From a virus (lineage: Duplodnaviria; Caudoviricetes), in IMG/VR virus record IMGVR_UViG_3300009184_000049, positions 1 through 59,503 of that record: a stretch of 59,503 nt of DNA. The stretch is one strand, 5' to 3'. The translations under genes were made by a program, and so were the position numbers. Shown here one piece after another: positions 1 through 59,503 of the stretch (position 1 is its first letter; each line of letters starts with the position of its first letter). The notes beneath the pieces are model-generated. The model made no database searches. It was not told the DNA's origin and saw only the letters and a list, made by a program, of their open reading frames with translations.

Positions 1-1060
1 CAATCTGTCTAGACCATGCCGTTTGACCCAGTGTGGGTACCGTAGAGAGGTCGTTAACATCATCTGGTGTGGCAGATGAGATAGCAATAATAGGAACCTC
101 TTCGCCAATAGCCATTAGTTTAAGTTCTCTTGAAAGGTTCTTCATTCGTACCGTTTCATTATCTGACTTCTGATTAGGAGCCATTAACTGAAGGTAGTCA
201 ACGATTACAAAGTCTGGCTTATACTGATCAATCTTTCCACGAAGAACTGATGGGTTAATCTATCCACCACTATCATTTGATATGATGTGGAACTCTGGTT
301 TTCCTGCAAGATTCTTTGCATGCCACTCCTTTAGCATTTCAATCTCAATCTCACCATTACTAATTTTTCTGTGAGACCAACGACCTTCACCCATAATAGT
401 AAACACACGATTACGAACTTCAGTCTCAGACATTTCAAGAGAGATTACCATTGGGGACTTGCCTTGCTTCCATGCTTGAACAGCAAAGTAAAGTGCAAGC
501 CAAGACTTTCCAATTCCTGGATAAGCAAGAAATACTCCAAGTTGCCCTGGCATAATTCCAGCAGGTAAGTAATTATCAAACCCTGGAAGACCTGTCTTGA
601 TTCCAGACAAACCAAGTGCCTGCTGCTTCTTAACATTTTCAAAGTAAGCAACTGCTGACTCAAGATCTGTAACATCAATATCACGAATTGAAGCAGTATT
701 CTTTTTTAGTTCTGAGGTCTTTGTAATTAGGTCATTTAGTGCAACAACTCCTTGATTATTTTGAACATTAGTTGCTGCTGATCTAAGGATATCTTTTAGG
801 CTATCATTTAAATATTCTCCTTGAAGTTCTTCAAGATGATGCTTTGTTGCTCCCACATTTAAAACTGGTTCAAAATCTCTAAACTTTTCTGTAACTAATT
901 CTGAAGGTGGGAGAGTGGAATTGGCTTCAAAATATAAACGAATAAACTCCCAGATATCCCCGTGTGTTCTTAAAAGATTATCAACATTAGCCTGAAGAAG
1001 CACATGCATTTGTTTATCTTGAAGGACTGCCGTAATTAGTTTTGACTCTGTATTATTCAC
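1..1060 (-). CDS. dnaB: DnaB-like replicative helicase, interrupted by an in-frame TAG at 260-262 and running off the window edge
   Basis: Walker A AYPGIGKS and ISLEMS motif. Past the TAG the same frame reads INPSVLRGKIDQYKPDFVIVDYLQLM...LSRELKLMA...PIIAIS (Walker B/H3). Confidence 0.9.
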
Positions 1061-1361
1061 TTAGCCACTCCTTAGCCATTTTCCTGCGCTCTTCTCTTTC
1101 TAAACTATCTTTTATTTTATCTTTTTTTGCTTGCAATATTTTTTCTGCATTATATGCAAAGTGATTCCAAGAGGGGCTTTCTGCAACTGAAAAGTAGTAC
1201 TCAAGTATATCGTAGCATACAGAGATTCCGTACGACTCTACAAGAGCGTCTGAGGCCCACTGCTCTACATTTAAATTAAGTGATGGCTTTTGCTCATACC
1301 TTGCAGTATGAAACTTGCTGTAGCGTGAAAGCAAAGCCATTCGGTCTTTGCGTTCGGCCAT
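1053..1361 (-). CDS. hypothetical protein, translationally coupled to the helicase (possible loader/accessory)
   Basis: 102-aa ORF overlapping both neighbours. Confidence 0.6.
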   Translation of the reverse strand: MAERKDRMALLSRYSKFHTARYEQKPSLNLNVEQWASDALVESYGISVCYDILEYYFSVAESPSWNHFAYNAEKILQAKKDKIKDSLEREERRKMAKEWLSE

Positions 1362-1570
1362 TATGCTTCAGCAGCCTCTTCTTGTGCCTCTTTTATCTTG
1401 TCTGTAAGTTTATCTTCAACAAACTTGTAGACACGCTCAAAAGCCTGATCAACAGTTTCGCCATTCTTACGAGAATCTGAGACACCTAAGTCAAGTCTAA
1501 GTGACTGAAAATTTCCTAGATTAAGTGTGTATCCTAATGTTACTGATACCTTGGTTGTTTCGTTTTCCAT
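1361..1570 (-). CDS. small phage protein (likely start MENETTKV)
   Basis: GAAGGG SD-like sequence before ATG at 1570; stop overlaps the next start. Confidence 0.65.
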   Translation of the reverse strand: MENETTKVSVTLGYTLNLGNFQSLRLDLGVSDSRKNGETVDQAFERVYKFVEDKLTDKIKEAQEEAAEA

Positions 1571-1583
1571 CTTATACCCTTCG

Positions 1584-2126
1584 CTAAATAGATTCATTCC
1601 AGATTGGAACAAACCGTCCATCTTCTGTTTTCCTATAAGTAAGTATACCATCGCCCATTCTGCGTGTCAACTCTTGCTTGCTGGGCGTAATATCGTTTGT
1701 TATTAATTTGTCTTTTCTTGGCCTACCAATATGGTATGAAGCAAGTATATCACGTATCTCTTTTACTTGCGATTCTGAGTAGTATGATCTTACTTGGAAC
1801 CCTCTTGCTCCACCTTTTTGAGATCCCGTTGGAAAAGGAATGACTCCTCGTTTCATTAATGATGGCATATATTTTTTATGACGATTAACTAAATCAGCAG
1901 TCTGACCAACAGTGTATGCTCGTTCTCTCTTATTTTTAAAATCACTAATTAAACAACTTTCAATTTGATCCTTTATAATATTATAAACAGACATTATTCC
2001 ATTAGAGTGATTGTAATGATGTATTCTAACTAGGCTTCCATTAAGAAACCAAACCTTTTTGTTACCTGGTATTACAGGTGACTCATTATATTTTTCGCTC
2101 TCGATTGTTCCTTTTTTAGTAACCAT
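1584..2126 (-). CDS. MerR-like helix-turn-helix DNA-binding protein
   Basis: YTVGQTADLVNRH...KRGVIP...RSYYSESQV fits the MerR/excisionase wHTH pattern. Confidence 0.65.
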   Translation of the reverse strand: MVTKKGTIESEKYNESPVIPGNKKVWFLNGSLVRIHHYNHSNGIMSVYNIIKDQIESCLISDFKNKRERAYTVGQTADLVNRHKKYMPSLMKRGVIPFPTGSQKGGARGFQVRSYYSESQVKEIRDILASYHIGRPRKDKLITNDITPSKQELTRRMGDGILTYRKTEDGRFVPIWNESI

Positions 2127-2263
2127 TGCCCCTCCATAGTGTGGCTAGGTGGATGAAAGAATACTCTAAATCCGCATTTCATGCAATATACTTCTAAGTG
2201 ATTAATTTCGGTATATTGTCTATCTATAAACATTCTACCTTTGCATTTTTTGCAAGACATCAT
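2072..2263 (-). CDS. small zinc-ribbon protein
   Basis: CKKC...CMKCG. Confidence 0.6.
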   Translation of the reverse strand: MMSCKKCKGRMFIDRQYTEINHLEVYCMKCGFRVFFHPPSHTMEGQWLLKKEQSRAKNIMSHL

Positions 2264-2706
2264 TAATTTGGTATTCCGACAATAAGAATATTAATTCCAA
2301 CAGTTGTATCTCCACCAGTATTAAATTTAACTATTCCATCTACTCTTGAAGTTGATATACTATTTATTGTTACTGTTACATCTCTTCCTGCATCTGTTCC
2401 TCCAACATTTACTGCAGTTGCTGTAACTACTGGAACAAATTTAAAGTCTGTTCCAAAAGAATGAGACCAAGGTTCTGTAGCCCCTGCAATTTTTGATTGT
2501 CCTGTTGTTACTTGCTTGTAAACACCAACAATTCTAGACTCTGAAATTTTTGCACTTTGTGGACCATTGGGAGGCGTATCTAATGTCACATATTTATTTG
2601 TTGAGGTTGAGACTTGAGAAGATAAATCATTAACAGCCTTAACAATCTGATAAATATATGTTACGTCTAAGGGTTGTCCACGCTCTGGTACGGGTAATAT
2701 TGCCAT
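2263..2706 (-). CDS. putative minor tail protein
   Basis: End of the tail module; beta-rich C-terminus; leaderless promoter. Confidence 0.55.
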   Translation of the reverse strand: MAILPVPERGQPLDVTYIYQIVKAVNDLSSQVSTSTNKYVTLDTPPNGPQSAKISESRIVGVYKQVTTGQSKIAGATEPWSHSFGTDFKFVPVVTATAVNVGGTDAGRDVTVTINSISTSRVDGIVKFNTGGDTTVGINILIVGIPN

Positions 2707-2712
2707 AATACA

Positions 2713-2721
2713 ATTATACCA
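2713..2721 (-). promoter_or_regulatory. extended -10 promoter TGGTATAAT, 6 nt before ATG (leaderless)
   Basis: Motif and spacing recur before several other genes. Confidence 0.7.
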
Positions 2722-3166
2722 GACTCAGACCTGTGATTGCTGATCTTGATCCAGAATCAAAGATTTTAATAGATGTGCTAATTACTGGCTTTATTGATGC
2801 CAATTGAACTAAAACCTTTACTGATGTTGGGGTTCCAGTTTTTAAAAATGAAAAACTAGTTCCAGTTGTAGTGCCAACATGAACTGCACTTGCTGTATCG
2901 TATTGAGCAAAAATATCATATTTAATTTGCTCTGCAGGATTAGATCCATTAGACCAATTTACTAGAATTGTATTTCCAACTACAGATATATCTCCTGGCA
3001 AAACTTGAACTAATTCTCCATTTACAAAAAATATCTGTGACCAGGCAGACTTTCTATTCTTGTCCTCTGCAACTATTCTAAATCTTATAACTCTGCCATT
3101 TTCAGATGATACCTTGCCTAAAAATTCTTTTTTAACTAAAACATTTTTAATTCCACTGTCTGCCAC
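2714..3166 (-). CDS. putative minor tail protein (FN3/Ig-like)
   Basis: FRIVAEDKNRKSAWS and ILVNWS FN3-like pattern; position in the tail module. Confidence 0.5.
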   Translation of the reverse strand: MADSGIKNVLVKKEFLGKVSSENGRVIRFRIVAEDKNRKSAWSQIFFVNGELVQVLPGDISVVGNTILVNWSNGSNPAEQIKYDIFAQYDTASAVHVGTTTGTSFSFLKTGTPTSVKVLVQLASIKPVISTSIKIFDSGSRSAITGLSLV

Positions 3167-4544
3167 TATAACACATCCAAACCAAATCTAAACTCAATAT
3201 AGTTTGTAGTATTTGCTGATTTAATGATTGGTCTTGCATCTGTGGTTTTTATAACAGAGTATCCAGTTAAACCATATACAGAGTTTGTTGATGTAACATT
3301 TTCAAGTCTAAGTCCATCTAAACAAACATAGAAATCTTCTGTTGGTTCTGCGCTTCCGCTTTTTATTACAGAGGCGTATATTCTTACAGTATTTATTTCT
3401 GACCAAGAGAAGTCTGAACTTTTTTGTAACTCTTGAAGTTGTTTTTTTATAACAAAATATCTATTGATTGAAAAATCATTACTTGTATTATTAACGACTG
3501 CTTCAAAAATTGCCCACTTGCCACTTTTAAAAGTTCCAGTAGAAGAAAATTCAACAATAATTTTGACTGATTCTGGTTGTGATACTGTGCTAGTTCCAAC
3601 TTTACCAATTTTATTCACAACAGAAAATGCAAGTCTCAACTCGTCTGTAGGAGAGTTTTTACTAAAATCAACTGCTGTATCGCTAACTGTATAAAGTTTG
3701 ATGGTATGGTTGTGGTTAGGTTTATTGCATCTAGATGTCCATTAGCATCTACAGATATTTTAGAATTATTTCCAGATATAGCAAATATGTTATTTAAAAA
3801 TCTGCATCTTTCATGTCTTTCAACTCTATCGGAGTTGGTAAAAATTTTGTTATCTGCATTTGTTTTAAAGACTGGATAGGCTTGACTAATGATGTTTGTC
3901 TCTACATCGTTAACTAAATATCCTGCTGAAACAAAAGTTGCTACTACGGCAGTTGAAGAAACAATTGTAAATGATGTTGAGTTTGGAACAGTTGCAATAT
4001 TTACCTTTGATAAATTAAACGCTGCTGGAGATATTCCAGAAATAGATATTTCAGTTCCTATAGAAAGACCGTGTGAGGCATCTGTTGTATATGTTAAAGT
4101 AGTTCCAGATGCTGTTGCTTTTATTATTTTAACAACACGATCATCTAGTGGTCCGTAAATTGATGGGATCTCGCTTGCTTGAGAAGAATACTTCCAGCCT
4201 TCTTCATCAGAAAAAGAATAAATAGTCTTACTATCTGTAGATCCTGCAACAGGGTTTGATGCTCCAGAAAATACACCAACCTCTGTGATCTCATATCTTT
4301 CTTGTGTTGGAAGTTCTGCGGTCAATACAATCTTTGAGACTCCAGACTCATCTACAAATCCTCTAGAAATAATTGGAACACGAAACATTTCAAAATCAAG
4401 GGACTGCTTGCTTGAGTAATCAACAGAAGCGCTATCCGAAAGCAAAGGTTTTGGTCCACATCCTACGGCAATATGAGATGCATAAGATGCAGTCTGTCCA
4501 ACAAGATATTTAGCAAGAATATTTTTTCCTGTATTAGTTATCAT
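3166..4544 (-). CDS. tail/baseplate protein split by an apparent 1-nt frameshift near 3684
   Basis: N-terminus MITNTGKNILAKYL...HIAVG is typical of tail-collar/fibre attachment proteins. The alternative frame continues SDTAVDFSKNSPTDELRLAFSVV into the 3166-3639 ORF. Confidence 0.7.
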
Positions 4545-5090
4545 TTAATTTCCTCCATTGTATATTGTAGCATCATAAACCTCTCCGCTTGTTAGCATTT
4601 GGACTTCTGCCTGCTCTCCCTCTTTAACATTGACAAGATTTATCACCAGGTCCCCGCTTATTGGGTCAATATATATTGACTTACAGTTTGGAACTTTTGT
4701 CCATTTTGTTTTATCTGTAATACCATCCTTTGGAATAAGGTCATACCCATTGCCACAAACTGGAAGATGATCCATTACTGAGATAGATAAAGACTTAAAG
4801 AATGAGTCTGATGACTGTAATCTTAAAATATTGTTTGGGTTATATTGTAAATATAGATCTGTTAGGTTTTTTATAGGATTGTAAACTACTTTTTGTCCAT
4901 TGACCAGATCATGTCTAGATATTGTTGCAAGTTCTTGACCACCGATGTCTTCAAATATGAGATCAGTCATTATCTCAATAGCCATGACCTCTTCCCCTTG
5001 AATTATTAAATCTGGGGTTGCAATCTTTATTGCATTACTATTTGATGAAGATTTTGGATCTGGAAGATTTGCAGTTGCACTTGTTGTCAT
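4545..5090 (-). CDS. putative minor tail protein
   Basis: Coupled to the large tail-tip gene. Confidence 0.55.
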   Translation of the reverse strand: MTTSATANLPDPKSSSNSNAIKIATPDLIIQGEEVMAIEIMTDLIFEDIGGQELATISRHDLVNGQKVVYNPIKNLTDLYLQYNPNNILRLQSSDSFFKSLSISVMDHLPVCGNGYDLIPKDGITDKTKWTKVPNCKSIYIDPISGDLVINLVNVKEGEQAEVQMLTSGEVYDATIYNGGN

Positions 5091-8000
5091 TACACGACCT
5101 CACTTAAAAATAATGTCATATCAGGTCCATCTGAAGTTTTTGAATAGTCTATGTTGTACACAACAAACCTACTTGATGGAGAAGATACCATATTAATACC
5201 ATTTTCCTCGTAGTCAAGAGTAACAATATCACCAAGTTGAATAGTTGGAATTGCAAATATCTTAACACCAACAGACTTTCTTGGTTTTGTTATTTTTTCA
5301 ACAAGCCATTTCATAAGACTATTTGCTTCATCATAAGACTGAATGTATGGGGTGTTGAGTGAAAAATCTTTTTTACCGTAAGTCATACGACTTAATTTTA
5401 TGTCTTGATAATCTTGTTTAAACTTATATGGATTTGAAATTAATTTGTCTGCAACAAAAAGCGGATTAGACTCTAATGAATTTTTATTAAAATAATCATC
5501 AAGACTTAATCTGTTATCCGATTGCTGTGTAAATGTTATACCTTGAACTCTTAGGTAATTACCACTTGTCTCATCTAAACTAATTGCAGTATCTGTTGAA
5601 TTAAAAATAATAAACTCTGCCCCGTAAGATCCTGCTCTAAATCCTGAAACAACATATCCCTTAATCTTATTAAATGTTGGGGATATCTTTGCAGTCAGTG
5701 CTGGGAAGGCTTTATCGTACTTAAAATTAAATGTTGCTGCCTCTCTCATAATGCTTCCAAACTCTTCAAAATATATATTATATTTTGGTGCTTCAGAAGT
5801 TCCTATGCCCGATAGGTATGTGCTTTGAATTAGTCCACTCAGAGCATACTTTCTAAATGATTCATTGGCATCTATGTCTGAATCTCCAAAGACAGAGTTA
5901 ACTGGTGCGCCAAGGGAAAAGGTTGTATTCTGTGAGTAGTTGTTACATAGTGCATATACGTTTTCAAACATTATTCTTGAGGATCCCCTTGAAAATAGCG
6001 CCATACCTGAATAGACTGGGATAGGATCTAGGTCGTCAACAGTTTTAATTAATTTTCCATTTAAGTATAAGTAAAATCTTCTTGTGCTTCCAATATCCTG
6101 ATACTCTGCTGCTAGATCATAGACTGTTGGATTTTCTTCTGCAACCATTCTTGCTTGACCCGTAAATTTTCCATCGTCTACAGTAATTTCTCCAAGGCCT
6201 TCCCAAAGTTTTACTGGTATAGCCGTTCCGTTTTGTGATTTAATTTTGTAAAAAAATACATTGCTAACGCTTTCTCTTTCATCTTTAGATAAATTCCCTA
6301 GGCCTAATGCTGCAATTTCAAAGTAATAGCCAACATTTGTTGTTGGGTTTACCATAAAAGAAAGTCCTCCAGAGCCACCAGAAATATTTATATTTTTATC
6401 TGGTGTGGTTCCATTAACAACATAATAGGTTGAAGATCCATTTGGTGTTTGTCCTATTTCTAAAGTATTCTCTATTTTACCAACAATTCTCATTCTAGTT
6501 CCAAAATGTTTATATTTGTTTGTTTCTAAAGACTTATAAACATATGAGATAAAGTCTCTTGACTTTTCTTTAGTCGTAAAGTTGGGCCCATTTAAACATA
6601 GTGCTGAAGCCTGAAGTGTTCCAGTTTGAACTGCAGTTGCTGTACTAATTTCTCCTATAAAAGAAGTTGACATAAAGTTTTTAATAATACCATTTCTAGA
6701 AGATGTTTTTGATAAAACATCGGATGATGTTCCAGAGGAAGTTAGTTTTCCAGCAGAGGCAACAGTTGTTGTAGGCAAAACTAAATCTTTTTGAAATAAA
6801 TATTCTGATGACATGTAGCATCCCTTAACATTATCATCTGATTTCCAATAGTCTGACACTCCAGCATTATGGGCTACAACCTGAGTCCCAAACTGTCCTC
6901 TTCCATGTTTATTAACTTCTCCATTTTTTAACTTTACAATTCCAGATACTTCTTCATACTTTGGCTCAGAATAAATTCTAACTAATCCTGTTGGATAAAT
7001 TTTTCCATTAAACGGTAGTTTTGCAAAATAGTTTTGATAGTCTTCTGTTGATGTTATCCAAACATTGCCAAACCCAGATACATTATATTGCACTGCATCG
7101 TATTTAATAATTTCTCCTTGAGAATAAAAGTAACCGTTATATCTAGTTATCCAATATACTGCCTCACCAAGACTAAAAGTATTATTAATTAAAATATTAT
7201 TTTTTACTTCTGGTACATCTATAGATAGGTTTGAGTTTAGTGGGATAGCACTAAGAACATAGGCAGACTGAGTTGCAACCTCATTGTTTACAGATTTTGT
7301 ATTCTGGCTTCCAGAGACTTCCCAAAGCAATGCTGGCTTATACGTGTAGTATCTTTCATTATCTACAAGGCTTGCCTGTCTAATTGACCCTACAGATCTT
7401 TGTATATACCTTGTACTATAGTTAATTGCACCATCATTATATACCGAATTTTCTTGAGTTGATACAGAAATAACATTTGCCAACTTTGGCTTATTTGTTT
7501 TATTTTTTATTTCTCTATTTTCTACAAAGTCTTTTGTTCCTATAAGCGCAAAGGTTGTTGGTCTTTCTGCTGCAGTTGGCATAATATAGTTTTTGCTCAT
7601 CATTACAAAGTTGTTATATTCATCAAAGAACATTGCTGTCTGAGTTGAAACAGCCAGATCTTGAAGAACCTGAGCCACACTATTATCTGGGCTAACAAAG
7701 AAATATGGGATTACTATTTCTTTTTCATTTGCCACTCTCTTAAAAGTATAGTTAGAAAACCCAATATGGTCTAACAGTAAAGATACTGCAGAACTAACAG
7801 AAACTTCTGTCATTAATATTTCAGGGGCGGTAATTGATTCAAAATACCAATACAAATCTCTTAGTGTCATAGATACACGCTTTGTCATTAAATCTTGTTT
7901 AGGAAATCCATCTGAATATAGTGTCTTAATTGGAACATAGTAGTCCCATCCTGCAACATCAACTATTACTTCATAAAATTTAAACTGAACATGTCTAGAA

Positions 8001-9382
8001 ATATAATTTGCGATAATGCTGTTAGCGTTGTTAGTGTTAAATGCCTGGTCATGATCAAAAAGAGTAATGTTTCCGTTTGAGGCTATAAGTTGCCCAACTG
8101 GTAATCCAGACAGTCCTAGGTCTGATGCGCTTTTATTAATGGAATAGTCAACAGTTTTATCTGAAACATTTAAAACAAGTCTTGGAGAAATCTCAATAAG
8201 ATCAAACGTTGAATCTTTTTTGTTCATTGTTTCTACAACAATTCTTATTCCACTGATATATTCAAACTCTCTAAACTGTTGTTTGCCGTCTAAGGTCTTA
8301 ATAAATACATCTGGAGATGTTGCATCTGTTACAAAGTTTGTTAGTCTATCAACTGTTTCATCTTGTATGTACCATCCGTACTTTGGTTTAAGTAATACGT
8401 ATTGTAGCCCATCCCAGATATGATAGACTCCAGGATCTGTACTATTTGGTTTAATCAAATATGCATAGCCAATAACTGACTGCTCTGGTAGCAAGGATAC
8501 GCTTGTATAAGTTTCTGCTAAAACAAAGTTTACTCTCCACTCTTCAGGAACAATTAATCCATAAGCAATTTCAACATAACCGTCACTTTTAATTATAGGA
8601 GAACCATCTCGTCTTGTAATTGCTGGATTAAAAGATATGGTATCTACCCAATTATTATCTTTTAAAAGTTGAATCTTCCACTTACTGGGAGTCTTTTGAT
8701 TTAATTCTCCATAAAAGGGATCTGCATAAGATCCTGTGGAAGAAGAAAACGGTCCTAAATTTTCTGTTCCTGTGTGAGTCTGCATCTTAACAACAACTCT
8801 GTTGGCTGGAATCTTTTCTTTATAAACAACAAAAGGAACTGCATCTTCTATTGAATATTGTGAGCCCGTAACCTTTGATGCAATGCCATATTCTTCTCCA
8901 GACTCTGTTCTATAAGATGTCCAGTATTTAAACTTATCATTTTTGTCTGGCATATAGTATCTAGGTCTATCTGCCATCACAAGGTTGGGGTGGTGTAGTT
9001 TTCCATTCTCAAAAAACATTGCTTTATTTATTCCAGACCTTGGTCTAAACTGTGCAAAACAATCTTCCAAAGAATATAGGGTTTTTAGTTTTTCTTTTTT
9101 AGTTAATAGTGTTGTTGGAATATCATCATTATCAAATGTGCCATCGACTACAACGTCTGCATCAGTTGCCCCTGTATAGAAATTTCCTATGTCATTAACA
9201 TCAAAACTGGTTGGCAATGAGGCATATACAACTGCTGGAACTTTTGTTGGTCTGTATCTATAGTTTCCTATTTGTTTTATGTTAGTTGGAATATTCATAT
9301 TCCACTCAGCAGTTATAATTGACTTATTTCTTATTGTAGGTGATGTCTCTAAGAAATTTTGTAAGTCTTTATCTTCAAACAT
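5090..9382 (-). CDS. large tail tip/baseplate hub protein (likely start MFEDKD)
   Basis: About 1430 aa, two genes after the TMP; C-terminal PTIQLGDIVTLDY motif as in tail-tip proteins; TAATG overlap with the upstream gene. Confidence 0.7.
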   Translation of the reverse strand: MFEDKDLQNFLETSPTIRNKSIITAEWNMNIPTNIKQIGNYRYRPTKVPAVVYASLPTSFDVNDIGNFYTGATDADVVVDGTFDNDDIPTTLLTKKEKLKTLYSLEDCFAQFRPRSGINKAMFFENGKLHHPNLVMADRPRYYMPDKNDKFKYWTSYRTESGEEYGIASKVTGSQYSIEDAVPFVVYKEKIPANRVVVKMQTHTGTENLGPFSSSTGSYADPFYGELNQKTPSKWKIQLLKDNNWVDTISFNPAITRRDGSPIIKSDGYVEIAYGLIVPEEWRVNFVLAETYTSVSLLPEQSVIGYAYLIKPNSTDPGVYHIWDGLQYVLLKPKYGWYIQDETVDRLTNFVTDATSPDVFIKTLDGKQQFREFEYISGIRIVVETMNKKDSTFDLIEISPRLVLNVSDKTVDYSINKSASDLGLSGLPVGQLIASNGNITLFDHDQAFNTNNANSIIANYISRHVQFKFYEVIVDVAGWDYYVPIKTLYSDGFPKQDLMTKRVSMTLRDLYWYFESITAPEILMTEVSVSSAVSLLLDHIGFSNYTFKRVANEKEIVIPYFFVSPDNSVAQVLQDLAVSTQTAMFFDEYNNFVMMSKNYIMPTAAERPTTFALIGTKDFVENREIKNKTNKPKLANVISVSTQENSVYNDGAINYSTRYIQRSVGSIRQASLVDNERYYTYKPALLWEVSGSQNTKSVNNEVATQSAYVLSAIPLNSNLSIDVPEVKNNILINNTFSLGEAVYWITRYNGYFYSQGEIIKYDAVQYNVSGFGNVWITSTEDYQNYFAKLPFNGKIYPTGLVRIYSEPKYEEVSGIVKLKNGEVNKHGRGQFGTQVVAHNAGVSDYWKSDDNVKGCYMSSEYLFQKDLVLPTTTVASAGKLTSSGTSSDVLSKTSSRNGIIKNFMSTSFIGEISTATAVQTGTLQASALCLNGPNFTTKEKSRDFISYVYKSLETNKYKHFGTRMRIVGKIENTLEIGQTPNGSSTYYVVNGTTPDKNINISGGSGGLSFMVNPTTNVGYYFEIAALGLGNLSKDERESVSNVFFYKIKSQNGTAIPVKLWEGLGEITVDDGKFTGQARMVAEENPTVYDLAAEYQDIGSTRRFYLYLNGKLIKTVDDLDPIPVYSGMALFSRGSSRIMFENVYALCNNYSQNTTFSLGAPVNSVFGDSDIDANESFRKYALSGLIQSTYLSGIGTSEAPKYNIYFEEFGSIMREAATFNFKYDKAFPALTAKISPTFNKIKGYVVSGFRAGSYGAEFIIFNSTDTAISLDETSGNYLRVQGITFTQQSDNRLSLDDYFNKNSLESNPLFVADKLISNPYKFKQDYQDIKLSRMTYGKKDFSLNTPYIQSYDEANSLMKWLVEKITKPRKSVGVKIFAIPTIQLGDIVTLDYEENGINMVSSPSSRFVVYNIDYSKTSDGPDMTLFLSEVV

Positions 9383-10014
9383 TATACTTCTTCCAAGGAA
9401 ACAGAGACATTCCAATAATCAAAGTTAGTTCCTCTTTTTTCTACAGAGTATGAAAAACTTGATATAAACATTTCTACAAGTTGGTTATACTGCTGTAAAT
9501 GATCATATGGACTTTCTGTTCCTTTAAAAATTCCTTTTCTATCGTATGCAAGAAATACCCAGAAAGAACCTTTGTGACCGTCATACCATTCAAGCATATC
9601 TGCTGCTCCTGCTCCGCCATCTGTTGTATATGACTTGTAAGGAGATATTCCTGTTGTTGGATCAAATCCAGGGATGTTTGGATGCGACCTTGAAGGAAGC
9701 ATTGTCCAACTTGTACTAATCTTCATCTTATCTGCAGTATGGTATGACCTCATACGACCATTAATCATTCTTTCCCTTTTTTCAATACGCTCATCTGAAA
9801 AATCTAGGGGAGACCTATTGTCGTCTGTAAGCATTAAAAATTGATCTAACAGTTCTGGATCTGCATCATCAGCAGCATGGGTTCCTATTTCAAAACCATT
9901 TGGAACATACAAACCATTTATTAGGGTACCAGAGTTTTCAGACCAGAGCATCCCGCTAGGCCTATTGTATTTCTTTCGGCTCTGCATATAGGTGAATCTT
10001 CTATCATCTACCAT
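9382..10014 (-). CDS. distal tail (Dit-like) protein
   Basis: Directly after the TMP; ERMINGRMR and WNVSVSLEEV-type ending. Confidence 0.6.
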   Translation of the reverse strand: MVDDRRFTYMQSRKKYNRPSGMLWSENSGTLINGLYVPNGFEIGTHAADDADPELLDQFLMLTDDNRSPLDFSDERIEKRERMINGRMRSYHTADKMKISTSWTMLPSRSHPNIPGFDPTTGISPYKSYTTDGGAGAADMLEWYDGHKGSFWVFLAYDRKGIFKGTESPYDHLQQYNQLVEMFISSFSYSVEKRGTNFDYWNVSVSLEEV

Positions 10015-13000
10015 TTAATACAACCCCCCTAACTCTTCTATCGTCAACTTGTTTAATTGTTGACATTACTGCTTTTGCAATTTCATTTGGATTAGCATCT
10101 GTTTTTGCATTAACAGTTAGTGTGTATGTATTATTATACACTGCCCCGCCAGTTGGCTGTCCACTATTAATAGATTTCATAGTATCGATACCGTGAGCAT
10201 CTACGGCATATTTACTCATTATAAATTCTCCTGGAGTTAGCATTGCTGGTACAGTATCAGTTCCTCTTGCAAAACCTCCTGCTGCAAAATATTTAGGAAC
10301 TAGTCCTCCTGTAGCAAGACCACCAGTTCTTCTATCATAATAACTTCCGCCACTTGTACCTTGTTTAATTGCTGCTGCAGTTGAGGCTGCTTTTTCTATT
10401 GCTGCTTGCTGTGCAGCATATTGAATTGCTTGACCAGTGTATCTTGCAGATGAAGCAACCCCCGCTGCGCCACCCAAAGCAGCAAGCGCTGCTGGATTTT
10501 TCATTAATGTATCAGCCATTTGGTTTGCAATTTGACTTGGAGTAAATGCTGGAGCGCTTCCACTCTTAATTGAATCTAAAAGACTTGTTGTTTGATTATT
10601 AACAATTTGATTTACAGCATCAATATTTCCAACATTTCCTGTAGATGTCTTTGGTGTTGCTGCTGCTGACCTTGCTGCTGCTTCTGCTGCTGCTGCTGCT
10701 GCAAGTGCTGCAGCGGTTGCTGCATCTGCTGCTGCAATTATTGATGCATCGGTTGCAGGGTTTGTTTCTGGATTAGTTGCACCTTGAACAAATGCTCCTT
10801 GATTGTTAAATGCACCATTTTTGCCACCAGTTTCTGCTGCATATGCTGCAATTAACTTTGACTGAGTACTTATGGCAAGACCCATTGAGTCTACAAAGGA
10901 TGCACTCTTAATAAGTGCAAGATCTACCTGGTTTTTAATTGCTTCCCATGCATCCTTTGTTCTTCCAAGAACTGTAAGACCTGCTACATCTTTATCCAAC
11001 TGGATTTGTCTTAGCCTATTTAATTCTTCTGCTGGTTCAATTTTCTTTTCTTCTAAATCAAAGATCTCATCTTGTAGTTTTTTAATATCTGCTTCAAGTT
11101 CTTTTCTGGTTCTGTATGTTTTTGTAACAGGATCATAGGCTTGAACTCCAGCCAACTCATACTTTCTAGACTGCTCTACAGCATCTTTTTGTTTTGTAAG
11201 TGCATCTGCTGCTGCCTGGGATCTCATATCTTGAGCAGCCCTTGCTGCTGCTGCAATATCTCCAGATGTCAGGGCTTCTGCAAGTGTTAATTGTCCCTTT
11301 TGTTGACTAGATATTGCAGAGTTTGCTTTTTCTATTTCGTCTAAAGCGCTGATTCTTTCATCATACTTTTCATTAATCTTTTCTTCTTGATCTGCAATAG
11401 ACTTTAGTGCTGCTTCTTTGTCATCAACTTTGTACTGAATTGCTGCAATTTGATCTTGCGCTTCTCTAATGGTTTTATCATTTCCTTTAGTATCTAACTT
11501 AAATTGTATATTAAGCGCTGTTTCTTGTGTATCAAAAGATTGCATAGCATTACTATATCCTTTGTCAAACATATCTTGCATAAAGCCAATAGTATTTTTT
11601 AACTGGCTTAATCTTTCGTTAAAATCAGTTACTAGTGTATTTAGATCACCCTGTGCAGCATTAATTTGTGATCTAGTTGCACCCTTTTTAATTAGGCTAT
11701 CTACTTTTGCTTGAGCAGTGCTAATTGTATTTTCCATTAATTTAAGGTTATCATCAGAGGAAATAGCAAAAGCAGTTGTTGGATCATACTGACTTTTTAT
11801 TCTTGCTTCCTGAATTCTGTCTTTTTTGAATTGAGCAATGTCTGTTTTTACTCCCTGAATTGCTGCTGATTTTTCTTGTACTTCAGTCAAACCTTTATAT
11901 CTTTCAATTAAAGTTTTTAAAGTTTTGTCATTTACCCCGTTAGCAATTGCTTGTGCTATAGTTTTATTAGTTATTAAATCATATGCGTCTGCTACTGGTA
12001 CTCCTAAATTTGCTATTCTACTAAATGCATTACCCTGGTCAGCAAGGGCTTGAGACTCTGCTTCCATACTAGAGTTCCAATCACCCATAGCAATTGAGTT
12101 CATAGCCTCTTGAATATTCTTAGCATCATTTTTAAGAGAAATAATATTGCCTTTGTTATCAAATTTAAATAGCGAGTTTTTTCTCTTCTCATATTCCTTT
12201 GGATCCATGCCAACAATTAGTTCAATAAAATCCTGACTACCGCCTAACTTCCTAATATCGTTTTCTATACCGCTAAACACATCAATGGTCTTCTTGCCAC
12301 CAAAGAGTTTATCTAAAGCCTTACGAGAGGCACTCCAGCCCTCTGTGACCTTAATCTGGTTCATTCGTACATCTCTTAGTTTTTTTACTAGGTCATCTAG
12401 TGGAGATGCTTGCACTTTATTTCCTGTACTAGAAGCATCTGCTGTCACTGGAGCCTTTACCCCTACCGCTACTCCATCTGTAACAGCCTTATTTCCTTGG
12501 GCTTCTATATATTTTTGAACAATAAAAGATTTACTTCCAGTAACTCCTGCTCCACCCTTTGGACCAGTTTCTTTACGCCATGCTTTAAAATCTTCGCTTT
12601 CAATAATTTGTGGCTCTGGAACATTAATTAATGAAGAAATTGTTGTTGTATAAACTTTTTGCTGATCTTCTGTTAAAGTGTTAAAGTATGCTTCATCAAA
12701 TGCTGCTGTGCCTTTAATTTCTGGCATAATTTCATAAACAATTTTTGCAGTTAAATCTTTGCTTCCTTCAATAGTATCAAGAATTTTATTTAACTTTTCA
12801 TAAGCATCCTTATTTTTTGGATCTGTGTAATAACTTACCATGACATCTGATGGAATTACTGCATTAAGATTATTTAATTTAATTATGTTCTTTGCAAAAT
12901 CAAGAGCGTCTGAATCTTTTTCAAATGCCTCAACTCTTGTAACAAATTTTGTTTGAACTGTTTTATTAACTACTCCATTTGATCCAAGAATATTCTGTGC

Positions 13001-16000
13001 TGCAACTCCAATTGACTCTGATGTTGCACCACTAAACTTAGTAATAATGTTCATCATCTTTGGAGCAATATCTTTATTGTCTGTTGCCATCTGAAGAAGG
13101 CTTCTAAATACTGCAGGAGGAATATCTCCACTTGCCATTTTTGCTTGAATTAAAAACTCTTGACCACTATTAATTGCTCCAGATTTTCTTAAATCTCCTG
13201 CTTGCTGATTAACAACATCAACATAGGCTAATTGATTTGGATCATTTTTATATTTAGCGGTGGTTGCTTTCTTCATTCCATTCATCATTGATTCTTGAAG
13301 ACCTCCAGCAGAATTATATTGTGAAACAACATCTGCTTGAAGTAAACCCTGTGCGTCTGTTAAAGTATTTCTTTCTTTAATATACGTTGCTTGCATTTGT
13401 TCTGCTTCATTAATTTTTCCCTGAAGTCTTAACTGTTCAATTTTCTTTTGATAGAACATATCTAATGAATCAAGCATTTGCTTATTTTGTTCCATTGCAA
13501 TTTTTGCGTCTACCGCTGCTGCAGCGCCTAATACCGCTGCTTGTTTTACATACTTCTTTGATGTAAAGTAGCCAAATGCAGCACCAACTGCTGCACCTAT
13601 TCCTCCACCAATGGCTGCGCCAATTGGTCCACCAATAAATGTTCCTATACCTGCACCTGCTGCTGCGCCACCTAAAGCAGATGCACCAATGCCAGCAATT
13701 TGCATAGTTTTTTGTCCAGCAAGTTTTGTTATTGGGTTAGCATTATTAATATTTTTAATATTATTTTTCATATTTTTAGAATTTTCAGCAACCATTTCCA
13801 ATCGAACTTTTAAAGGTTCTTTGTCAAGCCTTTCTCCATTTGGTCCAAGCAGTGTTTCTAGTTGACCAATAACTTTAATACCTATAGACATATCTCCTGC
13901 TTGTCTAGCAGCATTCATAGCCAAACTTTTTGCCTGTGACATATCCATAGCGCCAGACATTATGGATGCTGATAATTGTCCAGTTAAATCTTTTGCTGCT
14001 TGTCCTCCCTGACCTTTAGCATTTTGTTCTGAAATTCTTGCTGTTAATGCTTTACCCTCTGCTGTTTGAGCATATGCTTCTCCATATGTTGTTTTTCCAG
14101 TTGCAGGACCAAGCATTGAAAAAGAATTTTTTCTTTTTAAATCCATCTGCTCTGATGCGGTTACTTTGCCACCAAACTTTGCAATTGAATTTATTGCAGA
14201 AGTGGTTCCTTTAAATTTTTCTGCTTGATCTAAAACTTCATTTGCTGCCTTATCAAATGCCATTCTTAGGGCAACAAAAGATCCTACAGTTGCTACAAGT
14301 CCAACTGCTAGTGCTGACATCGGGCTTTTCATCATTGGTAAAACCATTGATAGACCCATCAATGGCATCATTATTTTTTGTGAAATCTCTCCAACTTTTC
14401 CTGGTGCCATTGAGCCAATCATTGCAGCACCAGCGGCTACTCCAAGTGCTCCTGCTGCACCCATTCTTGGATTTTTTCCTGCTTCTATTCTTGCTTGTTT
14501 GTTTGTATTATATTTATCAACTTTAGCCCGAGCAAATGTTTTTAACCTTGCAGATGGTGTTCTTGCTGCTGCTTCTGCTGCTGCTTTTTCACTAATAATT
14601 GATTGTCGGTATGCAACTCTTTCTGCTAACTTGCTTCTTTTTTCTTGTGCTTCTCTTTGACGTCTAAAAGATTTTTCTTCAGCATCTATTACTTTTTGTC
14701 CATACAGGGCAGTTCTTGATGCTGCTGCTTTTGCCTGTGTTCTTGCTTCTGCTCTTTGACGTTTTTCCATTTGACGACGTAAAGATTTTGCATCTGCATC
14801 TATTGTTCCACCACCATACAGGGCAGTTCTTGATGCTGCTGCAGCCGATTGAGATGTTGTTGTAAGAGTTGTTGCATCTGGAGCGTTTGCTTTTCCAGGA
14901 ATTATAACTTTTCCAATACGCTTTGGTGCTTGAACAATACGCTTGCCTGCAGGCTCTTGTGTCATTCGTGTATCTTTTGAGCCAGCAGAAGATTTGACTC
15001 CACTTGGAAGTTTTGCTGTTTTTGGTTTTGTTATTTTACCAGTTTTAGTATCTTGCAAAACTTCATCTGGCTTTACTGCAATAGAACTGTGAAGTTTATG
15101 AAGTTGTCTCCAGTCAACCTTGGCCCCTTCTTTAAGCCTATCCAACATGGCTTGATAAACTTTTTTCTCTTTTGGATTTGTAATACCAAAACTTTCTATG
15201 ACTTTCTCTAATTTTGGAATTGATGTGTTTATTTCATTTATCATTGCTCTATGATATTCATCTGCTGTCATACTTCTTGCAATTTTTGCAGTTGCTTCAG
15301 AGAAGAACTTTTTACGACCTCCGCCAGGAAGCGGTGTATCTATTCCTAGATTAATTCTGGCTTGTTCTTCCATTGAAGGAAGATTGGCAACAAAATCTCT
15401 ACTTCCAGATGCTGTTCCAAAAACTCCTGCTGGACCAACATCGGCAAGAATATTTCCAGATAAATTTCCTTTTCCTAAATCTTTATCTGCTCTAAGTGCT
15501 GCTGCAACATTTTGTTTAATGTATTCTTCTTTTGTAAAAGTATTAGACATTTTTTCTGGATCAAATCTTGGATCAAATGGAGATTCAAGAACAACAATTC
15601 TTCTTTTTCCTTTTGTATCTGTTGGATCTAATATTGTTTTAATTGTTTGTTCTGGAGCATTAAGGCCATGGACATTTCTAGCAATAGTAGTTGCTCTCTG
15701 TTCTGCAAGGGCTTCTCTATAACTATTTGCAGGTTTTACAAAAACTCTTTTTCCATCTGCCATTTCATATACTCCACCCAAACCTTTTAGGGCAGTAAAA
15801 CTTCTTCCAGATGTTGGTGTTATCTGTTTACTATATGTCTCTGGCTTAGAACCTTTAAGTGGACTTGATTTAACATCTTTTTCTAACTGGTCTAATTGTT
15901 TATTTCTTTCACCAAATGCTGCTTCTCTAAACCCAGAAAAAATTGATGATGTAGTTCCTAGTCTATCTCCGCTTGGTCCTCTAAATGGAGAGGTCTTTAC

Positions 16001-18835
16001 TCCATCATGGTCTATAAGAACAATTCTTCTTTTATCTGGAGATTTGCCAGGCTCATATTCATAGTCTTTGATGATACCCAACCCTTTTGCTCTTTCTAAT
16101 ATTTTTCTTGTAGACTCTGGATCTTTACTACCAAAACCTTCTTGAACGCTAAAACTTGCTATATTAGAGTGTAGCGCTTGCATCAAACCAAAAGTACGGG
16201 AAGATGCAATTTTAGGATTATTTGCTGGAATAGTTTCAAAAAGTGTTTTTCTTACAAGTTCATCATTTACATGAGTTGGTTGTTTCTTTGGGTCAGTTCC
16301 ACGAATAGTTTCTAGGATTAGTGAATCAATTGTTTTTGCATCAAAGGCATTAATACCAGATGGTTTCCATTTTTCTGGGCCTCGTTTAATCCACTCTTCT
16401 TCCCATTGTTGAAATGAGATACCTGTATCCTTTGACATGGCTTGGTTGTATCCAGATTTAAAGTCATATAGTAGTCCATCTTGAACTAAAATCTTTGGAT
16501 CAATACCTTGCATTAGCAGTATTTCTTTGTAAAGTCTTAAAGTCTTAGCCTTTTGTTCTGACATTGGTGTTTTTAAAATATCATCAATGTGCATTTTGTT
16601 TTTTGCACCGACATGGAACTTTTGTGTTTCTCCAGCCATTCTTGTTGACTTTACTGGAACCTCTTGAGCATCTCCCGTTCCTTTGTTATACCCCTGCATT
16701 TTTTTGCCAGCAATCATTGCACTAATTACTGGTCTATTTGCTGGATCTTGTGCAGCCTGTGCTGGAATAACTGCTTCTCCAGGGGTAAGCATTGAAAATA
16801 CGGTGTCTTGATTTCCAGTTCCAGGAACTCTTGTTGTTCCTGTAGAATATTTAAGTTTAGGCATTCTCTTACCAGCAGGTGGTCCAGTAAATCCTGCCTG
16901 GGCTGCAATGGCTCTTCTGTATGCATTTGCCAACATATTAACTGCTGTTGTTTCAGATGTAAATGTTTGATTAAGTTTTACGTGAACTTGATCAAGTGAT
17001 GCTGCTACTGCTGAGGCTTCTAGTTGTTCTTTAGTTAGATAATTTGTTTGCTCTCCCAAAACCTTGCTTGCACTACCAGTTCTGTTGTACATAGATTTCA
17101 TTCCTGCAAACATTTTAATTATATTGGCAACAGCGTTTGCAATCAAACCAAAAGTCATAAGAAGAATTGGCCCAACTCCTGCAACTGCAACTGTAAATAT
17201 AGTTAAAAACTTTTTACTACCTTCACCAAGATTATTAAATTTATCAAGAATCTTTCCAACAAACTCAACAATAGGTGTCAGTGCTTTTAAGAACTGTTCT
17301 CCTACTGGAGCAATAGCCAACTTAAGATCTTCCATTGACTTTTTAAATTTATATGTTGTTGTGTTTTGGATCTTATCTAATTCTCGCTGTGACAAAATTG
17401 CAAGTTCTTCTGTGGTTGCCTGCGTTAGTTGAAGCACTCTATTTGCTTGTGTACCCTGTGCTGTTACGTTTTGAAATAGTGTAGATAGTCTTGAGAACTG
17501 GAACTTGCCAAATAGTTGCTCAATAGCACGAGCACGGTTAAGAGGATCAAGAGTGTCAAGTGCTTGTGCAAACCCAACTACTGTTGCTTTAATGTCTCCT
17601 TTGTTTGCTTCAACAATTCCTTTAATATTAACTCCAAGATTTCCAAGGAAATCGCTTGCTTTCTTAGATGGATTAATTAAAGATGCAAGACCAGATTTAA
17701 GTGCGTTAGCACCTTCTGATGCATTGATTCCGCCTTCTTTCATTGCTGTAAGGAAAAATGCTAAGTCTTCTACGGATCCACCAAGTTGTTTTACAACTGG
17801 CCCAGCCTTTGGAATTGCTGTTGTTAAATCTTCAATAGATACAACAGTTTGGTTTTCAACTGCGTTAAGAAAATCAATTTTTCCTGCTAATTGATCTGCA
17901 GCAACCCCAAATGCATTTGTTACTGAAATAGTTGTTTCTAGTGCTTGTGCTTGATCTACTCCGCCAAGCACTGCAAGTCTTGTTGCTTGTGAAATTTGAG
18001 CAAGTAGTTCTGCTCCTTGTTTACCCATCGCTGCGGCATCTGCAGCCATCTTCATTGTGTCTTCTATTGCAACCCCATACTTTGTATACTCTGTTGCAAG
18101 TTTTTGAACTTGTTTAACCATAGCATCTGTTTCTGCTTGTGTTGTAAACATTTCTCCATACACACGCTTAAATCTAATTGCCTGTTCTTCAAGTTTCATA
18201 AATGTTTTAGAGGCTTGAATTCCAAGCATTGCTAGTGGAACTGTAAATCCAACCATTAACTGGCGACCAGCCCACTGAGTATTCTTACCAAAGTTTAGAA
18301 GGTTAGTTGATCCTTGTTTTAATAACTGATTAAGAAGTTGCTGTCTTTGTGCAGCAATGGCTGTCTGGGTACCCAGATTTTTCATATCAAGCGTTAGCGG
18401 TCTTACTGCAATTGCTTGTAGGGCTCCATTGGCCCCTCTACCCATTTTAATATACTGGGTTTGTATATCTTTTACACGCTCTCGTGCAACCTTATTTAAT
18501 GTTTCAAACTCAGACTTAAACAATCTACCAAAAGTTTTTGTAGCAGCGCCAGTGTATCTAAAGTATTCTCTTGAACTTAACTTGTTTCTTTCTAATGCAT
18601 CAGTAAAAGACTCTGTACTTGATGTTACTGTTTGCATTGATGCTTGGAATTTTCCAGTAGCATTTATGCTGTTTATCAAGTTCTGTGCTTGATTTGCTGC
18701 CACTGCTGATGCTGCAGTGCCAGACTTGGCCATCTGTGTATGGAAGGCTGATATTTGACGTTGTAGAAGTTTTAGACTTGCTAAAGCATCAGACGTATCA
18801 ATATTTACATGAATATTGGATTCTACATCAGCCAT
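10004..18835 (-). CDS. tape measure protein, TP901-type N-terminal domain, with inserted domains
   Basis: 2943 aa, Ala-rich and helical; AMKEGGINASEGANALKS TMP motif; hydrophobic segments; C-terminal DTVPAMLTPGEF; located after the tail chaperones. Confidence 0.95.
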   Translation of the reverse strand: MADVESNIHVNIDTSDALASLKLLQRQISAFHTQMAKSGTAASAVAANQAQNLINSINATGKFQASMQTVTSSTESFTDALERNKLSSREYFRYTGAATKTFGRLFKSEFETLNKVARERVKDIQTQYIKMGRGANGALQAIAVRPLTLDMKNLGTQTAIAAQRQQLLNQLLKQGSTNLLNFGKNTQWAGRQLMVGFTVPLAMLGIQASKTFMKLEEQAIRFKRVYGEMFTTQAETDAMVKQVQKLATEYTKYGVAIEDTMKMAADAAAMGKQGAELLAQISQATRLAVLGGVDQAQALETTISVTNAFGVAADQLAGKIDFLNAVENQTVVSIEDLTTAIPKAGPVVKQLGGSVEDLAFFLTAMKEGGINASEGANALKSGLASLINPSKKASDFLGNLGVNIKGIVEANKGDIKATVVGFAQALDTLDPLNRARAIEQLFGKFQFSRLSTLFQNVTAQGTQANRVLQLTQATTEELAILSQRELDKIQNTTTYKFKKSMEDLKLAIAPVGEQFLKALTPIVEFVGKILDKFNNLGEGSKKFLTIFTVAVAGVGPILLMTFGLIANAVANIIKMFAGMKSMYNRTGSASKVLGEQTNYLTKEQLEASAVAASLDQVHVKLNQTFTSETTAVNMLANAYRRAIAAQAGFTGPPAGKRMPKLKYSTGTTRVPGTGNQDTVFSMLTPGEAVIPAQAAQDPANRPVISAMIAGKKMQGYNKGTGDAQEVPVKSTRMAGETQKFHVGAKNKMHIDDILKTPMSEQKAKTLRLYKEILLMQGIDPKILVQDGLLYDFKSGYNQAMSKDTGISFQQWEEEWIKRGPEKWKPSGINAFDAKTIDSLILETIRGTDPKKQPTHVNDELVRKTLFETIPANNPKIASSRTFGLMQALHSNIASFSVQEGFGSKDPESTRKILERAKGLGIIKDYEYEPGKSPDKRRIVLIDHDGVKTSPFRGPSGDRLGTTSSIFSGFREAAFGERNKQLDQLEKDVKSSPLKGSKPETYSKQITPTSGRSFTALKGLGGVYEMADGKRVFVKPANSYREALAEQRATTIARNVHGLNAPEQTIKTILDPTDTKGKRRIVVLESPFDPRFDPEKMSNTFTKEEYIKQNVAAALRADKDLGKGNLSGNILADVGPAGVFGTASGSRDFVANLPSMEEQARINLGIDTPLPGGGRKKFFSEATAKIARSMTADEYHRAMINEINTSIPKLEKVIESFGITNPKEKKVYQAMLDRLKEGAKVDWRQLHKLHSSIAVKPDEVLQDTKTGKITKPKTAKLPSGVKSSAGSKDTRMTQEPAGKRIVQAPKRIGKVIIPGKANAPDATTLTTTSQSAAAASRTALYGGGTIDADAKSLRRQMEKRQRAEARTQAKAAASRTALYGQKVIDAEEKSFRRQREAQEKRSKLAERVAYRQSIISEKAAAEAAARTPSARLKTFARAKVDKYNTNKQARIEAGKNPRMGAAGALGVAAGAAMIGSMAPGKVGEISQKIMMPLMGLSMVLPMMKSPMSALAVGLVATVGSFVALRMAFDKAANEVLDQAEKFKGTTSAINSIAKFGGKVTASEQMDLKRKNSFSMLGPATGKTTYGEAYAQTAEGKALTARISEQNAKGQGGQAAKDLTGQLSASIMSGAMDMSQAKSLAMNAARQAGDMSIGIKVIGQLETLLGPNGERLDKEPLKVRLEMVAENSKNMKNNIKNINNANPITKLAGQKTMQIAGIGASALGGAAAGAGIGTFIGGPIGAAIGGGIGAAVGAAFGYFTSKKYVKQAAVLGAAAAVDAKIAMEQNKQMLDSLDMFYQKKIEQLRLQGKINEAEQMQATYIKERNTLTDAQGLLQADVVSQYNSAGGLQESMMNGMKKATTAKYKNDPNQLAYVDVVNQQAGDLRKSGAINSGQEFLIQAKMASGDIPPAVFRSLLQMATDNKDIAPKMMNIITKFSGATSESIGVAAQNILGSNGVVNKTVQTKFVTRVEAFEKDSDALDFAKNIIKLNNLNAVIPSDVMVSYYTDPKNKDAYEKLNKILDTIEGSKDLTAKIVYEIMPEIKGTAAFDEAYFNTLTEDQQKVYTTTISSLINVPEPQIIESEDFKAWRKETGPKGGAGVTGSKSFIVQKYIEAQGNKAVTDGVAVGVKAPVTADASSTGNKVQASPLDDLVKKLRDVRMNQIKVTEGWSASRKALDKLFGGKKTIDVFSGIENDIRKLGGSQDFIELIVGMDPKEYEKRKNSLFKFDNKGNIISLKNDAKNIQEAMNSIAMGDWNSSMEAESQALADQGNAFSRIANLGVPVADAYDLITNKTIAQAIANGVNDKTLKTLIERYKGLTEVQEKSAAIQGVKTDIAQFKKDRIQEARIKSQYDPTTAFAISSDDNLKLMENTISTAQAKVDSLIKKGATRSQINAAQGDLNTLVTDFNERLSQLKNTIGFMQDMFDKGYSNAMQSFDTQETALNIQFKLDTKGNDKTIREAQDQIAAIQYKVDDKEAALKSIADQEEKINEKYDERISALDEIEKANSAISSQQKGQLTLAEALTSGDIAAAARAAQDMRSQAAADALTKQKDAVEQSRKYELAGVQAYDPVTKTYRTRKELEADIKKLQDEIFDLEEKKIEPAEELNRLRQIQLDKDVAGLTVLGRTKDAWEAIKNQVDLALIKSASFVDSMGLAISTQSKLIAAYAAETGGKNGAFNNQGAFVQGATNPETNPATDASIIAAADAATAAALAAAAAAEAAARSAAATPKTSTGNVGNIDAVNQIVNNQTTSLLDSIKSGSAPAFTPSQIANQMADTLMKNPAALAALGGAAGVASSARYTGQAIQYAAQQAAIEKAASTAAAIKQGTSGGSYYDRRTGGLATGGLVPKYFAAGGFARGTDTVPAMLTPGEFIMSKYAVDAHGIDTMKSINSGQPTGGAVYNNTYTLTVNAKTDANPNEIAKAVMSTIKQVDDRRVRGVVLNGR

Positions 18836-18853
18836 CCATTAACACCTCTTTAT

Positions 18854-19180
18854 TTAATTATTTGCAAGGCTGCCGAGTAGTGATGCGTCAGAAAGTTTAA
18901 TTCCTGATGCCTCTTCGACAATCTTGTATACTGTTGGAAGATCTAGATTTTCTTCTAGGGCTTCCTTATCTTCTGCCAATTCTGGCTTGTATTGTTTCAT
19001 TGCAATTTGAACACAGTCCATTAGCAAATCCATGGACTTTTCATTGTCTTCTGCTACCTTTGCAATGTCCTCAAACTTCTTCATAAACGGACGAAGTAGA
19101 GAAATCTTAAGTGGTCTAACCTTGATCTTAGTACCATCAATTAGTGTTACTGTTTTTTCTTCTGTTGTGGCAGTTGCCAT
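18854..19180 (-). CDS. tail assembly chaperone (gpG-like)
   Basis: Between major tail and TMP; AAGGAGG SD; paralogue of the N-terminus of the next ORF. Confidence 0.75.
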   Translation of the reverse strand: MATATTEEKTVTLIDGTKIKVRPLKISLLRPFMKKFEDIAKVAEDNEKSMDLLMDCVQIAMKQYKPELAEDKEALEENLDLPTVYKIVEEASGIKLSDASLLGSLANN

Positions 19181-19235
19181 TTAGTCCTCCTTATAAGGTT
19201 TAGTTAATTATACCATAGCGCAGGCTTATTTTTTA

Positions 19236-19916
19236 CTAATCATATGTTTCATAATCAAGCCCCATGCCTATTCCAAAACCAGCCTTTTCAGCATTCATGC
19301 CCTGCAAAGCCAGAATATCATTGCCGTCAGTTACCGCGCCTTTACTAAAGACTCTGGCCTTAAGGTCTTCCCACTCATTACCGCTACCAGAATTTTTATC
19401 TAAATCTACACCTTGCATAGCAGCAGTAAATTTTTTATTAGTATAATCTAGTTCTCTTTTTATTTTTAATGTGGCTGTTAATTCTTGCATTGACATTGAT
19501 GACTCTAACTGTTCATAGTCTTTCCATATGCCAATTAAAAAAACCTCTGATTCTAATTTTGCTAAATCTAATGTTTCCCAAGAAGATCCACTATCTACCG
19601 CTTGATCTTTTACAGTGTCTTCTGATTTTTCATTAATTTTAATTCCTGCTGCAACATCAATTACTTCATAAATAGTTGGCAAATCAAGATTATCTTCTAG
19701 GTCTTCTATTGTTTTGATTGATGGGCAATACTGTTGCATTGCAATTAAAGCACACTGGACTAATACAGATATAGACTCATCATCTGTTTTTGCTTGTTTT
19801 ATTGTTTCAAAAGTTTCTAAAAATTCTCTTAAGTATTTAATTTTTAGTGGGGAGGCAATGACTACCCTATCATCCACTAATGATATTTTTTTAGTCTCAT
19901 ATATTTTTGTTGCCAT
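19236..19916 (-). CDS. tail assembly chaperone, gpGT-like (G-like domain fused to T-like extension); likely start MATKIY
   Basis: N-terminal ~100 aa align with 18854-19180 (PLKI..LR.F, IAM.QY.P, LE.NLDLPT.Y); TGGTATACT-N6-ATG upstream. Confidence 0.75.
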   Translation of the reverse strand: MATKIYETKKISLVDDRVVIASPLKIKYLREFLETFETIKQAKTDDESISVLVQCALIAMQQYCPSIKTIEDLEDNLDLPTIYEVIDVAAGIKINEKSEDTVKDQAVDSGSSWETLDLAKLESEVFLIGIWKDYEQLESSMSMQELTATLKIKRELDYTNKKFTAAMQGVDLDKNSGSGNEWEDLKARVFSKGAVTDGNDILALQGMNAEKAGFGIGMGLDYETYD

Positions 19917-19930
19917 TATATAAGTATACC

Positions 19931-19964
19931 AAAAAGAAAGGCTCAACCCCGAAGGATTGAGCCT
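19931..19964 (-). terminator. rho-independent terminator after the major tail gene
   Basis: AGGCTCAA/TTGAGCCT stem followed by a T-run on the minus strand. Confidence 0.8.
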
Positions 19965-19980
19965 CTCATATTAAGTTGTA

Positions 19981-20637
19981 TTACGCTAGTGAGCGATCTA
20001 CGATCTTACCATATGATGCATTATCATTTGGAAGTAGACGGAATGAAACTTCAAACATTGTTGCTTCATCACGCTTTGCAGATACTGTTACATTTTCAAT
20101 TGAAAGTGCACGATATGCTACGTAGATTCTTTCCTTTGGATCTAGAGAAGAACCAGAACCTGGTCCTACTGCTACAAGGCCACGCTCTAGGGGAACGTCG
20201 CCAATATCTCCTGCAGACATTCTCAAGGAGTGTAGTCCTGAAACTGCTGTTGGAAGATCGTCACTCTTTCCTGCAATGGCTACTAGAAGATTTTCTAGTG
20301 TTGCTTCTGCGAAAGATGTATTTAGATTAACTGTCATGCCTTGCTTGAATAAACGAGCAACGTCAAGAAGTTGATCTACTGCTACATCACCAAAATCTGG
20401 TTGGAATGCGAGTTCCAAACCATTTGATGTGTATCCGATATTTGTAAAGTCTCCATCATTTGATAGAGTATCTTTATAGGATGTTGCGGATGCTGTAAGT
20501 GCTGGAAGATCTACTGCTGCCTGAACATCAGTAATCTTTCCATCTTCATCGTATCCGATTGGGCCTGCATTATGTGTGAAAAGTGCTGCTGCACCCACGA
20601 TAATGTTACTACTTGAACCGCGACTATAATTAGCCAT
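19981..20637 (-). CDS. major tail (tube) protein
   Basis: NIIVGAA, IGYTSNGLEL, FAEATLENL motifs; strong SD; terminator downstream. Confidence 0.85.
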   Translation of the reverse strand: MANYSRGSSSNIIVGAAALFTHNAGPIGYDEDGKITDVQAAVDLPALTASATSYKDTLSNDGDFTNIGYTSNGLELAFQPDFGDVAVDQLLDVARLFKQGMTVNLNTSFAEATLENLLVAIAGKSDDLPTAVSGLHSLRMSAGDIGDVPLERGLVAVGPGSGSSLDPKERIYVAYRALSIENVTVSAKRDEATMFEVSFRLLPNDNASYGKIVDRSLA

Positions 20638-20703
20638 ATTTTTTCACCTCTTTCATTTTATTAAAAGGGCTTGTTTCCTCGTGTTAATTATACAGCCTTT
20701 TTA

Positions 20704-21216
20704 TTATAGGTTTACTGGATGCCAGTCATAGTCTATTATGATTTTATTCCCCGCATAGGTACGGGCTGTGCCAAAGTCCACAATATCTCTGGTTTCTTCC
20801 AGTTGATAAATCTTAAAATTATGGAAAAATACTTGCTTAGACTCATTAGACCATGCGCCCTCGTTTGCTGCTGCCCACTCATTTAAGTCTTTTGCTGAGT
20901 CATCAGCATTGTCCAAAAGGTCGCTTATCTGCTGCTGGGTTACTACCATCTTTGCAGTTGCATTTTCTCCTACTGCATAAAAGTAGTAGAGAAGTTGTTC
21001 GCACTTAATGTATGGGAAAGGCACTCTTCTCATTTTAAACATTCTGTCATATACTGCAAATACCTCGTTACTCTGTGGAAATGTCGTAGTTAGATTTTCA
21101 ATATCTGTTGGTAGTGTTGGGAAAAAATATGTCGTCCCCTGAGCATTAAAACCAGGATCTATTTTTGCTGCCAAATACTTATTAATAATTGTTGGTGGAT
21201 GATGAATATTAGCCAT
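20704..21216 (-). CDS. putative tail terminator/completion protein
   Basis: Position just upstream of the major tail gene. Confidence 0.5.
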   Translation of the reverse strand: MANIHHPPTIINKYLAAKIDPGFNAQGTTYFFPTLPTDIENLTTTFPQSNEVFAVYDRMFKMRRVPFPYIKCEQLLYYFYAVGENATAKMVVTQQQISDLLDNADDSAKDLNEWAAANEGAWSNESKQVFFHNFKIYQLEETRDIVDFGTARTYAGNKIIIDYDWHPVNL

Positions 21217-21890
21217 TATTTACCCATTCCAGCGTTAGCGATCCAGCGATATCCAGTTGAGAGGCCTTTTGCCTTGCCCATTCTTTTACCTGCTGGCATA
21301 TTTTTTTTGTATAGTTGTGGATTCTCAAGATACTTTGCAATACCGCTTGTTCTTAAAAATGCTTGGGAAAAATACTTATTAAAAAACATATCAAACACTT
21401 TTTCAAAACCACCCTCTGCTTGTGCTCCTCCAGGATTCATAACTTGTACTGGACCTCTAGTAAATATAGTTTCTCCGCCTTGCTCAAACGCTAAAACCTG
21501 TGCAACCTTTGGTCTAATTATGACTGGAATTCCTTCTTCCATAATTCTTGCTTTATCATAAAACGGTGTTCGTGATCCATTTTTAATAGATGTAGATTGA
21601 CTAAAAGATGATTTAAAAGATAATCCTAAATTGCTTACTGTATATGAAATATCGTAAAGTCTTGCATCTGGGCTTCCATTTTGATACCACTCATATATAT
21701 GATTAAGCATCTGGGGGTTAACTCGTGCATTTGAATCTATAAATTCTTTCATTACTTCTACTGTGTCTATTCCAAGATTTTTAAAAAATACTGTTTTTCC
21801 TTTTTGTACACCATCTAAAAATCCTATAGAATAGTTGACAATATTATTCATATCTTTTTTAAATTGATTTGAGTTAAAGGTTGTTATCAT
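21216..21890 (-). CDS. putative neck/tail completion protein
   Basis: Position in the head-tail joining module. Confidence 0.5.
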   Translation of the reverse strand: MITTFNSNQFKKDMNNIVNYSIGFLDGVQKGKTVFFKNLGIDTVEVMKEFIDSNARVNPQMLNHIYEWYQNGSPDARLYDISYTVSNLGLSFKSSFSQSTSIKNGSRTPFYDKARIMEEGIPVIIRPKVAQVLAFEQGGETIFTRGPVQVMNPGGAQAEGGFEKVFDMFFNKYFSQAFLRTSGIAKYLENPQLYKKNMPAGKRMGKAKGLSTGYRWIANAGMGK

Positions 21891-22333
21891 AAATCACCTG
21901 CTTGATTTTCTGATCTTCTAATAACTAATTTGTAAGAATCAACAACACCAAATGGCCCAGTAAATGGCTCATAAGTTGCAATTTCAAATAATGTTCCTTT
22001 GCCAGATCTAGGACCTGAAGTCTCCATATAAATAAGGTTTCCTTCTTGATCTTTGATATCAGATATTAATATATTGGTTAAGGCGTTTTTGCTTTCTAAT
22101 AAAGAAATTCTTATATCAGATTTGGATCTTCCAATAAGAATTGAGTTTTGTGTTATATTTACATTTGGCTTTACTTCTTCTTTAAATGCTGTACCGCCTG
22201 AAGAAAAGTTACAGGCAAAAATTCTATCAAGAACCCAGTGTTTTTTTATTGCTCCAAAATCTCCTTGATTTACTATCGGATGATAGAGGGATGCTTGCAT
22301 TGGAAACATATAATCTGTTGATTCGCATATCAT
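21887..22333 (-). CDS. putative head closure protein
   Basis: Position and size; beta-rich. Confidence 0.5.
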   Translation of the reverse strand: MICESTDYMFPMQASLYHPIVNQGDFGAIKKHWVLDRIFACNFSSGGTAFKEEVKPNVNITQNSILIGRSKSDIRISLLESKNALTNILISDIKDQEGNLIYMETSGPRSGKGTLFEIATYEPFTGPFGVVDSYKLVIRRSENQAGDL

Positions 22334-23238
22334 TAAATTATCCCTGGTTTAAGAATAGTATTAGCATACTTATCTAAAATCTTATCAACTAAAAGGTTTC
22401 CAGTTCCCCCAAACATAGACTTATCAAACTGAATTTTAAACTGATCTGTATTATATGCTGTAACATATCTCTTATAGTAATCTAACTTACCACATTTAAT
22501 ATCTTCCATTAAGGTTTGTGTTGCATACTCTACATCTGAAGGAATTGTTAAATAGCCTGTGGATACTACGAATGTGTAATCATATCCCGCTGGAAATCCA
22601 ACTGATCTATATCCATAATAGCCAAGATCTCCTCTTGCTATAGGAACATTTGGTGGTGCTTGTTCTGATCTATTATATGGTTCTACAATTACCCTTTGTA
22701 TTGCAGAATTATCTAATGTTATTTTAAAGTCATAAATATTATTTTCTTGATCTTCAATATCATAAACTAAAACATTGTTTTCATAAACTTTTAATATTCC
22801 ATTTGCGTCATGCCATAAAGGAAAATAGTCTGTTCCTTGGCCAACTGCTTGAATAACTTTTTTATGATTATAAAATCCATTTGGAATTATTGTATCAATT
22901 ATTGATCTTGACACTAACTCAAGCATCCTGTATTCTGCAATCTCTGATGCAGTTGTACCAATTTTATTTGCATTTACATAAGGTCTAATAATATCTAGGT
23001 TATCACTTAAAATATCTTTACCTTGCAAATTAATTATTTTAAATAAAAACCTTCTATCAAATTCTAACTGTGAATGTGGTATTGTGTAGATTACTTGTGA
23101 GTCTGAATTAGATGTTGCTGGTGCAGTTTGGATTGAGTGATCCACCAAATCCTCGATATAAATAGTATAGTCAGTGTTCGCTGATGGAACATCCCATGTA
23201 GTTATAACTGGATAAGGTGGAACTCTCAAAACCTCCAT
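22333..23238 (-). CDS. head-tail adaptor
   Basis: C-terminal GYLTIPSDVEYAT...VDKILDKY adaptor-like motif; follows the capsid genes. Confidence 0.65.
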   Translation of the reverse strand: MEVLRVPPYPVITTWDVPSANTDYTIYIEDLVDHSIQTAPATSNSDSQVIYTIPHSQLEFDRRFLFKIINLQGKDILSDNLDIIRPYVNANKIGTTASEIAEYRMLELVSRSIIDTIIPNGFYNHKKVIQAVGQGTDYFPLWHDANGILKVYENNVLVYDIEDQENNIYDFKITLDNSAIQRVIVEPYNRSEQAPPNVPIARGDLGYYGYRSVGFPAGYDYTFVVSTGYLTIPSDVEYATQTLMEDIKCGKLDYYKRYVTAYNTDQFKIQFDKSMFGGTGNLLVDKILDKYANTILKPGII

Positions 23239-23244
23239 TGATTG

Positions 23245-23652
23245 TTACCCAAAAGCCTTTTTTACTTCTTCTGGTGTTGCAATTCGAACATGTGATCTTG
23301 TTAGCCATTGCTCGGAAGCATCTTTTGTAACAATATTGTAGCCCTTATAAACCTTACCAACACCTTCCCAATTAACATTGCTAGTTGAATAGATTGCTAT
23401 CTTTTCAACTGAGTCTTCATGGTGTTCTTGGTGTGATCGTTCTGGTCTTGGGACGGTTGTGCTTCCCATAACCCCATTTGCTACAGTAGCAAGGGCTGGT
23501 ACCTCTGGTGTTTCTTGTGCTGGTTCTTCTTCAACTACAGGCTCTGAATGTGTTTCCTCAACTGCTGGTGCCTCTACGACTGGCGCTTCTTCAACAACTG
23601 GTGATTCTACTACTGCCTCTTCTGCAATTGGATTTTCATTAATGTTTTCCAT
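23245..23652 (-). CDS. hypothetical virion-associated protein with acidic low-complexity N-terminus
   Basis: Own TGATATAAT promoter and AAGGAGG SD. Confidence 0.6.
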   Translation of the reverse strand: MENINENPIAEEAVVESPVVEEAPVVEAPAVEETHSEPVVEEEPAQETPEVPALATVANGVMGSTTVPRPERSHQEHHEDSVEKIAIYSTSNVNWEGVGKVYKGYNIVTKDASEQWLTRSHVRIATPEEVKKAFG

Positions 23653-23689
23653 AATTCCTCCTTGTTAGTATTATATCATTATAAGTAAT

Positions 23690-23724
23690 AAAGGGGAGTA
23701 AGAGCGTTAACTCCTACTCCCCCT
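23690..23724 (-). terminator. hairpin terminator after the major capsid gene
   Basis: GGGGAGTA/TACTCCCC stem. Confidence 0.7.
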
Positions 23725-23743
23725 AATTTTTACTGTTTACAGA

Positions 23744-24889
23744 TTATGCGTCTGCTGCAGCATCTGCCCATGCGATTGCATCCTGTTCTTCCCATTGAAT
23801 ACCAAAGCGAACGAAGACTGTATATTCTACAGTATCCTTCTTTGGCTTGTATTCACGGTTTACAGTGATGTCACGCTGGAATCCCCATACACGGTTCTGT
23901 GGGAATGTCAAGTCGACATATCCTGCAGGGTAGTAAGGAACTTCCTGAACATCGACACCTAGGACACGAGTTGTACGTGCTCCACCGAATGTCTGTGCTG
24001 TACCATCAAGGTATGCTTGACGGTTTGCAGGTGTACCTGCTGGAGTACCAGCAAATGCTTCTGCGATTGCATCTGCAAGAGTACCATTATTCTTAATGAT
24101 TCCCTGGAATGCATCTGTACCTGCGTAGAACTTCAAGTTAGACTTGATTGCACGGTACTTGCGTGGCATTGCAAGAATGATCTTCTGCATTGCATCAGTT
24201 GTCCAGTTGTTATTAGCAACTGTGACTACTGCTTCATGTGCATCTCCATCAGTCTTTACACGGTGTACGAAACCGTTCATGATTGATGTAAATGAATCTC
24301 CTGCGCCTGTTCCATTGATTGCAAGGTCTTCGATATCATTACCGAAAGCATTTGTCATCAAACGAACAATGTGATCTTCTAGTGCTGCACCTTCGATATT
24401 ATCTTCTAGTGATTCTGAAGATACTTCCCAGTCAAGACGAATCTTCTTTGTAGTCAATTCAACCTTTGAGAATGTTGCACCTGCGTTTGTGTAATCGCCA
24501 ACTGCTTGCGCTGCTGCACGAATAACACGCTCTCCGACGTTTACCTTTTCGAGTTCCATTGTGTTGGCTCTCATAGTAACGCGACGGCCATCTTGGGCGA
24601 GAATGGTTGCATCCCACACGTAATCAATAAAACGACGTGCTTGCTCTGGGCGTAGGATACCTGATCCAGCCTCACCTGAAGGATTTACTGCGTTTGGACC
24701 TGATGTAACTCCGTTAAGTGATGTTGGGATATTACCCAATACACCACCGTCAGTGTAGTTACCTGGTACGTTAACTCCTGCATCTGAACCTGATGCAAAT
24801 GCGCCCTGACCCTGATAGAGTCCTGGTGCTGTTCCGCCAATGTTACCTGAAGTACCTGGCTGGTTCTTTTCTATATTTTGTTCCGACAT
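23744..24889 (-). CDS. major capsid protein (HK97 fold)
   Basis: GILRPEQARRFIDY, LTTKKIRL.WEVS.ESLEDNIEG, DLAING motifs; GGAGGTG SD. Confidence 0.92.
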   Translation of the reverse strand: MSEQNIEKNQPGTSGNIGGTAPGLYQGQGAFASGSDAGVNVPGNYTDGGVLGNIPTSLNGVTSGPNAVNPSGEAGSGILRPEQARRFIDYVWDATILAQDGRRVTMRANTMELEKVNVGERVIRAAAQAVGDYTNAGATFSKVELTTKKIRLDWEVSSESLEDNIEGAALEDHIVRLMTNAFGNDIEDLAINGTGAGDSFTSIMNGFVHRVKTDGDAHEAVVTVANNNWTTDAMQKIILAMPRKYRAIKSNLKFYAGTDAFQGIIKNNGTLADAIAEAFAGTPAGTPANRQAYLDGTAQTFGGARTTRVLGVDVQEVPYYPAGYVDLTFPQNRVWGFQRDITVNREYKPKKDTVEYTVFVRFGIQWEEQDAIAWADAAADA

Positions 24890-24912
24890 ATTGTCACCTC
24901 CTGTGATTTTTT

Positions 24913-26316
24913 CTAACTGAATAGATCGGCTGTTTTGAGGAAACTACCGCCCCATAGGGATTTTTCAACCGTTTCAGGTTGATTCTGTACTATCTCGCCG
25001 AGATCGCCAGACTTTCGGAAAGCAGTGTCTTGCTCTACAAGTTCCACACGCTTACCAAATTCATTAAATACATTTGTTGCTGATGCAATATCTTTTGCAA
25101 CTGCTTCAAATGATGTTTGTGCCACTTCAATGTCAACCTTGGTAGACTTTAAAAGTTCTACTTCTGATTGCAATGACTTGACTATTTCTACTAGATCGCT
25201 AAAGGCTTTTTCAAGACCGTCATTAGTTTCGGCAACTGCTTCTGCAATTACTTCATCTGACTTAGGAGCCATTGGCTTCTTCTTGTCTTCTTCTGATTCA
25301 ACTGATGTTGATTCAGTTCCTTCATGAGCAGCAGACTCTTCAGCATCAGTTGGCTTTACAGCCTTTTCTGTTGAATCATCTTCAGTTGCATCTGACTTTG
25401 AACCGCATTCACATGCATCCATAGCCTTTCCGCAATCTGGACATGTTGAAGCCTTTGTAACTTCATCTTCTGCTACTGGAGCGACCTTCTCTGTTTCAAC
25501 TGCAATATCAGATTTCTCAACGATTTCTTCAACTGTGTTTTTTGTTGATTTTGCCATAAGGTTTTCCTCCTTGTTAATCTTAGAAGTATTAATGCCTTTA
25601 GCACTATCAACTAAGAATTTTATCATTTCTGTTTTTTCATTATCCGTTTTTTCAACGAAACCTATATTTGCCATTTGCTCACCAGTAGTTGGACTTAACT
25701 CTGACTCATTTTCTGAAACCATAACAATGCCTGATTCCTTATCATAAAATACATTTTCTAATACTGTCTCATCAGCCTTGATAACATCTACGCCATCAAC
25801 CTTTTCGACAGAAACAATATTTGCAAACTGATTTGCTGGGGAATCCACAAGACTCAACTCAACTAAATCGTATTGTTTAATAATTCTAATTGCCTTATCT
25901 GACTTTTCATCATAACCATCATCCCACTTGTTCATACGTCCACCAATAGAAAAACCAGTTAGTGTTCCATCTAGAACCTTTTCCCAAGTATCTTGTGCAC
26001 CCTTTGAAACATATGCAGAGACAAATACACCATTATAAAACTTCTTTGACTCTGGATCAAAATACTTATCTGCTTTAAATGAAACCATCTTGCCTACTGC
26101 TAGTGGTTGATGCATTTCTCTGATGTTCCCTCGAAATTTTGCAAACGCATCCATTGATGCTTCTGCTGTTACAATGTCATCTTGCTTGTCTAAATTATCT
26201 AAAGATGCAAAACCAGAAACGACTCTTCGTTCCTTGTCTACCTTAGTAAGAGGCATCGAAAGACGCAAATTGTTGCCATTGGTATTCCAATGTGCTTTAG
26301 ATATATTGATCACCAT
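24913..26316 (-). CDS. HK97-family prohead protease fused to an acidic scaffold region
   Basis: IREMH, GFSIGG and ELSLVDSPAN catalytic motifs. Confidence 0.9.
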   Translation of the reverse strand: MVINISKAHWNTNGNNLRLSMPLTKVDKERRVVSGFASLDNLDKQDDIVTAEASMDAFAKFRGNIREMHQPLAVGKMVSFKADKYFDPESKKFYNGVFVSAYVSKGAQDTWEKVLDGTLTGFSIGGRMNKWDDGYDEKSDKAIRIIKQYDLVELSLVDSPANQFANIVSVEKVDGVDVIKADETVLENVFYDKESGIVMVSENESELSPTTGEQMANIGFVEKTDNEKTEMIKFLVDSAKGINTSKINKEENLMAKSTKNTVEEIVEKSDIAVETEKVAPVAEDEVTKASTCPDCGKAMDACECGSKSDATEDDSTEKAVKPTDAEESAAHEGTESTSVESEEDKKKPMAPKSDEVIAEAVAETNDGLEKAFSDLVEIVKSLQSEVELLKSTKVDIEVAQTSFEAVAKDIASATNVFNEFGKRVELVEQDTAFRKSGDLGEIVQNQPETVEKSLWGGSFLKTADLFS

Positions 26317-26374
26317 TATATTATATACCCTTTTTTATCATATCTTAGATATTGAGATGGCCAAATCTTTAGAA

Positions 26375-26959
26375 TTAATAAGTTTTTGCCCAAGACGGGC
26401 TCATTGCTTCTAAAAATGAGTTAAGTGTGCTTTCTTTCATGCTATGAAACTGCTTAGATATCCTATAATACTCACTATCCTTTTTGGCTAAATGAACAAA
26501 TAGTAGCAGGAGGTAGTCTTCTTCATTGCTAGATGGAAAATCTGGCCTCCAGTGCAAGTCTTCTTCACCCTTGATAAAAGATACAGAGTTTGTTTGATTG
26601 CTAAAGTTTTCACCTTCAATGACCAGTGGCCAATCAATTGTGGCATCAATGACTATATCCATAACCCACTCACCAGTGACAATATCCTTGTGTTTTCTGA
26701 GTTCTGGGACTTCTCCATCTTTAATTTGATACTTAACTATTTGAGTATAAATAACCTCTAGAGAGTCGTCTCCAATCTCTTTTCTTGCCTTATCTAAAAG
26801 CATGTCTTGAATTTCCTTTGGCAAAAAAACTACTTTATAATATCTTTTAAATTCTTTACCGTAAGAAAGTCCTATGTCTTTTATTTTTTTAAATACACAA
26901 TTTTTTATTTTATCAAAACTTGCAATATCAAAAAAATCAGCCTTGTATATAGATATCAT
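26375..26959 (-). CDS. 2OG-Fe(II) oxygenase-like protein
   Basis: HKD...HWR...FVH; paralogue of 46659-47207. Confidence 0.7.
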   Translation of the reverse strand: MISIYKADFFDIASFDKIKNCVFKKIKDIGLSYGKEFKRYYKVVFLPKEIQDMLLDKARKEIGDDSLEVIYTQIVKYQIKDGEVPELRKHKDIVTGEWVMDIVIDATIDWPLVIEGENFSNQTNSVSFIKGEEDLHWRPDFPSSNEEDYLLLLFVHLAKKDSEYYRISKQFHSMKESTLNSFLEAMSPSWAKTY

Positions 26960-26961
26960 TA

Positions 26962-28548
26962 TTAAACAGAACGTCCCTCACCTTTTGGATTACGACCTGC
27001 TACAGTTGATGGACTATCTGAATTATTATTTGTTCGTTCTGCATCTCGTGCTCTACTTGTTGTTGCATCTGCCACCTGTTCTGGTTTAAGTTGAAGTGGC
27101 TCGTCCCCTCCTGGGCGCTGTGGCATTCCTAGTTGCTCTCTTGCTTCATTAGGAACAATAATCTGATTCTTAACATAGCGCTCAAGAATTTGAGATTGAG
27201 TAATCTCATCTGTAAGTGTAAGTTCATTAAATTTAAATTCAAGGATATCTGTTTTTTCACGAATTATTTTATTTATATGCTTTTCAAGTTGTCTTTGAGA
27301 AGGTCTTGCTACTTGCTCCTTAAATGTTCTATCTTGTGATAATGCTGAAGCGATTGATCCAGAATCTCCTCCACCAAGTTTTGAAAGTGGAACCTGATGT
27401 GCTACCAAGATATCATCACGGTTTTGCTTACGATACTCTTTAAAAGATCCTTCTTGTATACCGTTTTCAATTGGCTCCATTTTAAACTCAACCTTATTTG
27501 TATCTGAGTCTGGTGGAAGAGGTATGTAAAGAGTTCTATGGTTTTGACCTTTAAGTCCAGTCTGCAAGAATCTAAACATCTTATCCTCTGCTTCTGCAGA
27601 TAACTTTGCACCCTTTAGAGTTACAACATATCTAGGAACAGCCTTGTTGCTAAAGAAATCAATATTATATTGTGAGGCAAGAGAATCACCATACAAAGAA
27701 TTAATTGCAGAAATAATGTCTGGAACTCCATAAAAAGTATTTAAAGGAGAGTATTGCTTAAAGTGAATAATCTCATTAGGTCTAGGATCTGTTCCAAGTG
27801 GGTTTGCGTTAGATGCCCCAAAGTTACGGAAGTAAACAACCTTGTTTCCAATAACTTGGACAAACCCATCGCGTAATCTTCTTACACGAACAGTTGTTGC
27901 TGGTATATGACCAACATATCCTATATCGCCTTTTACTGTTCTTCCAATCTCTAAGTATGCATTTCCAGTTGCCTGCAAATCAGTATAAACTTTTTCCATT
28001 GAAGAAGTAAAAGAATCATCGTTATTTAAACTTTCTAACCAATCACGCATCTCGATCTTTGCTCTTTCAATTCTTTTACGAGCACGATCTGTAGCCCCAG
28101 AATCAGTTGATGACTCAATCTTCAGCATTGTTCGTGCAGAAATTTCAAAGTCATAGCCTAGCCCCACAATATTTTCTACCTTTGCATCGATTGCAGCATG
28201 ATTTGCAAAAGATGTATCATAGTAGTTTGCTAACTCATAAAGGTTCCATGGAGGGGTGATAACATCAAACAATCCATAACCGTTTCTATAGATTAGGCCT
28301 GGATTAATTTCTTTTGATGCTGCGCCATTAATACCTGTGCTAATGGCCATTGCGCTGTCCATATATGCAGGAGTTGCGTCGGCTTTTGATACCCTCTGTG
28401 CACGACGCTTAAAATTATTATCTAATCCACTAAGATTTTTTAAATTATCCCAGTCTTTGTTAAATGGATCTTGCTTTATAAAAGTATCATCTGATTTTGG
28501 AAGTTCGTCAATTCTTGCGCCAATTCTATAATCCATCTCGTCACTCAT
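26962..28548 (-). CDS. portal protein
   Basis: ATGNAYLE, EIIHFK..YGVPD, FFSNKAVP, AHQVP, PNEARE.LG motifs. Confidence 0.92.
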   Translation of the reverse strand: MSDEMDYRIGARIDELPKSDDTFIKQDPFNKDWDNLKNLSGLDNNFKRRAQRVSKADATPAYMDSAMAISTGINGAASKEINPGLIYRNGYGLFDVITPPWNLYELANYYDTSFANHAAIDAKVENIVGLGYDFEISARTMLKIESSTDSGATDRARKRIERAKIEMRDWLESLNNDDSFTSSMEKVYTDLQATGNAYLEIGRTVKGDIGYVGHIPATTVRVRRLRDGFVQVIGNKVVYFRNFGASNANPLGTDPRPNEIIHFKQYSPLNTFYGVPDIISAINSLYGDSLASQYNIDFFSNKAVPRYVVTLKGAKLSAEAEDKMFRFLQTGLKGQNHRTLYIPLPPDSDTNKVEFKMEPIENGIQEGSFKEYRKQNRDDILVAHQVPLSKLGGGDSGSIASALSQDRTFKEQVARPSQRQLEKHINKIIREKTDILEFKFNELTLTDEITQSQILERYVKNQIIVPNEAREQLGMPQRPGGDEPLQLKPEQVADATTSRARDAERTNNNSDSPSTVAGRNPKGEGRSV

Positions 28549-28952
28549 TACTCATCACTTCCATACTTATTAAATGTATCTTGTGCTGCTTTCCATGCAC
28601 CAAGATCGTTCATAGAAGGAATTAGTCCTTCTGCCATTCTTTCTTTTTGCTCTGAATATTCTTCTTCTGAAATTCTTGTTAGCCCTGGAACAAAAATACA
28701 ATCGCCATTGCCTTCATCTCCGTAATATTTTGCTGCATCTCTAAGTTTTGCAATCTGAGCAATGTCGCCTTTCATTGACTCAATGTTTAATACAGAGCCA
28801 GTTCCATCAGTAAACCATTTTCCATCAGCCTTTTTATAAACGTAAAGACCCCAATCGTAATGCTTTTCAATAATTTTTGCACGGGACTCTCCCACTTGGC
28901 CCTTCATCTTAGGCAGGGTTTTACTCTTTTTCTTTGGATTTTCAATATTCAT
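28548..28952 (-). CDS. hypothetical protein coupled to the portal gene
   Basis: TGGTATACT-N7-ATG; TAATG overlap with the portal start. Confidence 0.65.
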   Translation of the reverse strand: MNIENPKKKSKTLPKMKGQVGESRAKIIEKHYDWGLYVYKKADGKWFTDGTGSVLNIESMKGDIAQIAKLRDAAKYYGDEGNGDCIFVPGLTRISEEEYSEQKERMAEGLIPSMNDLGAWKAAQDTFNKYGSDE

Positions 28953-28970
28953 AACCACAAGTATACCATA

Positions 28971-31900
28971 CTAGGCAGGGTCAATGACTAGTTGGTTCCA
29001 GTTAACATCCGCATATGCCGTGTATTTATAGTTCCCAAAGCGTAAAACACTGCTGTCTTCTACAACTATCTTGTTTGTTCCAGTATAACTTTTGTAAACT
29101 TCTGATGGATTAACTCCATAATAACTTGTTTCTGACAAAACCAAGACTTTGTTCCAATTAAATGATCCAATATTCCAAAACTTCCAGTCTAATTCTCTAG
29201 AATTAAGGACCTTAACTCTAAACCAAGGCCTTTCGGAAACATTCTGAACCTCCTGTAGGTTTGTTGACTGATAGAAAGATATGTTATTAAATAATAATGG
29301 CCCAGTAAGTCTAATAGCCCCCTCAAAATATGAAAAATCTAAACTGTTTGAAAAACTAATGCCAAGGAATCCCCAGTCTTGCAAAGTTATAACTGGCTCT
29401 TTTACAATTCTTCCATTCCAGTAAAATCCAATTCCATTTTGAACTAATCCAGTTTTTGTATCAATTGAATAAATTTTTGCTCTTCTTCCACTTGGATCAC
29501 ATGCAACCATATAAAACTTTATATAAGAACCTTTGCTTTCTACTTCAAAAATTTCTGTTGGTGCATATGGAAAATATTCTCCATCAAACCTAACTGCAAG
29601 TTGCATAGCAATAACCTTAAAGCCATCTGCCCTATTTGTATTAATAGGAATCATAAGCCCCCTATTTACAAGTGGATCATAGGTTCCTTTTAATTGAATA
29701 CCGCTTGTTTTTGTCAAATACAAATATGGAGATGATGCATTATATATTGAAAAAGGATTATTCTTTTTAAAATTATAATAAATTCCAGACTTTGTATAAG
29801 GGTAAATAGGAGTTCCAAATCTTGTTCCAATAGGGCTTGCGTCCGCTTCATTTAGCGCTTGAGAAGCGTAAGACATATTTTTTATACTAACATTGTTAAC
29901 TGATGAATTTTTTACGTTAATGTCTATATGAGTAACTATTGACAAATCATTAAAGTCAACACCTGAAGGTGGATAGATTATCATGTTGTCTACTACCTCA
30001 TACTTTGTTGTCATCCAATCAGATCCTGGAATCAAGACACCATTTCTTTCTGGCTTTTCTATCTTATCAAAATACTCAAAAGTTGCATTTGCTCCAAGTT
30101 TAGTATACTGAAATGTAACATATGTTTTTACTAGTGCTCCTTCTGTATCATACTTATAACTTTTTGCTATTTTGTTTTTTAAATCTTCATAATCATTATA
30201 TCCAGTAAATAAATAATTATCTAACGAATCATAGTTTCTTTGAACTGGAATGCTGTAATCATTAGCAAGTTCTGCGTATGTCCATTCAACTGGATCTGTC
30301 TCTATTGCAAGAGTTTTTGAAGGTATTGGATAATTAAAATTAAACTGTATAAAATCAAGATCAAAGTATTGATCACCTCTTTTATCAAAAACAGATTCTG
30401 CAAAATAGGTAAGTGGTAAATTATCCTCCCAATATCCATTTGAAGATACTGCAAGTGTATATTTTTCAAATAAAATATCTGGCACTAAAGTATAACTGGC
30501 TGTGTGCTCAATTAAATAATCTTCTTCCATTAATACAACTTTTCCACCATCAAGTGCTCCAGGAGAAACGTCCGTAAGGCCTCCGTATGGGCTTAGAGAT
30601 ACAGTATCAATCCCACCATCAACATCTACTATTTCATCACTTTGATAAACATCAAACAAATTTTCATTAAGTTTTGGAATGCCAAGTTCGTTGAACAAAT
30701 TTTTTATTTTTTGAAAATTATACTTTGTTGCAAATCCAACTTTATAAATTTTTCCTGTAAATGTTGATGTATTTATTAATTTGTTGTTTTTATCTCCTCC
30801 AACATATAACCTTAGATCTGATAACGATCCAAAAAAACTAGAGACAGGATTCCCAAATATTTCTATAAACCTAGGAATATTTACACCCACTTCAATAAAT
30901 TCGTTTGGGTTTAAATTCTGAGAACTATAGATAACCTCTGTTTTACCATTTGCGTAAATACTGTAAACTATTTTCTTATTAGAAATTTCTATTTTAAAAT
31001 AGTCTAGGGTGTTTTCTTTTTCAATTTTAAAAAGTATTTGTGGCGTTGTTGCATTACCTTTTATTTTAAAACATCCATAGAATGCTGATATTGGAGTATT
31101 TAAAATATCAAAGTTTTCAAAAAATAAATATCCCCTAACACTGTCCCATGATGATGAGGGCATAAATGTAAAATAATCTTTTTGATCATATAAAAAGTTT
31201 TCTGTATTTGATACTAGGTTGGCAGTTTTGTTTTCATTAAATAAATCAGACTCTGTCTTTGATGATAAAACTATTTTTGGAAGTGGGTGAGATATTACAG
31301 AAAGTGCTTTATTTGTAGTAGATAAATTATCATTAAATCCTTGATTCCAAGACCCAGTTTTAGGATAAGAATAGTTGGCTTTATAGTTTGCAAAAGAATA
31401 GTCAACTGTAACAGAAGTTCCGCTATATGATGTATTGATATTTTCTGGTATTTCAACACCCTGACCAAAAACAAATCTTCTTTTTGCAACATCGCTTGGG
31501 ACCAGGTATGGGTAAATTCCAACGCAGTCTATATCTATTGGGGAAATATCATCATATGCATAGAACCCTATCCAATCTTGGTTTTTGCCTGCTACAAACT
31601 CTAAAGGGAAGGCAGCCAAGTCTTGATCATGTTGAATTGAGACAACCTCTGTTCCATTAATTAACAAAGATGCAATATTTTTTCCAACCTTGAGATGCAC
31701 AAGCATTGGCCTTGTCCACTCTCCAATATAATTTGTTTTATATTCATTACCAATTTTTAATCCAATTGATGGTCCATCTACGTATATTCCATCGGTTGAT
31801 GCAATAGGGCCAATAATTCTTTTTCTGTCAGTGGTATAAGAATTTATCCTAAGCCAAGTTTCAAGTGTATATTGTTTAAATTGACCTGATTTGTTTAGCA

Positions 31901-32720
31901 TTCCAACACCAGGAACTATTAATGAGGGATTAGTCCCATTTGAAAAAAGAGTTGTGTGCCCAGCAGTTCCATAAACAAGAGGAATGCCAGAATTTTTTGC
32001 TTTTAACATATTGTCAGATACAAGATAGTAGGCATCCAGTTCTTGAAGTCCATAACACTTAGCAACAACACCTTTTTGTGGTGCTATAGAAATTGTTGAG
32101 GGGATATCTATTACAGTTGTTCCAAGTGAAGTTGATGCAAACTCTTCTGACCACTGTCCTAAAGTTATTCCGTTAACTCTAAATACATGTTTTGCTGCAT
32201 TATCTCCTACAAAATTAATTTTAAAAACAATTCTAATTGCCACATCTTCAGGTGGTGTGTCAAATGTTTCTGATATAAAGATCCACCCGTTATTAATTAC
32301 TGTATCAAAATCTTTAAGATGTCTTATATCACTACCGCTGTTTTCATCTCTATATTCATAACCAATTGAGAATCCTGATATATAAGAACTTTCAGAATAA
32401 AAATACCCACCTACTGAAAAAGTTCTAAGATATGTATTTAAACTGCTCAAGTTAATAATTTCAGGACTAACGGCAGTTATGGACGCTTGCTTATCTGGTA
32501 CAGAACTTGCAAGAATTTTATAAACAGAACTATTTTGAAAAGGCTCTCCAACTGATTTTGGATATGCTGATGGAGTACCGCCACTTACCTTCCAATTTAA
32601 TAAATTTCTTTGTGACTCTGAAATTAAAGAAATATAGTCTGCATTATCATCAAGAGCCCATAGCCCAGTCGGATGCTCAGCAAATACTTTTTCTGCGTAT
32701 AGGTTTGATGAAGTAGACAT
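28971..32720 (-). CDS. large virion protein with LamG/concanavalin-like domains
   Basis: AEHPTGLWALDD start; YTLETWLR...LLING and LYVGG...FTGKI LamG-like patterns. Confidence 0.6.
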   Translation of the reverse strand: MSTSSNLYAEKVFAEHPTGLWALDDNADYISLISESQRNLLNWKVSGGTPSAYPKSVGEPFQNSSVYKILASSVPDKQASITAVSPEIINLSSLNTYLRTFSVGGYFYSESSYISGFSIGYEYRDENSGSDIRHLKDFDTVINNGWIFISETFDTPPEDVAIRIVFKINFVGDNAAKHVFRVNGITLGQWSEEFASTSLGTTVIDIPSTISIAPQKGVVAKCYGLQELDAYYLVSDNMLKAKNSGIPLVYGTAGHTTLFSNGTNPSLIVPGVGMLNKSGQFKQYTLETWLRINSYTTDRKRIIGPIASTDGIYVDGPSIGLKIGNEYKTNYIGEWTRPMLVHLKVGKNIASLLINGTEVVSIQHDQDLAAFPLEFVAGKNQDWIGFYAYDDISPIDIDCVGIYPYLVPSDVAKRRFVFGQGVEIPENINTSYSGTSVTVDYSFANYKANYSYPKTGSWNQGFNDNLSTTNKALSVISHPLPKIVLSSKTESDLFNENKTANLVSNTENFLYDQKDYFTFMPSSSWDSVRGYLFFENFDILNTPISAFYGCFKIKGNATTPQILFKIEKENTLDYFKIEISNKKIVYSIYANGKTEVIYSSQNLNPNEFIEVGVNIPRFIEIFGNPVSSFFGSLSDLRLYVGGDKNNKLINTSTFTGKIYKVGFATKYNFQKIKNLFNELGIPKLNENLFDVYQSDEIVDVDGGIDTVSLSPYGGLTDVSPGALDGGKVVLMEEDYLIEHTASYTLVPDILFEKYTLAVSSNGYWEDNLPLTYFAESVFDKRGDQYFDLDFIQFNFNYPIPSKTLAIETDPVEWTYAELANDYSIPVQRNYDSLDNYLFTGYNDYEDLKNKIAKSYKYDTEGALVKTYVTFQYTKLGANATFEYFDKIEKPERNGVLIPGSDWMTTKYEVVDNMIIYPPSGVDFNDLSIVTHIDINVKNSSVNNVSIKNMSYASQALNEADASPIGTRFGTPIYPYTKSGIYYNFKKNNPFSIYNASSPYLYLTKTSGIQLKGTYDPLVNRGLMIPINTNRADGFKVIAMQLAVRFDGEYFPYAPTEIFEVESKGSYIKFYMVACDPSGRRAKIYSIDTKTGLVQNGIGFYWNGRIVKEPVITLQDWGFLGISFSNSLDFSYFEGAIRLTGPLLFNNISFYQSTNLQEVQNVSERPWFRVKVLNSRELDWKFWNIGSFNWNKVLVLSETSYYGVNPSEVYKSYTGTNKIVVEDSSVLRFGNYKYTAYADVNWNQLVIDPA

Positions 32721-32745
32721 TATAGGTCTATTTTACCACAGAAGA

Positions 32746-34779
32746 CTACTTGTTTATTTTAATTTCACAGTAATCAGTAGTGCAGTACGCTTCACCTTGA
32801 GCCTCAAGATTATCTACACCATCGTAAATTGCAGCAAAATCAATGTGCTTTAATTTACCGATATAAGACTCATATTGCTCTTCAGTAATTTCTGTGTATG
32901 GCTGCTGTGGATAAACTGTATTTCCCATTGGTAGGAATGAAACAGCCTTTAATTGTCCCTCGTACATATTAAGTGCTGGAACAATGTGCTTTGACTCTGT
33001 TTCCTTATCAAATGATAATGTTACAGAAACTCCATTGTCAGACCAATACTTCTGAGCAGTTGCAGCAAGTGCAATCTTTTCAAATAATGTTACATCCTTT
33101 TCAGATCTTGGATGACCTGATTTTATTGGGAAGTAGATTACTGATGTATTTGCTGATACTACGTCGTCTTCAATTGTGTACCCTGCTGCTTTGAACAAAT
33201 GCATCATTGGATCTGTGTTTCCAAATCGAACTGCACGAAGAAAGAACTCTCCTCCAGGACCCCAGTGAACTCCAGGAGTTGCACCAGAAAGAATTGAAAC
33301 AGAACCTGATGGCTTAACAGTTGTTACACGAATTGATTCACGAACACATAGCCATTCTGAATACTGGTGATCGTAATGGCGAATCTTGTTATATCCTTCA
33401 TCCATCCACTCACGAACAATTGGTAAACCCTTTTGATCTGCAAATGATGCAATGCCAGTAAGAGATGTACCGATACGACGATTTCGTTGCATGATACCGT
33501 TTGTTTGTGGCCAGTGTGTTGGAACAAGTGTTACGGTCTTTCCATATAGGTATGCAAACTTCAGGGTACGCAAGAAGTCTTCCTTAGATTCATGACGATT
33601 CAAGTGCACTTCTACAAGTGTACACAATTCGTATGATTCTAATGGCTGCTCCGCACAGGGATTAAAGCCCATCACACGATAGTCTTTTCCGTCTGGCGCA
33701 TCCTTTAGTCTGCCATAATTACGAGCAACATCAAGCCAGATAAAACCTGGTTCTCCGTTTTCCGTAATTAAATCTACATAATCTTCGTATTTTGTTCCTA
33801 CTTCTGCTGAAATAGAATTATTAGACATCCAGGCCCATCCTGGATTTTCTGGATCAAACGAGTTACGCTCTGGGAATAGTTCTGAATTCTTTAGATTCAT
33901 AAATGTTTCATCCCCTGCATTACCCAAAGCAAGGGTTGCTGAGCGACGGACATTACCTGATACCACGCAGGTACCAATAAGGTTTACAAGGTCTACGATA
34001 GCACGAGAGTCTAGTGTTTCACCTGCTCTGGAGCCGATTACACGGTCTATATGGTCATGCAACTTGATAAGAGGTGCAGGGCCTGATGCAACGCCTCCAA
34101 AGCCCTTTATAGGGGCTCCAAGAGGTCTGATTAAATCATAGTTAAACTTCTGAATACTCTGGTTTGCTCTAAGGTAAGAATTGATTAGAAGTCTAACTGA
34201 CTCTACCCATCCTTCACGAGTGTCTGGAATTTCAAAGATCTCTTCTGGCTCTGTTGGGGCATAGATTGAGAAATGCTTATCCTGTCCCACTGTATCAAAC
34301 CCTACACCGATTCCAAGCATAAGAGCATCCATAACCCAAGCAAACAGGGCTCCTGGATCGTTCTTATCAAGGTCTTTTGTAGAAACCATTGCACAATTTT
34401 GTAGTGCTGCTGAGTTCTTCTTCTCCATAGTCATAGGAGTTCCGAATGCCCACATACCTCGTCCTGGGGGTGTCCACTTTAATTCAAACATTCTTTGGAA
34501 TGCTTCTTGTGCAGATTTTTGTGCCTTGTAGTCATTCCAAGGCAAACGGTTTTCTTTAGCATGATTCTTTTGAACTGAATACATACCCTCGATTACACGA
34601 CGACAAACCTCATGCCATCTTTCTTTAGTTCCATCTTCCTTCATTCGAGAATATGTACGAATAAAAGTAATTTCTCCAAGTGAATTTTCTGCTGCATCCT
34701 TAAACCCAAATGGGTTTTCTTGGCTTTTGAACTTTTCTACAAAGTCCTCTGGAAGTTTAAAACTAAAAAAATCTGACAT
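32746..34779 (-). CDS. nrdJ: class II (B12-dependent, monomeric-type) ribonucleotide reductase
   Basis: PPGRG, QNCA, NPCAEQ, ELCTL, TTVKPSGS and C-terminal CTTDYC; no small subunit nearby. Confidence 0.93.
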   Translation of the reverse strand: MSDFFSFKLPEDFVEKFKSQENPFGFKDAAENSLGEITFIRTYSRMKEDGTKERWHEVCRRVIEGMYSVQKNHAKENRLPWNDYKAQKSAQEAFQRMFELKWTPPGRGMWAFGTPMTMEKKNSAALQNCAMVSTKDLDKNDPGALFAWVMDALMLGIGVGFDTVGQDKHFSIYAPTEPEEIFEIPDTREGWVESVRLLINSYLRANQSIQKFNYDLIRPLGAPIKGFGGVASGPAPLIKLHDHIDRVIGSRAGETLDSRAIVDLVNLIGTCVVSGNVRRSATLALGNAGDETFMNLKNSELFPERNSFDPENPGWAWMSNNSISAEVGTKYEDYVDLITENGEPGFIWLDVARNYGRLKDAPDGKDYRVMGFNPCAEQPLESYELCTLVEVHLNRHESKEDFLRTLKFAYLYGKTVTLVPTHWPQTNGIMQRNRRIGTSLTGIASFADQKGLPIVREWMDEGYNKIRHYDHQYSEWLCVRESIRVTTVKPSGSVSILSGATPGVHWGPGGEFFLRAVRFGNTDPMMHLFKAAGYTIEDDVVSANTSVIYFPIKSGHPRSEKDVTLFEKIALAATAQKYWSDNGVSVTLSFDKETESKHIVPALNMYEGQLKAVSFLPMGNTVYPQQPYTEITEEQYESYIGKLKHIDFAAIYDGVDNLEAQGEAYCTTDYCEIKINK

Positions 34780-34869
34780 GTGTATCGTCCTTTCAAAAAC
34801 GGATTAAGTCCTAAGTATAGCAGAGTTTTATGAAAAGCAAAACTCTACCTAAATCTATTGTTGAGAGTT

Positions 34870-35583
34870 TTACTTAAAGTTTTTCTTTTGCCAAAACTTT
34901 AATCTATAACCATTTTGGAAAGTAGATCTAGTTTTACTTCTTTGCTCTTCTACTTTTTTTGCTGAAAAGTTTTTGTCTAATTCCATTGTCCAATCTTCTC
35001 TCTTAAAAGGAAAAACCTGAAACATTGGAGTTCCTTGTTTAATAGTTCCTTTAAAATTCTTTTTTACTAAAAATGATAAATGACCATCAGTAAAATAGTT
35101 ATCAGTATCAACTACAGCATCGATAGCCTTTAGGGGTGATGAAGGTTGATGGATTGGGTTTGTAAAAAATGTACTATATCCTTTATCAGTTTGAACCATC
35201 CAAGTAGGATGAATTCTTAAAATTTGACTACAATAAATATCTTTATCAATAGGTAGATGAGATACTTGTTCTGGAAGATGTTCGGCTATCAGTGCTGAAT
35301 AATGCTTACTCATTCCAGCAGGTAATTGAAGATTAATTTTTCCATCAGTTGTATCTATATATATATCGCATGGAACTTTTAAAAGGTATCCCATAGACAT
35401 TGCATCAAAAAAAGGTTGACATTTTTTTACAGTTAAATGAAGTATACCTCTATCAGGTATATCAGTTCCAGAAATGGCTGGTTGTTCTTTGTACCAGGAG
35501 GGAATATTTTTTGTTGCTAATTCTGGTTCTGGAACAATATTTAATAGTTGCGGATACATCTGTAAAAATCTAATAGTATTCAT
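34870..35583 (-). CDS. hypothetical protein, possibly dUTPase-like/DUF6065-type fold
   Basis: TVKKC.PFFDAM..GY, VVDTD, IKQGTPMFQVFPFKR. Confidence 0.5.
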   Translation of the reverse strand: MNTIRFLQMYPQLLNIVPEPELATKNIPSWYKEQPAISGTDIPDRGILHLTVKKCQPFFDAMSMGYLLKVPCDIYIDTTDGKINLQLPAGMSKHYSALIAEHLPEQVSHLPIDKDIYCSQILRIHPTWMVQTDKGYSTFFTNPIHQPSSPLKAIDAVVDTDNYFTDGHLSFLVKKNFKGTIKQGTPMFQVFPFKREDWTMELDKNFSAKKVEEQRSKTRSTFQNGYRLKFWQKKNFK

Positions 35584-35614
35584 ATAGCCCTTTCGATATT
35601 TTAATTATATCATA

Positions 35615-36031
35615 TTAAAGTGTTTGCCATGTTTTTGGATCTTGCATTTCAAGCAAAGAACTTGGTGCAACATAAAAATGTAACAATTCTTCATCACATT
35701 CTAGGACTGTTGAATTATCTGTTCCTCCAGATATAATTAAAATATTGTTAATTTCTGGTTCAATTTTAATTAAATCATTATCTAAATAAATTGTTTCAAT
35801 AATTTTATTTTTTTTATTTAAATATATTTTTCCATAAAAACATAAATATTTTTTTGAACCTGAAGTAAATTTAACATCATTATTTTTAAAATATATTTTT
35901 TCATTAGAAAACAAAATTTTATATTTTTGCTTGTTATAATTTATGTTATTTATTTTGCAAATGTCTTGTATTAAAATATTGATTGATTTATGAGCATCAT
36001 CTTTTACTGTTGATAAAGTATAATATGTCAT
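35615..36031 (-). CDS. hypothetical protein (very AT-rich; possible degenerate cupin/2OG fold)
   Basis: Overlaps the GNAT gene stop. Confidence 0.5.
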   Translation of the reverse strand: MTYYTLSTVKDDAHKSINILIQDICKINNINYNKQKYKILFSNEKIYFKNNDVKFTSGSKKYLCFYGKIYLNKKNKIIETIYLDNDLIKIEPEINNILIISGGTDNSTVLECDEELLHFYVAPSSLLEMQDPKTWQTL

Positions 36032-36525
36032 GAAGAAACTCTTTTTCCAAAAAAAACATAAGGGTATATTGGTTGATCAAAAAAATGTTCTCTAAGATCA
36101 ATTGCTTCTTCTAATTTAGTATCCTCAATTGGTTCAACATTAAATGCAGAAGAATATAATTTATTTCCAATTTCAGAACCATAGTTATGATGAATTTTTT
36201 TATTTAAATAGTGTTCTACTACCTTTGTTCCATAAATTGTTGATGCTTTTCCAATGCCCCTATTTCTAAGATTAGGAGATACAAATGCTCTGTCAACAAT
36301 AAAATTTTTAGAATCATTATCTATTTTCCATGTTCCATAACTATCTGGATAGTCATTAAATATTTGATCTGAAATATAAATATTACCGCTAGGATATTTA
36401 TCATTAAAATAAAAACATCCTATTCCATTTAAACTTGGATGATTTTTAAATAATGTAAAGCAGGCCCAAGATCCAAATAATTCTTTGGGATATGAAAGTT
36501 CTGAAGTGTCTAAAAGTTTAAACAC
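36028..36525 (-). CDS. GNAT-family acetyltransferase-like protein
   Basis: FVSPNLRNRGIGK fits acetyl-CoA-binding motif A. Confidence 0.7.
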   Translation of the reverse strand: MFKLLDTSELSYPKELFGSWACFTLFKNHPSLNGIGCFYFNDKYPSGNIYISDQIFNDYPDSYGTWKIDNDSKNFIVDRAFVSPNLRNRGIGKASTIYGTKVVEHYLNKKIHHNYGSEIGNKLYSSAFNVEPIEDTKLEEAIDLREHFFDQPIYPYVFFGKRVSS

Positions 36526-36531
36526 TAAAAA

Positions 36532-37860
36532 TTATTCTTCTGTTTGGTAACCGTCAAAGACTAAGAAATGCTCTGTATAGAACATATCATAAGGTTCACA
36601 GTTAATAGAAACAACTTGATGAGGGATATATGAAACTATTAATTCAGTTATAGGTATCCAAGTGTTTGTATCTGTAGACCATAATTCGTCTGTATCTAAA
36701 AGATTAATAGATGCAATCATTTTAGCAACATTGTCTCTTTTTACAAGCAAGAAGTGAGATCCTGAATAAAATTCACCATTTATTGATACAGATTCTTCTG
36801 CTTCTGTAGTTCCTATATTCATAATTGTTGTTTCTTTATTAGGCAAAAGATTTAATGTTTCTGGATTACCTGTCCAGTTTTCCATTTGTTCTTTTGTAAA
36901 GTTTGCTCCTAGTTCAGGAATTTCTGTAGATACAAGAATATCTCCTGCTTTAAGATTTTGTGCTTGTGTATATCCATCTGTTGTTAATACTAATGTTTCT
37001 ACACTTACAGATTTTCCACGATAACCACCAAAACCAAAGTCATATGCTCCGAATGCACCGAATGCTCCGAAGGCACCAAAAGCACCGAAGGCACCGAATG
37101 CACCAAAAGCACCAAAAGCACCAAAAGCACCAAAAGCACCGAAGGCACCGAATGCGCCAAAAGCACCGAATGCACCGAATGCACCGAAGGCACCGAAGGC
37201 ACCGAAGGCACCGAAGGCACCAAAGGCACCAAATGCTCCGAAGGGTGCAAATGAGAATGTTGTGGTGACAGATCCTGATTGAGAAGATGTTCCTGAGTTA
37301 CCATTTGCATTTGTAGCATAAACATTATATGTCTGAGCAGTTCCTTGTTCTTGTCCAACGCTTACAGATGTTCCTGATGTATCTCCAGATTTTCCATCAT
37401 CAGATGTCCAATGATAATTAGTAATTGCTGAGCCACCATTTGCTGGTGCTGTCCATGAAACCGAATCTGTTCCTGCTGATGGAGAAGATGCAGATGGGGC
37501 ACTAGGTGTTGCTGGAACAGTGGTTACTGTTACTGAGTTAGATGCAGCAGATGCTTCACCTGTTCCTTCTGCGTTAGTTCCTACTACTGTAATAGTTGTA
37601 ACAGCACCTGATCCAAATCCAGTAATCGTTATTGGAGAAGATGAACCTGTTGCTGAGTGTGTTGCATTATGTACGTTGCAATATCCTGATGCTGTATAAG
37701 ATGTAGCAGCATTTGGACCTGTGGGAGTAAATGTTACAGTAACTGCACCATTGTTATATGGCCGTCCTGTTCCAACATCTGTTGCTGTTCCAATAGTTGG
37801 TGCATATGGTTTCAAGAAGTCATTTGCTCCTTGACTCATTCTACCTGCTTGCTTTGACAT
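36532..37860 (-). CDS. two FN3 domains, (GAF)21 repeat and C-terminal Hint (intein-like) domain
   Basis: VSWTAPANGGSAITNY FN3; KSVSVETLVLTTDG...LKAGD Hint block A; SGSH block B; VVSINCEPYDMFYTEHFLVFD blocks F/G. Confidence 0.85.
   Translation of the reverse strand: MSKQAGRMSQGANDFLKPYAPTIGTATDVGTGRPYNNGAVTVTFTPTGPNAATSYTASGYCNVHNATHSATGSSSPITITGFGSGAVTTITVVGTNAEGTGEASAASNSVTVTTVPATPSAPSASSPSAGTDSVSWTAPANGGSAITNYHWTSDDGKSGDTSGTSVSVGQEQGTAQTYNVYATNANGNSGTSSQSGSVTTTFSFAPFGAFGAFGAFGAFGAFGAFGAFGAFGAFGAFGAFGAFGAFGAFGAFGAFGAFGAFGAFGAFGAFGAYDFGFGGYRGKSVSVETLVLTTDGYTQAQNLKAGDILVSTEIPELGANFTKEQMENWTGNPETLNLLPNKETTIMNIGTTEAEESVSINGEFYSGSHFLLVKRDNVAKMIASINLLDTDELWSTDTNTWIPITELIVSYIPHQVVSINCEPYDMFYTEHFLVFDGYQTEE
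37042..37242 (-). repeat. 9-bp tandem repeat encoding (Gly-Ala-Phe)x21 plus GAY
   Basis: Units counted by hand; third codon positions vary. Confidence 0.95.
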
Positions 37861-37891
37861 ATTTAATCTCCCTTATTCTTTTAATTTTTTG

Positions 37892-39445
37892 TTATGCTGA
37901 CAAGTCGCCGAAGACTAGCCATCCGCTTGCTGTTTTCATTGCTGTTGCAACTGAGTATGTTGTTCTGAACTTAAGTCCTGGGGTTCCAACGACTGAGTTA
38001 GTACTAGCAAAGTATGCTCCAGTTCCTGATTCCTGGAAGAAATCAATTGACTGACCAGTTGAGTATCCTGTTGCTGGAAGAGTAATTACTACTGCTCCAG
38101 TTAGCGGAATAAACTGATCTGCCCGTGATGCTGCGATTGTCTGTGCTCCTGCTGCAAGTGCAGTTGGGATATTAGTAATCGAAGGAACGCCAGCCTTTGT
38201 CTGTGTACCGTCTGTAAATGCTACACCTGAAGCAGAGGCTGTAATTAATCCTGTTGCTGTAATTGCTGGTGCTGTTACTGTTCCAGTAAATGTTGGATCT
38301 GCCTTTGGTGCTTTTAGACCAAGGTTAGTTGTAAGTGTTGTAGAGAAGTTAGCATCATTTCCAAGAGCAGTTGCTAATTCATTAAGTGTATCAAGTGCTG
38401 CTGGTGCTGAGGCTACAAGGTTTGAAACTGCTGTTCCTACGAATGCTGTAGTTGCAACTTGTGTAGTTGACGTTCCTGCTGCTGCTGTTGGAGCAGTTGG
38501 TGTACCAGTAAGTGCTGGTGAAGCAAGTGGTGCCTTTAGATCAAGTGCTGTCTGTGTAGCAGTTGAGATTGGCTTTGCTGAGTCTGCTGTATTGTCAACA
38601 GATCCTAAACCAACCATTGACTTTGTGATACCTGATACTGTTCCAGTAAATGTAGGTCCTGCAAGGTTAGCCTTAAGTGCCAATCCTGAGTTAACAGTTG
38701 CAGTTAATGCAAGTGCTGATGTATCTGCAATACCATGAACATTTGTAGTATCAACATCATGTGCTGAAATCTTTGTGTCTGCTGCAGATGCTGCTGCTGC
38801 AATTGCTTCAGATTTTGCTGTTGCAATTGCTGCTGCTTGAGCAGTAGAAACTGGTTTATTTGCATCTTCTACATTGTCTACTACCCCAAGACCAATTGAA
38901 GCCTTTGTGACGGATGCAACCTTTGTAGTTGCATCTGCTGCTGCTGTTGAAATTGCAGCATTTGCCTTTGTAGTTGCATCTGTTGCTGCTGTTGAAATTG
39001 CAGCATTTGCCTTTGTAGTTGCATCTGTTGCTGCTGCTGCGATTGCGGCTGCTTGTGCAGCATTTGCCTTTGTAGTTGCATCTGTTGCTGCTGTTGAAAT
39101 TGCAGCATTTGCCTTTGTAGTTGCATCTGTTGCTGCTGTTGAAATTGCAGCATTTACGTGTGAAAGGTATGCAAGAGATGAAGTATCTGAAATTCCATGA
39201 ACACCTGTTGTTGCTGAATTATGTGTAGAAAGTATTGATGCTGCACCTAAAGTTAAAGTGTTTGTGGTTGATGTTAAATCTGCTGAAGTAGTATAGTAAA
39301 CTAATGAGTTCCAAGCAGTTTGGCCATCACCAATTTTAGACTTGCCAGTGTTTGTTTCGAGGCCAATCTCTCCTGCTGCTAAAGTAGGATTTGCTGCAGT
39401 CCATTGTGTAGAAGTTCCTCTACGCTGTTGCATTCTTGTTGTCAT
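37892..39445 (-). CDS. tail fibre-like protein with Mtd-type N-terminus
   Basis: RMQQRRGT..QW..ANP.LA.GEIG.E...KIGDG; Ala-rich repeats; APAALDTLNELA motif. Confidence 0.75.
   Translation of the reverse strand: MTTRMQQRRGTSTQWTAANPTLAAGEIGLETNTGKSKIGDGQTAWNSLVYYTTSADLTSTTNTLTLGAASILSTHNSATTGVHGISDTSSLAYLSHVNAAISTAATDATTKANAAISTAATDATTKANAAQAAAIAAAATDATTKANAAISTAATDATTKANAAISTAAADATTKVASVTKASIGLGVVDNVEDANKPVSTAQAAAIATAKSEAIAAAASAADTKISAHDVDTTNVHGIADTSALALTATVNSGLALKANLAGPTFTGTVSGITKSMVGLGSVDNTADSAKPISTATQTALDLKAPLASPALTGTPTAPTAAAGTSTTQVATTAFVGTAVSNLVASAPAALDTLNELATALGNDANFSTTLTTNLGLKAPKADPTFTGTVTAPAITATGLITASASGVAFTDGTQTKAGVPSITNIPTALAAGAQTIAASRADQFIPLTGAVVITLPATGYSTGQSIDFFQESGTGAYFASTNSVVGTPGLKFRTTYSVATAMKTASGWLVFGDLSA
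38920..39155 (-). repeat. near-perfect ~42-bp repeats encoding AAISTAATDATTKAN-type units
   Basis: Direct repeats of gcagcatttgcctttgtagttgcatctgttgctgct. Confidence 0.85.
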
Positions 39446-39503
39446 TTAGTTTCTCCTTCTGTACGGTTTGCGTACACTTTCTTATTTTTTTTAATAGTCA
39501 TTT

Positions 39504-40805
39504 TTATTCTACTCCCCCACCATCAAGCACAAGGTTTAGAGATGAAATATCTTGTATTGCTGCTTTAACAAACGCTGTTGTAGCAACTCTTGTTGAGTCG
39601 TTACCAAGTGTTTGTGTTGGTGCCGTTGGATTTCCAGTAAGTGCTGGAGATGATAGAGGTGCTTTTGCTGATAAAGCAGTTGTAATTGTTGATGCGTAGT
39701 TAGCATCATCTCCAAGTGCTGCAGCAAGTTCATCCAAAGTATCTAGTGCTGCTGGGGCTGATGCAATTACTGCATTTACAGCATTTGTTGCTGCAGTGAT
39801 TGCTTCTGACTTAGCAGTTGCAATATCAGTTGTAATTGCTGTTCGCAATGTTGTATCTGCTGCTGTAGCAAAGGCTTTTGCTGCGTCAGCCTTTGTAGTA
39901 GCATCTGTTGCTGCTGCTGAGATAGCCTCTGACTTGGCAGTTGCTGCCTTTGTAGTAGCATCAGTTGCTGCTGCTGAAGTTGCTGCAGATTGTGCTGCGT
40001 TGGCTTTGCTTGTTGCATCAGTTGCTGCTGCAGACTGTGCAGCATTAGCCTTTGAACTAGCGTCTGCTGAAGCAGTTGCTTCTGCTGCAGCCTGTGCTGC
40101 GTCTACATAAGTCTCTGTTGCCACTGTTGAATCAATGTCAAATGCTTCTGTTGTAGGGTTCCAATCAATTCCAACACCAGCAAGTGCTGACTGATCTACT
40201 GTCGCACCAGCAAGAGCGCTTGAGAGGTCTGATTGAGTGACTAGAAGTGCAGTATTTGCAATTCCGTGAATATTTGTTGTATCTGATTCATGTGAAGCAA
40301 GGGCAGTTGCTGCTGTTGTTTCTGCACCTGACTTGGCATTATTAGCCTTAGTAGTTGCATCAGATGAAGCAGTTGAAATTGCTTCAGACTTAGCAGTTGC
40401 AATTGCTGTAGCCTGTGCTGTAGATACTGGCTTGGCTGTATCTGCTGTATTATCTACTGACCCTAAGCCAACCATTGACTTTGTTACGCCAGAGACTGTT
40501 CCTGTAAATGTTGGGGAAGCAATTGGGGCTTTTGAAGACATAGATGAAGCAATTGTTGTAAAGAATGCTGGATCATCGTTAATTGCTGCTGCAATCTCGT
40601 CAAGAGAATTTAGGAGTCCTGGGGCGCCAGCAATCATTGTATCAAGATCAACAAAATAACTTAGAGTTGACCAGCGATTGGTTCCATCACCAATCTTAAA
40701 TTTATTTGTATCTGTTTCATAGCCAATCTCGGCTGCTGAAAGAATTGGGTTTGCTGATGTCCACTGTGCTGCGGTACCTCTGCGTTGCTGTTGTCTAACT
40801 GCCAT
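39504..40805 (-). CDS. tail fibre-like protein with Mtd-type N-terminus (paralogue of 37892-39445)
   Basis: RQQQRRGT..QW.SANP; shared modules. Confidence 0.75.
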   Translation of the reverse strand: MAVRQQQRRGTAAQWTSANPILSAAEIGYETDTNKFKIGDGTNRWSTLSYFVDLDTMIAGAPGLLNSLDEIAAAINDDPAFFTTIASSMSSKAPIASPTFTGTVSGVTKSMVGLGSVDNTADTAKPVSTAQATAIATAKSEAISTASSDATTKANNAKSGAETTAATALASHESDTTNIHGIANTALLVTQSDLSSALAGATVDQSALAGVGIDWNPTTEAFDIDSTVATETYVDAAQAAAEATASADASSKANAAQSAAATDATSKANAAQSAATSAAATDATTKAATAKSEAISAAATDATTKADAAKAFATAADTTLRTAITTDIATAKSEAITAATNAVNAVIASAPAALDTLDELAAALGDDANYASTITTALSAKAPLSSPALTGNPTAPTQTLGNDSTRVATTAFVKAAIQDISSLNLVLDGGGVE

Positions 40806-40859
40806 TTACTTCCTCCTAATGGGGGCTGCCCATATCTATCTTATTATAACATCAATTTT

Positions 40860-41309
40860 TTAATTGAAGTTATCTATTGCTACTCCACCATCGTTGGTAG
40901 AGGTAAAGTCTGTGTCCAATGCATTACCAGAGTCTGTGCTGGCTGTCATTGGACTATCAAAAAACCCAGAATCAACAAACTGACTTACAATAAGGCCTGT
41001 GCCATCAATTGCTGTATCGTGAATGTGATCTGGAATATTAATTGTATCTTCTATTGTTGCCTGTGTATACCAAGAACCATTGTAGTGAAAATTAATTCTA
41101 TTTGTTGATGTATCTAACCATTGTGTTCCATTAATTGGTGAAGAGGGAGCAGTATTGCCAACAGCCATTGATCGATTATCAACATACTCCTTAGTTGCTG
41201 CATGGGCATTAAGAGTTGGGGCTCCTACTGTTACTGCACCTCCAAATGTACCGCCGTTTGCTACGGACAGACCATTCTTTACTTTGAAGTCTTTATCGAC
41301 TGTTGTCAT
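40860..41309 (-). CDS. short fibre-associated protein
   Basis: KDFKVKNGL N-terminus shared with the next ORF; HAATKEYVD motif. Confidence 0.6.
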   Translation of the reverse strand: MTTVDKDFKVKNGLSVANGGTFGGAVTVGAPTLNAHAATKEYVDNRSMAVGNTAPSSPINGTQWLDTSTNRINFHYNGSWYTQATIEDTINIPDHIHDTAIDGTGLIVSQFVDSGFFDSPMTASTDSGNALDTDFTSTNDGGVAIDNFN

Positions 41310-41344
41310 TTACTACTCCCTCTTCCAACTATTTTTATTTTTTA

Positions 41345-43351
41345 TTACTTAAGCAATGTTCCAACAACAGTAACTGTTGAGTTATTGTTGGCAGTTGTTA
41401 CCTGAAGTTGTACAGTATCTCCTGAGACACCTGCTGAAATTGATGATGCTGAACCATTGGTTCCAACAATACCATATTCAGTAATTGCAATGTTATCTGA
41501 AGTATCAAGTGTTAAAAGAACCTTTGAAATTTCAGTGTGGTTTCCGTAGGCAACCTTTACAAGGTATTCTGCTGAACGCCAATCTGCTTTTAAGAAGCCA
41601 TGGGCTACTTGAATTCCTGCTGTAGGTGCTGAAGTTGTTGCTGCAACCTGTAGAGCAACTGAGTTTAACTCAACTGATGTAAAGTTTGGAACAACTGCTT
41701 CAAGAGCATCTACTGCTCTTTGTGCTGTAAAGTACTTGTTTGTTGTACCCTCTGCAAGGTCATCAGTATCAGAATCTGCTACACCGTTTTCTGCGGTAAT
41801 AGTAAGTCCTGCACCTGTTCCTGTGATTGTAATATTTGTAAGTGATGCACCAGTCAAAAGATCTGCTGCTGAAGTTTTAGCACGAGCATCTGTAAAGTAA
41901 AGGTTTGAACCCTCTTCAATATCATTAGTTGACAGTGCATTTACTGCTGAAGTAATAGCATTATTACGATTTGTAACTTCTGTTGAAATTGCAGTTGTAA
42001 TTGCATTATTACGGTTTCCAACTTCTGTGCCAATTGCTCCATCTGTATAACCGTTTGCTGCTGTACCTACTCCATCGGCGTATGAATTAGCAGAAGAAAT
42101 TGCCTCGCCTTTAGCAGTTGAGATTGCATCGTTACGGTTTGTAATTTCAGTTGAAATTGCATAACCAATAGCATCATTTCTATCTGAAACTTCTGTGTTA
42201 ATTGCTGAATCTGTGTATCCATTAGCAGCAGTTTCTGCTGCATCTGCATAACCTTGTGCTGCGGAACCTGCAGATGTAATTTCTCCATCTACATAGCCCT
42301 TAGTTGCTGCGTGTAGATTTAATGTTGGTGCACCTGACAATGTCAAGGCTCCAGTCATTGTATCTCCAGCCTTTGCTACTCTTCCAGCAACTGCGTTAGC
42401 AGCGTCTGTTGCGTAGTTTGGATTATCTGCAATTGCTGCAGCCAATTCATTAAGTGTGTCAAGAAGTGCTGGTGCTGAATCTACAAGGGCAGATACTTCT
42501 GAATCTGTGTAAGCGTTAGCGTCTGCAATTGCTTGACCCTTAGCAGTTGCAATAGCAGAGTTACGGTTTGTAACCTCTGTACCAATTGCATTTGAAATTG
42601 CTGTGTTACGATTTGTAACTTCTGTGCTAATTGATGAATCTGTATAGTCATTAGCATTTCCTTCTGCAGTATCTGCATATCCTTGTGCTGTTGTAAGAGC
42701 AGTTGTAATTGCTGTATTACGATTTGTAACTTCTGTTGAAATTTCACCGTCTACATAATTTTCTGTTGCAAGAACATCTGAACCCCACTTAACAGAAGAA
42801 CCTGCTGCTGGAGTAAGAACAATATGAGAATCAGAATTGATTGTCATTGCTCCTGCGCCAGTGAAGTTAAGTGTATCTCCAATGGTCTTATTTGTTAATG
42901 TTTGTGTGTCAGTTGTTCCAACTACATTACCAGTTACACCGTGTGCTGATGTATCTGACATGTGATCTGAAAGATCTGATGCTACATAACCTGCTTCTGT
43001 TGCTGCAGTTCCTGCTGCATCGTATGCTGCTGATGTTGCATTAAGTGCTCTTTGGTTTGTGAAGTAAAGGTTTGTACCTTCTTCAAGATCTCCAGTATCA
43101 TGGTTTGAAAGACTTGATACTGTACCAGTTACATTTGCTGTAATTGTTCCTGCAGCAAAGTTGCCTGAAGCATCACGCTTTACAACTGTATTTGCTGTGT
43201 TAGCAGAAGTTGCTGTACCACCAATAAGACCAACAATATAATCTTGGTCTCCTTGCTTCTTTGTAAGAACGTCATAACCGTTAACTGTCGCTGTTGTACC
43301 TTCAACAATCAGACCACTCTTAATTTTAAAATCTTTATTTACTGTTGCCAT
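41345..43351 (-). CDS. coiled-coil fibre protein
   Basis: EVTNRN.AI repeats, three EG(T/S)NLYFT-type motifs, APALLDTLNELA. Confidence 0.7.
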   Translation of the reverse strand: MATVNKDFKIKSGLIVEGTTATVNGYDVLTKKQGDQDYIVGLIGGTATSANTANTVVKRDASGNFAAGTITANVTGTVSSLSNHDTGDLEEGTNLYFTNQRALNATSAAYDAAGTAATEAGYVASDLSDHMSDTSAHGVTGNVVGTTDTQTLTNKTIGDTLNFTGAGAMTINSDSHIVLTPAAGSSVKWGSDVLATENYVDGEISTEVTNRNTAITTALTTAQGYADTAEGNANDYTDSSISTEVTNRNTAISNAIGTEVTNRNSAIATAKGQAIADANAYTDSEVSALVDSAPALLDTLNELAAAIADNPNYATDAANAVAGRVAKAGDTMTGALTLSGAPTLNLHAATKGYVDGEITSAGSAAQGYADAAETAANGYTDSAINTEVSDRNDAIGYAISTEITNRNDAISTAKGEAISSANSYADGVGTAANGYTDGAIGTEVGNRNNAITTAISTEVTNRNNAITSAVNALSTNDIEEGSNLYFTDARAKTSAADLLTGASLTNITITGTGAGLTITAENGVADSDTDDLAEGTTNKYFTAQRAVDALEAVVPNFTSVELNSVALQVAATTSAPTAGIQVAHGFLKADWRSAEYLVKVAYGNHTEISKVLLTLDTSDNIAITEYGIVGTNGSASSISAGVSGDTVQLQVTTANNNSTVTVVGTLLK

Positions 43352-43368
43352 TTTTTATATCTCCTTAG

Positions 43369-43815
43369 TTATGCCTTAAGTCCCATACGTGCGTAACGTA
43401 CAGTGACTGGCTTGATCGCAGGATCTGGAGTGACTGTTAAAGCCACGGTATTTCCAGTGCGAGAGACATTAATGGTGCCAATATTCCCATCATTGTCGAT
43501 AGTGCCGTACTCGCTGACTGATACATTTGTACCGTCAACAAGAATTGTTAATTCAGTTGCATAGAACTTATTGTCCCCTGCAGAGGTCTTTGATATTGAA
43601 ACAATATATTTGACCATGCGCCATACAGTGGCATCAAAGTTATCAATAACAGTTACGTTCTCAATACCGTTGACTGTGTTTTCATTGTTACCATATGTGC
43701 CCAAGTCTGTTGCTTGAGCAGAAGCGGTATCGATTAAATCTTCATAGTTTTCTTGAGTAGGTCTATCTCCAGTTTGGAATAAACTCTTAACTGCTGGAAT
43801 TGATATTTTAGCCAT
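43369..43815 (-). CDS. fibre-associated protein
   Basis: FQTGDRPTQENYEDLID; C-terminal WR..Y.V...EYG domain shared with the end of 41345-43351. Confidence 0.6.
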   Translation of the reverse strand: MAKISIPAVKSLFQTGDRPTQENYEDLIDTASAQATDLGTYGNNENTVNGIENVTVIDNFDATVWRMVKYIVSISKTSAGDNKFYATELTILVDGTNVSVSEYGTIDNDGNIGTINVSRTGNTVALTVTPDPAIKPVTVRYARMGLKA

Positions 43816-43847
43816 GTGGTAATTATATCACCCTTTTAATTATCTAA

Positions 43848-44045
43848 TTAAAGAATATAGTTGCTATATCCAATAACTTGAAGAGGAATTCCTGGGGTAT
43901 TTCCCAAACCAATAGCCACAATTTGAATGGCTGAAAATTTAACTCTAAAAGGAAGAATGTCTGTTATTGTTGAAAGAGGATACTCTACTAAGAATATTTC
44001 TTCTGTTTTATTTTGCAGATCATCAAGTATTACTGATGTTGCCAT
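43848..44045 (-). CDS. small hypothetical protein
   Basis: TAATG-coupled to the upstream gene. Confidence 0.55.
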   Translation of the reverse strand: MATSVILDDLQNKTEEIFLVEYPLSTITDILPFRVKFSAIQIVAIGLGNTPGIPLQVIGYSNYIL

Positions 44046-44455
44046 TAGTCTGTTACATCTTCAAGAATTTTAAATGAACCCTGAGCAACCGTCCAAACTC
44101 TTGTAGGGTCTGAAACCTGAATGTCAAAGATGTCTCCTGTTTGAAGTTGTACTGACTGTGCTGCCGTAAGCCAAACTGTAAACTCTCCAACCAAGTCGTC
44201 TTCATCTGCAACTGGAGTTAATGACATAACTGTTGTAGCGTTATCTGTAATAATTCCAGGAGTTGAAGTAGGTCTTTTAATCTTCATAGCAATATCCCAT
44301 TCAGATCCAGCACCCTTTAAAATTAGTGGGACTTTTGCATCGTCTGTTACATAAACCTTAAATCCAGAAGTATCTCCACGAACCACAGTCCAAATAACTG
44401 TAGGTGGAGCATTACCAATATCGTATGATGTTTTGGATCCTCTTAAAGTTGCCAT
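44045..44455 (-). CDS. BppU N-terminal-like Ig-fold baseplate protein
   Basis: VVRGDT...FDIQV...QG.F.I..DVT. Confidence 0.55.
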   Translation of the reverse strand: MATLRGSKTSYDIGNAPPTVIWTVVRGDTSGFKVYVTDDAKVPLILKGAGSEWDIAMKIKRPTSTPGIITDNATTVMSLTPVADEDDLVGEFTVWLTAAQSVQLQTGDIFDIQVSDPTRVWTVAQGSFKILEDVTD

Positions 44456-44466
44456 AGTTTATTATA

Positions 44467-45003
44467 TCACGACAGGCCGTCTTTAAGAGCGCCCCAAGTG
44501 CCATTTCCTTTTGTTTGAACAATTATTAAACCTGTTGCTCCCTGAACTGCAACAACTGCAACATATCTTGCTGGGCCAGTGGATGGTCGACCTTCAACAA
44601 GGGCTCCATTTGAATCTATATAAACCTTTGTTCCAGAAACACCAAGAGAGGATGTGTTCATCTCCAAGACTCCAGAAACAACAACAACTCCATTTTCATT
44701 ATTTGCAATAGTTGATTGAACTAGTCCGAGTATTGGAACATCTGGATTATGACCTACACTAGATGGATTATATTTTGCTACCGTTGGAACTCCAGAAACA
44801 CTTCCATTAATAAATACGGGAGTTCCAGTAGGAAGTGAAACTCCTGATATATTTCTAACTGCTGAAGATACTCCAGTCATTCCGAGTGGTGGTAATATAT
44901 TATTTAAAGCATCAACCAATACTTTAAAGTCTCCGTGTACATTCACGGGATCTGAAGCAATAGGATACTTCATAGTAGGATAATTAGATGATGATACAGG
45001 CAT
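44467..45003 (-). CDS. putative virion protein
   Basis: MKYPIASDPVNVHGDFK fibre-anchor-like N-terminus. Confidence 0.5.
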   Translation of the reverse strand: MPVSSSNYPTMKYPIASDPVNVHGDFKVLVDALNNILPPLGMTGVSSAVRNISGVSLPTGTPVFINGSVSGVPTVAKYNPSSVGHNPDVPILGLVQSTIANNENGVVVVSGVLEMNTSSLGVSGTKVYIDSNGALVEGRPSTGPARYVAVVAVQGATGLIIVQTKGNGTWGALKDGLS

Positions 45004-45025
45004 AATGTTTATTATACACCCAGAT

Positions 45026-45055
45026 TTGACTTTTAGCCAAAAATTATGTTATACT
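45026..45055 (+). promoter_or_regulatory. sigma-A-type promoter TTGACT-N18-TATACT with extended -10
   Basis: Upstream of the only clear plus-strand gene in the structural region. Confidence 0.7.
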
Positions 45056-45102
45056 TAGTAGTAACACCTACCAAGGTGTTATTGTTTTCTAAGGAGGAAA
45101 CT

Positions 45103-45663
45103 ATGATTAAATTTATCGAAAGAAACAAAGAGATCATTAGCACACTCAGTATCGTAGCACTAATAGCGGTTACTTCTAACGCTAGTGCTTCTTCAGATCT
45201 TGATACTAAAAACAATCTTAGCCTGGAACAGGCTCAGACATTGGAAACCGCCTCGAAAGAGGTTTTTTTGGTTTCTAAAGCAAAAAAACTAGAGAGTTTT
45301 GAGAATAAGGTTTCTCTGACTGATTTAGAACTAAAGGAACTGCTTTCACTAGTAGGCTTCAGGGGTAGAGACCTTGTTGTGGCTTGGGCAGTTGCTAAGA
45401 AAGAGTCTAATGGGCGACCATTGGCTTTTAATGGCAATCATAAGACTGGTGACTCGTCTTATGGTATGTTTCAAATCAATATGATTGACGACCTTGGTCC
45501 TGATCGTAGAGATAAGTTTGACATTAATTCTAATGCCGAATTATTTAATCCCGTCAAGAATGCAGAAATCGCCTACTACATGACAAATGGTGGAAGCGAT
45601 TGGTCTTCTTGGAAAGGCATTACGCCTAAGACCAGGGAATGGATGAGTAAATTTCCTAAGTAG
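45103..45663 (+). CDS. secreted lysozyme-like lytic transglycosylase
   Basis: AAGGAGG SD; signal peptide ending ASA; AKKES catalytic Glu; GMFQIN, LFNPVKNA, WSSW. Confidence 0.85.
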   Translation: MIKFIERNKEIISTLSIVALIAVTSNASASSDLDTKNNLSLEQAQTLETASKEVFLVSKAKKLESFENKVSLTDLELKELLSLVGFRGRDLVVAWAVAKKESNGRPLAFNGNHKTGDSSYGMFQINMIDDLGPDRRDKFDINSNAELFNPVKNAEIAYYMTNGGSDWSSWKGITPKTREWMSKFPK

Positions 45664-45679
45664 TCTATAAAAATAAATT

Positions 45680-45708
45680 ACCCCCTAGAGAAATCTGGGG
45701 GGTTTTTA
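45680..45708. terminator. bidirectional terminator between convergent genes
   Basis: ACCCCCTAGA/TCTGGGGGGT stem flanked by A- and T-runs. Confidence 0.8.
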
Positions 45709-46662
45709 TTTATCTTGTCTTGGAGGCAAGCCAAGCGGTCTGGGCTCTACAATTATATGAGAGACATAGTCTGGAATAAACTCTGTATATTTTGTACTTA
45801 TTCCAGACTCTTTAAAAAAATTGTAACTTTTTTCTTTTGAAACATCTAGGCTGCCAGACATTAGGCTAGAAAGCCTATTTGTTGCTTCCTCTACATGCTT
45901 CCAATAGAATTCTTTTCTTCCATCTGCCCACGGTCTTAAGGTTTCTCTTGTTATGGAACCATTTGCCTGGCGATGAGACTGGTTGTGAAACACATCTCTT
46001 GTTCCAATAGAATATATCTTCCAGTCTTTTGCATATGTTCTTAGCGACAAAGCAAACTCTTCTGTGTTAAAAGATTCTTTGCCACTTATTCCAACTTCAT
46101 CAACCCATTGCTTGGGTGCAAAAAGATAACAGCATGTTGCCCAGTATGAACGCACAATTTTATCTATTTCTAAAACACTATATCCTGGAAATTTAAATCC
46201 TGGAACTAGTTCAGAAAAGTAAGAACCATACATTGATACCTTAGATGCTGCATTAAAATTAATTGATCCATCTGACCTTATTTCGTAATCTGCTGGAGCA
46301 TAAGCAATAATAAATTTTTCATTATTAGTATTTAACTTTTCATATCTTTTAATAGCAAGAATATCCCACCATAAAGATGCCTGTGTATGAGAGTCAAACT
46401 GTATAAAATAATCATAATCTACATCAACTTGTGTTGCTAAGTTTCTAGCCCAACATACTCCACCCCTATACTCTGATAAATCAAAATGTCTGTAAAGTAA
46501 TTGCTCTTTTGGTATAAATGATAGATCATATTCTTTTTTGTCTTCTGAAACGATAGAAAAATATAAACTATCTTTATTTTTTGCTTGATCCCATAATGAA
46601 AATACTGTAGAATAAAATTCTGGATCGCAATAGTTTGCAATACTAACCAATATCTTTTTCAT
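45706..46662 (-). CDS. GT60-like glycosyltransferase (Skp1 hydroxyproline GlcNAc-transferase family)
   Basis: ILVSIANYCDPE, GVCWARNL, YFIQFDSH, EEFALSLR..W, matching the IFVSIASYRD/G..AR/QIDSH/GEE..S.R signature. Confidence 0.8.
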   Translation of the reverse strand: MKKILVSIANYCDPEFYSTVFSLWDQAKNKDSLYFSIVSEDKKEYDLSFIPKEQLLYRHFDLSEYRGGVCWARNLATQVDVDYDYFIQFDSHTQASLWWDILAIKRYEKLNTNNEKFIIAYAPADYEIRSDGSINFNAASKVSMYGSYFSELVPGFKFPGYSVLEIDKIVRSYWATCCYLFAPKQWVDEVGISGKESFNTEEFALSLRTYAKDWKIYSIGTRDVFHNQSHRQANGSITRETLRPWADGRKEFYWKHVEEATNRLSSLMSGSLDVSKEKSYNFFKESGISTKYTEFIPDYVSHIIVEPRPLGLPPRQDK

Positions 46663-47207
46663 TTTGATTTTCTAATATGAGTGTGGAGATATTGTGGTCC
46701 TTCTTTAAACCACCAATGATCTGGTTCTGCAAAGTGAAAAAATACCATAGCAACATGATTGTTTTCTGGATTGGGAAACTCTTCACGCCAATGCATTTGA
46801 TCATTTCCATAATATGCTAAGGCTTGATTAGGATAAAGACAATAATTTTTGTCTTCTACCCATAAATCCCAGGGCTCATTTTGATAAACACACATATCAA
46901 GAGTATATGTACATGCGTTGTCGTCTTTGTGTTTGTATAAACTTGGTGAAGGGTCTTGTCCTTCATAGTGTGCAAACAATGTATATGTTGGAAGCAAAGT
47001 TTTGCTATCAAATGTTTCTCTTGCAGTTCTTATTAATTTGTCTGCTAATTCTGCTAAGATTGGAAGTTCACCATCTCCAACTGAGTACCTGCTAAACCCA
47101 GGATCAAAACCAAAACTTTTAGGTTTGTCTAAATATGTTAGGAGCCTTGCATAATCTTCAGGACTTAGTAAATCATTTACAACTACTGGGTCCTTCATCG
47201 CATCCAA
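46659..47207 (-). CDS. 2OG-Fe(II) oxygenase
   Basis: HKD...HWR...FFHF. Confidence 0.8.
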   Translation of the reverse strand: MDAMKDPVVVNDLLSPEDYARLLTYLDKPKSFGFDPGFSRYSVGDGELPILAELADKLIRTARETFDSKTLLPTYTLFAHYEGQDPSPSLYKHKDDNACTYTLDMCVYQNEPWDLWVEDKNYCLYPNQALAYYGNDQMHWREEFPNPENNHVAMVFFHFAEPDHWWFKEGPQYLHTHIRKSK

Positions 47208-47791
47208 CTAACTACGGCATACCTTTCGCCCTCAATGACTGGCAATACTGAGTGGTTATAAACATATGTTGATGGAAATACTATCATCTGGTTTGCTTTT
47301 GGTTTAAAAGTAATATTAAATCTAGGGAATAGTATTTCACCACCCAAATAATTATCATTTATGTAGTAAGTTGTAGAAATTCTTCTGTGATAGTCTTGGT
47401 GATCGTCAATATGGTTTGTAAATTTTTGACCAACTCCATATTTTAATACTGCGTAGGCGTCATGCCACGGTGCTGCTACGCCATAATGATTTTTATAATC
47501 TTTTTCAACTACATCAAAATTTTCAAAGAATAAATTACCCAATGTTGAATTAAAAGAAGATTGAAAACTAGTAAAGTCTTCAGATATTGCTCCATAATAA
47601 GGAACACCAAAAGTATTTGTGTCTCTTGAATTTGTATTTACACCAGGTTTCTCACTATCTTTTACTTCTGCTGGAACCCATGGAATTTTTGCAGAGACAA
47701 GTCCCTCTTCAATGTCTTCACATAGGGTTTCGCTATTAGGGATTACATTACTATAAACTATTATTCCTGGTGCTATTTCTTCTTTTATCAT
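47195..47791 (-). CDS. prolyl 4-hydroxylase-like 2OG-Fe(II) oxygenase
   Basis: LKY..GQ.F..HID...RRIS..YYINDNY.GGE..FP...HSV.PV.EGERY. Confidence 0.85.
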   Translation of the reverse strand: MIKEEIAPGIIVYSNVIPNSETLCEDIEEGLVSAKIPWVPAEVKDSEKPGVNTNSRDTNTFGVPYYGAISEDFTSFQSSFNSTLGNLFFENFDVVEKDYKNHYGVAAPWHDAYAVLKYGVGQKFTNHIDDHQDYHRRISTTYYINDNYLGGEILFPRFNITFKPKANQMIVFPSTYVYNHSVLPVIEGERYAVVSWMR

Positions 47792-47792
47792 T

Positions 47793-48035
47793 TTACCATT
47801 TTTCTAAAGGACAGGTTGCTAGTTCTAGTTTTGTTTTTACTGCCATAAAGCAACCGCATTTTTTACATTGTTTGGTTAGTTTAATTAGTTCTGGACAAGA
47901 CTGACAAATGCTATATCTTTCTTTTGCTTTTTCTTCATCTGCCCACTCTGTATTAGGATTTACAAGATCCCAAGGTCTTGTTTCTCCAAGCATTCTCTTG
48001 TATTTTTCTATAGGACTTTCTTTTTTATCGGACAC
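47793..48035 (-). CDS. small Cys-rich putative metal-binding protein
   Basis: RYSICQSC...CKKCGCF..VKTKL..ATCPL.KW. Confidence 0.7.
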   Translation of the reverse strand: MSDKKESPIEKYKRMLGETRPWDLVNPNTEWADEEKAKERYSICQSCPELIKLTKQCKKCGCFMAVKTKLELATCPLEKW

Positions 48036-48036
48036 G

Positions 48037-48831
48037 CTACTGCCTTTCTAGATTGTAAACATACTCGTAAAGTTCAAAGTCAATACTATTTAAATCTAAA
48101 AACTTTTCTATATCTTTGTCTGATAAAGATAATTTAAGTGTATCAGTTGTATAAACTTTATTTTCAAATTTAACAGATGAATCGTTAATATTAAATATTT
48201 CAGTATTTATAGATTTTGTTTCTAGTTCTGGATAATTAACATTATACCAATCAACTAACCTATTTATAAAAAGTGAAACATTTAAAGTTGTATTAACTAT
48301 AGTAAATTCATCAATATATGATTTAACCAGTTCTGGCGTAATCTCAACATCTTTTAAATACCATTGCTTTGATCTAGTTATATAGTCTGACTCTCCATCA
48401 ATAGGTAAATCTTTAAACATATTTTTTTCTGGCTCAGAACATATAAACTTTGATTGTATATTTCTGTGAGAAGTATAAAATGGATCTTCAAATAGATAAT
48501 ACTTTAAACCTGACTCTATTGTTTTTAACGATAGGTACTCTTCTCTATGGCCAAGAACTTTCTCATAAATGTATAAAAAATTACTAATGGCTCGATCTAA
48601 AGGGTCCCTAACAAGTGTTGCTACCGAAAGATTTTCAATTTTTGAAATTGGATATCTTCCTAGATGGCCTTGAATAAAAGCATAATCGGACGAAACATCT
48701 CCGTGTGGTGGTGGTGATGGTGGATACTTAGATAAGTTATTTTCTTTTAAAAATTGTGCAAAATTAACACCTACTGTCATTCCAGCAGTTTTTGGTATAT
48801 GTAAAAAATACAAAGTTTTATTTATTGTCAT
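48037..48831 (-). CDS. PAPS-dependent sulfotransferase (carbohydrate sulfotransferase-like)
   Basis: 5'-PSB FLHIPKTAG; 3'-PB RDPLDRAIS; C-terminal N..D..LY. Confidence 0.85.
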   Translation of the reverse strand: MTINKTLYFLHIPKTAGMTVGVNFAQFLKENNLSKYPPSPPPHGDVSSDYAFIQGHLGRYPISKIENLSVATLVRDPLDRAISNFLYIYEKVLGHREEYLSLKTIESGLKYYLFEDPFYTSHRNIQSKFICSEPEKNMFKDLPIDGESDYITRSKQWYLKDVEITPELVKSYIDEFTIVNTTLNVSLFINRLVDWYNVNYPELETKSINTEIFNINDSSVKFENKVYTTDTLKLSLSDKDIEKFLDLNSIDFELYEYVYNLERQ

Positions 48832-48855
48832 TTTATCTCCTATCTATTAAGTATA

Positions 48856-51366
48856 TCATGTTGAGGTATATCCTGAGAAACCGCCACAGCCATCATAAAC
48901 ACAATTATTATATCCGCATGGAACGATGCTTATTGGACACCAGTAACAGTTTGTTGCACAAGTATTTCCTGCGGGTGCGGGTGCGACAGGTGCTGGAGCA
49001 ACTGGAGCAACTGGGGCGGGTGCAACAGGTGCTGGTGCATGGTCTCCATCACATCTATTTGGACAGCCATTAGGGGTCCAACATAAAGTTCCATTTCCGT
49101 ATGGTCCACAAGCACCTCCAGATAGTGCTGGATCGCAAGGGCTGCAATCTAATGCTACAGGTGTAGGTGCTGTTGGTGTAGGTGCAACAGGTGTAGGTGC
49201 AACTGGGGTAGGTGCATTTGGATTTGTACAAGATGAACCAGATGCTCCATTTTCTACACAGTTAACTCCTGTACCGCTACCGTTAGATGGGCAAGGGCTT
49301 GATGGATTTGGAGCATCTCCTGATGCACAATAATGCCATCCAGAAAGAAGTGAAGGATAAGAAGCAGTTGGTGTAGGAGCAACTGGTGTAGGGGCAACTG
49401 GTGTAGGTGCGGGGGTACATAGTGGTCCTGATGCAGTTCCATCTTTACAGTCACCATTAATTACATTTGCTTGAGTACATGGGCTTGCTGGGTTAGGAAC
49501 GTCACCATTTGTACAATAACGTAGTCCAGAAAGTAATGTTGGATAAGAAGCAGTTGGTGTAGGAGCAACTGGTGTAGGACATGCTGCTTGAGCATTAGCC
49601 ACAGCATTTTGATAGTTTGTAGTTGCTCCTGATTCTTGGCATCCTGCTATACTTCTATAATCTGATCTAGCAGTATTATTGTTAGGTCCATCAACAACTA
49701 ATGCTTCACCGCTACAGCATCCATAAGCGTAGTAGGTTGTGGCTGTTGGTGTAGGAGCAACAGGTGTAGGCGCTGTTGGTGTAGGAGCAACAGGTGTAGG
49801 CGCTGTTGGTGTAGGTGTTGATATTGGTCTACATTCTTCAAATCTATCTGAATAAACATATCCATCTGGACATGTTGGTGTAGGAGCAACAGGTGTAGGC
49901 GCTGTTGGTGTAGGTGTTGTCACACAACTTGATGGAGCAACTCTTGCAGAACTTGTTGAGCAGTCAATACTTGTTGCACCTATGTTGTTAAGAAGAGTGT
50001 TATAGACTGAGCATGCTTCATTAATGTTTGTAGTTAGAACGCTATCTGCATTTATAGAGAAACTTTCAACAACTGGTGCGCCCTGGTAGCAATATGAAAG
50101 ATAAACTGTTCCAGGGTTTACTACTTGCACTGTTGGACAACCAGAACCATAGCCAAGTTGTGAAACTATCTGTTCACTACTTAATCCTTGAGTGCTTGTT
50201 GTTCCAGTGTTTACAGTTGAACTTGATGGCTGTGTTCCATATGCTCCACCTCTCATAGCAGGAAATACTGGATCACAATAAGTATAAATGTCATATGTTG
50301 TTTGAGCAACTGGCGTTGGTGTTGGGGTATAGGGAACTCCATCACTATTGCAACATATTGTTGGATCAAAGCCACATGGATCTGAGAAACTTCCGCTAGT
50401 GTCTCCTGGTGGTGGACACACTAATGTAGGCGTTGGTGTTGGCGCAACTGGTGTTGGCGCAACTGGTGTTGGCGCAACTGGTGTTGGCGCAACTGGTGTG
50501 GGTGCTACTGGTGTTGGTGCAACTGGTGTTGGTGCTACAGGAGTAGGGGCAACAGGTGTAGGCGCTACAGGTGTTGGAGCAACAGGTGTTGGAGCAACAG
50601 GTGTAGGGGCAACAGGTGTAACTGGAGTTACTACGTTAAGTAAGTTTCCAAAAAAAAACCATGTATTGGTGTCTATTTTAACTAATGTGCCTTTTGAATA
50701 CTGTCCATCTAAAGACCGTATGTTAGATTTGCTATTAACTGATACTGCATTAGTTTCTGGATTAACAGTTACTGATCCCGCTCCTGTTTGAATTATATCA
50801 ATTGAATACCCTACTGGAATTTCTACTGAAGCATTTAATGGAAGTGTTACAGTCATTGGATTAGAAGAATACAAAATAGCAGTTTTGCCAACATCACTTG
50901 CAGATAAAATAAAATTTTCTGTTTTTGTTATAATTGTTCCAGCATTTGCAAGTCTTGGCTCAACATCAAATCTTTCGTCAACAGAGTTCCAATCAATAGC
51001 AGTTCCAGCAAGATTTGAATATTCTCCTGTAACACCGCTTACTGCTGATGAAATTGCTGTATTTACATATGTTTGTGTTGCAAGGTTTGCTGTGTTTGCT
51101 ATTCCGTGAATATTTGTTGTATCTGCTTCGTGAGCAGCAAGGGCTGCTGTAGCAGCAGTATCTGCATCTTTAAGGTTTTGAAGGTGTTTTGCTATTGAAG
51201 GTGTTACAAGATTTGCGGTATTTGTATTAGAACCATCATAAGTATAAGACCCATAGTGATAAAGTTTGAGGGCTGCTTGAATATCTGCTGCATCTGAAAG
51301 ACCAGGAACTTTTGCAGGGAAAAGACCAGTACCATTAACGGTATTATCAATGTTTTCTGCTGCCAT
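48856..51366 (-). CDS. virion fibre-like protein with mucin/extensin-like (PVAPT)n tracts and Cys-rich modules
   Basis: N-terminus shares HEADTTNIHGIANT and fibre-tip modules with other fibres; C-terminal two-thirds alternate Pro/Thr tracts with Cys-rich domains. Confidence 0.8.
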   Translation of the reverse strand: MAAENIDNTVNGTGLFPAKVPGLSDAADIQAALKLYHYGSYTYDGSNTNTANLVTPSIAKHLQNLKDADTAATAALAAHEADTTNIHGIANTANLATQTYVNTAISSAVSGVTGEYSNLAGTAIDWNSVDERFDVEPRLANAGTIITKTENFILSASDVGKTAILYSSNPMTVTLPLNASVEIPVGYSIDIIQTGAGSVTVNPETNAVSVNSKSNIRSLDGQYSKGTLVKIDTNTWFFFGNLLNVVTPVTPVAPTPVAPTPVAPTPVAPTPVAPTPVAPTPVAPTPVAPTPVAPTPVAPTPVAPTPVAPTPTPTLVCPPPGDTSGSFSDPCGFDPTICCNSDGVPYTPTPTPVAQTTYDIYTYCDPVFPAMRGGAYGTQPSSSTVNTGTTSTQGLSSEQIVSQLGYGSGCPTVQVVNPGTVYLSYCYQGAPVVESFSINADSVLTTNINEACSVYNTLLNNIGATSIDCSTSSARVAPSSCVTTPTPTAPTPVAPTPTCPDGYVYSDRFEECRPISTPTPTAPTPVAPTPTAPTPVAPTPTATTYYAYGCCSGEALVVDGPNNNTARSDYRSIAGCQESGATTNYQNAVANAQAACPTPVAPTPTASYPTLLSGLRYCTNGDVPNPASPCTQANVINGDCKDGTASGPLCTPAPTPVAPTPVAPTPTASYPSLLSGWHYCASGDAPNPSSPCPSNGSGTGVNCVENGASGSSCTNPNAPTPVAPTPVAPTPTAPTPVALDCSPCDPALSGGACGPYGNGTLCWTPNGCPNRCDGDHAPAPVAPAPVAPVAPAPVAPAPAGNTCATNCYWCPISIVPCGYNNCVYDGCGGFSGYTST
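50435..50620 (-). repeat. 15-bp tandem repeat encoding (PVAPT)x12
   Basis: Units counted by hand; shorter tracts occur between about 48970 and 49915. Confidence 0.95.
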
Positions 51367-51385
51367 TATAGATCACCCTGTTTCA

Positions 51386-51991
51386 TTATACCACCGTAAT
51401 AAAAAGATGAACCATCTTCTCACCAGACATGGGTGCCCAGTTACCGTTCAAGAATTCTACTCCTTGTATTTCAAGTGGTAAGGCTAAAAAGCCTTGAGTA
51501 GTGATTAATTCTTTAATTATAAGGTTTGTTGCTAAAGGACCAGACGCTGATGATGATGATATTGAATACTGAATATTAAACCTAGAAGAACTTACGGTTC
51601 CCTCTCCTACATCATATATATCTGTAACATTGATTGGTGGAATTGTTATTTTACCACTTACTGGTGTTAGTGGTCCTTTTACTTCTGAATAAAAATTTGT
51701 TTTTAGGCTAAGTAATGGAGTCCATTGTGTTCCAGTTGGTCCTGCAATTCTTTGAAATACTGTTTTATATGTTGAAGAAGATGGATTGTAATCAATTGCA
51801 ATATCTAATGCTTGAATTCCTTCTGGAATATTTAATATTTCAGCATGAACGCTTGCATCTTGTGGGTTTCCATTCGATCCTACAATAATACTTCCACGAT
51901 CACCTTGTGGTCCAAAATCCAAATCAAGGTTTACTGTTTCTGGACCGCCAAAAACTGTAAGGTCATCGTTTGATAACAGTATGTCTGCCAA
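51386..51991 (-). CDS. putative virion protein with a short collagen-like motif
   Basis: GPQGDRGS; structural context. Confidence 0.55.
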   Translation of the reverse strand: MADILLSNDDLTVFGGPETVNLDLDFGPQGDRGSIIVGSNGNPQDASVHAEILNIPEGIQALDIAIDYNPSSSTYKTVFQRIAGPTGTQWTPLLSLKTNFYSEVKGPLTPVSGKITIPPINVTDIYDVGEGTVSSSRFNIQYSISSSSASGPLATNLIIKELITTQGFLALPLEIQGVEFLNGNWAPMSGEKMVHLFITVV

Positions 51992-51992
51992 T

Positions 51993-52424
51993 TTATGCTC
52001 CAGTAACTTGATCAGTTATTGTTATTTTACCTGTAAGTAATGTGTGAACAAGTGAATATTGTCCAGTTCCTGCAGCACCTGCTGGCTTAGTAACTTCTAC
52101 ATCGTATACATATTCTGTTCCAGCAATAAGTGTTGTTGAGTCTTCTGGCCTAATTGCACATTGAACAAAAGTATTATCATCTGATATTCTTGCAAAGCAA
52201 TTAACTTTAACTCCAGCAGATCCTCTAATATTTGCAATTGTAAACCTTGCACTGTCATATGGGGCAACCGTATCAGTAACATCGTCTATTGCTGTAGTAT
52301 TATTTGATGCAATCTGATATGCTGAAAGATTAAAAACGGTTCCATCGTTCTTTTTTGGGTAGATACGAAACTCAAAAGTATCACCCTTATAGTAGTTAAA
52401 GTCATAGGTCGCTGGAAATGCCAT
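51993..52424 (-). CDS. BppU N-terminal-like Ig-fold protein
   Basis: YYKGDT...YVYDVEV...LLTGKITI..QVT; TGGTATAAT-N6-ATG. Confidence 0.6.
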   Translation of the reverse strand: MAFPATYDFNYYKGDTFEFRIYPKKNDGTVFNLSAYQIASNNTTAIDDVTDTVAPYDSARFTIANIRGSAGVKVNCFARISDDNTFVQCAIRPEDSTTLIAGTEYVYDVEVTKPAGAAGTGQYSLVHTLLTGKITITDQVTGA

Positions 52425-52431
52425 GGTTTTA

Positions 52432-53160
52432 TTATACCACGCTGACGTATATAGATTTGATAATTACTGATGCATCATAATCTGTACGTATTTGAGGGAT
52501 TGCCCCATTACCCCAAATTTTTTGATTTTCAATAAATACATGTTGAGTTACAGTAATTGGATATGTGTGCTGATATTTGAGGGAACCAATAAATTGAGCA
52601 ATATCTAACTGGCTATTAGCAGAATAAGTTCTAACCCATACCTCTGTATTACTGCTATGGGTTGTTAGTTCAAAACTGTAGGTTATAAAAACTTGAGAGC
52701 CTTCTTTTAACCCTTTAAAATTAAAAGATCTAGAGTGATCATTCCACAAAGATGTACAACCTTTTGGAATATATTTTTCATTTGAAAGTCCTTCAGAATT
52801 TAAGAATACTGTTACCCATCCATCATCTCCTTCTGAAATTCCAAGTTTTATTGGTTTTTCAATTTTGTTAGTATAAGAAGCCCACCCTGCTTGTTGACCT
52901 GAAGAGGATAGACTGCTAAGTCCATCTGCCCCTTTTGGTCCCTTTTCACCTTTTGGTCCAATGTTTCCCGTGAAACCTTGTTCTCCTTTTTCTCCATCTT
53001 TCCCATCTCTACCTGCTGGTCCTTGAGGACCTTGGGGTCCAGGAACTGGAAGAAATGATAGTGTGTTTTCTTGATAAGGAGATGCTTGTGTTTGTTCAAC
53101 TTGTGCAGCATAAGAAGATTTTTTTGAACCAGGAAAATCCATAGATTTGGAAGCAGTCAT
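52432..53160 (-). CDS. collagen-repeat protein with beta-sandwich C-terminal head
   Basis: About 14 Gly-X-Y triplets (GPQGPQGPAGRDG...). Confidence 0.75.
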   Translation of the reverse strand: MTASKSMDFPGSKKSSYAAQVEQTQASPYQENTLSFLPVPGPQGPQGPAGRDGKDGEKGEQGFTGNIGPKGEKGPKGADGLSSLSSSGQQAGWASYTNKIEKPIKLGISEGDDGWVTVFLNSEGLSNEKYIPKGCTSLWNDHSRSFNFKGLKEGSQVFITYSFELTTHSSNTEVWVRTYSANSQLDIAQFIGSLKYQHTYPITVTQHVFIENQKIWGNGAIPQIRTDYDASVIIKSIYVSVV

Positions 53161-53178
53161 AAAGATATTATCTCATGA

Positions 53179-53265
53179 CTATTTATTTACTTTAAAGGTT
53201 TTATCTTTAATTTTAATTATTGCTGGTAACTCAGGTCTAGGGGTTGTAATTTTTACAACTGACAT
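53179..53265 (-). CDS. 28-aa small protein MSVVKITTPRPELPAIIKIKDKTFKVNK (not in the ORF track)
   Basis: TAATG coupling to the upstream stop; fills the gap. Confidence 0.55.
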   Translation of the reverse strand: MSVVKITTPRPELPAIIKIKDKTFKVNK

Positions 53266-53645
53266 TATAGGCTACCTGTAATATCTCCAAGTACAGAGAT
53301 AGTTCCAATCAATGGTGTCCAAATTGTTTCTCCATCAATAGTTACTTGAAGGTCAAAAGTTAATTCTGTTACAACTGATTTATAACCAGTACCCCAAAGT
53401 GCAGTAATAGATGCTGGAGCCAAAATATCTACATATCCATTTCCTGCTGTAATTTCAAGGGAATCGAGAGCATCAGACTGAGGATCATAAGAAGTAGCCT
53501 CATAGGTCCAATCGGAAGTATCAAAATATGTAACTTCGTCATCTTGCAAAAATTCAACACGAAGCGGAGAAGTATCTCCTCTAACGATTTGCCATTTAAT
53601 TCTGGCTGGATCTGCTCCAAAAACTTCTGGTCCATGCATAGTCAT
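53265..53645 (-). CDS. BppU N-terminal-like Ig-fold protein
   Basis: IVRGDT...FDLQV...GTISV..DIT; TGGTATAAT-N6-ATG. Confidence 0.55.
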   Translation of the reverse strand: MTMHGPEVFGADPARIKWQIVRGDTSPLRVEFLQDDEVTYFDTSDWTYEATSYDPQSDALDSLEITAGNGYVDILAPASITALWGTGYKSVVTELTFDLQVTIDGETIWTPLIGTISVLGDITGSL

Positions 53646-53661
53646 AATGTGATTATACCAT

Positions 53662-53717
53662 AAAAAAGACTAACACCTTGATTGGTGGGTATAGGACAAA
53701 CCAAGGTATTAGCCAGT
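53662..53717 (-). ncRNA. candidate ~55-nt hairpin small RNA (or attenuator/terminator)
   Basis: TGGTATAAT at 53724-53732, then a 16-bp stem with three G-U pairs on the minus strand, then a U-run. Confidence 0.45.
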
Positions 53718-53921
53718 ATTAAAATTATACCATAATAGACAAAATGAACTATAAAGTAAAGGTTTTATAAAAGTTATACAATTGTTATAATAGGAAATGT
53801 CCATATTGTTACTATAAGTCTATTTTAGCCATAGGTTTGATAGTGTATACTTAAAAGATATAAGAAATAAGAACTATCTTTATAGTTTTAAAAACTATCT
53901 TTATATATAGTATATAGCAAA

Positions 53922-54191
53922 TTACCGTTTATTAACTTTTGCAATATGGTCAATTAAAATTTGATACATTTCATCAAGTTTCTTTTCTTGGCGATCTCTA
54001 GATTTAATAGAATCAATTCTTTGTTCGTCTAAAGCGGTTTCTAATCTTGAAATTTGATCTTTCATCGATGACCCAGAATTTGGCTTAAGTTCGCTTAGAT
54101 AATGTTTTACCATCCACTTGATTGCAAAGGCGATTGATGATACAATTGTAAGTATCGCTACGATTAAGGAAGCCCAGTCTTGCACAGTCAT
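53922..54191 (-). CDS. small membrane protein, holin-like (single TM plus coiled coil)
   Basis: N-terminal TM; ELKPNSGSSMKDQI motif of actinophage membrane proteins. Confidence 0.6.
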   Translation of the reverse strand: MTVQDWASLIVAILTIVSSIAFAIKWMVKHYLSELKPNSGSSMKDQISRLETALDEQRIDSIKSRDRQEKKLDEMYQILIDHIAKVNKR

Positions 54192-54220
54192 AACATTATT
54201 ATAAGGGACGTTTATCTAAA

Positions 54221-54991
54221 ATGAAAACTAGTATACTTAATACATTGGAGTATTCTAAGAATTTAATTATATCTCCTGACATGGATGGTTTTATGTCCGC
54301 AAAATTACTAGAGCGTTTTAACGGTTCGAAAATAGTGGGTTCATATGATAAAAATATTTTATGTTTGGCCGACGGAATAGATCCAGAGAAATGTTTGTTT
54401 GTTGACTGTGACATGAATAGACAAGAGTTTGTATCTCTTGGAAATCATATGCGACTAATAGAAGACGGTATGTCAGTTGAGTCGTTTAATCCAAATGTTC
54501 ACTTTGGCGTGACGACATATAGCGACAAGTTTCCTTACGCAACCGCCTTTTTGATAAGTTTCGCAATAGAGGCTAACCTTTCCGAACAAGACCTTATACG
54601 CATGGCTTTCGCTGACTCAACTCTCAAGAACATGGAGAAATACAGCGATAACATGCGAAACTGGTCTAAACGGATGGATCATGATGCAGTTCGTTATATA
54701 ATAGACAATTCGGACATTGCAAAAAAGAATGATGCACAGGCAAGGTTTGATTATGTAGACCAAGCCTTTGTATCTAAAAGATACGGCAAGCAACGATATC
54801 TGGATACCCTTAATAACGCCCTACAAAGCCAGGAGATGAAGTTTGAGCCACTAGTCCAGGGTATGAAGTATGTATGTGACAAAGTTGGCATAGAAACCCT
54901 TATAAGGTATAATAGAGATATCATCTCTTATGCAGAGATATTTACAGGAGAATATTCTGTTACATACGACCAAGAAAAGGAATGGACATGA
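54221..54991 (+). CDS. DHH-phosphoesterase-like protein (degenerate)
   Basis: SPDMDG (DxDG), FVD, GNH where DHH is expected, NPN. Confidence 0.45.
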   Translation: MKTSILNTLEYSKNLIISPDMDGFMSAKLLERFNGSKIVGSYDKNILCLADGIDPEKCLFVDCDMNRQEFVSLGNHMRLIEDGMSVESFNPNVHFGVTTYSDKFPYATAFLISFAIEANLSEQDLIRMAFADSTLKNMEKYSDNMRNWSKRMDHDAVRYIIDNSDIAKKNDAQARFDYVDQAFVSKRYGKQRYLDTLNNALQSQEMKFEPLVQGMKYVCDKVGIETLIRYNRDIISYAEIFTGEYSVTYDQEKEWT

Positions 54992-55173
54992 GCCGACAAG
55001 AAGTAATTGAAATAATGATAGAGACAGTAAATAATTATAATAAAAATTTAATGGCGCAATCTAAAATGAACCAAGAAGATATTACAAAAAATATTGATTC
55101 GCAATATCCAGCATTGCAGTATATGATGGGTTTGATCTATGATGATCTAGAAGTTAAAGATGTCTTTAAGTAA
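54982..55173 (+). CDS. hypothetical protein
   Basis: Overlaps the upstream stop; AAGGA SD. Confidence 0.55.
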   Translation: MDMSRQEVIEIMIETVNNYNKNLMAQSKMNQEDITKNIDSQYPALQYMMGLIYDDLEVKDVFK

Positions 55174-55211
55174 AATCTGAAAATTTATATACCGTCGAAG
55201 TTTGACAAACC

Positions 55212-55394
55212 TTATTTGCCACAAGAACAGCCAGAGCAAGAACAAGAGGTTTGAGCAAGTAGGTTTGTATCATCTGGTCTGCCTAAGTCTTCCCAAAACT
55301 TTTCTCTGCCCATAGAGTCTTTTTCTACTATTTGCTTTGACTCAAAAAGGAAGTCTTCATCCCAGGCGTTTTCTAGATTGTCTAATACTCCCAT
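55212..55394 (-). CDS. 60-aa acidic protein with C-terminal SCSCSGCSCGK
   Basis: TATAAT-N7-ATG (MGVLDNLENAW). Confidence 0.55.
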   Translation of the reverse strand: MGVLDNLENAWDEDFLFESKQIVEKDSMGREKFWEDLGRPDDTNLLAQTSCSCSGCSCGK

Positions 55395-55546
55395 ACCGTT
55401 CATTATACAGCAATTCTGAAAAATTTTATAAAACCCAAATAGCCTAAAATCTGAATATTTTGTCCAGATGTATGATACACACAATAAAAAATAAATACAC
55501 AAAAAATAGTGTGCCCATTGCAGACACACCATTGATCTTGCAAACC

Positions 55547-55732
55547 CTATACCTTGGGTGCGCTACCTCTTATCCACCCACTATGGATGCCTACTAGTGG
55601 AGCATCTATACACACCGACTGCCCTTGGTGTAGTGTAGCCTTGTATAGTTCGATGAACTCTAGGACATGCGCCTTAGTATCGAAATTCATTTGTTTAGTA
55701 GCACCTGATGTGCTTGTTAATGTTACTATCAT
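55547..55732 (-). CDS. small early protein (paralogue of 57859-58044)
   Basis: Shared pattern TL...SG.TK......K..V..FI..Y...L..G.SV......G..SG..RG. Confidence 0.7.
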   Translation of the reverse strand: MIVTLTSTSGATKQMNFDTKAHVLEFIELYKATLHQGQSVCIDAPLVGIHSGWIRGSAPKV

Positions 55733-55855
55733 TTATTTACCCCCGAATATAAAGCATAGCCCTAATGCTATTGCTACACCGATGAATGCACCTATTGGCG
55801 CACCTACATCAGCATTCTCATCAAGCCAATCAATCATATATGTAAAAGGATTCAT
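55733..55855 (-). CDS. 40-aa single-TM protein (MNPFTYMIDW...)
   Basis: Abuts both neighbours; hydrophobic C-terminus. Confidence 0.6.
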   Translation of the reverse strand: MNPFTYMIDWLDENADVGAPIGAFIGVAIALGLCFIFGGK

Positions 55856-56071
55856 TTACTTACCTACCTTGTTAGCAAATACCCATTTGCTCTCGTTAGG
55901 GGATAGGTATTTGTGAGAGATAAGGTTCTCACTTGCTACCATGTAGACATAAGCCATACGGCTAATGTAATTGCCATTTGATAGGCGAAAGATATTGTTA
56001 TTCTTAGTATTGCTACTAGACATAGGGTGAGTAGGCTCGGCTACTACTGTTATTGTATTTAGTGTATTCAT
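55856..56071 (-). CDS. small early protein
   Basis: GAAAGGTG SD; first gene of the leftward unit. Confidence 0.65.
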   Translation of the reverse strand: MNTLNTITVVAEPTHPMSSSNTKNNNIFRLSNGNYISRMAYVYMVASENLISHKYLSPNESKWVFANKVGK

Positions 56072-56229
56072 TTGATGAACACCTTTCGTTTATTCGATAA
56101 CCTTGTGTTATCTTTTCCTTGACCTAGGTTATTTGCTCTTATTTGCTACGCTCATACTATTTCTAGTCTTATTTGGTAGGCTCAGAGGCTCACTAGGATT
56201 TTTCCTTATTTAATTTTTCTTATACTAGA

Positions 56230-56258
56230 AGTATAGCATAGAAATGTCAAAAAGTCAA
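56230..56258 (-). promoter_or_regulatory. sigma-A promoter TTGACT-N17-TATACT (leftward)
   Basis: Near-consensus hexamers with TG extension. Confidence 0.8.
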
Positions 56259-56386
56259 GTTTAGACACGGACAAATCGGACATTTTCTATGTGATATACA
56301 CCACATTGATCGCACGTGCCATTTGTCAAGTCGACACACCGATACTAGTAGTATTGTTACCTAATTGTTATAATTCCCCTGGAAAA

Positions 56387-56418
56387 TGTGATGTACCTCA
56401 CATGTGACCTACCTCACA
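56387..56418. promoter_or_regulatory. two abutting perfect CRP/GlxR boxes (TGTGA-N6-TCACA)
   Basis: 56387-56402 and 56403-56418; a near-match at 56290-56305. Confidence 0.75.
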
Positions 56419-56451
56419 ATGTCCGTTTTACCCTATTTATACCCCTCTAAA

Positions 56452-56473
56452 TGTCAGACCCCCCTGCTATACT
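56452..56473 (+). promoter_or_regulatory. TGTCAG-N10-TATACT promoter (RecA-NDp/PafBC-type)
   Basis: Same architecture at 57804-57825 and 58921-58942. Confidence 0.65.
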
Positions 56474-56529
56474 TACAGTATAAAGAAAAACAAGAGGTAA
56501 AGAAATCCTCTAAAGAAAGGTGGTCTAAA

Positions 56530-56709
56530 ATGACTACACTAGAAATAACAAAGTGCGTAGAGCACACTCCTAATAAATCTGCTATCTCAGAATACGCAGA
56601 TACACAATTCACATTCTGTGAGTCTTGTGAAAATAACATTGAGCGTTGGTATAACGATACCGACCCAGAGCGTCTACCTATGTGGACAGAATGGAAGGTG
56701 TCTAAATGA
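56530..56709 (+). CDS. small early Zn-binding-like protein (start MTTLEIT)
   Basis: GAAAGGTGG SD; C..H and CESC. Confidence 0.7.
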   Translation: MTTLEITKCVEHTPNKSAISEYADTQFTFCESCENNIERWYNDTDPERLPMWTEWKVSK

Positions 56710-56873
56710 GTATTTGGACTAAGTTCGCTACTGTAAGCGACTACCCTAAAGGGCTAATGAATTTATGCCCTTGCGGTCAAGTGGTATTAGCACCCGCTAT
56801 GTATCACGAAGGTTTCCCTTGGTGGGAAAACCCTAATAAATGTAAAGAACTATTTGAGGGAGTAACTAAATGA
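56706..56873 (+). CDS. 55-aa early protein (MSIWTKF..., CPCG)
   Basis: ATGA overlap; translated by hand. Confidence 0.6.
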   Translation: MSIWTKFATVSDYPKGLMNLCPCGQVVLAPAMYHEGFPWWENPNKCKELFEGVTK

Positions 56874-57034
56874 GTACCTATGTACCTATCAAGTCAGTAT
56901 GTGGTGCGGTTAGCACTACCATTGACATCTATGACTATGACCTAAACCCTAATGGGGTTGTGTGTTGTGATAATTGCGAAAGCATACTGTTGTGCCGTAA
57001 GGCTTGGGATTTCTTGTATAAGGTAGGTAAATAA
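56870..57034 (+). CDS. 54-aa Cys-containing early protein (MSTYVPIK...)
   Basis: GAGGGAG SD; ATGA overlap. Confidence 0.6.
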   Translation: MSTYVPIKSVCGAVSTTIDIYDYDLNPNGVVCCDNCESILLCRKAWDFLYKVGK

Positions 57035-57177
57035 TGCCAGTATTTGAGTTCACTACATTCATTGACATTGTTGCTGATAACTATGATGAAGCAATAAACG
57101 AATTTGATTTTAAATTAAAATACGGTGACATAGATAGAAGCACTGTCTATGTCGCAGACATTGAGGAGAAAGAATGA
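57034..57177 (+). CDS. 47-aa acidic early protein (MPVFEFT...)
   Basis: AAGGTAGG SD; TAATG overlap. Confidence 0.6.
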   Translation: MPVFEFTTFIDIVADNYDEAINEFDFKLKYGDIDRSTVYVADIEEKE

Positions 57178-57266
57178 AAACACTTCAAGAAAAATTAGAT
57201 TTAGTTTCTAAAGAATTAGAACCAATACTTTGGGAATTACTAAATGAAATTGAGGAAAATAAATAA
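57174..57266 (+). CDS. 30-aa early peptide (MKTLQEKLD...)
   Basis: GAGGAG SD; ATGA overlap. Confidence 0.55.
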   Translation: MKTLQEKLDLVSKELEPILWELLNEIEENK

Positions 57267-57370
57267 TGAATAACTTTTATCAAACTTTTTTTGTAAGCGG
57301 TAATGCATTGTTTTGGTTTTCTTTTATTTGTTTATTTGCTGGATCTTATTTATTCGTGAAAAGCGAATAA
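57266..57370 (+). CDS. 34-aa single-TM peptide (MNNFYQTF...)
   Basis: GAGGA SD; TAATG overlap. Confidence 0.55.
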   Translation: MNNFYQTFFVSGNALFWFSFICLFAGSYLFVKSE

Positions 57371-57385
57371 ATTTGCACGTCCCGT

Positions 57386-57406
57386 TTATCCACAGGGTGT
57401 GTATAA
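57386..57406. promoter_or_regulatory. inverted pair of DnaA boxes (TTATCCACA-ggg-TGTGTATAA)
   Basis: Both match TTWTNCACA. Confidence 0.65.
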
Positions 57407-57457
57407 CTAATGTGATAAGAAACACACAATTATTTCCCTGATTTACGGCGTGTCGCC

Positions 57458-57486
57458 TTGACTTTTGGGCTTATCTATGCTATACT
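57458..57486 (+). promoter_or_regulatory. sigma-A promoter TTGACT-N17-TATACT preceded by CGGCGTGTCG
   Basis: 23-bp upstream/-35 block repeated exactly at 57659-57681. Confidence 0.8.
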
Positions 57487-57535
57487 TCTCGTATAAAGAA
57501 AATTGAGAAAGGTTCTCAAATTGAAAGGAGTCCAA

Positions 57536-57640
57536 ATGGACTATAACGAATACTATGATGAAATTTATCTAGAAATCTATGAGGAGTTTGGCGCTGAAAG
57601 CGTATCAGACCCAGCATACGCTGAATCTCTAAAAAAGTGA
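57536..57640 (+). CDS. 34-aa acidic Tyr-rich peptide (MDYNEYYDEIY...)
   Basis: GAAAGGAG SD directly after a promoter. Confidence 0.65.
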   Translation: MDYNEYYDEIYLEIYEEFGAESVSDPAYAESLKK

Positions 57641-57672
57641 TGTAAATCACACAACGCCTACGGCGTGTCGCC

Positions 57673-57701
57673 TTGACTTTTCAGGGTATGTGTGATAGTC
57701 T
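57673..57701 (+). promoter_or_regulatory. sigma-A promoter TTGACT-N17-TAGTCT
   Basis: Hexamers, TG extension, upstream GTGTC box and a CRP-like box at 57636-57651. Confidence 0.7.
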
Positions 57702-57803
57702 TACTACATAAGAAAAACTAAATAAAGGACAAATCGGCTAATGAGCCTAAGCAAATAAATGTGACCAGTATCACAATGAGCCTTAGCAAATAAGTAGCCA
57801 AAA

Positions 57804-57825
57804 TGTCAGCCCCTAATGGTAAGAT
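57804..57825 (+). promoter_or_regulatory. TGTCAG-N10-TAAGAT promoter (PafBC-type)
   Basis: Exact N10 spacing; SD-led ORF about 35 nt downstream. Confidence 0.65.
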
Positions 57826-57858
57826 AGTCTTATCAACAAAACGAAAGGAAGTCTAAAA

Positions 57859-58044
57859 ATGACTTACACTATAACACTAGAAACCTTTTCAGGTTCTACA
57901 AAAAAAATCGCTATGCCCTCAAAAGGTGCGGTTGCTCAATTCATCTCAACTTACCCAACTCAATTACCTGTTGGCGTATCTGTAAAAATGTCGTGTGACG
58001 CTTTAGGCGTTAGCGGTGTTCTAAGAGGAACGGCAAAACTCTAA
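57859..58044 (+). CDS. small early protein (paralogue of 55547-55732)
   Basis: GAAAGGA SD. Confidence 0.75.
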   Translation: MTYTITLETFSGSTKKIAMPSKGAVAQFISTYPTQLPVGVSVKMSCDALGVSGVLRGTAKL

Positions 58045-58190
58045 TGATAAATTCAGTAATGACTTTTCCTTGTGATGAGTGCGATGGTTCAGGTCTTGTC
58101 TTTTGGGGTAATGACCTTGACTATGATGTTGAACCTTGCGACTGCGCTCTAACTCCAAACTATAACCACTTCAACCAAACTAACGAATAG
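58044..58190 (+). CDS. 48-aa protein with a CxxCxGxG zinc motif
   Basis: CDECDGSG...CDC; TAATG overlap. Confidence 0.6.
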   Translation: MINSVMTFPCDECDGSGLVFWGNDLDYDVEPCDCALTPNYNHFNQTNE

Positions 58191-58201
58191 GAAATAAATA
58201 A

Positions 58202-58363
58202 ATGAAAACTTGCTCAGTAATGAATTGCGAAAATACTAACCTTGTCTATAGTGGCGTAGATGCCTTTATGCTAGGTGGTATCCCTACAGAAAAGTATTGC
58301 TACACTTGTGCAACCGCTTACCTACAGATTTCTCATAGCGTAGAAAGTTCGGTGTCCCTCTAA
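58202..58363 (+). CDS. 53-aa Cys-containing protein (MKTCSVMNC...CYTC)
   Basis: AGGA SD; coupled to the next gene. Confidence 0.6.
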   Translation: MKTCSVMNCENTNLVYSGVDAFMLGGIPTEKYCYTCATAYLQISHSVESSVSL

Positions 58364-58545
58364 TGATGACCCGTAAAGACTATGTAAAGGTTGCAGAAAT
58401 TCTTTCATCTTTCAAAGATTTGATAGGTGATGAATTTACTTACCACGATTTGGTTGATGAGTTTGCTGCAATGTTTGAAGCAGATAACGAACGATTTGAC
58501 TCTAACCGATTTTTTGACGCTTGCACTAAGGAGTTAGCAAAATGA
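58363..58545 (+). CDS. small protein (MMTRKDY...F.ADN.RFD..RF..AC)
   Basis: Resembles small phage proteins I associate with dATP/dGTP diphosphohydrolase-like annotation; function uncertain. Confidence 0.6.
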   Translation: MMTRKDYVKVAEILSSFKDLIGDEFTYHDLVDEFAAMFEADNERFDSNRFFDACTKELAK

Positions 58546-58694
58546 TTTTAGATACTGGAACACTAATCGCAATTGTAATTGCACTTGCTGGATCATCAAT
58601 AATGATGTTAGTATTTTGGAAACAAAATATAGAACAACAAAAAGAAATTCGCAGACTGCAAATTGCTTTGCGAAATGAACGACTTAAAAAATAA
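58542..58694 (+). CDS. 50-aa single-TM plus coiled-coil protein
   Basis: AAGGAG SD; hydrophobic N-terminus. Confidence 0.6.
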   Translation: MILDTGTLIAIVIALAGSSIMMLVFWKQNIEQQKEIRRLQIALRNERLKK

Positions 58695-58744
58695 AATAAA
58701 TTCCTGAGCAAGAATAAAAACTGCTCACATTTTGGACGTGGGAC

Positions 58745-58765
58745 TTATCCACAGGGTTATCCACA
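58745..58765. promoter_or_regulatory. tandem perfect DnaA boxes TTATCCACA-ggg-TTATCCACA
   Basis: Exact consensus twice; followed by CGACACGCC (58786) and a CRP box (58803-58818). Confidence 0.7.
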
Positions 58766-58859
58766 GGTGTTTAAGAGGTTGTGTACGACACGCCCGAAAT
58801 TTTGTGAGATTTATCACACGACTTGAGCGTCTCAATATTTGGACTTACTGGCTAGTAGG

Positions 58860-58888
58860 TTGATAATTTGTGTCTAATAGGCTAGACT
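58860..58888 (+). promoter_or_regulatory. sigma-A promoter TTGATA-N17-TAGACT
   Basis: Hexamers and spacing. Confidence 0.6.
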
Positions 58889-58920
58889 TACATAGTAAGA
58901 AAAAATAAATAAGCAAGGCT

Positions 58921-58942
58921 TGTCAGACCCCTATGGTAGGAT
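58921..58942 (+). promoter_or_regulatory. TGTCAG-N10-TAGGAT promoter (PafBC-type)
   Basis: Third copy of the motif. Confidence 0.65.
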
Positions 58943-58975
58943 AAAGTTATCAACAAAAAAGAAAGAGGTTGCCCA

Positions 58976-59188
58976 ATGGCTACTAAACTATACACAATAC
59001 CAGACCTACTAATTGGTAAAAACTATCGCTCACGCACTCGCCACTTTGAGGGCGAAATTGTATCAGCCCGACCTGCTCACCCAGCAATTTGGTATGGAGA
59101 AAATACCGAAGCATACCTAATTGAGATAAACTATAAAGGTTCTATCCGAAATAAGTTTGCGACAGTAGCCGTAAAGGTTGGTGAATAA
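58976..59188 (+). CDS. small early protein
   Basis: GAAAGAGG SD. Confidence 0.7.
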   Translation: MATKLYTIPDLLIGKNYRSRTRHFEGEIVSARPAHPAIWYGENTEAYLIEINYKGSIRNKFATVAVKVGE

Positions 59189-59190
59189 TA

Positions 59191-59334
59191 ATGGGATACA
59201 TAGAAATTTTTAGAATGAACGAAAGCGGTGCGGGTTGGGTTGATTTCTCAGACGCAACACCCGATGAACTATTTACTTTGGAAGTGGGCTTACTAAATGA
59301 AGGCGCACTATTTACAACGAAAGAGGCAGACTAA
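59191..59334 (+). CDS. 47-aa acidic early protein (MGYIEIFRM...)
   Basis: Translated by hand; coupled to the next gene. Confidence 0.6.
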   Translation: MGYIEIFRMNESGAGWVDFSDATPDELFTLEVGLLNEGALFTTKEAD

Positions 59335-59503
59335 TGGAATACCTATACGCAGTAACAGTATCGTATGATAGCAAGCCCGTTCATTGGACAGGGCGTTATT
59401 CAGACGCACTATCAGCAGTTAATACTTTTAACAGTTTTGAGGATTGGGGATTTGCTGATGAATATGCTACAGTTAATCTTTCTGAACCTAGTGGCAAAAT
59501 GCA
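59334..59503 (+). CDS. early protein, partial (MEYLYAVTV...)
   Basis: AGAGG SD; open to the window end. Confidence 0.55.
   Translation, partial: MEYLYAVTVSYDSKPVHWTGRYSDALSAVNTFNSFEDWGFADEYATVNLSEPSGKM

Follow-up and report, generated by a model that had tools for sequence, protein, structure and literature searches.

The tape measure gene and its modules

The window, which is the whole stretch of 59,503 nucleotides analysed here, carries a single long open frame on its minus strand (Table 1). PF10145 matches the N-terminal part of the encoded protein with an E value of 6.4e-27 in a Pfam scan, and PHROG tape measure families match residues 8–709 (best E 1.9e-99). The gene order of portal, protease, capsid, major tail, chaperones, tape measure protein (TMP) and minor tail is shared with the Streptomyces phage BoomerJR. 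The N-terminal PhageMin_Tail domain, the position after the chaperone genes and before the minor tail genes, and the great length are those of the TMP family. Judged from its sequence and synteny, the ORF is a phage tail TMP of the PF10145/TP901 family, which bears out the first-pass annotation. Two further ORFs (18854–19180 and 19236–19946) match phrog_10504 and occupy the position of BoomerJR genes 59 and 60, which are annotated 'tail assembly chaperone'; both are assigned as putative chaperones by position. No second kinase was detected by hhalign in the 1249-aa ORF adjoining the portal gene.

Among cultured phages, those of Streptomyces are the closest relatives, and TMP homology to them ends at residue 696. 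Specifically, the N-terminal core is the only part of the TMP homologous to cultured phages (30% identity to BoomerJR over residues 55–696). Identity to relatives falls beyond residue 700, with the BoomerJR homology stopping at the first of two DTVxxMLTPGE motifs; the region around the second motif weakly matches the C-terminal region of the BoomerJR TMP. The kinase-like module described below is flanked by linkers. The basic linker after it contains the sequence AAASRTALYG twice (residues 1335–1341 and 1373–1379).

The first-pass annotation had also pointed to a second globular block at about 15900–16650, and this block (block 1) is indeed a separate, independently occurring module. It is found without the kinase-like domain in P0144, P0146, P0147 and P0152, and residues H741, G743, N797, W815, K822, D837 and D858 are invariant in 32 aligned rows. 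Residues 701–1000 have no match in Pfam, PHROG, NCBIfam or PADLOC, a five-row profile of block 1 retrieved nothing from the PDB, and its language-model look-alikes all scored below 0.9. An ADP-ribosyltransferase identity, raised by ART-PolyVal annotations in 20% of the members of one look-alike cluster, gained no support from the PF18760 HMM and was rejected.

Table 1. Features of the tape measure gene and its surroundings (window coordinates)
Feature	Residues	Position	Strand	Basis
Tape measure protein (TMP) gene	2943 aa	10004..18835	-	Single open frame; PF10145; PHROG TMP families; BoomerJR synteny
N-terminal TMP core (PF10145 at 247–443)	1–695	16751..18835	-	Homology to cultured-phage TMPs
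Hydrophobic segment 1	541–570	17126..17215	-	Hydropathy scan
First DTVxxMLTPGE motif	677–691	16763..16807	-	Conserved core ends, variable slot begins
Block 1, separate cassette	~725–940	16016..16663	-	Alignment; occurs without kinase-like domain
Predicted protein-kinase-like domain (280 residues)	976–1255	15071..15910	-	AlphaFold2 model, fold matches, family alignment
Gly-rich loop GLGGVY	1018–1023	15767..15784	-	Between model strands 1 and 2
VFVKP (K1034)	1031–1035	15731..15745	-	Strand 3 (model residues 55–60)
ALAEQRA (E1045)	1042–1048	15692..15712	-	Helix C (model residues 64–81)
Catalytic-loop motif DKDLGKGN (D1117, D1119, N1124)	1117–1124	15464..15487	-	Right after helix at model residues 127–140
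ADVG, DFG-equivalent (D1132, G1134)	1131–1134	15434..15445	-	Family alignment
Basic low-complexity linker	1256–1450	14486..15070	-	Composition
Hydrophobic segment 2	1504–1527	14255..14326	-	Hydropathy scan
Glycine zipper	1720–1760	13556..13678	-	PF13488, E 2e-5
Second DTVxxMLTPGE motif, near C terminus	2860–2874	10214..10258	-	Repeat search
Two ORFs, putative tail assembly chaperones		18854..19946	-	Position

Predicted fold and sequence family of residues 976–1255

The AlphaFold2 model of residues 976–1255 (pLDDT 93, pTM 0.91) comprises an N-lobe sheet with helix C and a helical C-lobe with five helices after the DxG motif. The five kinase-like motifs noticed in the first-pass annotation all lie where it had placed them, in order and in one open frame, and fall on the expected elements of the model, with the lysine on strand 3, the glutamate on helix C, and D-x4-N directly after helix E, followed by DxG. 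The earlier span of 15100–15830 (residues 1002–1246) marked the right region, but the domain is slightly larger. A structure search against 48,161 solved chains returned protein-kinase-like (PKL) folds in 50 of 50 among the matches listed. The best match is CotH, a Bacillus cereus spore-coat Ser/Thr kinase (5jd9/5jda, PF08757) of atypical PKL fold, with a Z score of 12.1 and an rmsd of 4.1–4.2 over 220–221 aligned residues. Other matches include CtkA (Z 9.8–11.4), PI4KIIbeta (10.6), PI4KIIalpha (10.3), MavQ (9.8), Fam20C (9.7–9.8) and HipA (8.9–9.1). Foldseek with the same model returned no row against the PDB at E ≤ 1e-3, and the fold assignment is based on the make-up of the fold-match list and on VIA-align Z scores. 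Among viral proteins, the fold is matched best by large ones of virion type, whose annotations read portal, ADP-ribosyltransferase or head morphogenesis (10 rows, E ≤ 1e-3). The predicted structure supports the kinase-like fold proposed earlier, with the classes named then (CotH, PI4K/PI3K and HipA) as the closest solved structures. In its fold and in all of its motifs, residues 976–1255 are predicted to form a PKL domain, which may bind ATP-Mg and carry out phosphotransfer.

The domain differs from each of its structural neighbours. CotH has no sequence relationship to it (8–9% identity), carries its two aspartates 23 residues apart, compared with 13 in the TMP domain, and belongs to a spore coat instead of a phage TMP. 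In the parts of PMC7821199 consulted, CotH has a catalytic and a metal-binding aspartate, is inactivated by D228Q and D251A, and phosphorylates repeat-rich structural proteins during the assembly of a proteinaceous shell; it acts, like a TMP component would, within a protein assembly and not in signalling. The next-best folds are type II PI 4-kinases and bacterial lipid-kinase effectors (PI4KIIalpha/beta, MavQ and the LepB N-terminal domain, Z 10.6–9.3), enzymes that are associated with membranes, as would be expected of a TMP-tethered domain. Unlike them, the TMP domain lacks a PF00454 match and the DRHxxN histidine, and a lipid substrate for it is purely conjectural. The toxin kinases HipA and HipT (Z about 9) and CtkA (Z 11.4) are likewise compact bacterial PKL kinases, but the TMP domain lacks the DxHxxN histidine, the PF20613 match and the antitoxin context of HipA/HipT.

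Sequence searches detect none of these families. Residues 971–1300 gave no meaningful match to Pfam, PHROGs, NCBIfam or PADLOC, the single domain sequence had 0 matches in the PDB at E ≤ 10, and a 53-row domain profile retrieved noise from the PDB (best E 0.012, a leucine-rich repeat). The CotH HMM (PF08757) has no match in the window at E ≤ 10 and none in 53 family members; the HipA-like HMM PF20613 has none in the window at E ≤ 10, and PF07804 none in a whole-library scan. One of the 53 members has a HipA_2 match below the cut-off (E 0.014). PF00454 of the PI3/PI4-kinases is unmatched in Pfam scans of the window TMP (E ≤ 10) and of the 53 members (E ≤ 1). The histidine of the HipA DxHxxN and PI3/PI4K DRHxxN motifs is lacking at position 1121, which is glycine here, as correctly read before, and mostly Ser, Gln or Gly in the family. 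A language-model look-alike search pointed, as leads only, to LepB_N, HipA_2 and PI3_PI4_kinase clusters. A literature search found no paper on a TMP-borne kinase; PMC8876498 and PMC7824862, in the parts consulted, had no bearing on the subject. Because the domain escapes every sequence model of Pfam, PHROG, NCBIfam, PADLOC and the PDB, it is a previously undescribed sequence family of the predicted PKL fold.

Occurrence and conservation of the domain

At least 342 protein clusters contain the domain, almost all of them giant TMPs of uncultured phages. PF10145 is present in 111 of the 120 homologous clusters listed, which their sources call TMPs, and in 14 of 14 domain-bearing members scanned. 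Across 213 TMPs the median relative position of the domain is 0.33, placing it in the N-terminal third. No stand-alone form is evident, because all 11 shorter homologues lie on contigs of 956–23,015 bases and read as fragments. The kinase region and block 1 had no tblastn match in 50,697 cultured-phage records, and the profile A1 had no match (E ≤ 1) in the genome of BoomerJR, with 4 of 4 positive controls matched. Scans of a genome collection matched 132 stretches with alignment A2, none of them confirmed, and 2 loci with alignment A5 (two patterns).

Among 67 assessable close relatives of the TMP, 38 carry the domain and 29 do not, and it is therefore dispensable for tail function. The insertion point of this accessory cassette lies just behind the conserved N-terminal core of the TMP. 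The survey of this slot suggested in the first-pass annotation was made on 18 group representatives of the kinase-less relatives; it yielded a glycine zipper in three and otherwise no Pfam domain.

In an alignment of the window sequence with 129 cluster representatives (n = 130), K1034, E1045, N1124, D1132 and G1021 are each invariant. D1119 is kept in 129 sequences, G1134 in 127, Y1023 in 126 and D1117 in 124, the other six having Asn. The three commonest residues at position 1121 are Ser (53), Gln (28) and Gly (23). In an independent set derived from DNA, all nine checked positions are conserved in 61 of 61 distinct sequences (80 IMG/VR loci). Loss of the K/E/D/N/D residues in homologues would have told against the original proposal, but these residues are conserved in both sets. 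From these alignments, the domain retains the full catalytic residue set, and the conservation of its motifs is far beyond chance. Compared with two close relatives, dN/dS is 0.12 for the kinase-like domain, 0.09–0.15 for the TMP core and 0.21–0.45 for the adjacent linker. The domain is under purifying selection.

Possible roles in infection and tail assembly

The chances are about even, in our judgement, that the domain is an active phosphotransferase which travels in the virion, is expelled with the TMP and acts at the host membrane. It would be a catalytically competent PKL phosphotransferase and, as a segment of the TMP, would be built into every virion and would leave the tail with the TMP as infection starts. 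The two hydrophobic segments on either side (residues 541–570 and 1504–1527) would then tether it to the host membrane on the cytoplasmic side, where it would fold and, with ATP-Mg from the host, phosphorylate a target that may be a host protein or a lipid of the membrane or envelope. This phosphorylation would precede any phage gene expression and could promote genome entry, takeover or defence evasion. For such a role we infer catalysis, packaging in a foldable form, delivery to an ATP-containing compartment, and a target. The first-pass annotation had similarly suggested, by analogy with the known ejection of TMPs, that an injected kinase or pseudokinase effector may serve host takeover or anti-defence.

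Phage T7 protein kinase acts early on host proteins, but it is an early gene product and not part of the virion. TMP-embedded peptidoglycan hydrolase or binding modules are a precedent for enzymes in TMPs, and some TMPs of the kinase-bearing family also carry Peptidase_M23, CHAP with LysM, or OmpA domains. These lie in the C-terminal half (residues 2198–2869 in the members scanned), in contrast to the kinase in the N-terminal third; peptidoglycan modules, unlike a kinase-like domain, act on the cell wall and need no ATP. Access to the cytoplasmic side has a precedent in lambda: in the parts of PMC13190303 consulted, a TurboID fusion to the inner-membrane protein ManZ robustly labels only the TMP among phage proteins during injection, and TMPs are probably bound by the defence protein SNIPE through its cytoplasmic domain. 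Kinases also occur in 'polyvalent proteins' that travel with invading DNA; as the consulted sections of Iyer et al. 2017 (PMC5512222) describe them, they sit in large multidomain proteins of (pro)phages of Verrucomicrobia, Chlamydiae and Bacteroidetes, enter with the DNA and act early on host proteins. By that description they are set apart from the TMP domain, since their Ser/Thr/Tyr-type kinase core has lost the whole C-terminal subdomain and the TMP domain keeps a helical C-lobe; the term 'tape measure' has 0 occurrences in PMC5512222.

Several points count against delivery of an active kinase. The lumen of a siphovirus tail tube is about 4 nm, and three folded copies of the ~31 kDa domain should not fit; storage would therefore have to be unfolded, with refolding after ejection. 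Eukaryotic-type protein kinases have Lys, and HipA and PI3K have His, at the catalytic-loop position where the family has Ser, Gln or Gly, which speaks against activity. In the TP901-1 model, the N-terminal end of the TMP faces the head and would leave last (PMC5099701, in part), so that the position of the domain in the N-terminal third also weighs against delivery. The membrane-tether topology is weakened too, because the same source, as far as consulted, doubts membrane insertion of TMP hydrophobic regions.

The domain would not need to fit folded into the tube if it were an active kinase in the producing cell, working late, before or during tail assembly, on the TMP itself, on chaperones or on a host protein. 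ATP is certainly present there, and the linker with its two repeats follows the domain directly, so its Ser/Thr/Tyr-bearing repeats might be among the targets; CotH, the closest structure, is itself a morphogenetic kinase of shell assembly (PMC7821199, in part). Yet such a kinase has no obvious reason to be fused inside a TMP, the domain is never found outside giant TMP-like proteins, 29 of the 67 close relatives assemble their TMPs without it, and the linker repeats are poorly conserved (dN/dS as above), which leaves late action a doubtful though serious competitor. We regard as rather unlikely a non-catalytic module, i.e. a pseudokinase, nucleotide-binding plug or scaffold that would serve the TMP structurally, for instance in its length, in oligomerisation, in docking at the membrane or as a folding ratchet drawing it out of the tube. 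Many PKL domains are pseudokinases, the canonical Lys/His position of the catalytic loop is not retained, and the domain is optional; but a scaffold has no need to keep Lys, Glu, Asp, Asn and Asp invariant in sets of 130 and 61 sequences, with D1119 lost in only 1 of 130.

Another chemistry on the same fold, such as AMPylation, glutamylation, or nucleotidyl or phosphoryl transfer to a small molecule, has a low probability. PKL folds do support such transfers, as in SelO- and SidJ-type enzymes, and sequence assigns the domain to no kinase family, but the set and spacing of Lys, Glu, D-x4-N and DxG are those of canonical phosphotransfer, and the nearest structures, among the matches listed, are all kinases. 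That the motifs arose by chance in a low-complexity structural protein without any kinase-like domain would agree with the failure of every family library and PDB sequence search to find a kinase. It is contradicted by the high-confidence model, by a fold-match list made up of kinases only and by the invariant motif residues in both sequence sets; we consider chance resemblance ruled out, its probability being negligible.

An improbable but more specific form of the delivered-phosphotransferase reading is a membrane-tethered lipid kinase, delivered by the TMP and comparable with PI4KII, MavQ and LepB among its nearest folds. Where the genome enters, it would phosphorylate a lipid of the host membrane. 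Actinomycetota membranes contain phosphatidylinositol and its mannosides, which is unusual among bacteria, and these would be the most attractive target. Local remodelling of the bilayer could open or stabilise the DNA channel or blind membrane-bound defences. If this were true, no lipid-modifying enzyme injected by a phage tail would have been known before it.

In the prevailing view, TMPs are rulers and channel formers, at most with cell-wall hydrolases. The cassette slot of the TMP is a place to mine for further cargo. A predicted kinase fold with an intact active site in the TMPs of hundreds of uncultured phages implies either a pre-made effector that reaches the cytoplasm or phosphorylation in tail assembly, and either implication would change our understanding of the first seconds of siphovirus infection.

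A kinase-like module within the tape measure protein

The window (59,503 bases from an IMG/VR virus record; estimated completeness 54%, G+C 36.8%) contains an open frame of 2943 codons, whose product is, by its sequence matches, a tape measure protein (TMP). Its residues 247-443 match PF10145 at E 6.4e-27, and over aa 8-709 it hits eleven PHROG families that carry a TMP annotation, the strongest at E 1.9e-99. Ahead of it lie the genes for portal, protease, major capsid protein and major tail protein, as well as two ORFs that occupy the place of the chaperones; a minor tail protein of 1441 aa comes after it, and the gene order is the same in Streptomyces phage BoomerJR. A class II (B12-dependent) ribonucleotide reductase gene (Pfam RNR_Alpha E 1e-31, phrog_367 E 1e-141) adjoins the structural genes. 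Two neighbouring tail-fibre-like genes have an N-terminal module in common, carry collagen-like or fibre repeats and match many PHROG tail-fibre families. A 1249-aa ORF directly upstream of the portal gene has no match in Pfam, PHROG or NCBIfam, and hhalign against the kinase profile found nothing; large proteins at this pre-portal position in related actinophages bear effector-type domains.

Features of the TMP and of the surrounding genes
Feature	Window position	Strand	TMP residues
TMP open frame (encloses kinase region)	10004..18835	-	1-2943
DTV-x-x-MLTPGE, copy 1	16763-16807	-	677-691
Block 1	16016-16663	-	about 725-940
Kinase domain			976-1255
GLGGVY		-	1018-1023
VFVKP		-	1031-1035
ALAEQRA		-	1042-1048
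DKDLGKGN		-	1117-1124
ADVG		-	1131-1134
AAASRTALYG, two copies	14699-14833	-	1335-1379
DTV-x-x-MLTPGE, copy 2	10214-10258	-	2860-2874
1249-aa ORF	28971-32720	-	
Ribonucleotide reductase	32746-34779	-	
Tail-fibre-like gene	37892-39445	-	
Tail-fibre-like gene	39504-40805	-	

The first-pass annotation proposed an ordered series of five kinase-like motifs within the TMP, and all five are present in that order in the TMP frame. When aa 701-1300 were compared exhaustively by HMMER with 1.84 billion cluster representatives, 170 proteins came back at E <= 1e-3, including 133 at E <= 1e-30, nearly all of 2000-4400 aa; aa 976-1265 were matched by 146 of the 150 listed. A second search, of clusters at 90% identity, gave 342 proteins at E <= 1e-10. 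PF10145 is present in 111 of the 120 matches listed there, whose source names include 'TP901 family phage tail tape measure protein', 'hypothetical protein' and 'LysM repeat protein', with no 'kinase' among them.

The K/E/D/N/D residues, on whose conservation the annotation had made its reading depend, are retained. Specifically, in an alignment of the window and 129 representatives spanning the domain nearly end to end, K1034, E1045, N1124 and D1132 are kept in 130/130 sequences, as are G1021, Q1108, P1061 and G1010, while D1119 (one Val instead) and S1012 are kept in 129, G1134 in 127, and D1117 (six Asn instead) and R1115 in 124. Two peptide patterns run over IMG/VR yielded 226 candidate stretches, of which 193 were confirmed, and each of nine checked kinase positions is kept in all 61 distinct domain sequences from the 80 loci retained. 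Relative to the two closest relatives, dN/dS is 0.12 for the kinase domain, 0.09-0.15 for the N-terminal TMP core and 0.21-0.45 for the linker after the kinase.

Predicted fold and family status

The AlphaFold2 model of the domain, computed from the 53-row kinase alignment A1, has a mean pLDDT of 93.0 and a pTM of 0.91, and its secondary-structure order is that of protein kinases. In particular, the predicted N-lobe opens with three strands; the Gly-rich loop lies between strands one and two, and K1034 sits in strand three (model residues 55-60). A long helix carrying E1045 (residues 64-81) and two further strands follow. A helix (residues 127-140) leads directly into D1117-K-D1119-L-x3-N1124, followed by two short strands, D1132-V-G and a C-lobe of five helices.

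No PDB structure reached E <= 1e-3 in Foldseek; the rows listed are almost all protein or lipid kinases, including AAK1, HipA, CtkA, JNK, PI3Kgamma, COQ8A, Fam20C, RIOK1 and PI4KIIIbeta. Of 48,161 representative chains compared by VIA-align, 18 scored Z >= 8 in the first search, and 50/50 listed rows are kinase-fold proteins. Models lacking a true match commonly reach a best Z of 7-8; since the top Z of 12.1 is well above this range and the list is uniform, the 'HipA/PI3-PI4K/CotH-type' fold guessed in the annotation is borne out, and the kinase-fold assignment of aa 976-1255 is supported at the level of a predicted model.

VIA-align Z scores of the kinase model among the matches listed
Matched structure	First search	Second look
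CotH (5jda / 5jd9)	12.1 (rmsd 4.2, 221 aligned)	12.1
PI4KIIalpha / beta	10.3	10.6
CtkA	9.8	11.4
MavQ	9.8	absent
Fam20C	9.7	9.8
HipA / HipT	8.9	9.1
Actin-fragmin kinase	8.6	absent
LepB	absent	9.3

No Pfam model (E <= 10) and none from PHROGs, NCBIfam or PADLOC recognised the domain, the CotH and HipA_2 HMMs on the window alone gave no match at E <= 10, and PDB sequences gave no recognised match to the single sequence or its profile. HipA_2 matches one of 53 members below threshold (E 0.014), and a language-model look-alike search gave LepB_N, HipA_2 and PI3_PI4_kinase as nearest named clusters, which serve as leads. HipA and PI3K carry a His in DxHxxN, whereas the domain here does not: position 1121 is Gly, as the annotation had noted, and mostly Ser, Gln or Gly in the family. 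Because sequence models are blind to the domain and this His is absent, we file it as a new sequence family of the predicted protein-kinase-like fold, nearest CotH by modelled structure.

The kinase module as an optional insert of a mosaic TMP

Cultured phages have TMPs homologous to this one as far as residue 696, directly past the motif DTVFSMLTPGEAVIP. The TMP of BoomerJR (Stanwilliamsviridae, genome about 131 kb), the best match, is 30% identical over aa 55-696, with nothing significant beyond apart from the C-terminal LTPGE region, which matches weakly; the protein looks like a complete short TMP with about 2200 residues added. Copy 1 of DTV-x-x-MLTPGE marks the start of the variable cargo slot and the end of this homology. 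The core matches 290 phage records (127 Streptomyces and 92 Gordonia phages among them) and the major capsid protein 232 (127 Streptomyces phages, identity about 44%), and Streptomyces phages are closest in both. The kinase region and block 1, the second module, have no match in 50,697 deposited phage genomes, and the A1 profile found nothing in BoomerJR at E <= 1, with 4/4 positive controls matching. Among 185,579 species genomes there are two matches, both in metagenome-assembled genomes of Actinomycetota ('uncultured Bifidobacterium sp.' and 'uncultured Acidimicrobiaceae bacterium'); judged tentatively from the distant relatives and these bin labels, the host is probably an actinobacterium of low G+C.

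Comparison with four related IMG/VR TMPs (L002, L004, L006 and L007) indicates that the TMP is a recombinant mosaic, because identity to a single relative differs widely by segment.

Segment identities of the TMP to related IMG/VR TMPs
Segment	L004	L006	L002
N-terminal core	0.89	0.90	0.90
Block 1	0.30	0.15	0.83
Kinase	0.67	0.66	0.88
aa 1500-2943	0.73	0.71	0.49 (about 0.25 over aa 1600-2100)

The second globular block of the annotation proves to be a distinct module, which related TMPs carry alongside the kinase or on its own; four representatives (P0144, P0146, P0147 and P0152) match block 1 alone, and L006 has unrelated sequence in its place. About 64 homologues occur among the stored proteins, and H741, G743, L788, N797, G805, W815, K822, D837, D858, G900 and A916 are invariant in 32 aligned rows, and its H-V-G is invariant. 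Pfam, PHROGs, NCBIfam, PADLOC, a PDB profile and the look-alike search gave no identification; block 1 look-alikes include a weak lead to ADP-ribosyltransferase clusters.

The kinase module is an optional cassette. In a kinase-independent survey of the best 80 of at least 598 IMG/VR relatives of the core (65-93% identity), four with a truncated core and nine ending too soon to judge were set aside. The kinase is present in 38 of the 67 assessable relatives, 19 behind block 1 and 19 behind another insert, and is dispensable in 29 (in 26 it is missing from at least 1100 further residues, in three from all that remains of the ORF). The core-to-glycine-zipper distance is about 670-790 residues in three kinase-less groups versus about 1025 in the window. 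Among 213 kinase-bearing TMPs, a sample biased by having been gathered with a kinase search, the domain starts directly after the core in 68, at the distance seen in the window in another 68, at two longer distances in 36 and 37, and elsewhere in four; the median start is 0.33 of protein length. The kinase lies unusually far downstream in P0112 and P0148. Cell-wall modules (Peptidase_M23, CHAP with LysM, OmpA) occur in kinase-bearing P0148, P0089, P0033 and P0252, far downstream in the C-terminal half (aa 2198-2869). No convincing stand-alone form was found; all 11 shorter matches sit on contigs of 956-23,015 bases. Two AAASRTALYG copies, each with a similar basic stretch behind it, lie in the Lys/Arg-rich linker directly after the kinase; they could conceivably accept phosphate, and their conservation is poor.

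Possible role at infection

TMPs exit the tail at infection and help the genome across the envelope. In TP901-1 the tail tube is filled by the TMP, whose C-terminal end sits at the tip complex while the N-terminal end points to the connector (PMC5099701). In another study, lambda gpH is the sole phage protein robustly labelled during injection by an inner-membrane TurboID-ManZ fusion, and the SNIPE nuclease probably binds TMPs through its cytoplasmic domain (PMC13190303). By analogy, we infer that part of the ejected TMP would be exposed at the cytoplasmic face. Low-complexity linkers flank the module, and there is a hydrophobic segment on either side of it (aa 541-570 and 1504-1527). It could fold at the cytoplasmic face after ejection, use host ATP and phosphorylate a protein or lipid of the host ahead of any phage gene expression; such a delivered effector is plausible, and we put the whole chain at about an even chance.

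Several points weigh against delivery. The tail tube should be too small for three folded copies of a 31 kDa domain, which would have to travel unfolded, the kinase sits in a stretch of the TMP that should exit after the rest, and the module is dispensable in relatives. The TP901-1 study also doubts that TMP hydrophobic regions insert into the membrane (PMC5099701). The kinase might instead work in the producing cell during tail assembly, by analogy with CotH, which acts in coat assembly; we regard this as rather unlikely. We think it improbable that the module is non-catalytic, and a shade more so that the same fold performs another chemistry. Against the uniform list of kinase-fold matches, chance resemblance is scarcely credible.

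The nearest published idea that we found is that of 'polyvalent proteins', large multidomain proteins encoded by phages and conjugative elements, which accompany the DNA and may include kinases among their domains (Iyer et al. 2017, PMC5512222). Those kinases have lost the C-lobe and belong to other lineages, whereas the TMP kinase model has five C-lobe helices, and tape measure proteins go unmentioned in that paper. A full-text literature search, with most subscription journals and supplementary files outside it, found no description of a kinase-like domain in a TMP. A BFVD search with the kinase model gave 10 rows at E <= 1e-3; the best matches are to domains within large proteins whose annotation is portal, ADP-ribosyltransferase or head morphogenesis, from uncultured phages, Mycobacterium phage Onyinye, Gordonia phage GodonK and haloarchaeal tailed viruses. 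These modelled matches hint that virion proteins with kinase-fold cargo are widespread, and because of them such cargo may be a wider theme in actinophages. What is new here is the predicted kinase-fold family and its carrier, a tape measure protein.

What the first reader, a model, noticed from the sequence alone, without database searches (positions are those of the whole stretch)
45706..51366. Candidate phage-encoded hydroxyproline glycosylation and sulfation pathway for a mucin/extensin-like virion fibre
Seen, contiguous and co-oriented: an 836-aa fibre with (PVAPT)12 and many shorter PTP/PVAP tracts, then a sulfotransferase, a small Cys-rich protein, a P4H-like oxygenase, a second 2OG oxygenase and a GT60-like transferase, ending at a terminator. 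Established: in Dictyostelium and Toxoplasma a prolyl 4-hydroxylase (PhyA) makes Hyp on Skp1 and the GT60 enzyme Gnt1 adds GlcNAc to it; trypanosomatid GT60s prime Thr-rich mucins; HIPKTAG/RDP..R..S enzymes sulfate sugars; Ala-Pro and Thr-Pro repeats are typical plant and algal P4H substrates. Inference: substrate plus writer enzymes (Pro to Hyp, GlcNAc, sulfate) build a eukaryote-like sulfated glycoprotein bristle. It could serve protease resistance, anti-aggregation, grazer evasion or receptor mimicry. I know of no characterised bacteriophage pathway with this layout, but could not search.
Basis: partly seen in the sequence, partly recalled or inferred. Interest (0 to 1): 0.9.

Follow-up and report, generated by a model that had tools for sequence, protein, structure and literature searches.

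The report
Phage fibre with hydroxylase-glycosylation gene cassette
An uncultured phage, probably of actinobacteria, encodes a proline-rich, cysteine-knotted tail fibre directly followed by enzymes that look able to hydroxylate its prolines, add a sugar and sulfate it, and the same substrate-plus-enzymes layout recurs in many related viral contigs, which would be a plant- or protist-like protein modification not yet described in phages.

Summary
On the minus strand, six tightly packed genes run from 51366 to 45706: an 836-aa fibre with (PVAPT)12, a sulfotransferase, a six-Cys small protein, a prolyl-4-hydroxylase-like oxygenase, a second 2OG-oxygenase fold and a PF11397 (GT60) glycosyltransferase. 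They end at a bidirectional hairpin.

Comparative data support a substrate-plus-writers cassette. In 80 related viral loci, 78 keep the two oxygenases together. Of the 57 loci with enough upstream DNA, 53 have a Pro-rich ORF just upstream, against 3 of 967 other genes. The position after the second oxygenase is a variable slot holding sugar-nucleotide enzymes, GT60, methyl- and carbamoyltransferases.

Proline, not threonine, is the constant feature of the linkers; some have almost no Ser/Thr. Related complete genomes (106 and 116 kb) carry whiB, so these are likely actinophages.

The chemistry (Hyp, GlcNAc, sulfate) is inferred, not shown. Points against:
- The P4H-like gene is missing in 7 of 15 informative GT60-type relatives.
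- The sulfotransferase is rare.
- Distant homologues of the sulfotransferase, the oxygenases and GT60 occur without neighbouring Pro-rich genes.

No paper describing such a phage pathway was found. I rate it a new variant of virion glycosylation, of high interest.

The parts
48856..51366 (-). 836-aa fibre. N-terminal 244-aa Cys-free tail-protein-like domain, then 8 Pro-rich linkers (PVAPT/PTAPT/APAPV) alternating with 8 small modules that hold 4, 6, 2, 4, 4, 4, 6 and 6 Cys. Presumed substrate.
   Evidence: 13.9% Pro; 36 Cys, an even number in every module. PHROG tail or minor-tail families, 1e-6 to 1e-8, on residues 137-244. Residues 106-242 are about 30% identical to Gordonia phage minor tail proteins.
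50434..50619 (-). 15-bp tandem repeat, 12.4 copies, encoding (PVAPT)12, the longest linker (residues 245-314).
48037..48831 (-). Carbohydrate-type, PAPS-dependent sulfotransferase-like protein (264 aa). An accessory gene of the cassette.
   Evidence: Pfam Sulfotransfer_2 4e-5. HIPKTxG and R75-x-P77...S83 plus H122 are invariant in 24 homologues. Model pLDDT 90.8. Best fold matches are heparan sulfate 2-O-, 3-O- and 6-O-sulfotransferases.
47793..48035 (-). 80-aa protein with six invariant Cys (CxxC...CxxCxC...C). DUF6171-like, probably metal-binding; role unknown.
   Evidence: Present next to the oxygenases or GT in most related loci, and next to a GT60-like gene without oxygenases in L102.
47195..47791 (-). 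Prolyl-4-hydroxylase-like 2OG/Fe(II) oxygenase (198 aa).
   Evidence: 2OG-FeII_Oxy_3 8e-17. H127, D129 and H180 invariant, R190 nearly so. The family profile hits only prolyl or PKHD-type hydroxylases in the PDB (46 of 46), best Bacillus anthracis P4H at 2e-11.
46659..47207 (-). Second 2OG/Fe(II) oxygenase fold (182 aa), with no Pfam family. The conserved core partner of the P4H-like gene.
   Evidence: Fused to a P4H-like domain in cyanophage S-SCSM2R gene 301 and in PHROG 3531.
45706..46662 (-). PF11397 (CAZy GT60-type) glycosyltransferase (318 aa). The only occupant of the variable glycan slot in this phage.
   Evidence: Pfam 5.1e-22. D90-S91-H92 and H226 invariant. All 30 nearest named Atlas clusters carry PF11397.
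45680..45703 (.). GC-rich hairpin with T-runs on both strands. A bidirectional terminator-like site between the convergent GT60 and lysozyme genes; the end of the operon.
45046..45663 (+). SLT_3 lysozyme-like gene, convergent. The conserved downstream boundary of the cassette in most relatives.

Best explanation
This is a late-operon cassette that post-translationally decorates the phage's own tail fibre in the host cytoplasm.

Proposed steps:
1. The fibre is a string of small disulfide-knotted modules joined by X-Pro linkers.
2. The P4H-like oxygenase, working with the second 2OG oxygenase, hydroxylates linker prolines.
3. The GT60-type enzyme adds a HexNAc (probably GlcNAc) to the new hydroxyl groups, or to neighbouring Thr.
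4. The sulfotransferase sulfates that sugar.

The result would be a stiff, hydrophilic, negatively charged, protease-resistant fibre. In relatives the same conserved oxygenase core is followed by other sugar-nucleotide and transferase genes, so each phage would make its own glycan.

Shown: gene identities, active-site residues, operon structure, conserved synteny with a Pro-rich ORF, and a variable glycan slot.

Inferred: that the fibre is the substrate, that Pro is hydroxylated, the identity of the sugar, and that sulfate goes on the sugar.
For: Enzyme identities.

Tight, co-oriented operon ending at a hairpin.

Synteny:
- Of 80 viral loci fetched with the second oxygenase, out of 419 confirmed stretches, 78 have the P4H-like gene adjacent.
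- 53 of the 57 loci with at least 1.5 kb upstream have an ORF of at least 10% Pro within three genes upstream. Only 3 of 967 other ORFs of at least 120 aa reach that Pro content.
- This holds in about 10 loci whose upstream structural genes do not match the window's, and in the distant GT60 clade L013-L019.

The slot after the second oxygenase holds NAD-epimerase/dehydratases, PF11397 GTs, a methyltransferase, a carbamoyltransferase, a cupin and a radical SAM enzyme. This is a glycan-building toolkit.

Linkers always hold 37-58% Pro, but Thr ranges from 0 to 53%. L076 has a linker of about 125 residues with 2 Thr and no Ser, yet keeps the Cys-rich gene, the P4H-like gene, the second oxygenase and a five-gene slot.

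The two oxygenases are fused in a cyanophage protein that is followed by three GTs.

A P4H-like/GT60-like divergent gene pair recurs in 12 SAR86 loci. This links the two families independently.

Close sulfotransferase homologues (at least 38% identity) sit inside this cassette: 18 of 22 have a Pro-rich or fibre ORF within three genes, and 21 of 22 have an oxygenase within four genes.

The fibre N-terminus resembles actinophage minor tail proteins. whiB is present in 4 of 5 larger related records.
Against: - No chemical evidence of any modification.
- Most loci belong to one or a few related phage lineages, so conserved neighbourhood partly reflects descent, not repeated selection.
- The P4H-like gene is missing from 7 of 15 informative GT60-type loci (L005-L011), which still have PVAPT or TP linkers.
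- Most linkers, including the window's, are rich in Thr, so ordinary Thr O-glycosylation would suffice.
- 58 distant sulfotransferase loci (below 38% identity) show 40 with P4H-like neighbours but only 1 with a Pro-rich ORF within three genes.
- The cyanophage oxygenase-GT cluster and the XacN1 GT60-like gene have no Pro-rich ORF nearby. The XacN1 gene lies beside replication genes.
- SAR86 pairs have no Pro-rich neighbour.
- GT60 membership rests on the Pfam model alone. No solved structure was reachable by sequence and it was not folded here.
- In PBCV-1, a review reports that the role of the viral P4H is unknown and that hydroxyproline was not detected in virions (passages of PMC7019647).
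Confidence: 0.55

Rival explanations
1. Mucin-type decoration without Hyp-linked sugar. GT60 puts HexNAc on linker Thr/Ser, as trypanosomatid GT60 enzymes do on Thr-rich mucins (recalled). The two oxygenases either only stiffen the polyproline-II linkers by hydroxylation or act on something else.
For: 51% of prolines in the Pro-rich proteins are preceded by Thr. The window's linkers hold 50 Thr. 7 of 15 informative GT60-type loci lack the P4H-like gene. L102 has the Cys-rich gene plus a GT60-like gene without any oxygenase.
Against: Some cassettes follow linkers almost free of Ser/Thr (L076, L065, L078). The window's last linker (residues 777-799) has none. The oxygenase pair is the most conserved part of the cassette, 78 of 80 loci. 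P4H-like and GT60-like genes pair up in SAR86.
Confidence: 0.2
2. The enzymes do not target the fibre. They modify host envelope glycans or phage DNA (superinfection exclusion or anti-restriction), which are the usual readings of phage glycosyltransferases. Their position next to the fibre would then be inherited gene order.
For: These roles are the ones proposed for actinophage GTs in PMC10202952 (passages). The XacN1 GT60-like gene lies near DNA polymerase and RNase H. Distant sulfotransferase and oxygenase clusters lack Pro-rich neighbours. The loci share ancestry.
Against: - The oxygenase's nearest solved relatives are protein prolyl hydroxylases, 46 of 46 hits, not nucleic-acid oxygenases.
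- The cassette sits inside the tail-fibre module and is translationally coupled to the fibre gene.
- The Pro-rich ORF stays adjacent even where the surrounding structural genes differ.
- No methyltransferase/TET-type partner lies in the cluster of the window.
Confidence: 0.12
3. The P4H-like enzyme hydroxylates the collagen-like protein encoded three genes upstream (52432-53160), as Bacillus anthracis P4H acts on collagen-like peptides (recalled), and not the Pro-rich fibre.
For: Pfam Collagen 5.5e-8 on residues 40-80. The closest solved relative is the B. anthracis P4H. A homologue of this protein is present in many loci.
Against: The 14 G-X-Y triplets have 5 Pro in X and none in Y, the position collagen P4Hs hydroxylate (the position rule is established knowledge). 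Only 37 of 80 loci have an ORF with at least six G-X-Y triplets, and none of 12 loci of other types do, yet these keep both oxygenases and the Pro-rich ORF.
Confidence: 0.06
4. There is no functional link. The Pro-rich linkers are plain flexible spacers, and the five genes are unrelated auxiliary genes parked between the fibre and lysis genes.
For: This position (before the lysozyme) is a variable slot where many different genes come and go.
Against: The slot genes are not random. They are sugar-nucleotide and transferase families. The oxygenase pair is fixed while the slot varies. The background frequency of Pro-rich ORFs is 3 of 967.
Confidence: 0.05

Closest known systems
Mycobacteriophage virion glycosylation (Freeman et al. 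2023, Cell Host Microbe; seen only as a reference-list entry in PMC12801897; the paper is not held; details recalled)
   Same: Actinobacterial phages. Phage-encoded glycosyltransferases lie among structural genes and modify the phage's own virion proteins in the cytoplasm.
   Different: There (recalled), capsid and tail-tube C-termini are O-glycosylated on Ser/Thr. Here the neighbour is a Pro-rich, Cys-knotted fibre, the cassette core is a pair of 2OG oxygenases, and the GT is PF11397. A sulfotransferase is added.
Skp1 hydroxyproline glycosylation in Dictyostelium and Toxoplasma (PhyA prolyl 4-hydroxylase plus the GT60 enzyme Gnt1; recalled, with titles and abstracts in the listing)
   Same: A cytoplasmic P4H-family oxygenase is paired with a PF11397/GT60 transferase. 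The PhyA structure 6t8m is among the relatives of both oxygenases.
   Different: The target there is a single Pro of Skp1 and the purpose is oxygen sensing. Here there are hundreds of candidate Pro in repeats of a structural protein. A second oxygenase and a six-Cys protein are present, and there is no Skp1. Sequence relation to Gnt1 itself was not tested.
Chlorovirus PBCV-1 prolyl 4-hydroxylase (vCPH, PDB 5c5t) and viral Pro-rich repeats (Eriksson et al. 1999, cited in PMC7019647; passages read)
   Same: A virus-encoded small P4H in a genome that also encodes Pro-rich repeats. 5c5t is matched by both oxygenases here.
   Different: It is a eukaryotic virus. There is no adjacent substrate gene or GT cassette. 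Its role is unknown and Hyp was not detected in virions.
Plant and algal hydroxyproline-rich glycoproteins (extensins, arabinogalactan proteins) (recalled; abstracts of PMC7960765 and PMC5371791 in the listings)
   Same: Ala-Pro, Thr-Pro, Val-Pro and Ser-Pro repeats. P4H followed by O-glycosylation of Hyp. Rod-like glycosylated linkers.
   Different: Those use secretory-pathway enzymes of other GT families and arabinose or galactose. Here the enzymes are cytoplasmic and bacterial-viral, and the GT is PF11397.
Cyanomyovirus '2OG-Fe(II) oxygenase / ferrochelatase' genes with adjacent glycosyltransferases (e.g. S-SCSM2R genes 301-304; record annotation; PMC12801897, section 7 and passages read)
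   Same: These are the nearest cultured-phage homologues of both oxygenases, there fused in one protein and followed by GTs.
   Different: Only 25-30% identity. No Pro-rich ORF within the 14.5-kb locus. Function unknown.

Membership tests
PF11397 / CAZy GT60 glycosyltransferase | Matches the family model above the curated cut-off | tested here: met
   79.3 bits against a cut-off of 21, E 5.1e-22, profile positions 96-277 plus an N-terminal stretch. All 30 nearest named Atlas clusters carry PF11397.
PF11397 / CAZy GT60 glycosyltransferase | GT-A metal-binding D-x-H/D-x-D motif conserved (the role of the motif is recalled) | tested here: met
   D90-S91-H92 and H226 are invariant in 10 homologues down to 31% identity. 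That these residues bind the metal is inferred.
PF11397 / CAZy GT60 glycosyltransferase | Likeness to a solved GT60 structure | tested here: inconclusive
   No PDB sequence match with the protein or with the profile.
PF11397 / CAZy GT60 glycosyltransferase | UDP-GlcNAc donor, and Hyp or Thr acceptor | not testable with these tools
   Needs an enzyme assay.
Prolyl 4-hydroxylase clade of 2OG/Fe(II) oxygenases | 2OG-FeII_Oxy_3 model above the cut-off, and an H-x-D...H iron triad | tested here: met
   62.4 bits against 27. H127, D129 and H180 are invariant in 23 homologues.
Prolyl 4-hydroxylase clade of 2OG/Fe(II) oxygenases | Nearest characterised relatives are peptidyl-prolyl hydroxylases | tested here: met
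   The profile hits 46 PDB sequences at E <= 0.01, all prolyl or PKHD-type hydroxylases. Best is B. anthracis P4H at 2e-11; PBCV-1 P4H scores 6e-5.
Prolyl 4-hydroxylase clade of 2OG/Fe(II) oxygenases | Basic residue that binds the 2OG C5 carboxylate | tested here: inconclusive
   R190 is nearly invariant and aligns with a Lys of the B. anthracis enzyme. Its role is inferred.
Prolyl 4-hydroxylase clade of 2OG/Fe(II) oxygenases | Hydroxylates peptidyl proline | not testable with these tools
   Needs an assay on (PVAPT)n.
2OG/Fe(II) oxygenase superfamily (second oxygenase, 46659-47207) | Double-stranded beta-helix fold with an H-x-D...H triad | tested here: met
   Model pLDDT 91.1. At least 374 PDB matches at E <= 0.001, and every listed row is a 2OG oxygenase, TMq 0.52-0.68. 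H93, D95 and H139 are invariant. No Pfam or NCBIfam family.
PAPS-dependent carbohydrate sulfotransferase (Sulfotransfer_2) | Family model above the cut-off | tested here: met
   24.3 bits against 22, residues 6-87 only; marginal. PF03567 is precomputed on 8 of 55 relatives.
PAPS-dependent carbohydrate sulfotransferase (Sulfotransfer_2) | 5'-phosphosulfate loop (PKxG/T) and 3'-phosphate motif (R-x-x-x-x-R-x-x-S); motif names recalled | tested here: met
   H11-I-P-K-T-x-G17 and R75, P77 and S83 are invariant in 24 sequences down to 30% identity.
PAPS-dependent carbohydrate sulfotransferase (Sulfotransfer_2) | Sulfotransferase fold | tested here: met
   Model pLDDT 90.8. The best Foldseek matches are heparan sulfate 2-O-sulfotransferase (2.2e-5), then the 3-O- and 6-O- enzymes. 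All listed rows are sulfotransferases or the PAP-binding retinol dehydratase, but TMq is only 0.42-0.51 for the best.
Phage virion-glycosylation cassettes (mycobacteriophage type) | GT genes embedded in the structural module of an actinophage | tested here: met
   The cassette lies between tail-fibre genes and the lysozyme. The portal is 46% identical to Streptomyces phages. whiB is present in 4 of 5 related records.
Phage virion-glycosylation cassettes (mycobacteriophage type) | Glycan demonstrated on virion proteins | not testable with these tools
   No cultured phage, and no proteomic data examined.
PhyA/Gnt1 Skp1-modification pathway | The target is Skp1 | tested here: not met
   No such target. 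The conserved neighbour is a Pro-rich fibre. The resemblance lies in the enzyme pairing only.

The most novel reading that the evidence does not exclude
A widespread lineage of about 105-116 kb actinophages makes a eukaryote-like hydroxyproline-O-glycosylated tail fibre, and in some members (as in this window) a sulfated one. In this reading:
- A dedicated two-oxygenase prolyl hydroxylase module creates the acceptor sites on X-Pro linkers.
- An exchangeable glycan slot gives each phage its own virion 'serotype'.
- The same P4H-GT60 logic operates on unknown proteins in SAR86 bacteria.

This would be the first Hyp-linked protein glycosylation and the first glycoprotein sulfation pathway encoded by a bacteriophage.
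Probability: 0.3. Interest if true: 0.9.

Novelty: new variant of a known kind. Interest (0 to 1): 0.78.

Why it matters
Phage-encoded decoration of virion proteins is known from a few cases. A pathway that first makes hydroxyproline and then glycosylates and sulfates it would bring a modification thought typical of plants, algae and protists into phage biology.

The family is abundant in metagenomes. There are at least 599 protein clusters of the second oxygenase and 419 viral-contig stretches. All are annotated as hypothetical.

The variable glycan slot suggests an arms race at the virion surface, for example over adsorption, protease resistance, aggregation or recognition by grazers or host defences.

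The enzymes are small, soluble and cytoplasmic. They could serve as tools to make Hyp-glycosylated or sulfated repeat proteins in bacteria.

The finding also gives a concrete, testable substrate for the many unexplained '2OG-Fe(II) oxygenase' genes of aquatic phages.

Tried and rejected
- Near-identity DNA search of 45000-52000 in 50,697 phage records: no match.
- The GT60 protein finds only two Xanthomonas jumbo phages at 22% identity. The sulfotransferase finds none.
- PDB sequence searches gave nothing usable for GT60 as protein or profile, for the sulfotransferase or for the second oxygenase. The last two were therefore folded.
- NCBIfam added nothing beyond a sub-threshold Fe2+ dioxygenase match for the P4H-like protein.
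- Profiles of three unknown slot families (A4, A5, A6) found no PDB relative. Pfam and PHROGs also found nothing. My impression that they carry HxRRGD-like or DxD-like transferase motifs is recalled, not tested.
- The 256-aa ORF at 54221-54991 is not a sulfotransferase paralogue (hhalign probability 0.4%).
- whiB and tRNAs are absent from the window itself.
- Complex prediction on the P4H-like protein plus the second oxygenase returned no verdict (score 0.00). This is neither support nor evidence against binding.
- Nine literature searches found no paper describing a phage pathway of prolyl hydroxylation, GT60 glycosylation or sulfation of a fibre. The library lacks most subscription journals, and supplements were not opened.
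- The collagen-like neighbour as P4H substrate was considered and set aside.

Full report
**What is there**

The window is a 59.5-kb viral contig, estimated about 54% complete. It carries the structural module of a siphovirus:
- a major capsid-like gene;
- a portal and a protease;
- a 2943-aa tape measure and a 1441-aa minor tail protein;
- a run of tail-fibre genes.

The portal is 46% identical to those of about 130-kb Streptomyces phages. Four of five larger related viral records carry whiB, including two complete ones of 106 and 116 kb with terminal repeats. PMC10202952 calls whiB a key indicator of actinophages (passage). The host is therefore probably an actinobacterium. The window's G+C is 32-43%.

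**The finding's genes**

All six ORFs are real, co-oriented on the minus strand and nearly contiguous: a 24-nt gap, two 1-nt gaps, and overlaps of 13 and 4 nt. They end at a strong hairpin (45680-45703) that sits between the GT gene and a convergent lysozyme gene, with T-runs on both sides.

The 836-aa protein has three notable features:
- A Cys-free N-terminal domain of 244 residues. It matches tail or minor-tail PHROGs and Gordonia phage minor tail proteins (141 of 154 matching records).
- Eight X-Pro linkers, the first being (PVAPT)12, encoded by a 15-bp repeat of 12.4 copies.
- Eight small modules between and after the linkers, each with an even number of Cys (4, 6, 2, 4, 4, 4, 6, 6). This suggests disulfide-knotted beads on a string.

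Of the 47 ORFs of the window that I listed, only this one has multiple Pro-rich tracts: 8 of the 9 tracts found.

**The enzymes**

- *GT.* It matches PF11397 far above the cut-off and keeps an invariant D-S-H and a later His.
- *P4H-like protein.* It matches 2OG-FeII_Oxy_3 and keeps H127-x-D129...H180. As a family profile it finds only prolyl or PKHD-type hydroxylases among solved structures (46 of 46). Best is the Bacillus anthracis P4H at 2e-11, and the chlorovirus P4H and Dictyostelium PhyA are also hit.
- *Second oxygenase.* It has no Pfam, NCBIfam or PDB sequence match. It folds with high confidence (pLDDT 91) into a 2OG-oxygenase double-stranded beta-helix and keeps H93-x-D95...H139.
- *Sulfotransferase.* The Pfam match is marginal. 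However, the HIPKTxG and RxP...S motifs are invariant down to 30% identity. Its model (pLDDT 90.8) is closest to heparan sulfate 2-O-, 3-O- and 6-O-sulfotransferases, at modest TM-scores.
- *80-aa protein.* It has six invariant Cys and falls just under the DUF6171 cut-off.

**Comparative test**

A search with GT60 found 17 viral loci. A search with the second oxygenase found 419 confirmed stretches, of which 80 were kept.

In those 80 loci the order is nearly constant:
1. Pro-rich ORF;
2. sometimes a small ORF;
3. the six-Cys protein;
4. the P4H-like gene;
5. the second oxygenase;
6. one to five variable genes;
7. the convergent lysozyme.

The P4H-like gene is adjacent to the second oxygenase in 78 of 80 loci. 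Of the 57 loci with at least 1.5 kb upstream, 53 have an ORF of at least 10% Pro and at least 120 aa within three genes upstream. Among all other ORFs of at least 120 aa in these loci, only 3 of 967 are that Pro-rich. Of the four exceptions, two have the Pro-rich ORF further upstream (L071, L087) and two have none detected (L032, L090).

The loci are related, so these counts are not independent events. Even so, about ten loci have upstream structural genes that do not match the window's and still keep the arrangement. So does the distant GT60 clade L013-L019, where the Pro-rich protein also carries FN3 domains.

**The variable slot**

The 219 proteins between the second oxygenase and the lysozyme fall into 20 clusters. 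Representatives are:
- NAD-dependent sugar epimerase/dehydratases (several clusters);
- PF11397 GTs (12 loci);
- a JmjC/cupin protein;
- a methyltransferase;
- a carbamoyltransferase;
- a radical SAM/SPASM enzyme;
- several families with no match.

This is the gene content expected of a glycan-building locus. In the window the slot holds GT60 alone.

**Which residue is the target?**

Across 58 Pro-rich proteins, the linkers hold 37-58% Pro, but Thr ranges from 0 to 53%. L076 has a linker of about 125 residues built of Ala/Val/Ile-Pro, with two Thr and no Ser. L065 and L078 are similar. All three keep the six-Cys gene, both oxygenases and a five-gene slot. Proline is thus the constant feature, which fits a conserved prolyl hydroxylase core creating the acceptor. 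This is suggestive, not proof.

**Links between the enzymes**

- Cyanophage S-SCSM2R encodes one 427-aa protein. Its residues 57-163 align with the second oxygenase (E 1e-10) and residues 247-427 with the P4H-like protein (E 1e-22). It is followed by three GTs. PHROG 3531 shows the same two-domain pattern.
- Twelve SAR86 loci out of 80 bacterial loci carry a divergent P4H-like/GT60-like gene pair.
- Sulfotransferase homologues of at least 38% identity (22 loci) lie within this cassette. 18 have a Pro-rich or fibre ORF within three genes, and 21 have an oxygenase within four genes.

**Evidence against, or limiting**

- Nothing here shows a modification.
- Seven of 15 informative GT60-type loci lack the P4H-like gene and keep only a divergent (43-49% identical) second oxygenase, yet have PVAPT or TP linkers.
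- The sulfotransferase occurs in the window and only 3 of the 97 loci fetched with GT60 or the second oxygenase.
- 58 more distant sulfotransferase loci (below 38% identity) often have P4H-like neighbours (40 loci). Only one has a Pro-rich ORF within three genes, and none has the six-Cys gene.
- The cyanophage cluster, the XacN1 GT60-like gene (next to a carbamoyltransferase and replication genes) and the SAR86 pairs have no Pro-rich neighbour.
- For the chlorovirus P4H, a review states that its role is unknown and that Hyp was not detected in virions.

**Rivals**

- Thr-linked mucin-type glycosylation, with hydroxylation as a separate function, is the main rival.
- Action on DNA or the host envelope is less likely, given the prolyl-hydroxylase affinities and the coupling to the fibre gene.
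- The collagen-like neighbour (52432-53160) is a poor substrate candidate. It has no Y-position Pro, and a collagen-like ORF is absent from 43 of 80 loci.

**Novelty**

Nine literature searches found no description of such a phage pathway. All database relatives examined are named 'hypothetical protein'.

The closest known systems are:
- mycobacteriophage virion glycosylation (reference seen; details recalled);
- the PhyA/Gnt1 Skp1 pathway;
- the chlorovirus P4H;
- plant hydroxyproline-rich glycoproteins.

I class the finding as a new variant of virion glycosylation. I give probability 0.55 that the cassette modifies the fibre roughly as described, and about 0.3 that the sugar is Hyp-linked and sulfated.

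Noticed in passing
window 36532-37860 (-): A 442-aa tail-fibre-like protein with about 23 tandem Phe-Gly-Ala tripeptides (FGAFGA...). These are flanked by an FN3-like Ser/Thr-rich N-terminus that holds the window's only other Pro-rich tract (residues 109-129). The repeat scores as Collagen below the cut-off (1.6e-4).
   Followed up: partly
window 52432-53160 (-): A collagen-like protein with 14 G-X-Y triplets, three genes upstream of the fibre. It is conserved in many relatives. Pro occurs only in the X position.
   Followed up: yes
L108, L110, L114, L115, L118, L119, L121, L124, L125, L127, L130, L143 (SAR86 genome contigs): A conserved divergent gene pair in bacterial chromosomes: a P4H-like oxygenase (205-224 aa) and a GT60-like transferase (about 330-350 aa, split in L130), with no Pro-rich ORF nearby. 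It may be a bacterial counterpart of the protist PhyA/Gnt1 pairing, with an unknown target.
   Followed up: partly
L020:6263-7546 (Synechococcus phage S-SCSM2R gene 301): A single 427-aa protein that fuses a homologue of the second oxygenase with a P4H-like domain. It is followed by three glycosyltransferases, an aminotransferase-like gene and a radical SAM gene. Many cyanophage records annotate these oxygenases as 'ferrochelatase'.
   Followed up: partly
L205-L264 (viral contigs): A second lineage in which a distant sulfotransferase (30-37% identical) is followed by one to four P4H-like paralogues. It has no Pro-rich ORF and no six-Cys gene nearby, and its substrate is unknown.
   Followed up: partly
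L015:5940-7772 and L017:5090-6067: The Pro-rich protein of the distant clade has two FN3 domains, Cys-rich modules and a C-terminal region that begins with Cys and ends in His-Asn. It gives a weak Intein_splicing match (0.019), so it may be a Hint-like self-processing domain.
   Followed up: partly
L009, L010, L055, L084 (Pro-rich ORFs): An unusual PFFPPFFPP repeat sits at the C-terminal end of several fibres, beside (TP)n linkers.
   Followed up: no
L102:7780-8888 (pond MAG, phage-like region): A six-Cys protein (51% identical) lies directly upstream of a GT60-like gene, with no oxygenase. The small Cys protein may therefore go with the transferase rather than with the hydroxylases.
   Followed up: no
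window 10004-18835 (-): The tape measure protein is 2943 aa, which implies a very long tail.
   Followed up: no
L003:641-1609 and L004:602-1570 (-): The closest relatives carry a second PF11397 paralogue (2.9e-33, 29% identical to the window's GT60) upstream of the fibre module. The window has no counterpart.
   Followed up: partly
window 34870-35583 (-) and L013:1767-2495: Weak DUF6065-like proteins. In the distant clade one sits between the second oxygenase and the six-Cys gene; in the window a similar ORF lies beside the ribonucleotide reductase.
   Followed up: no
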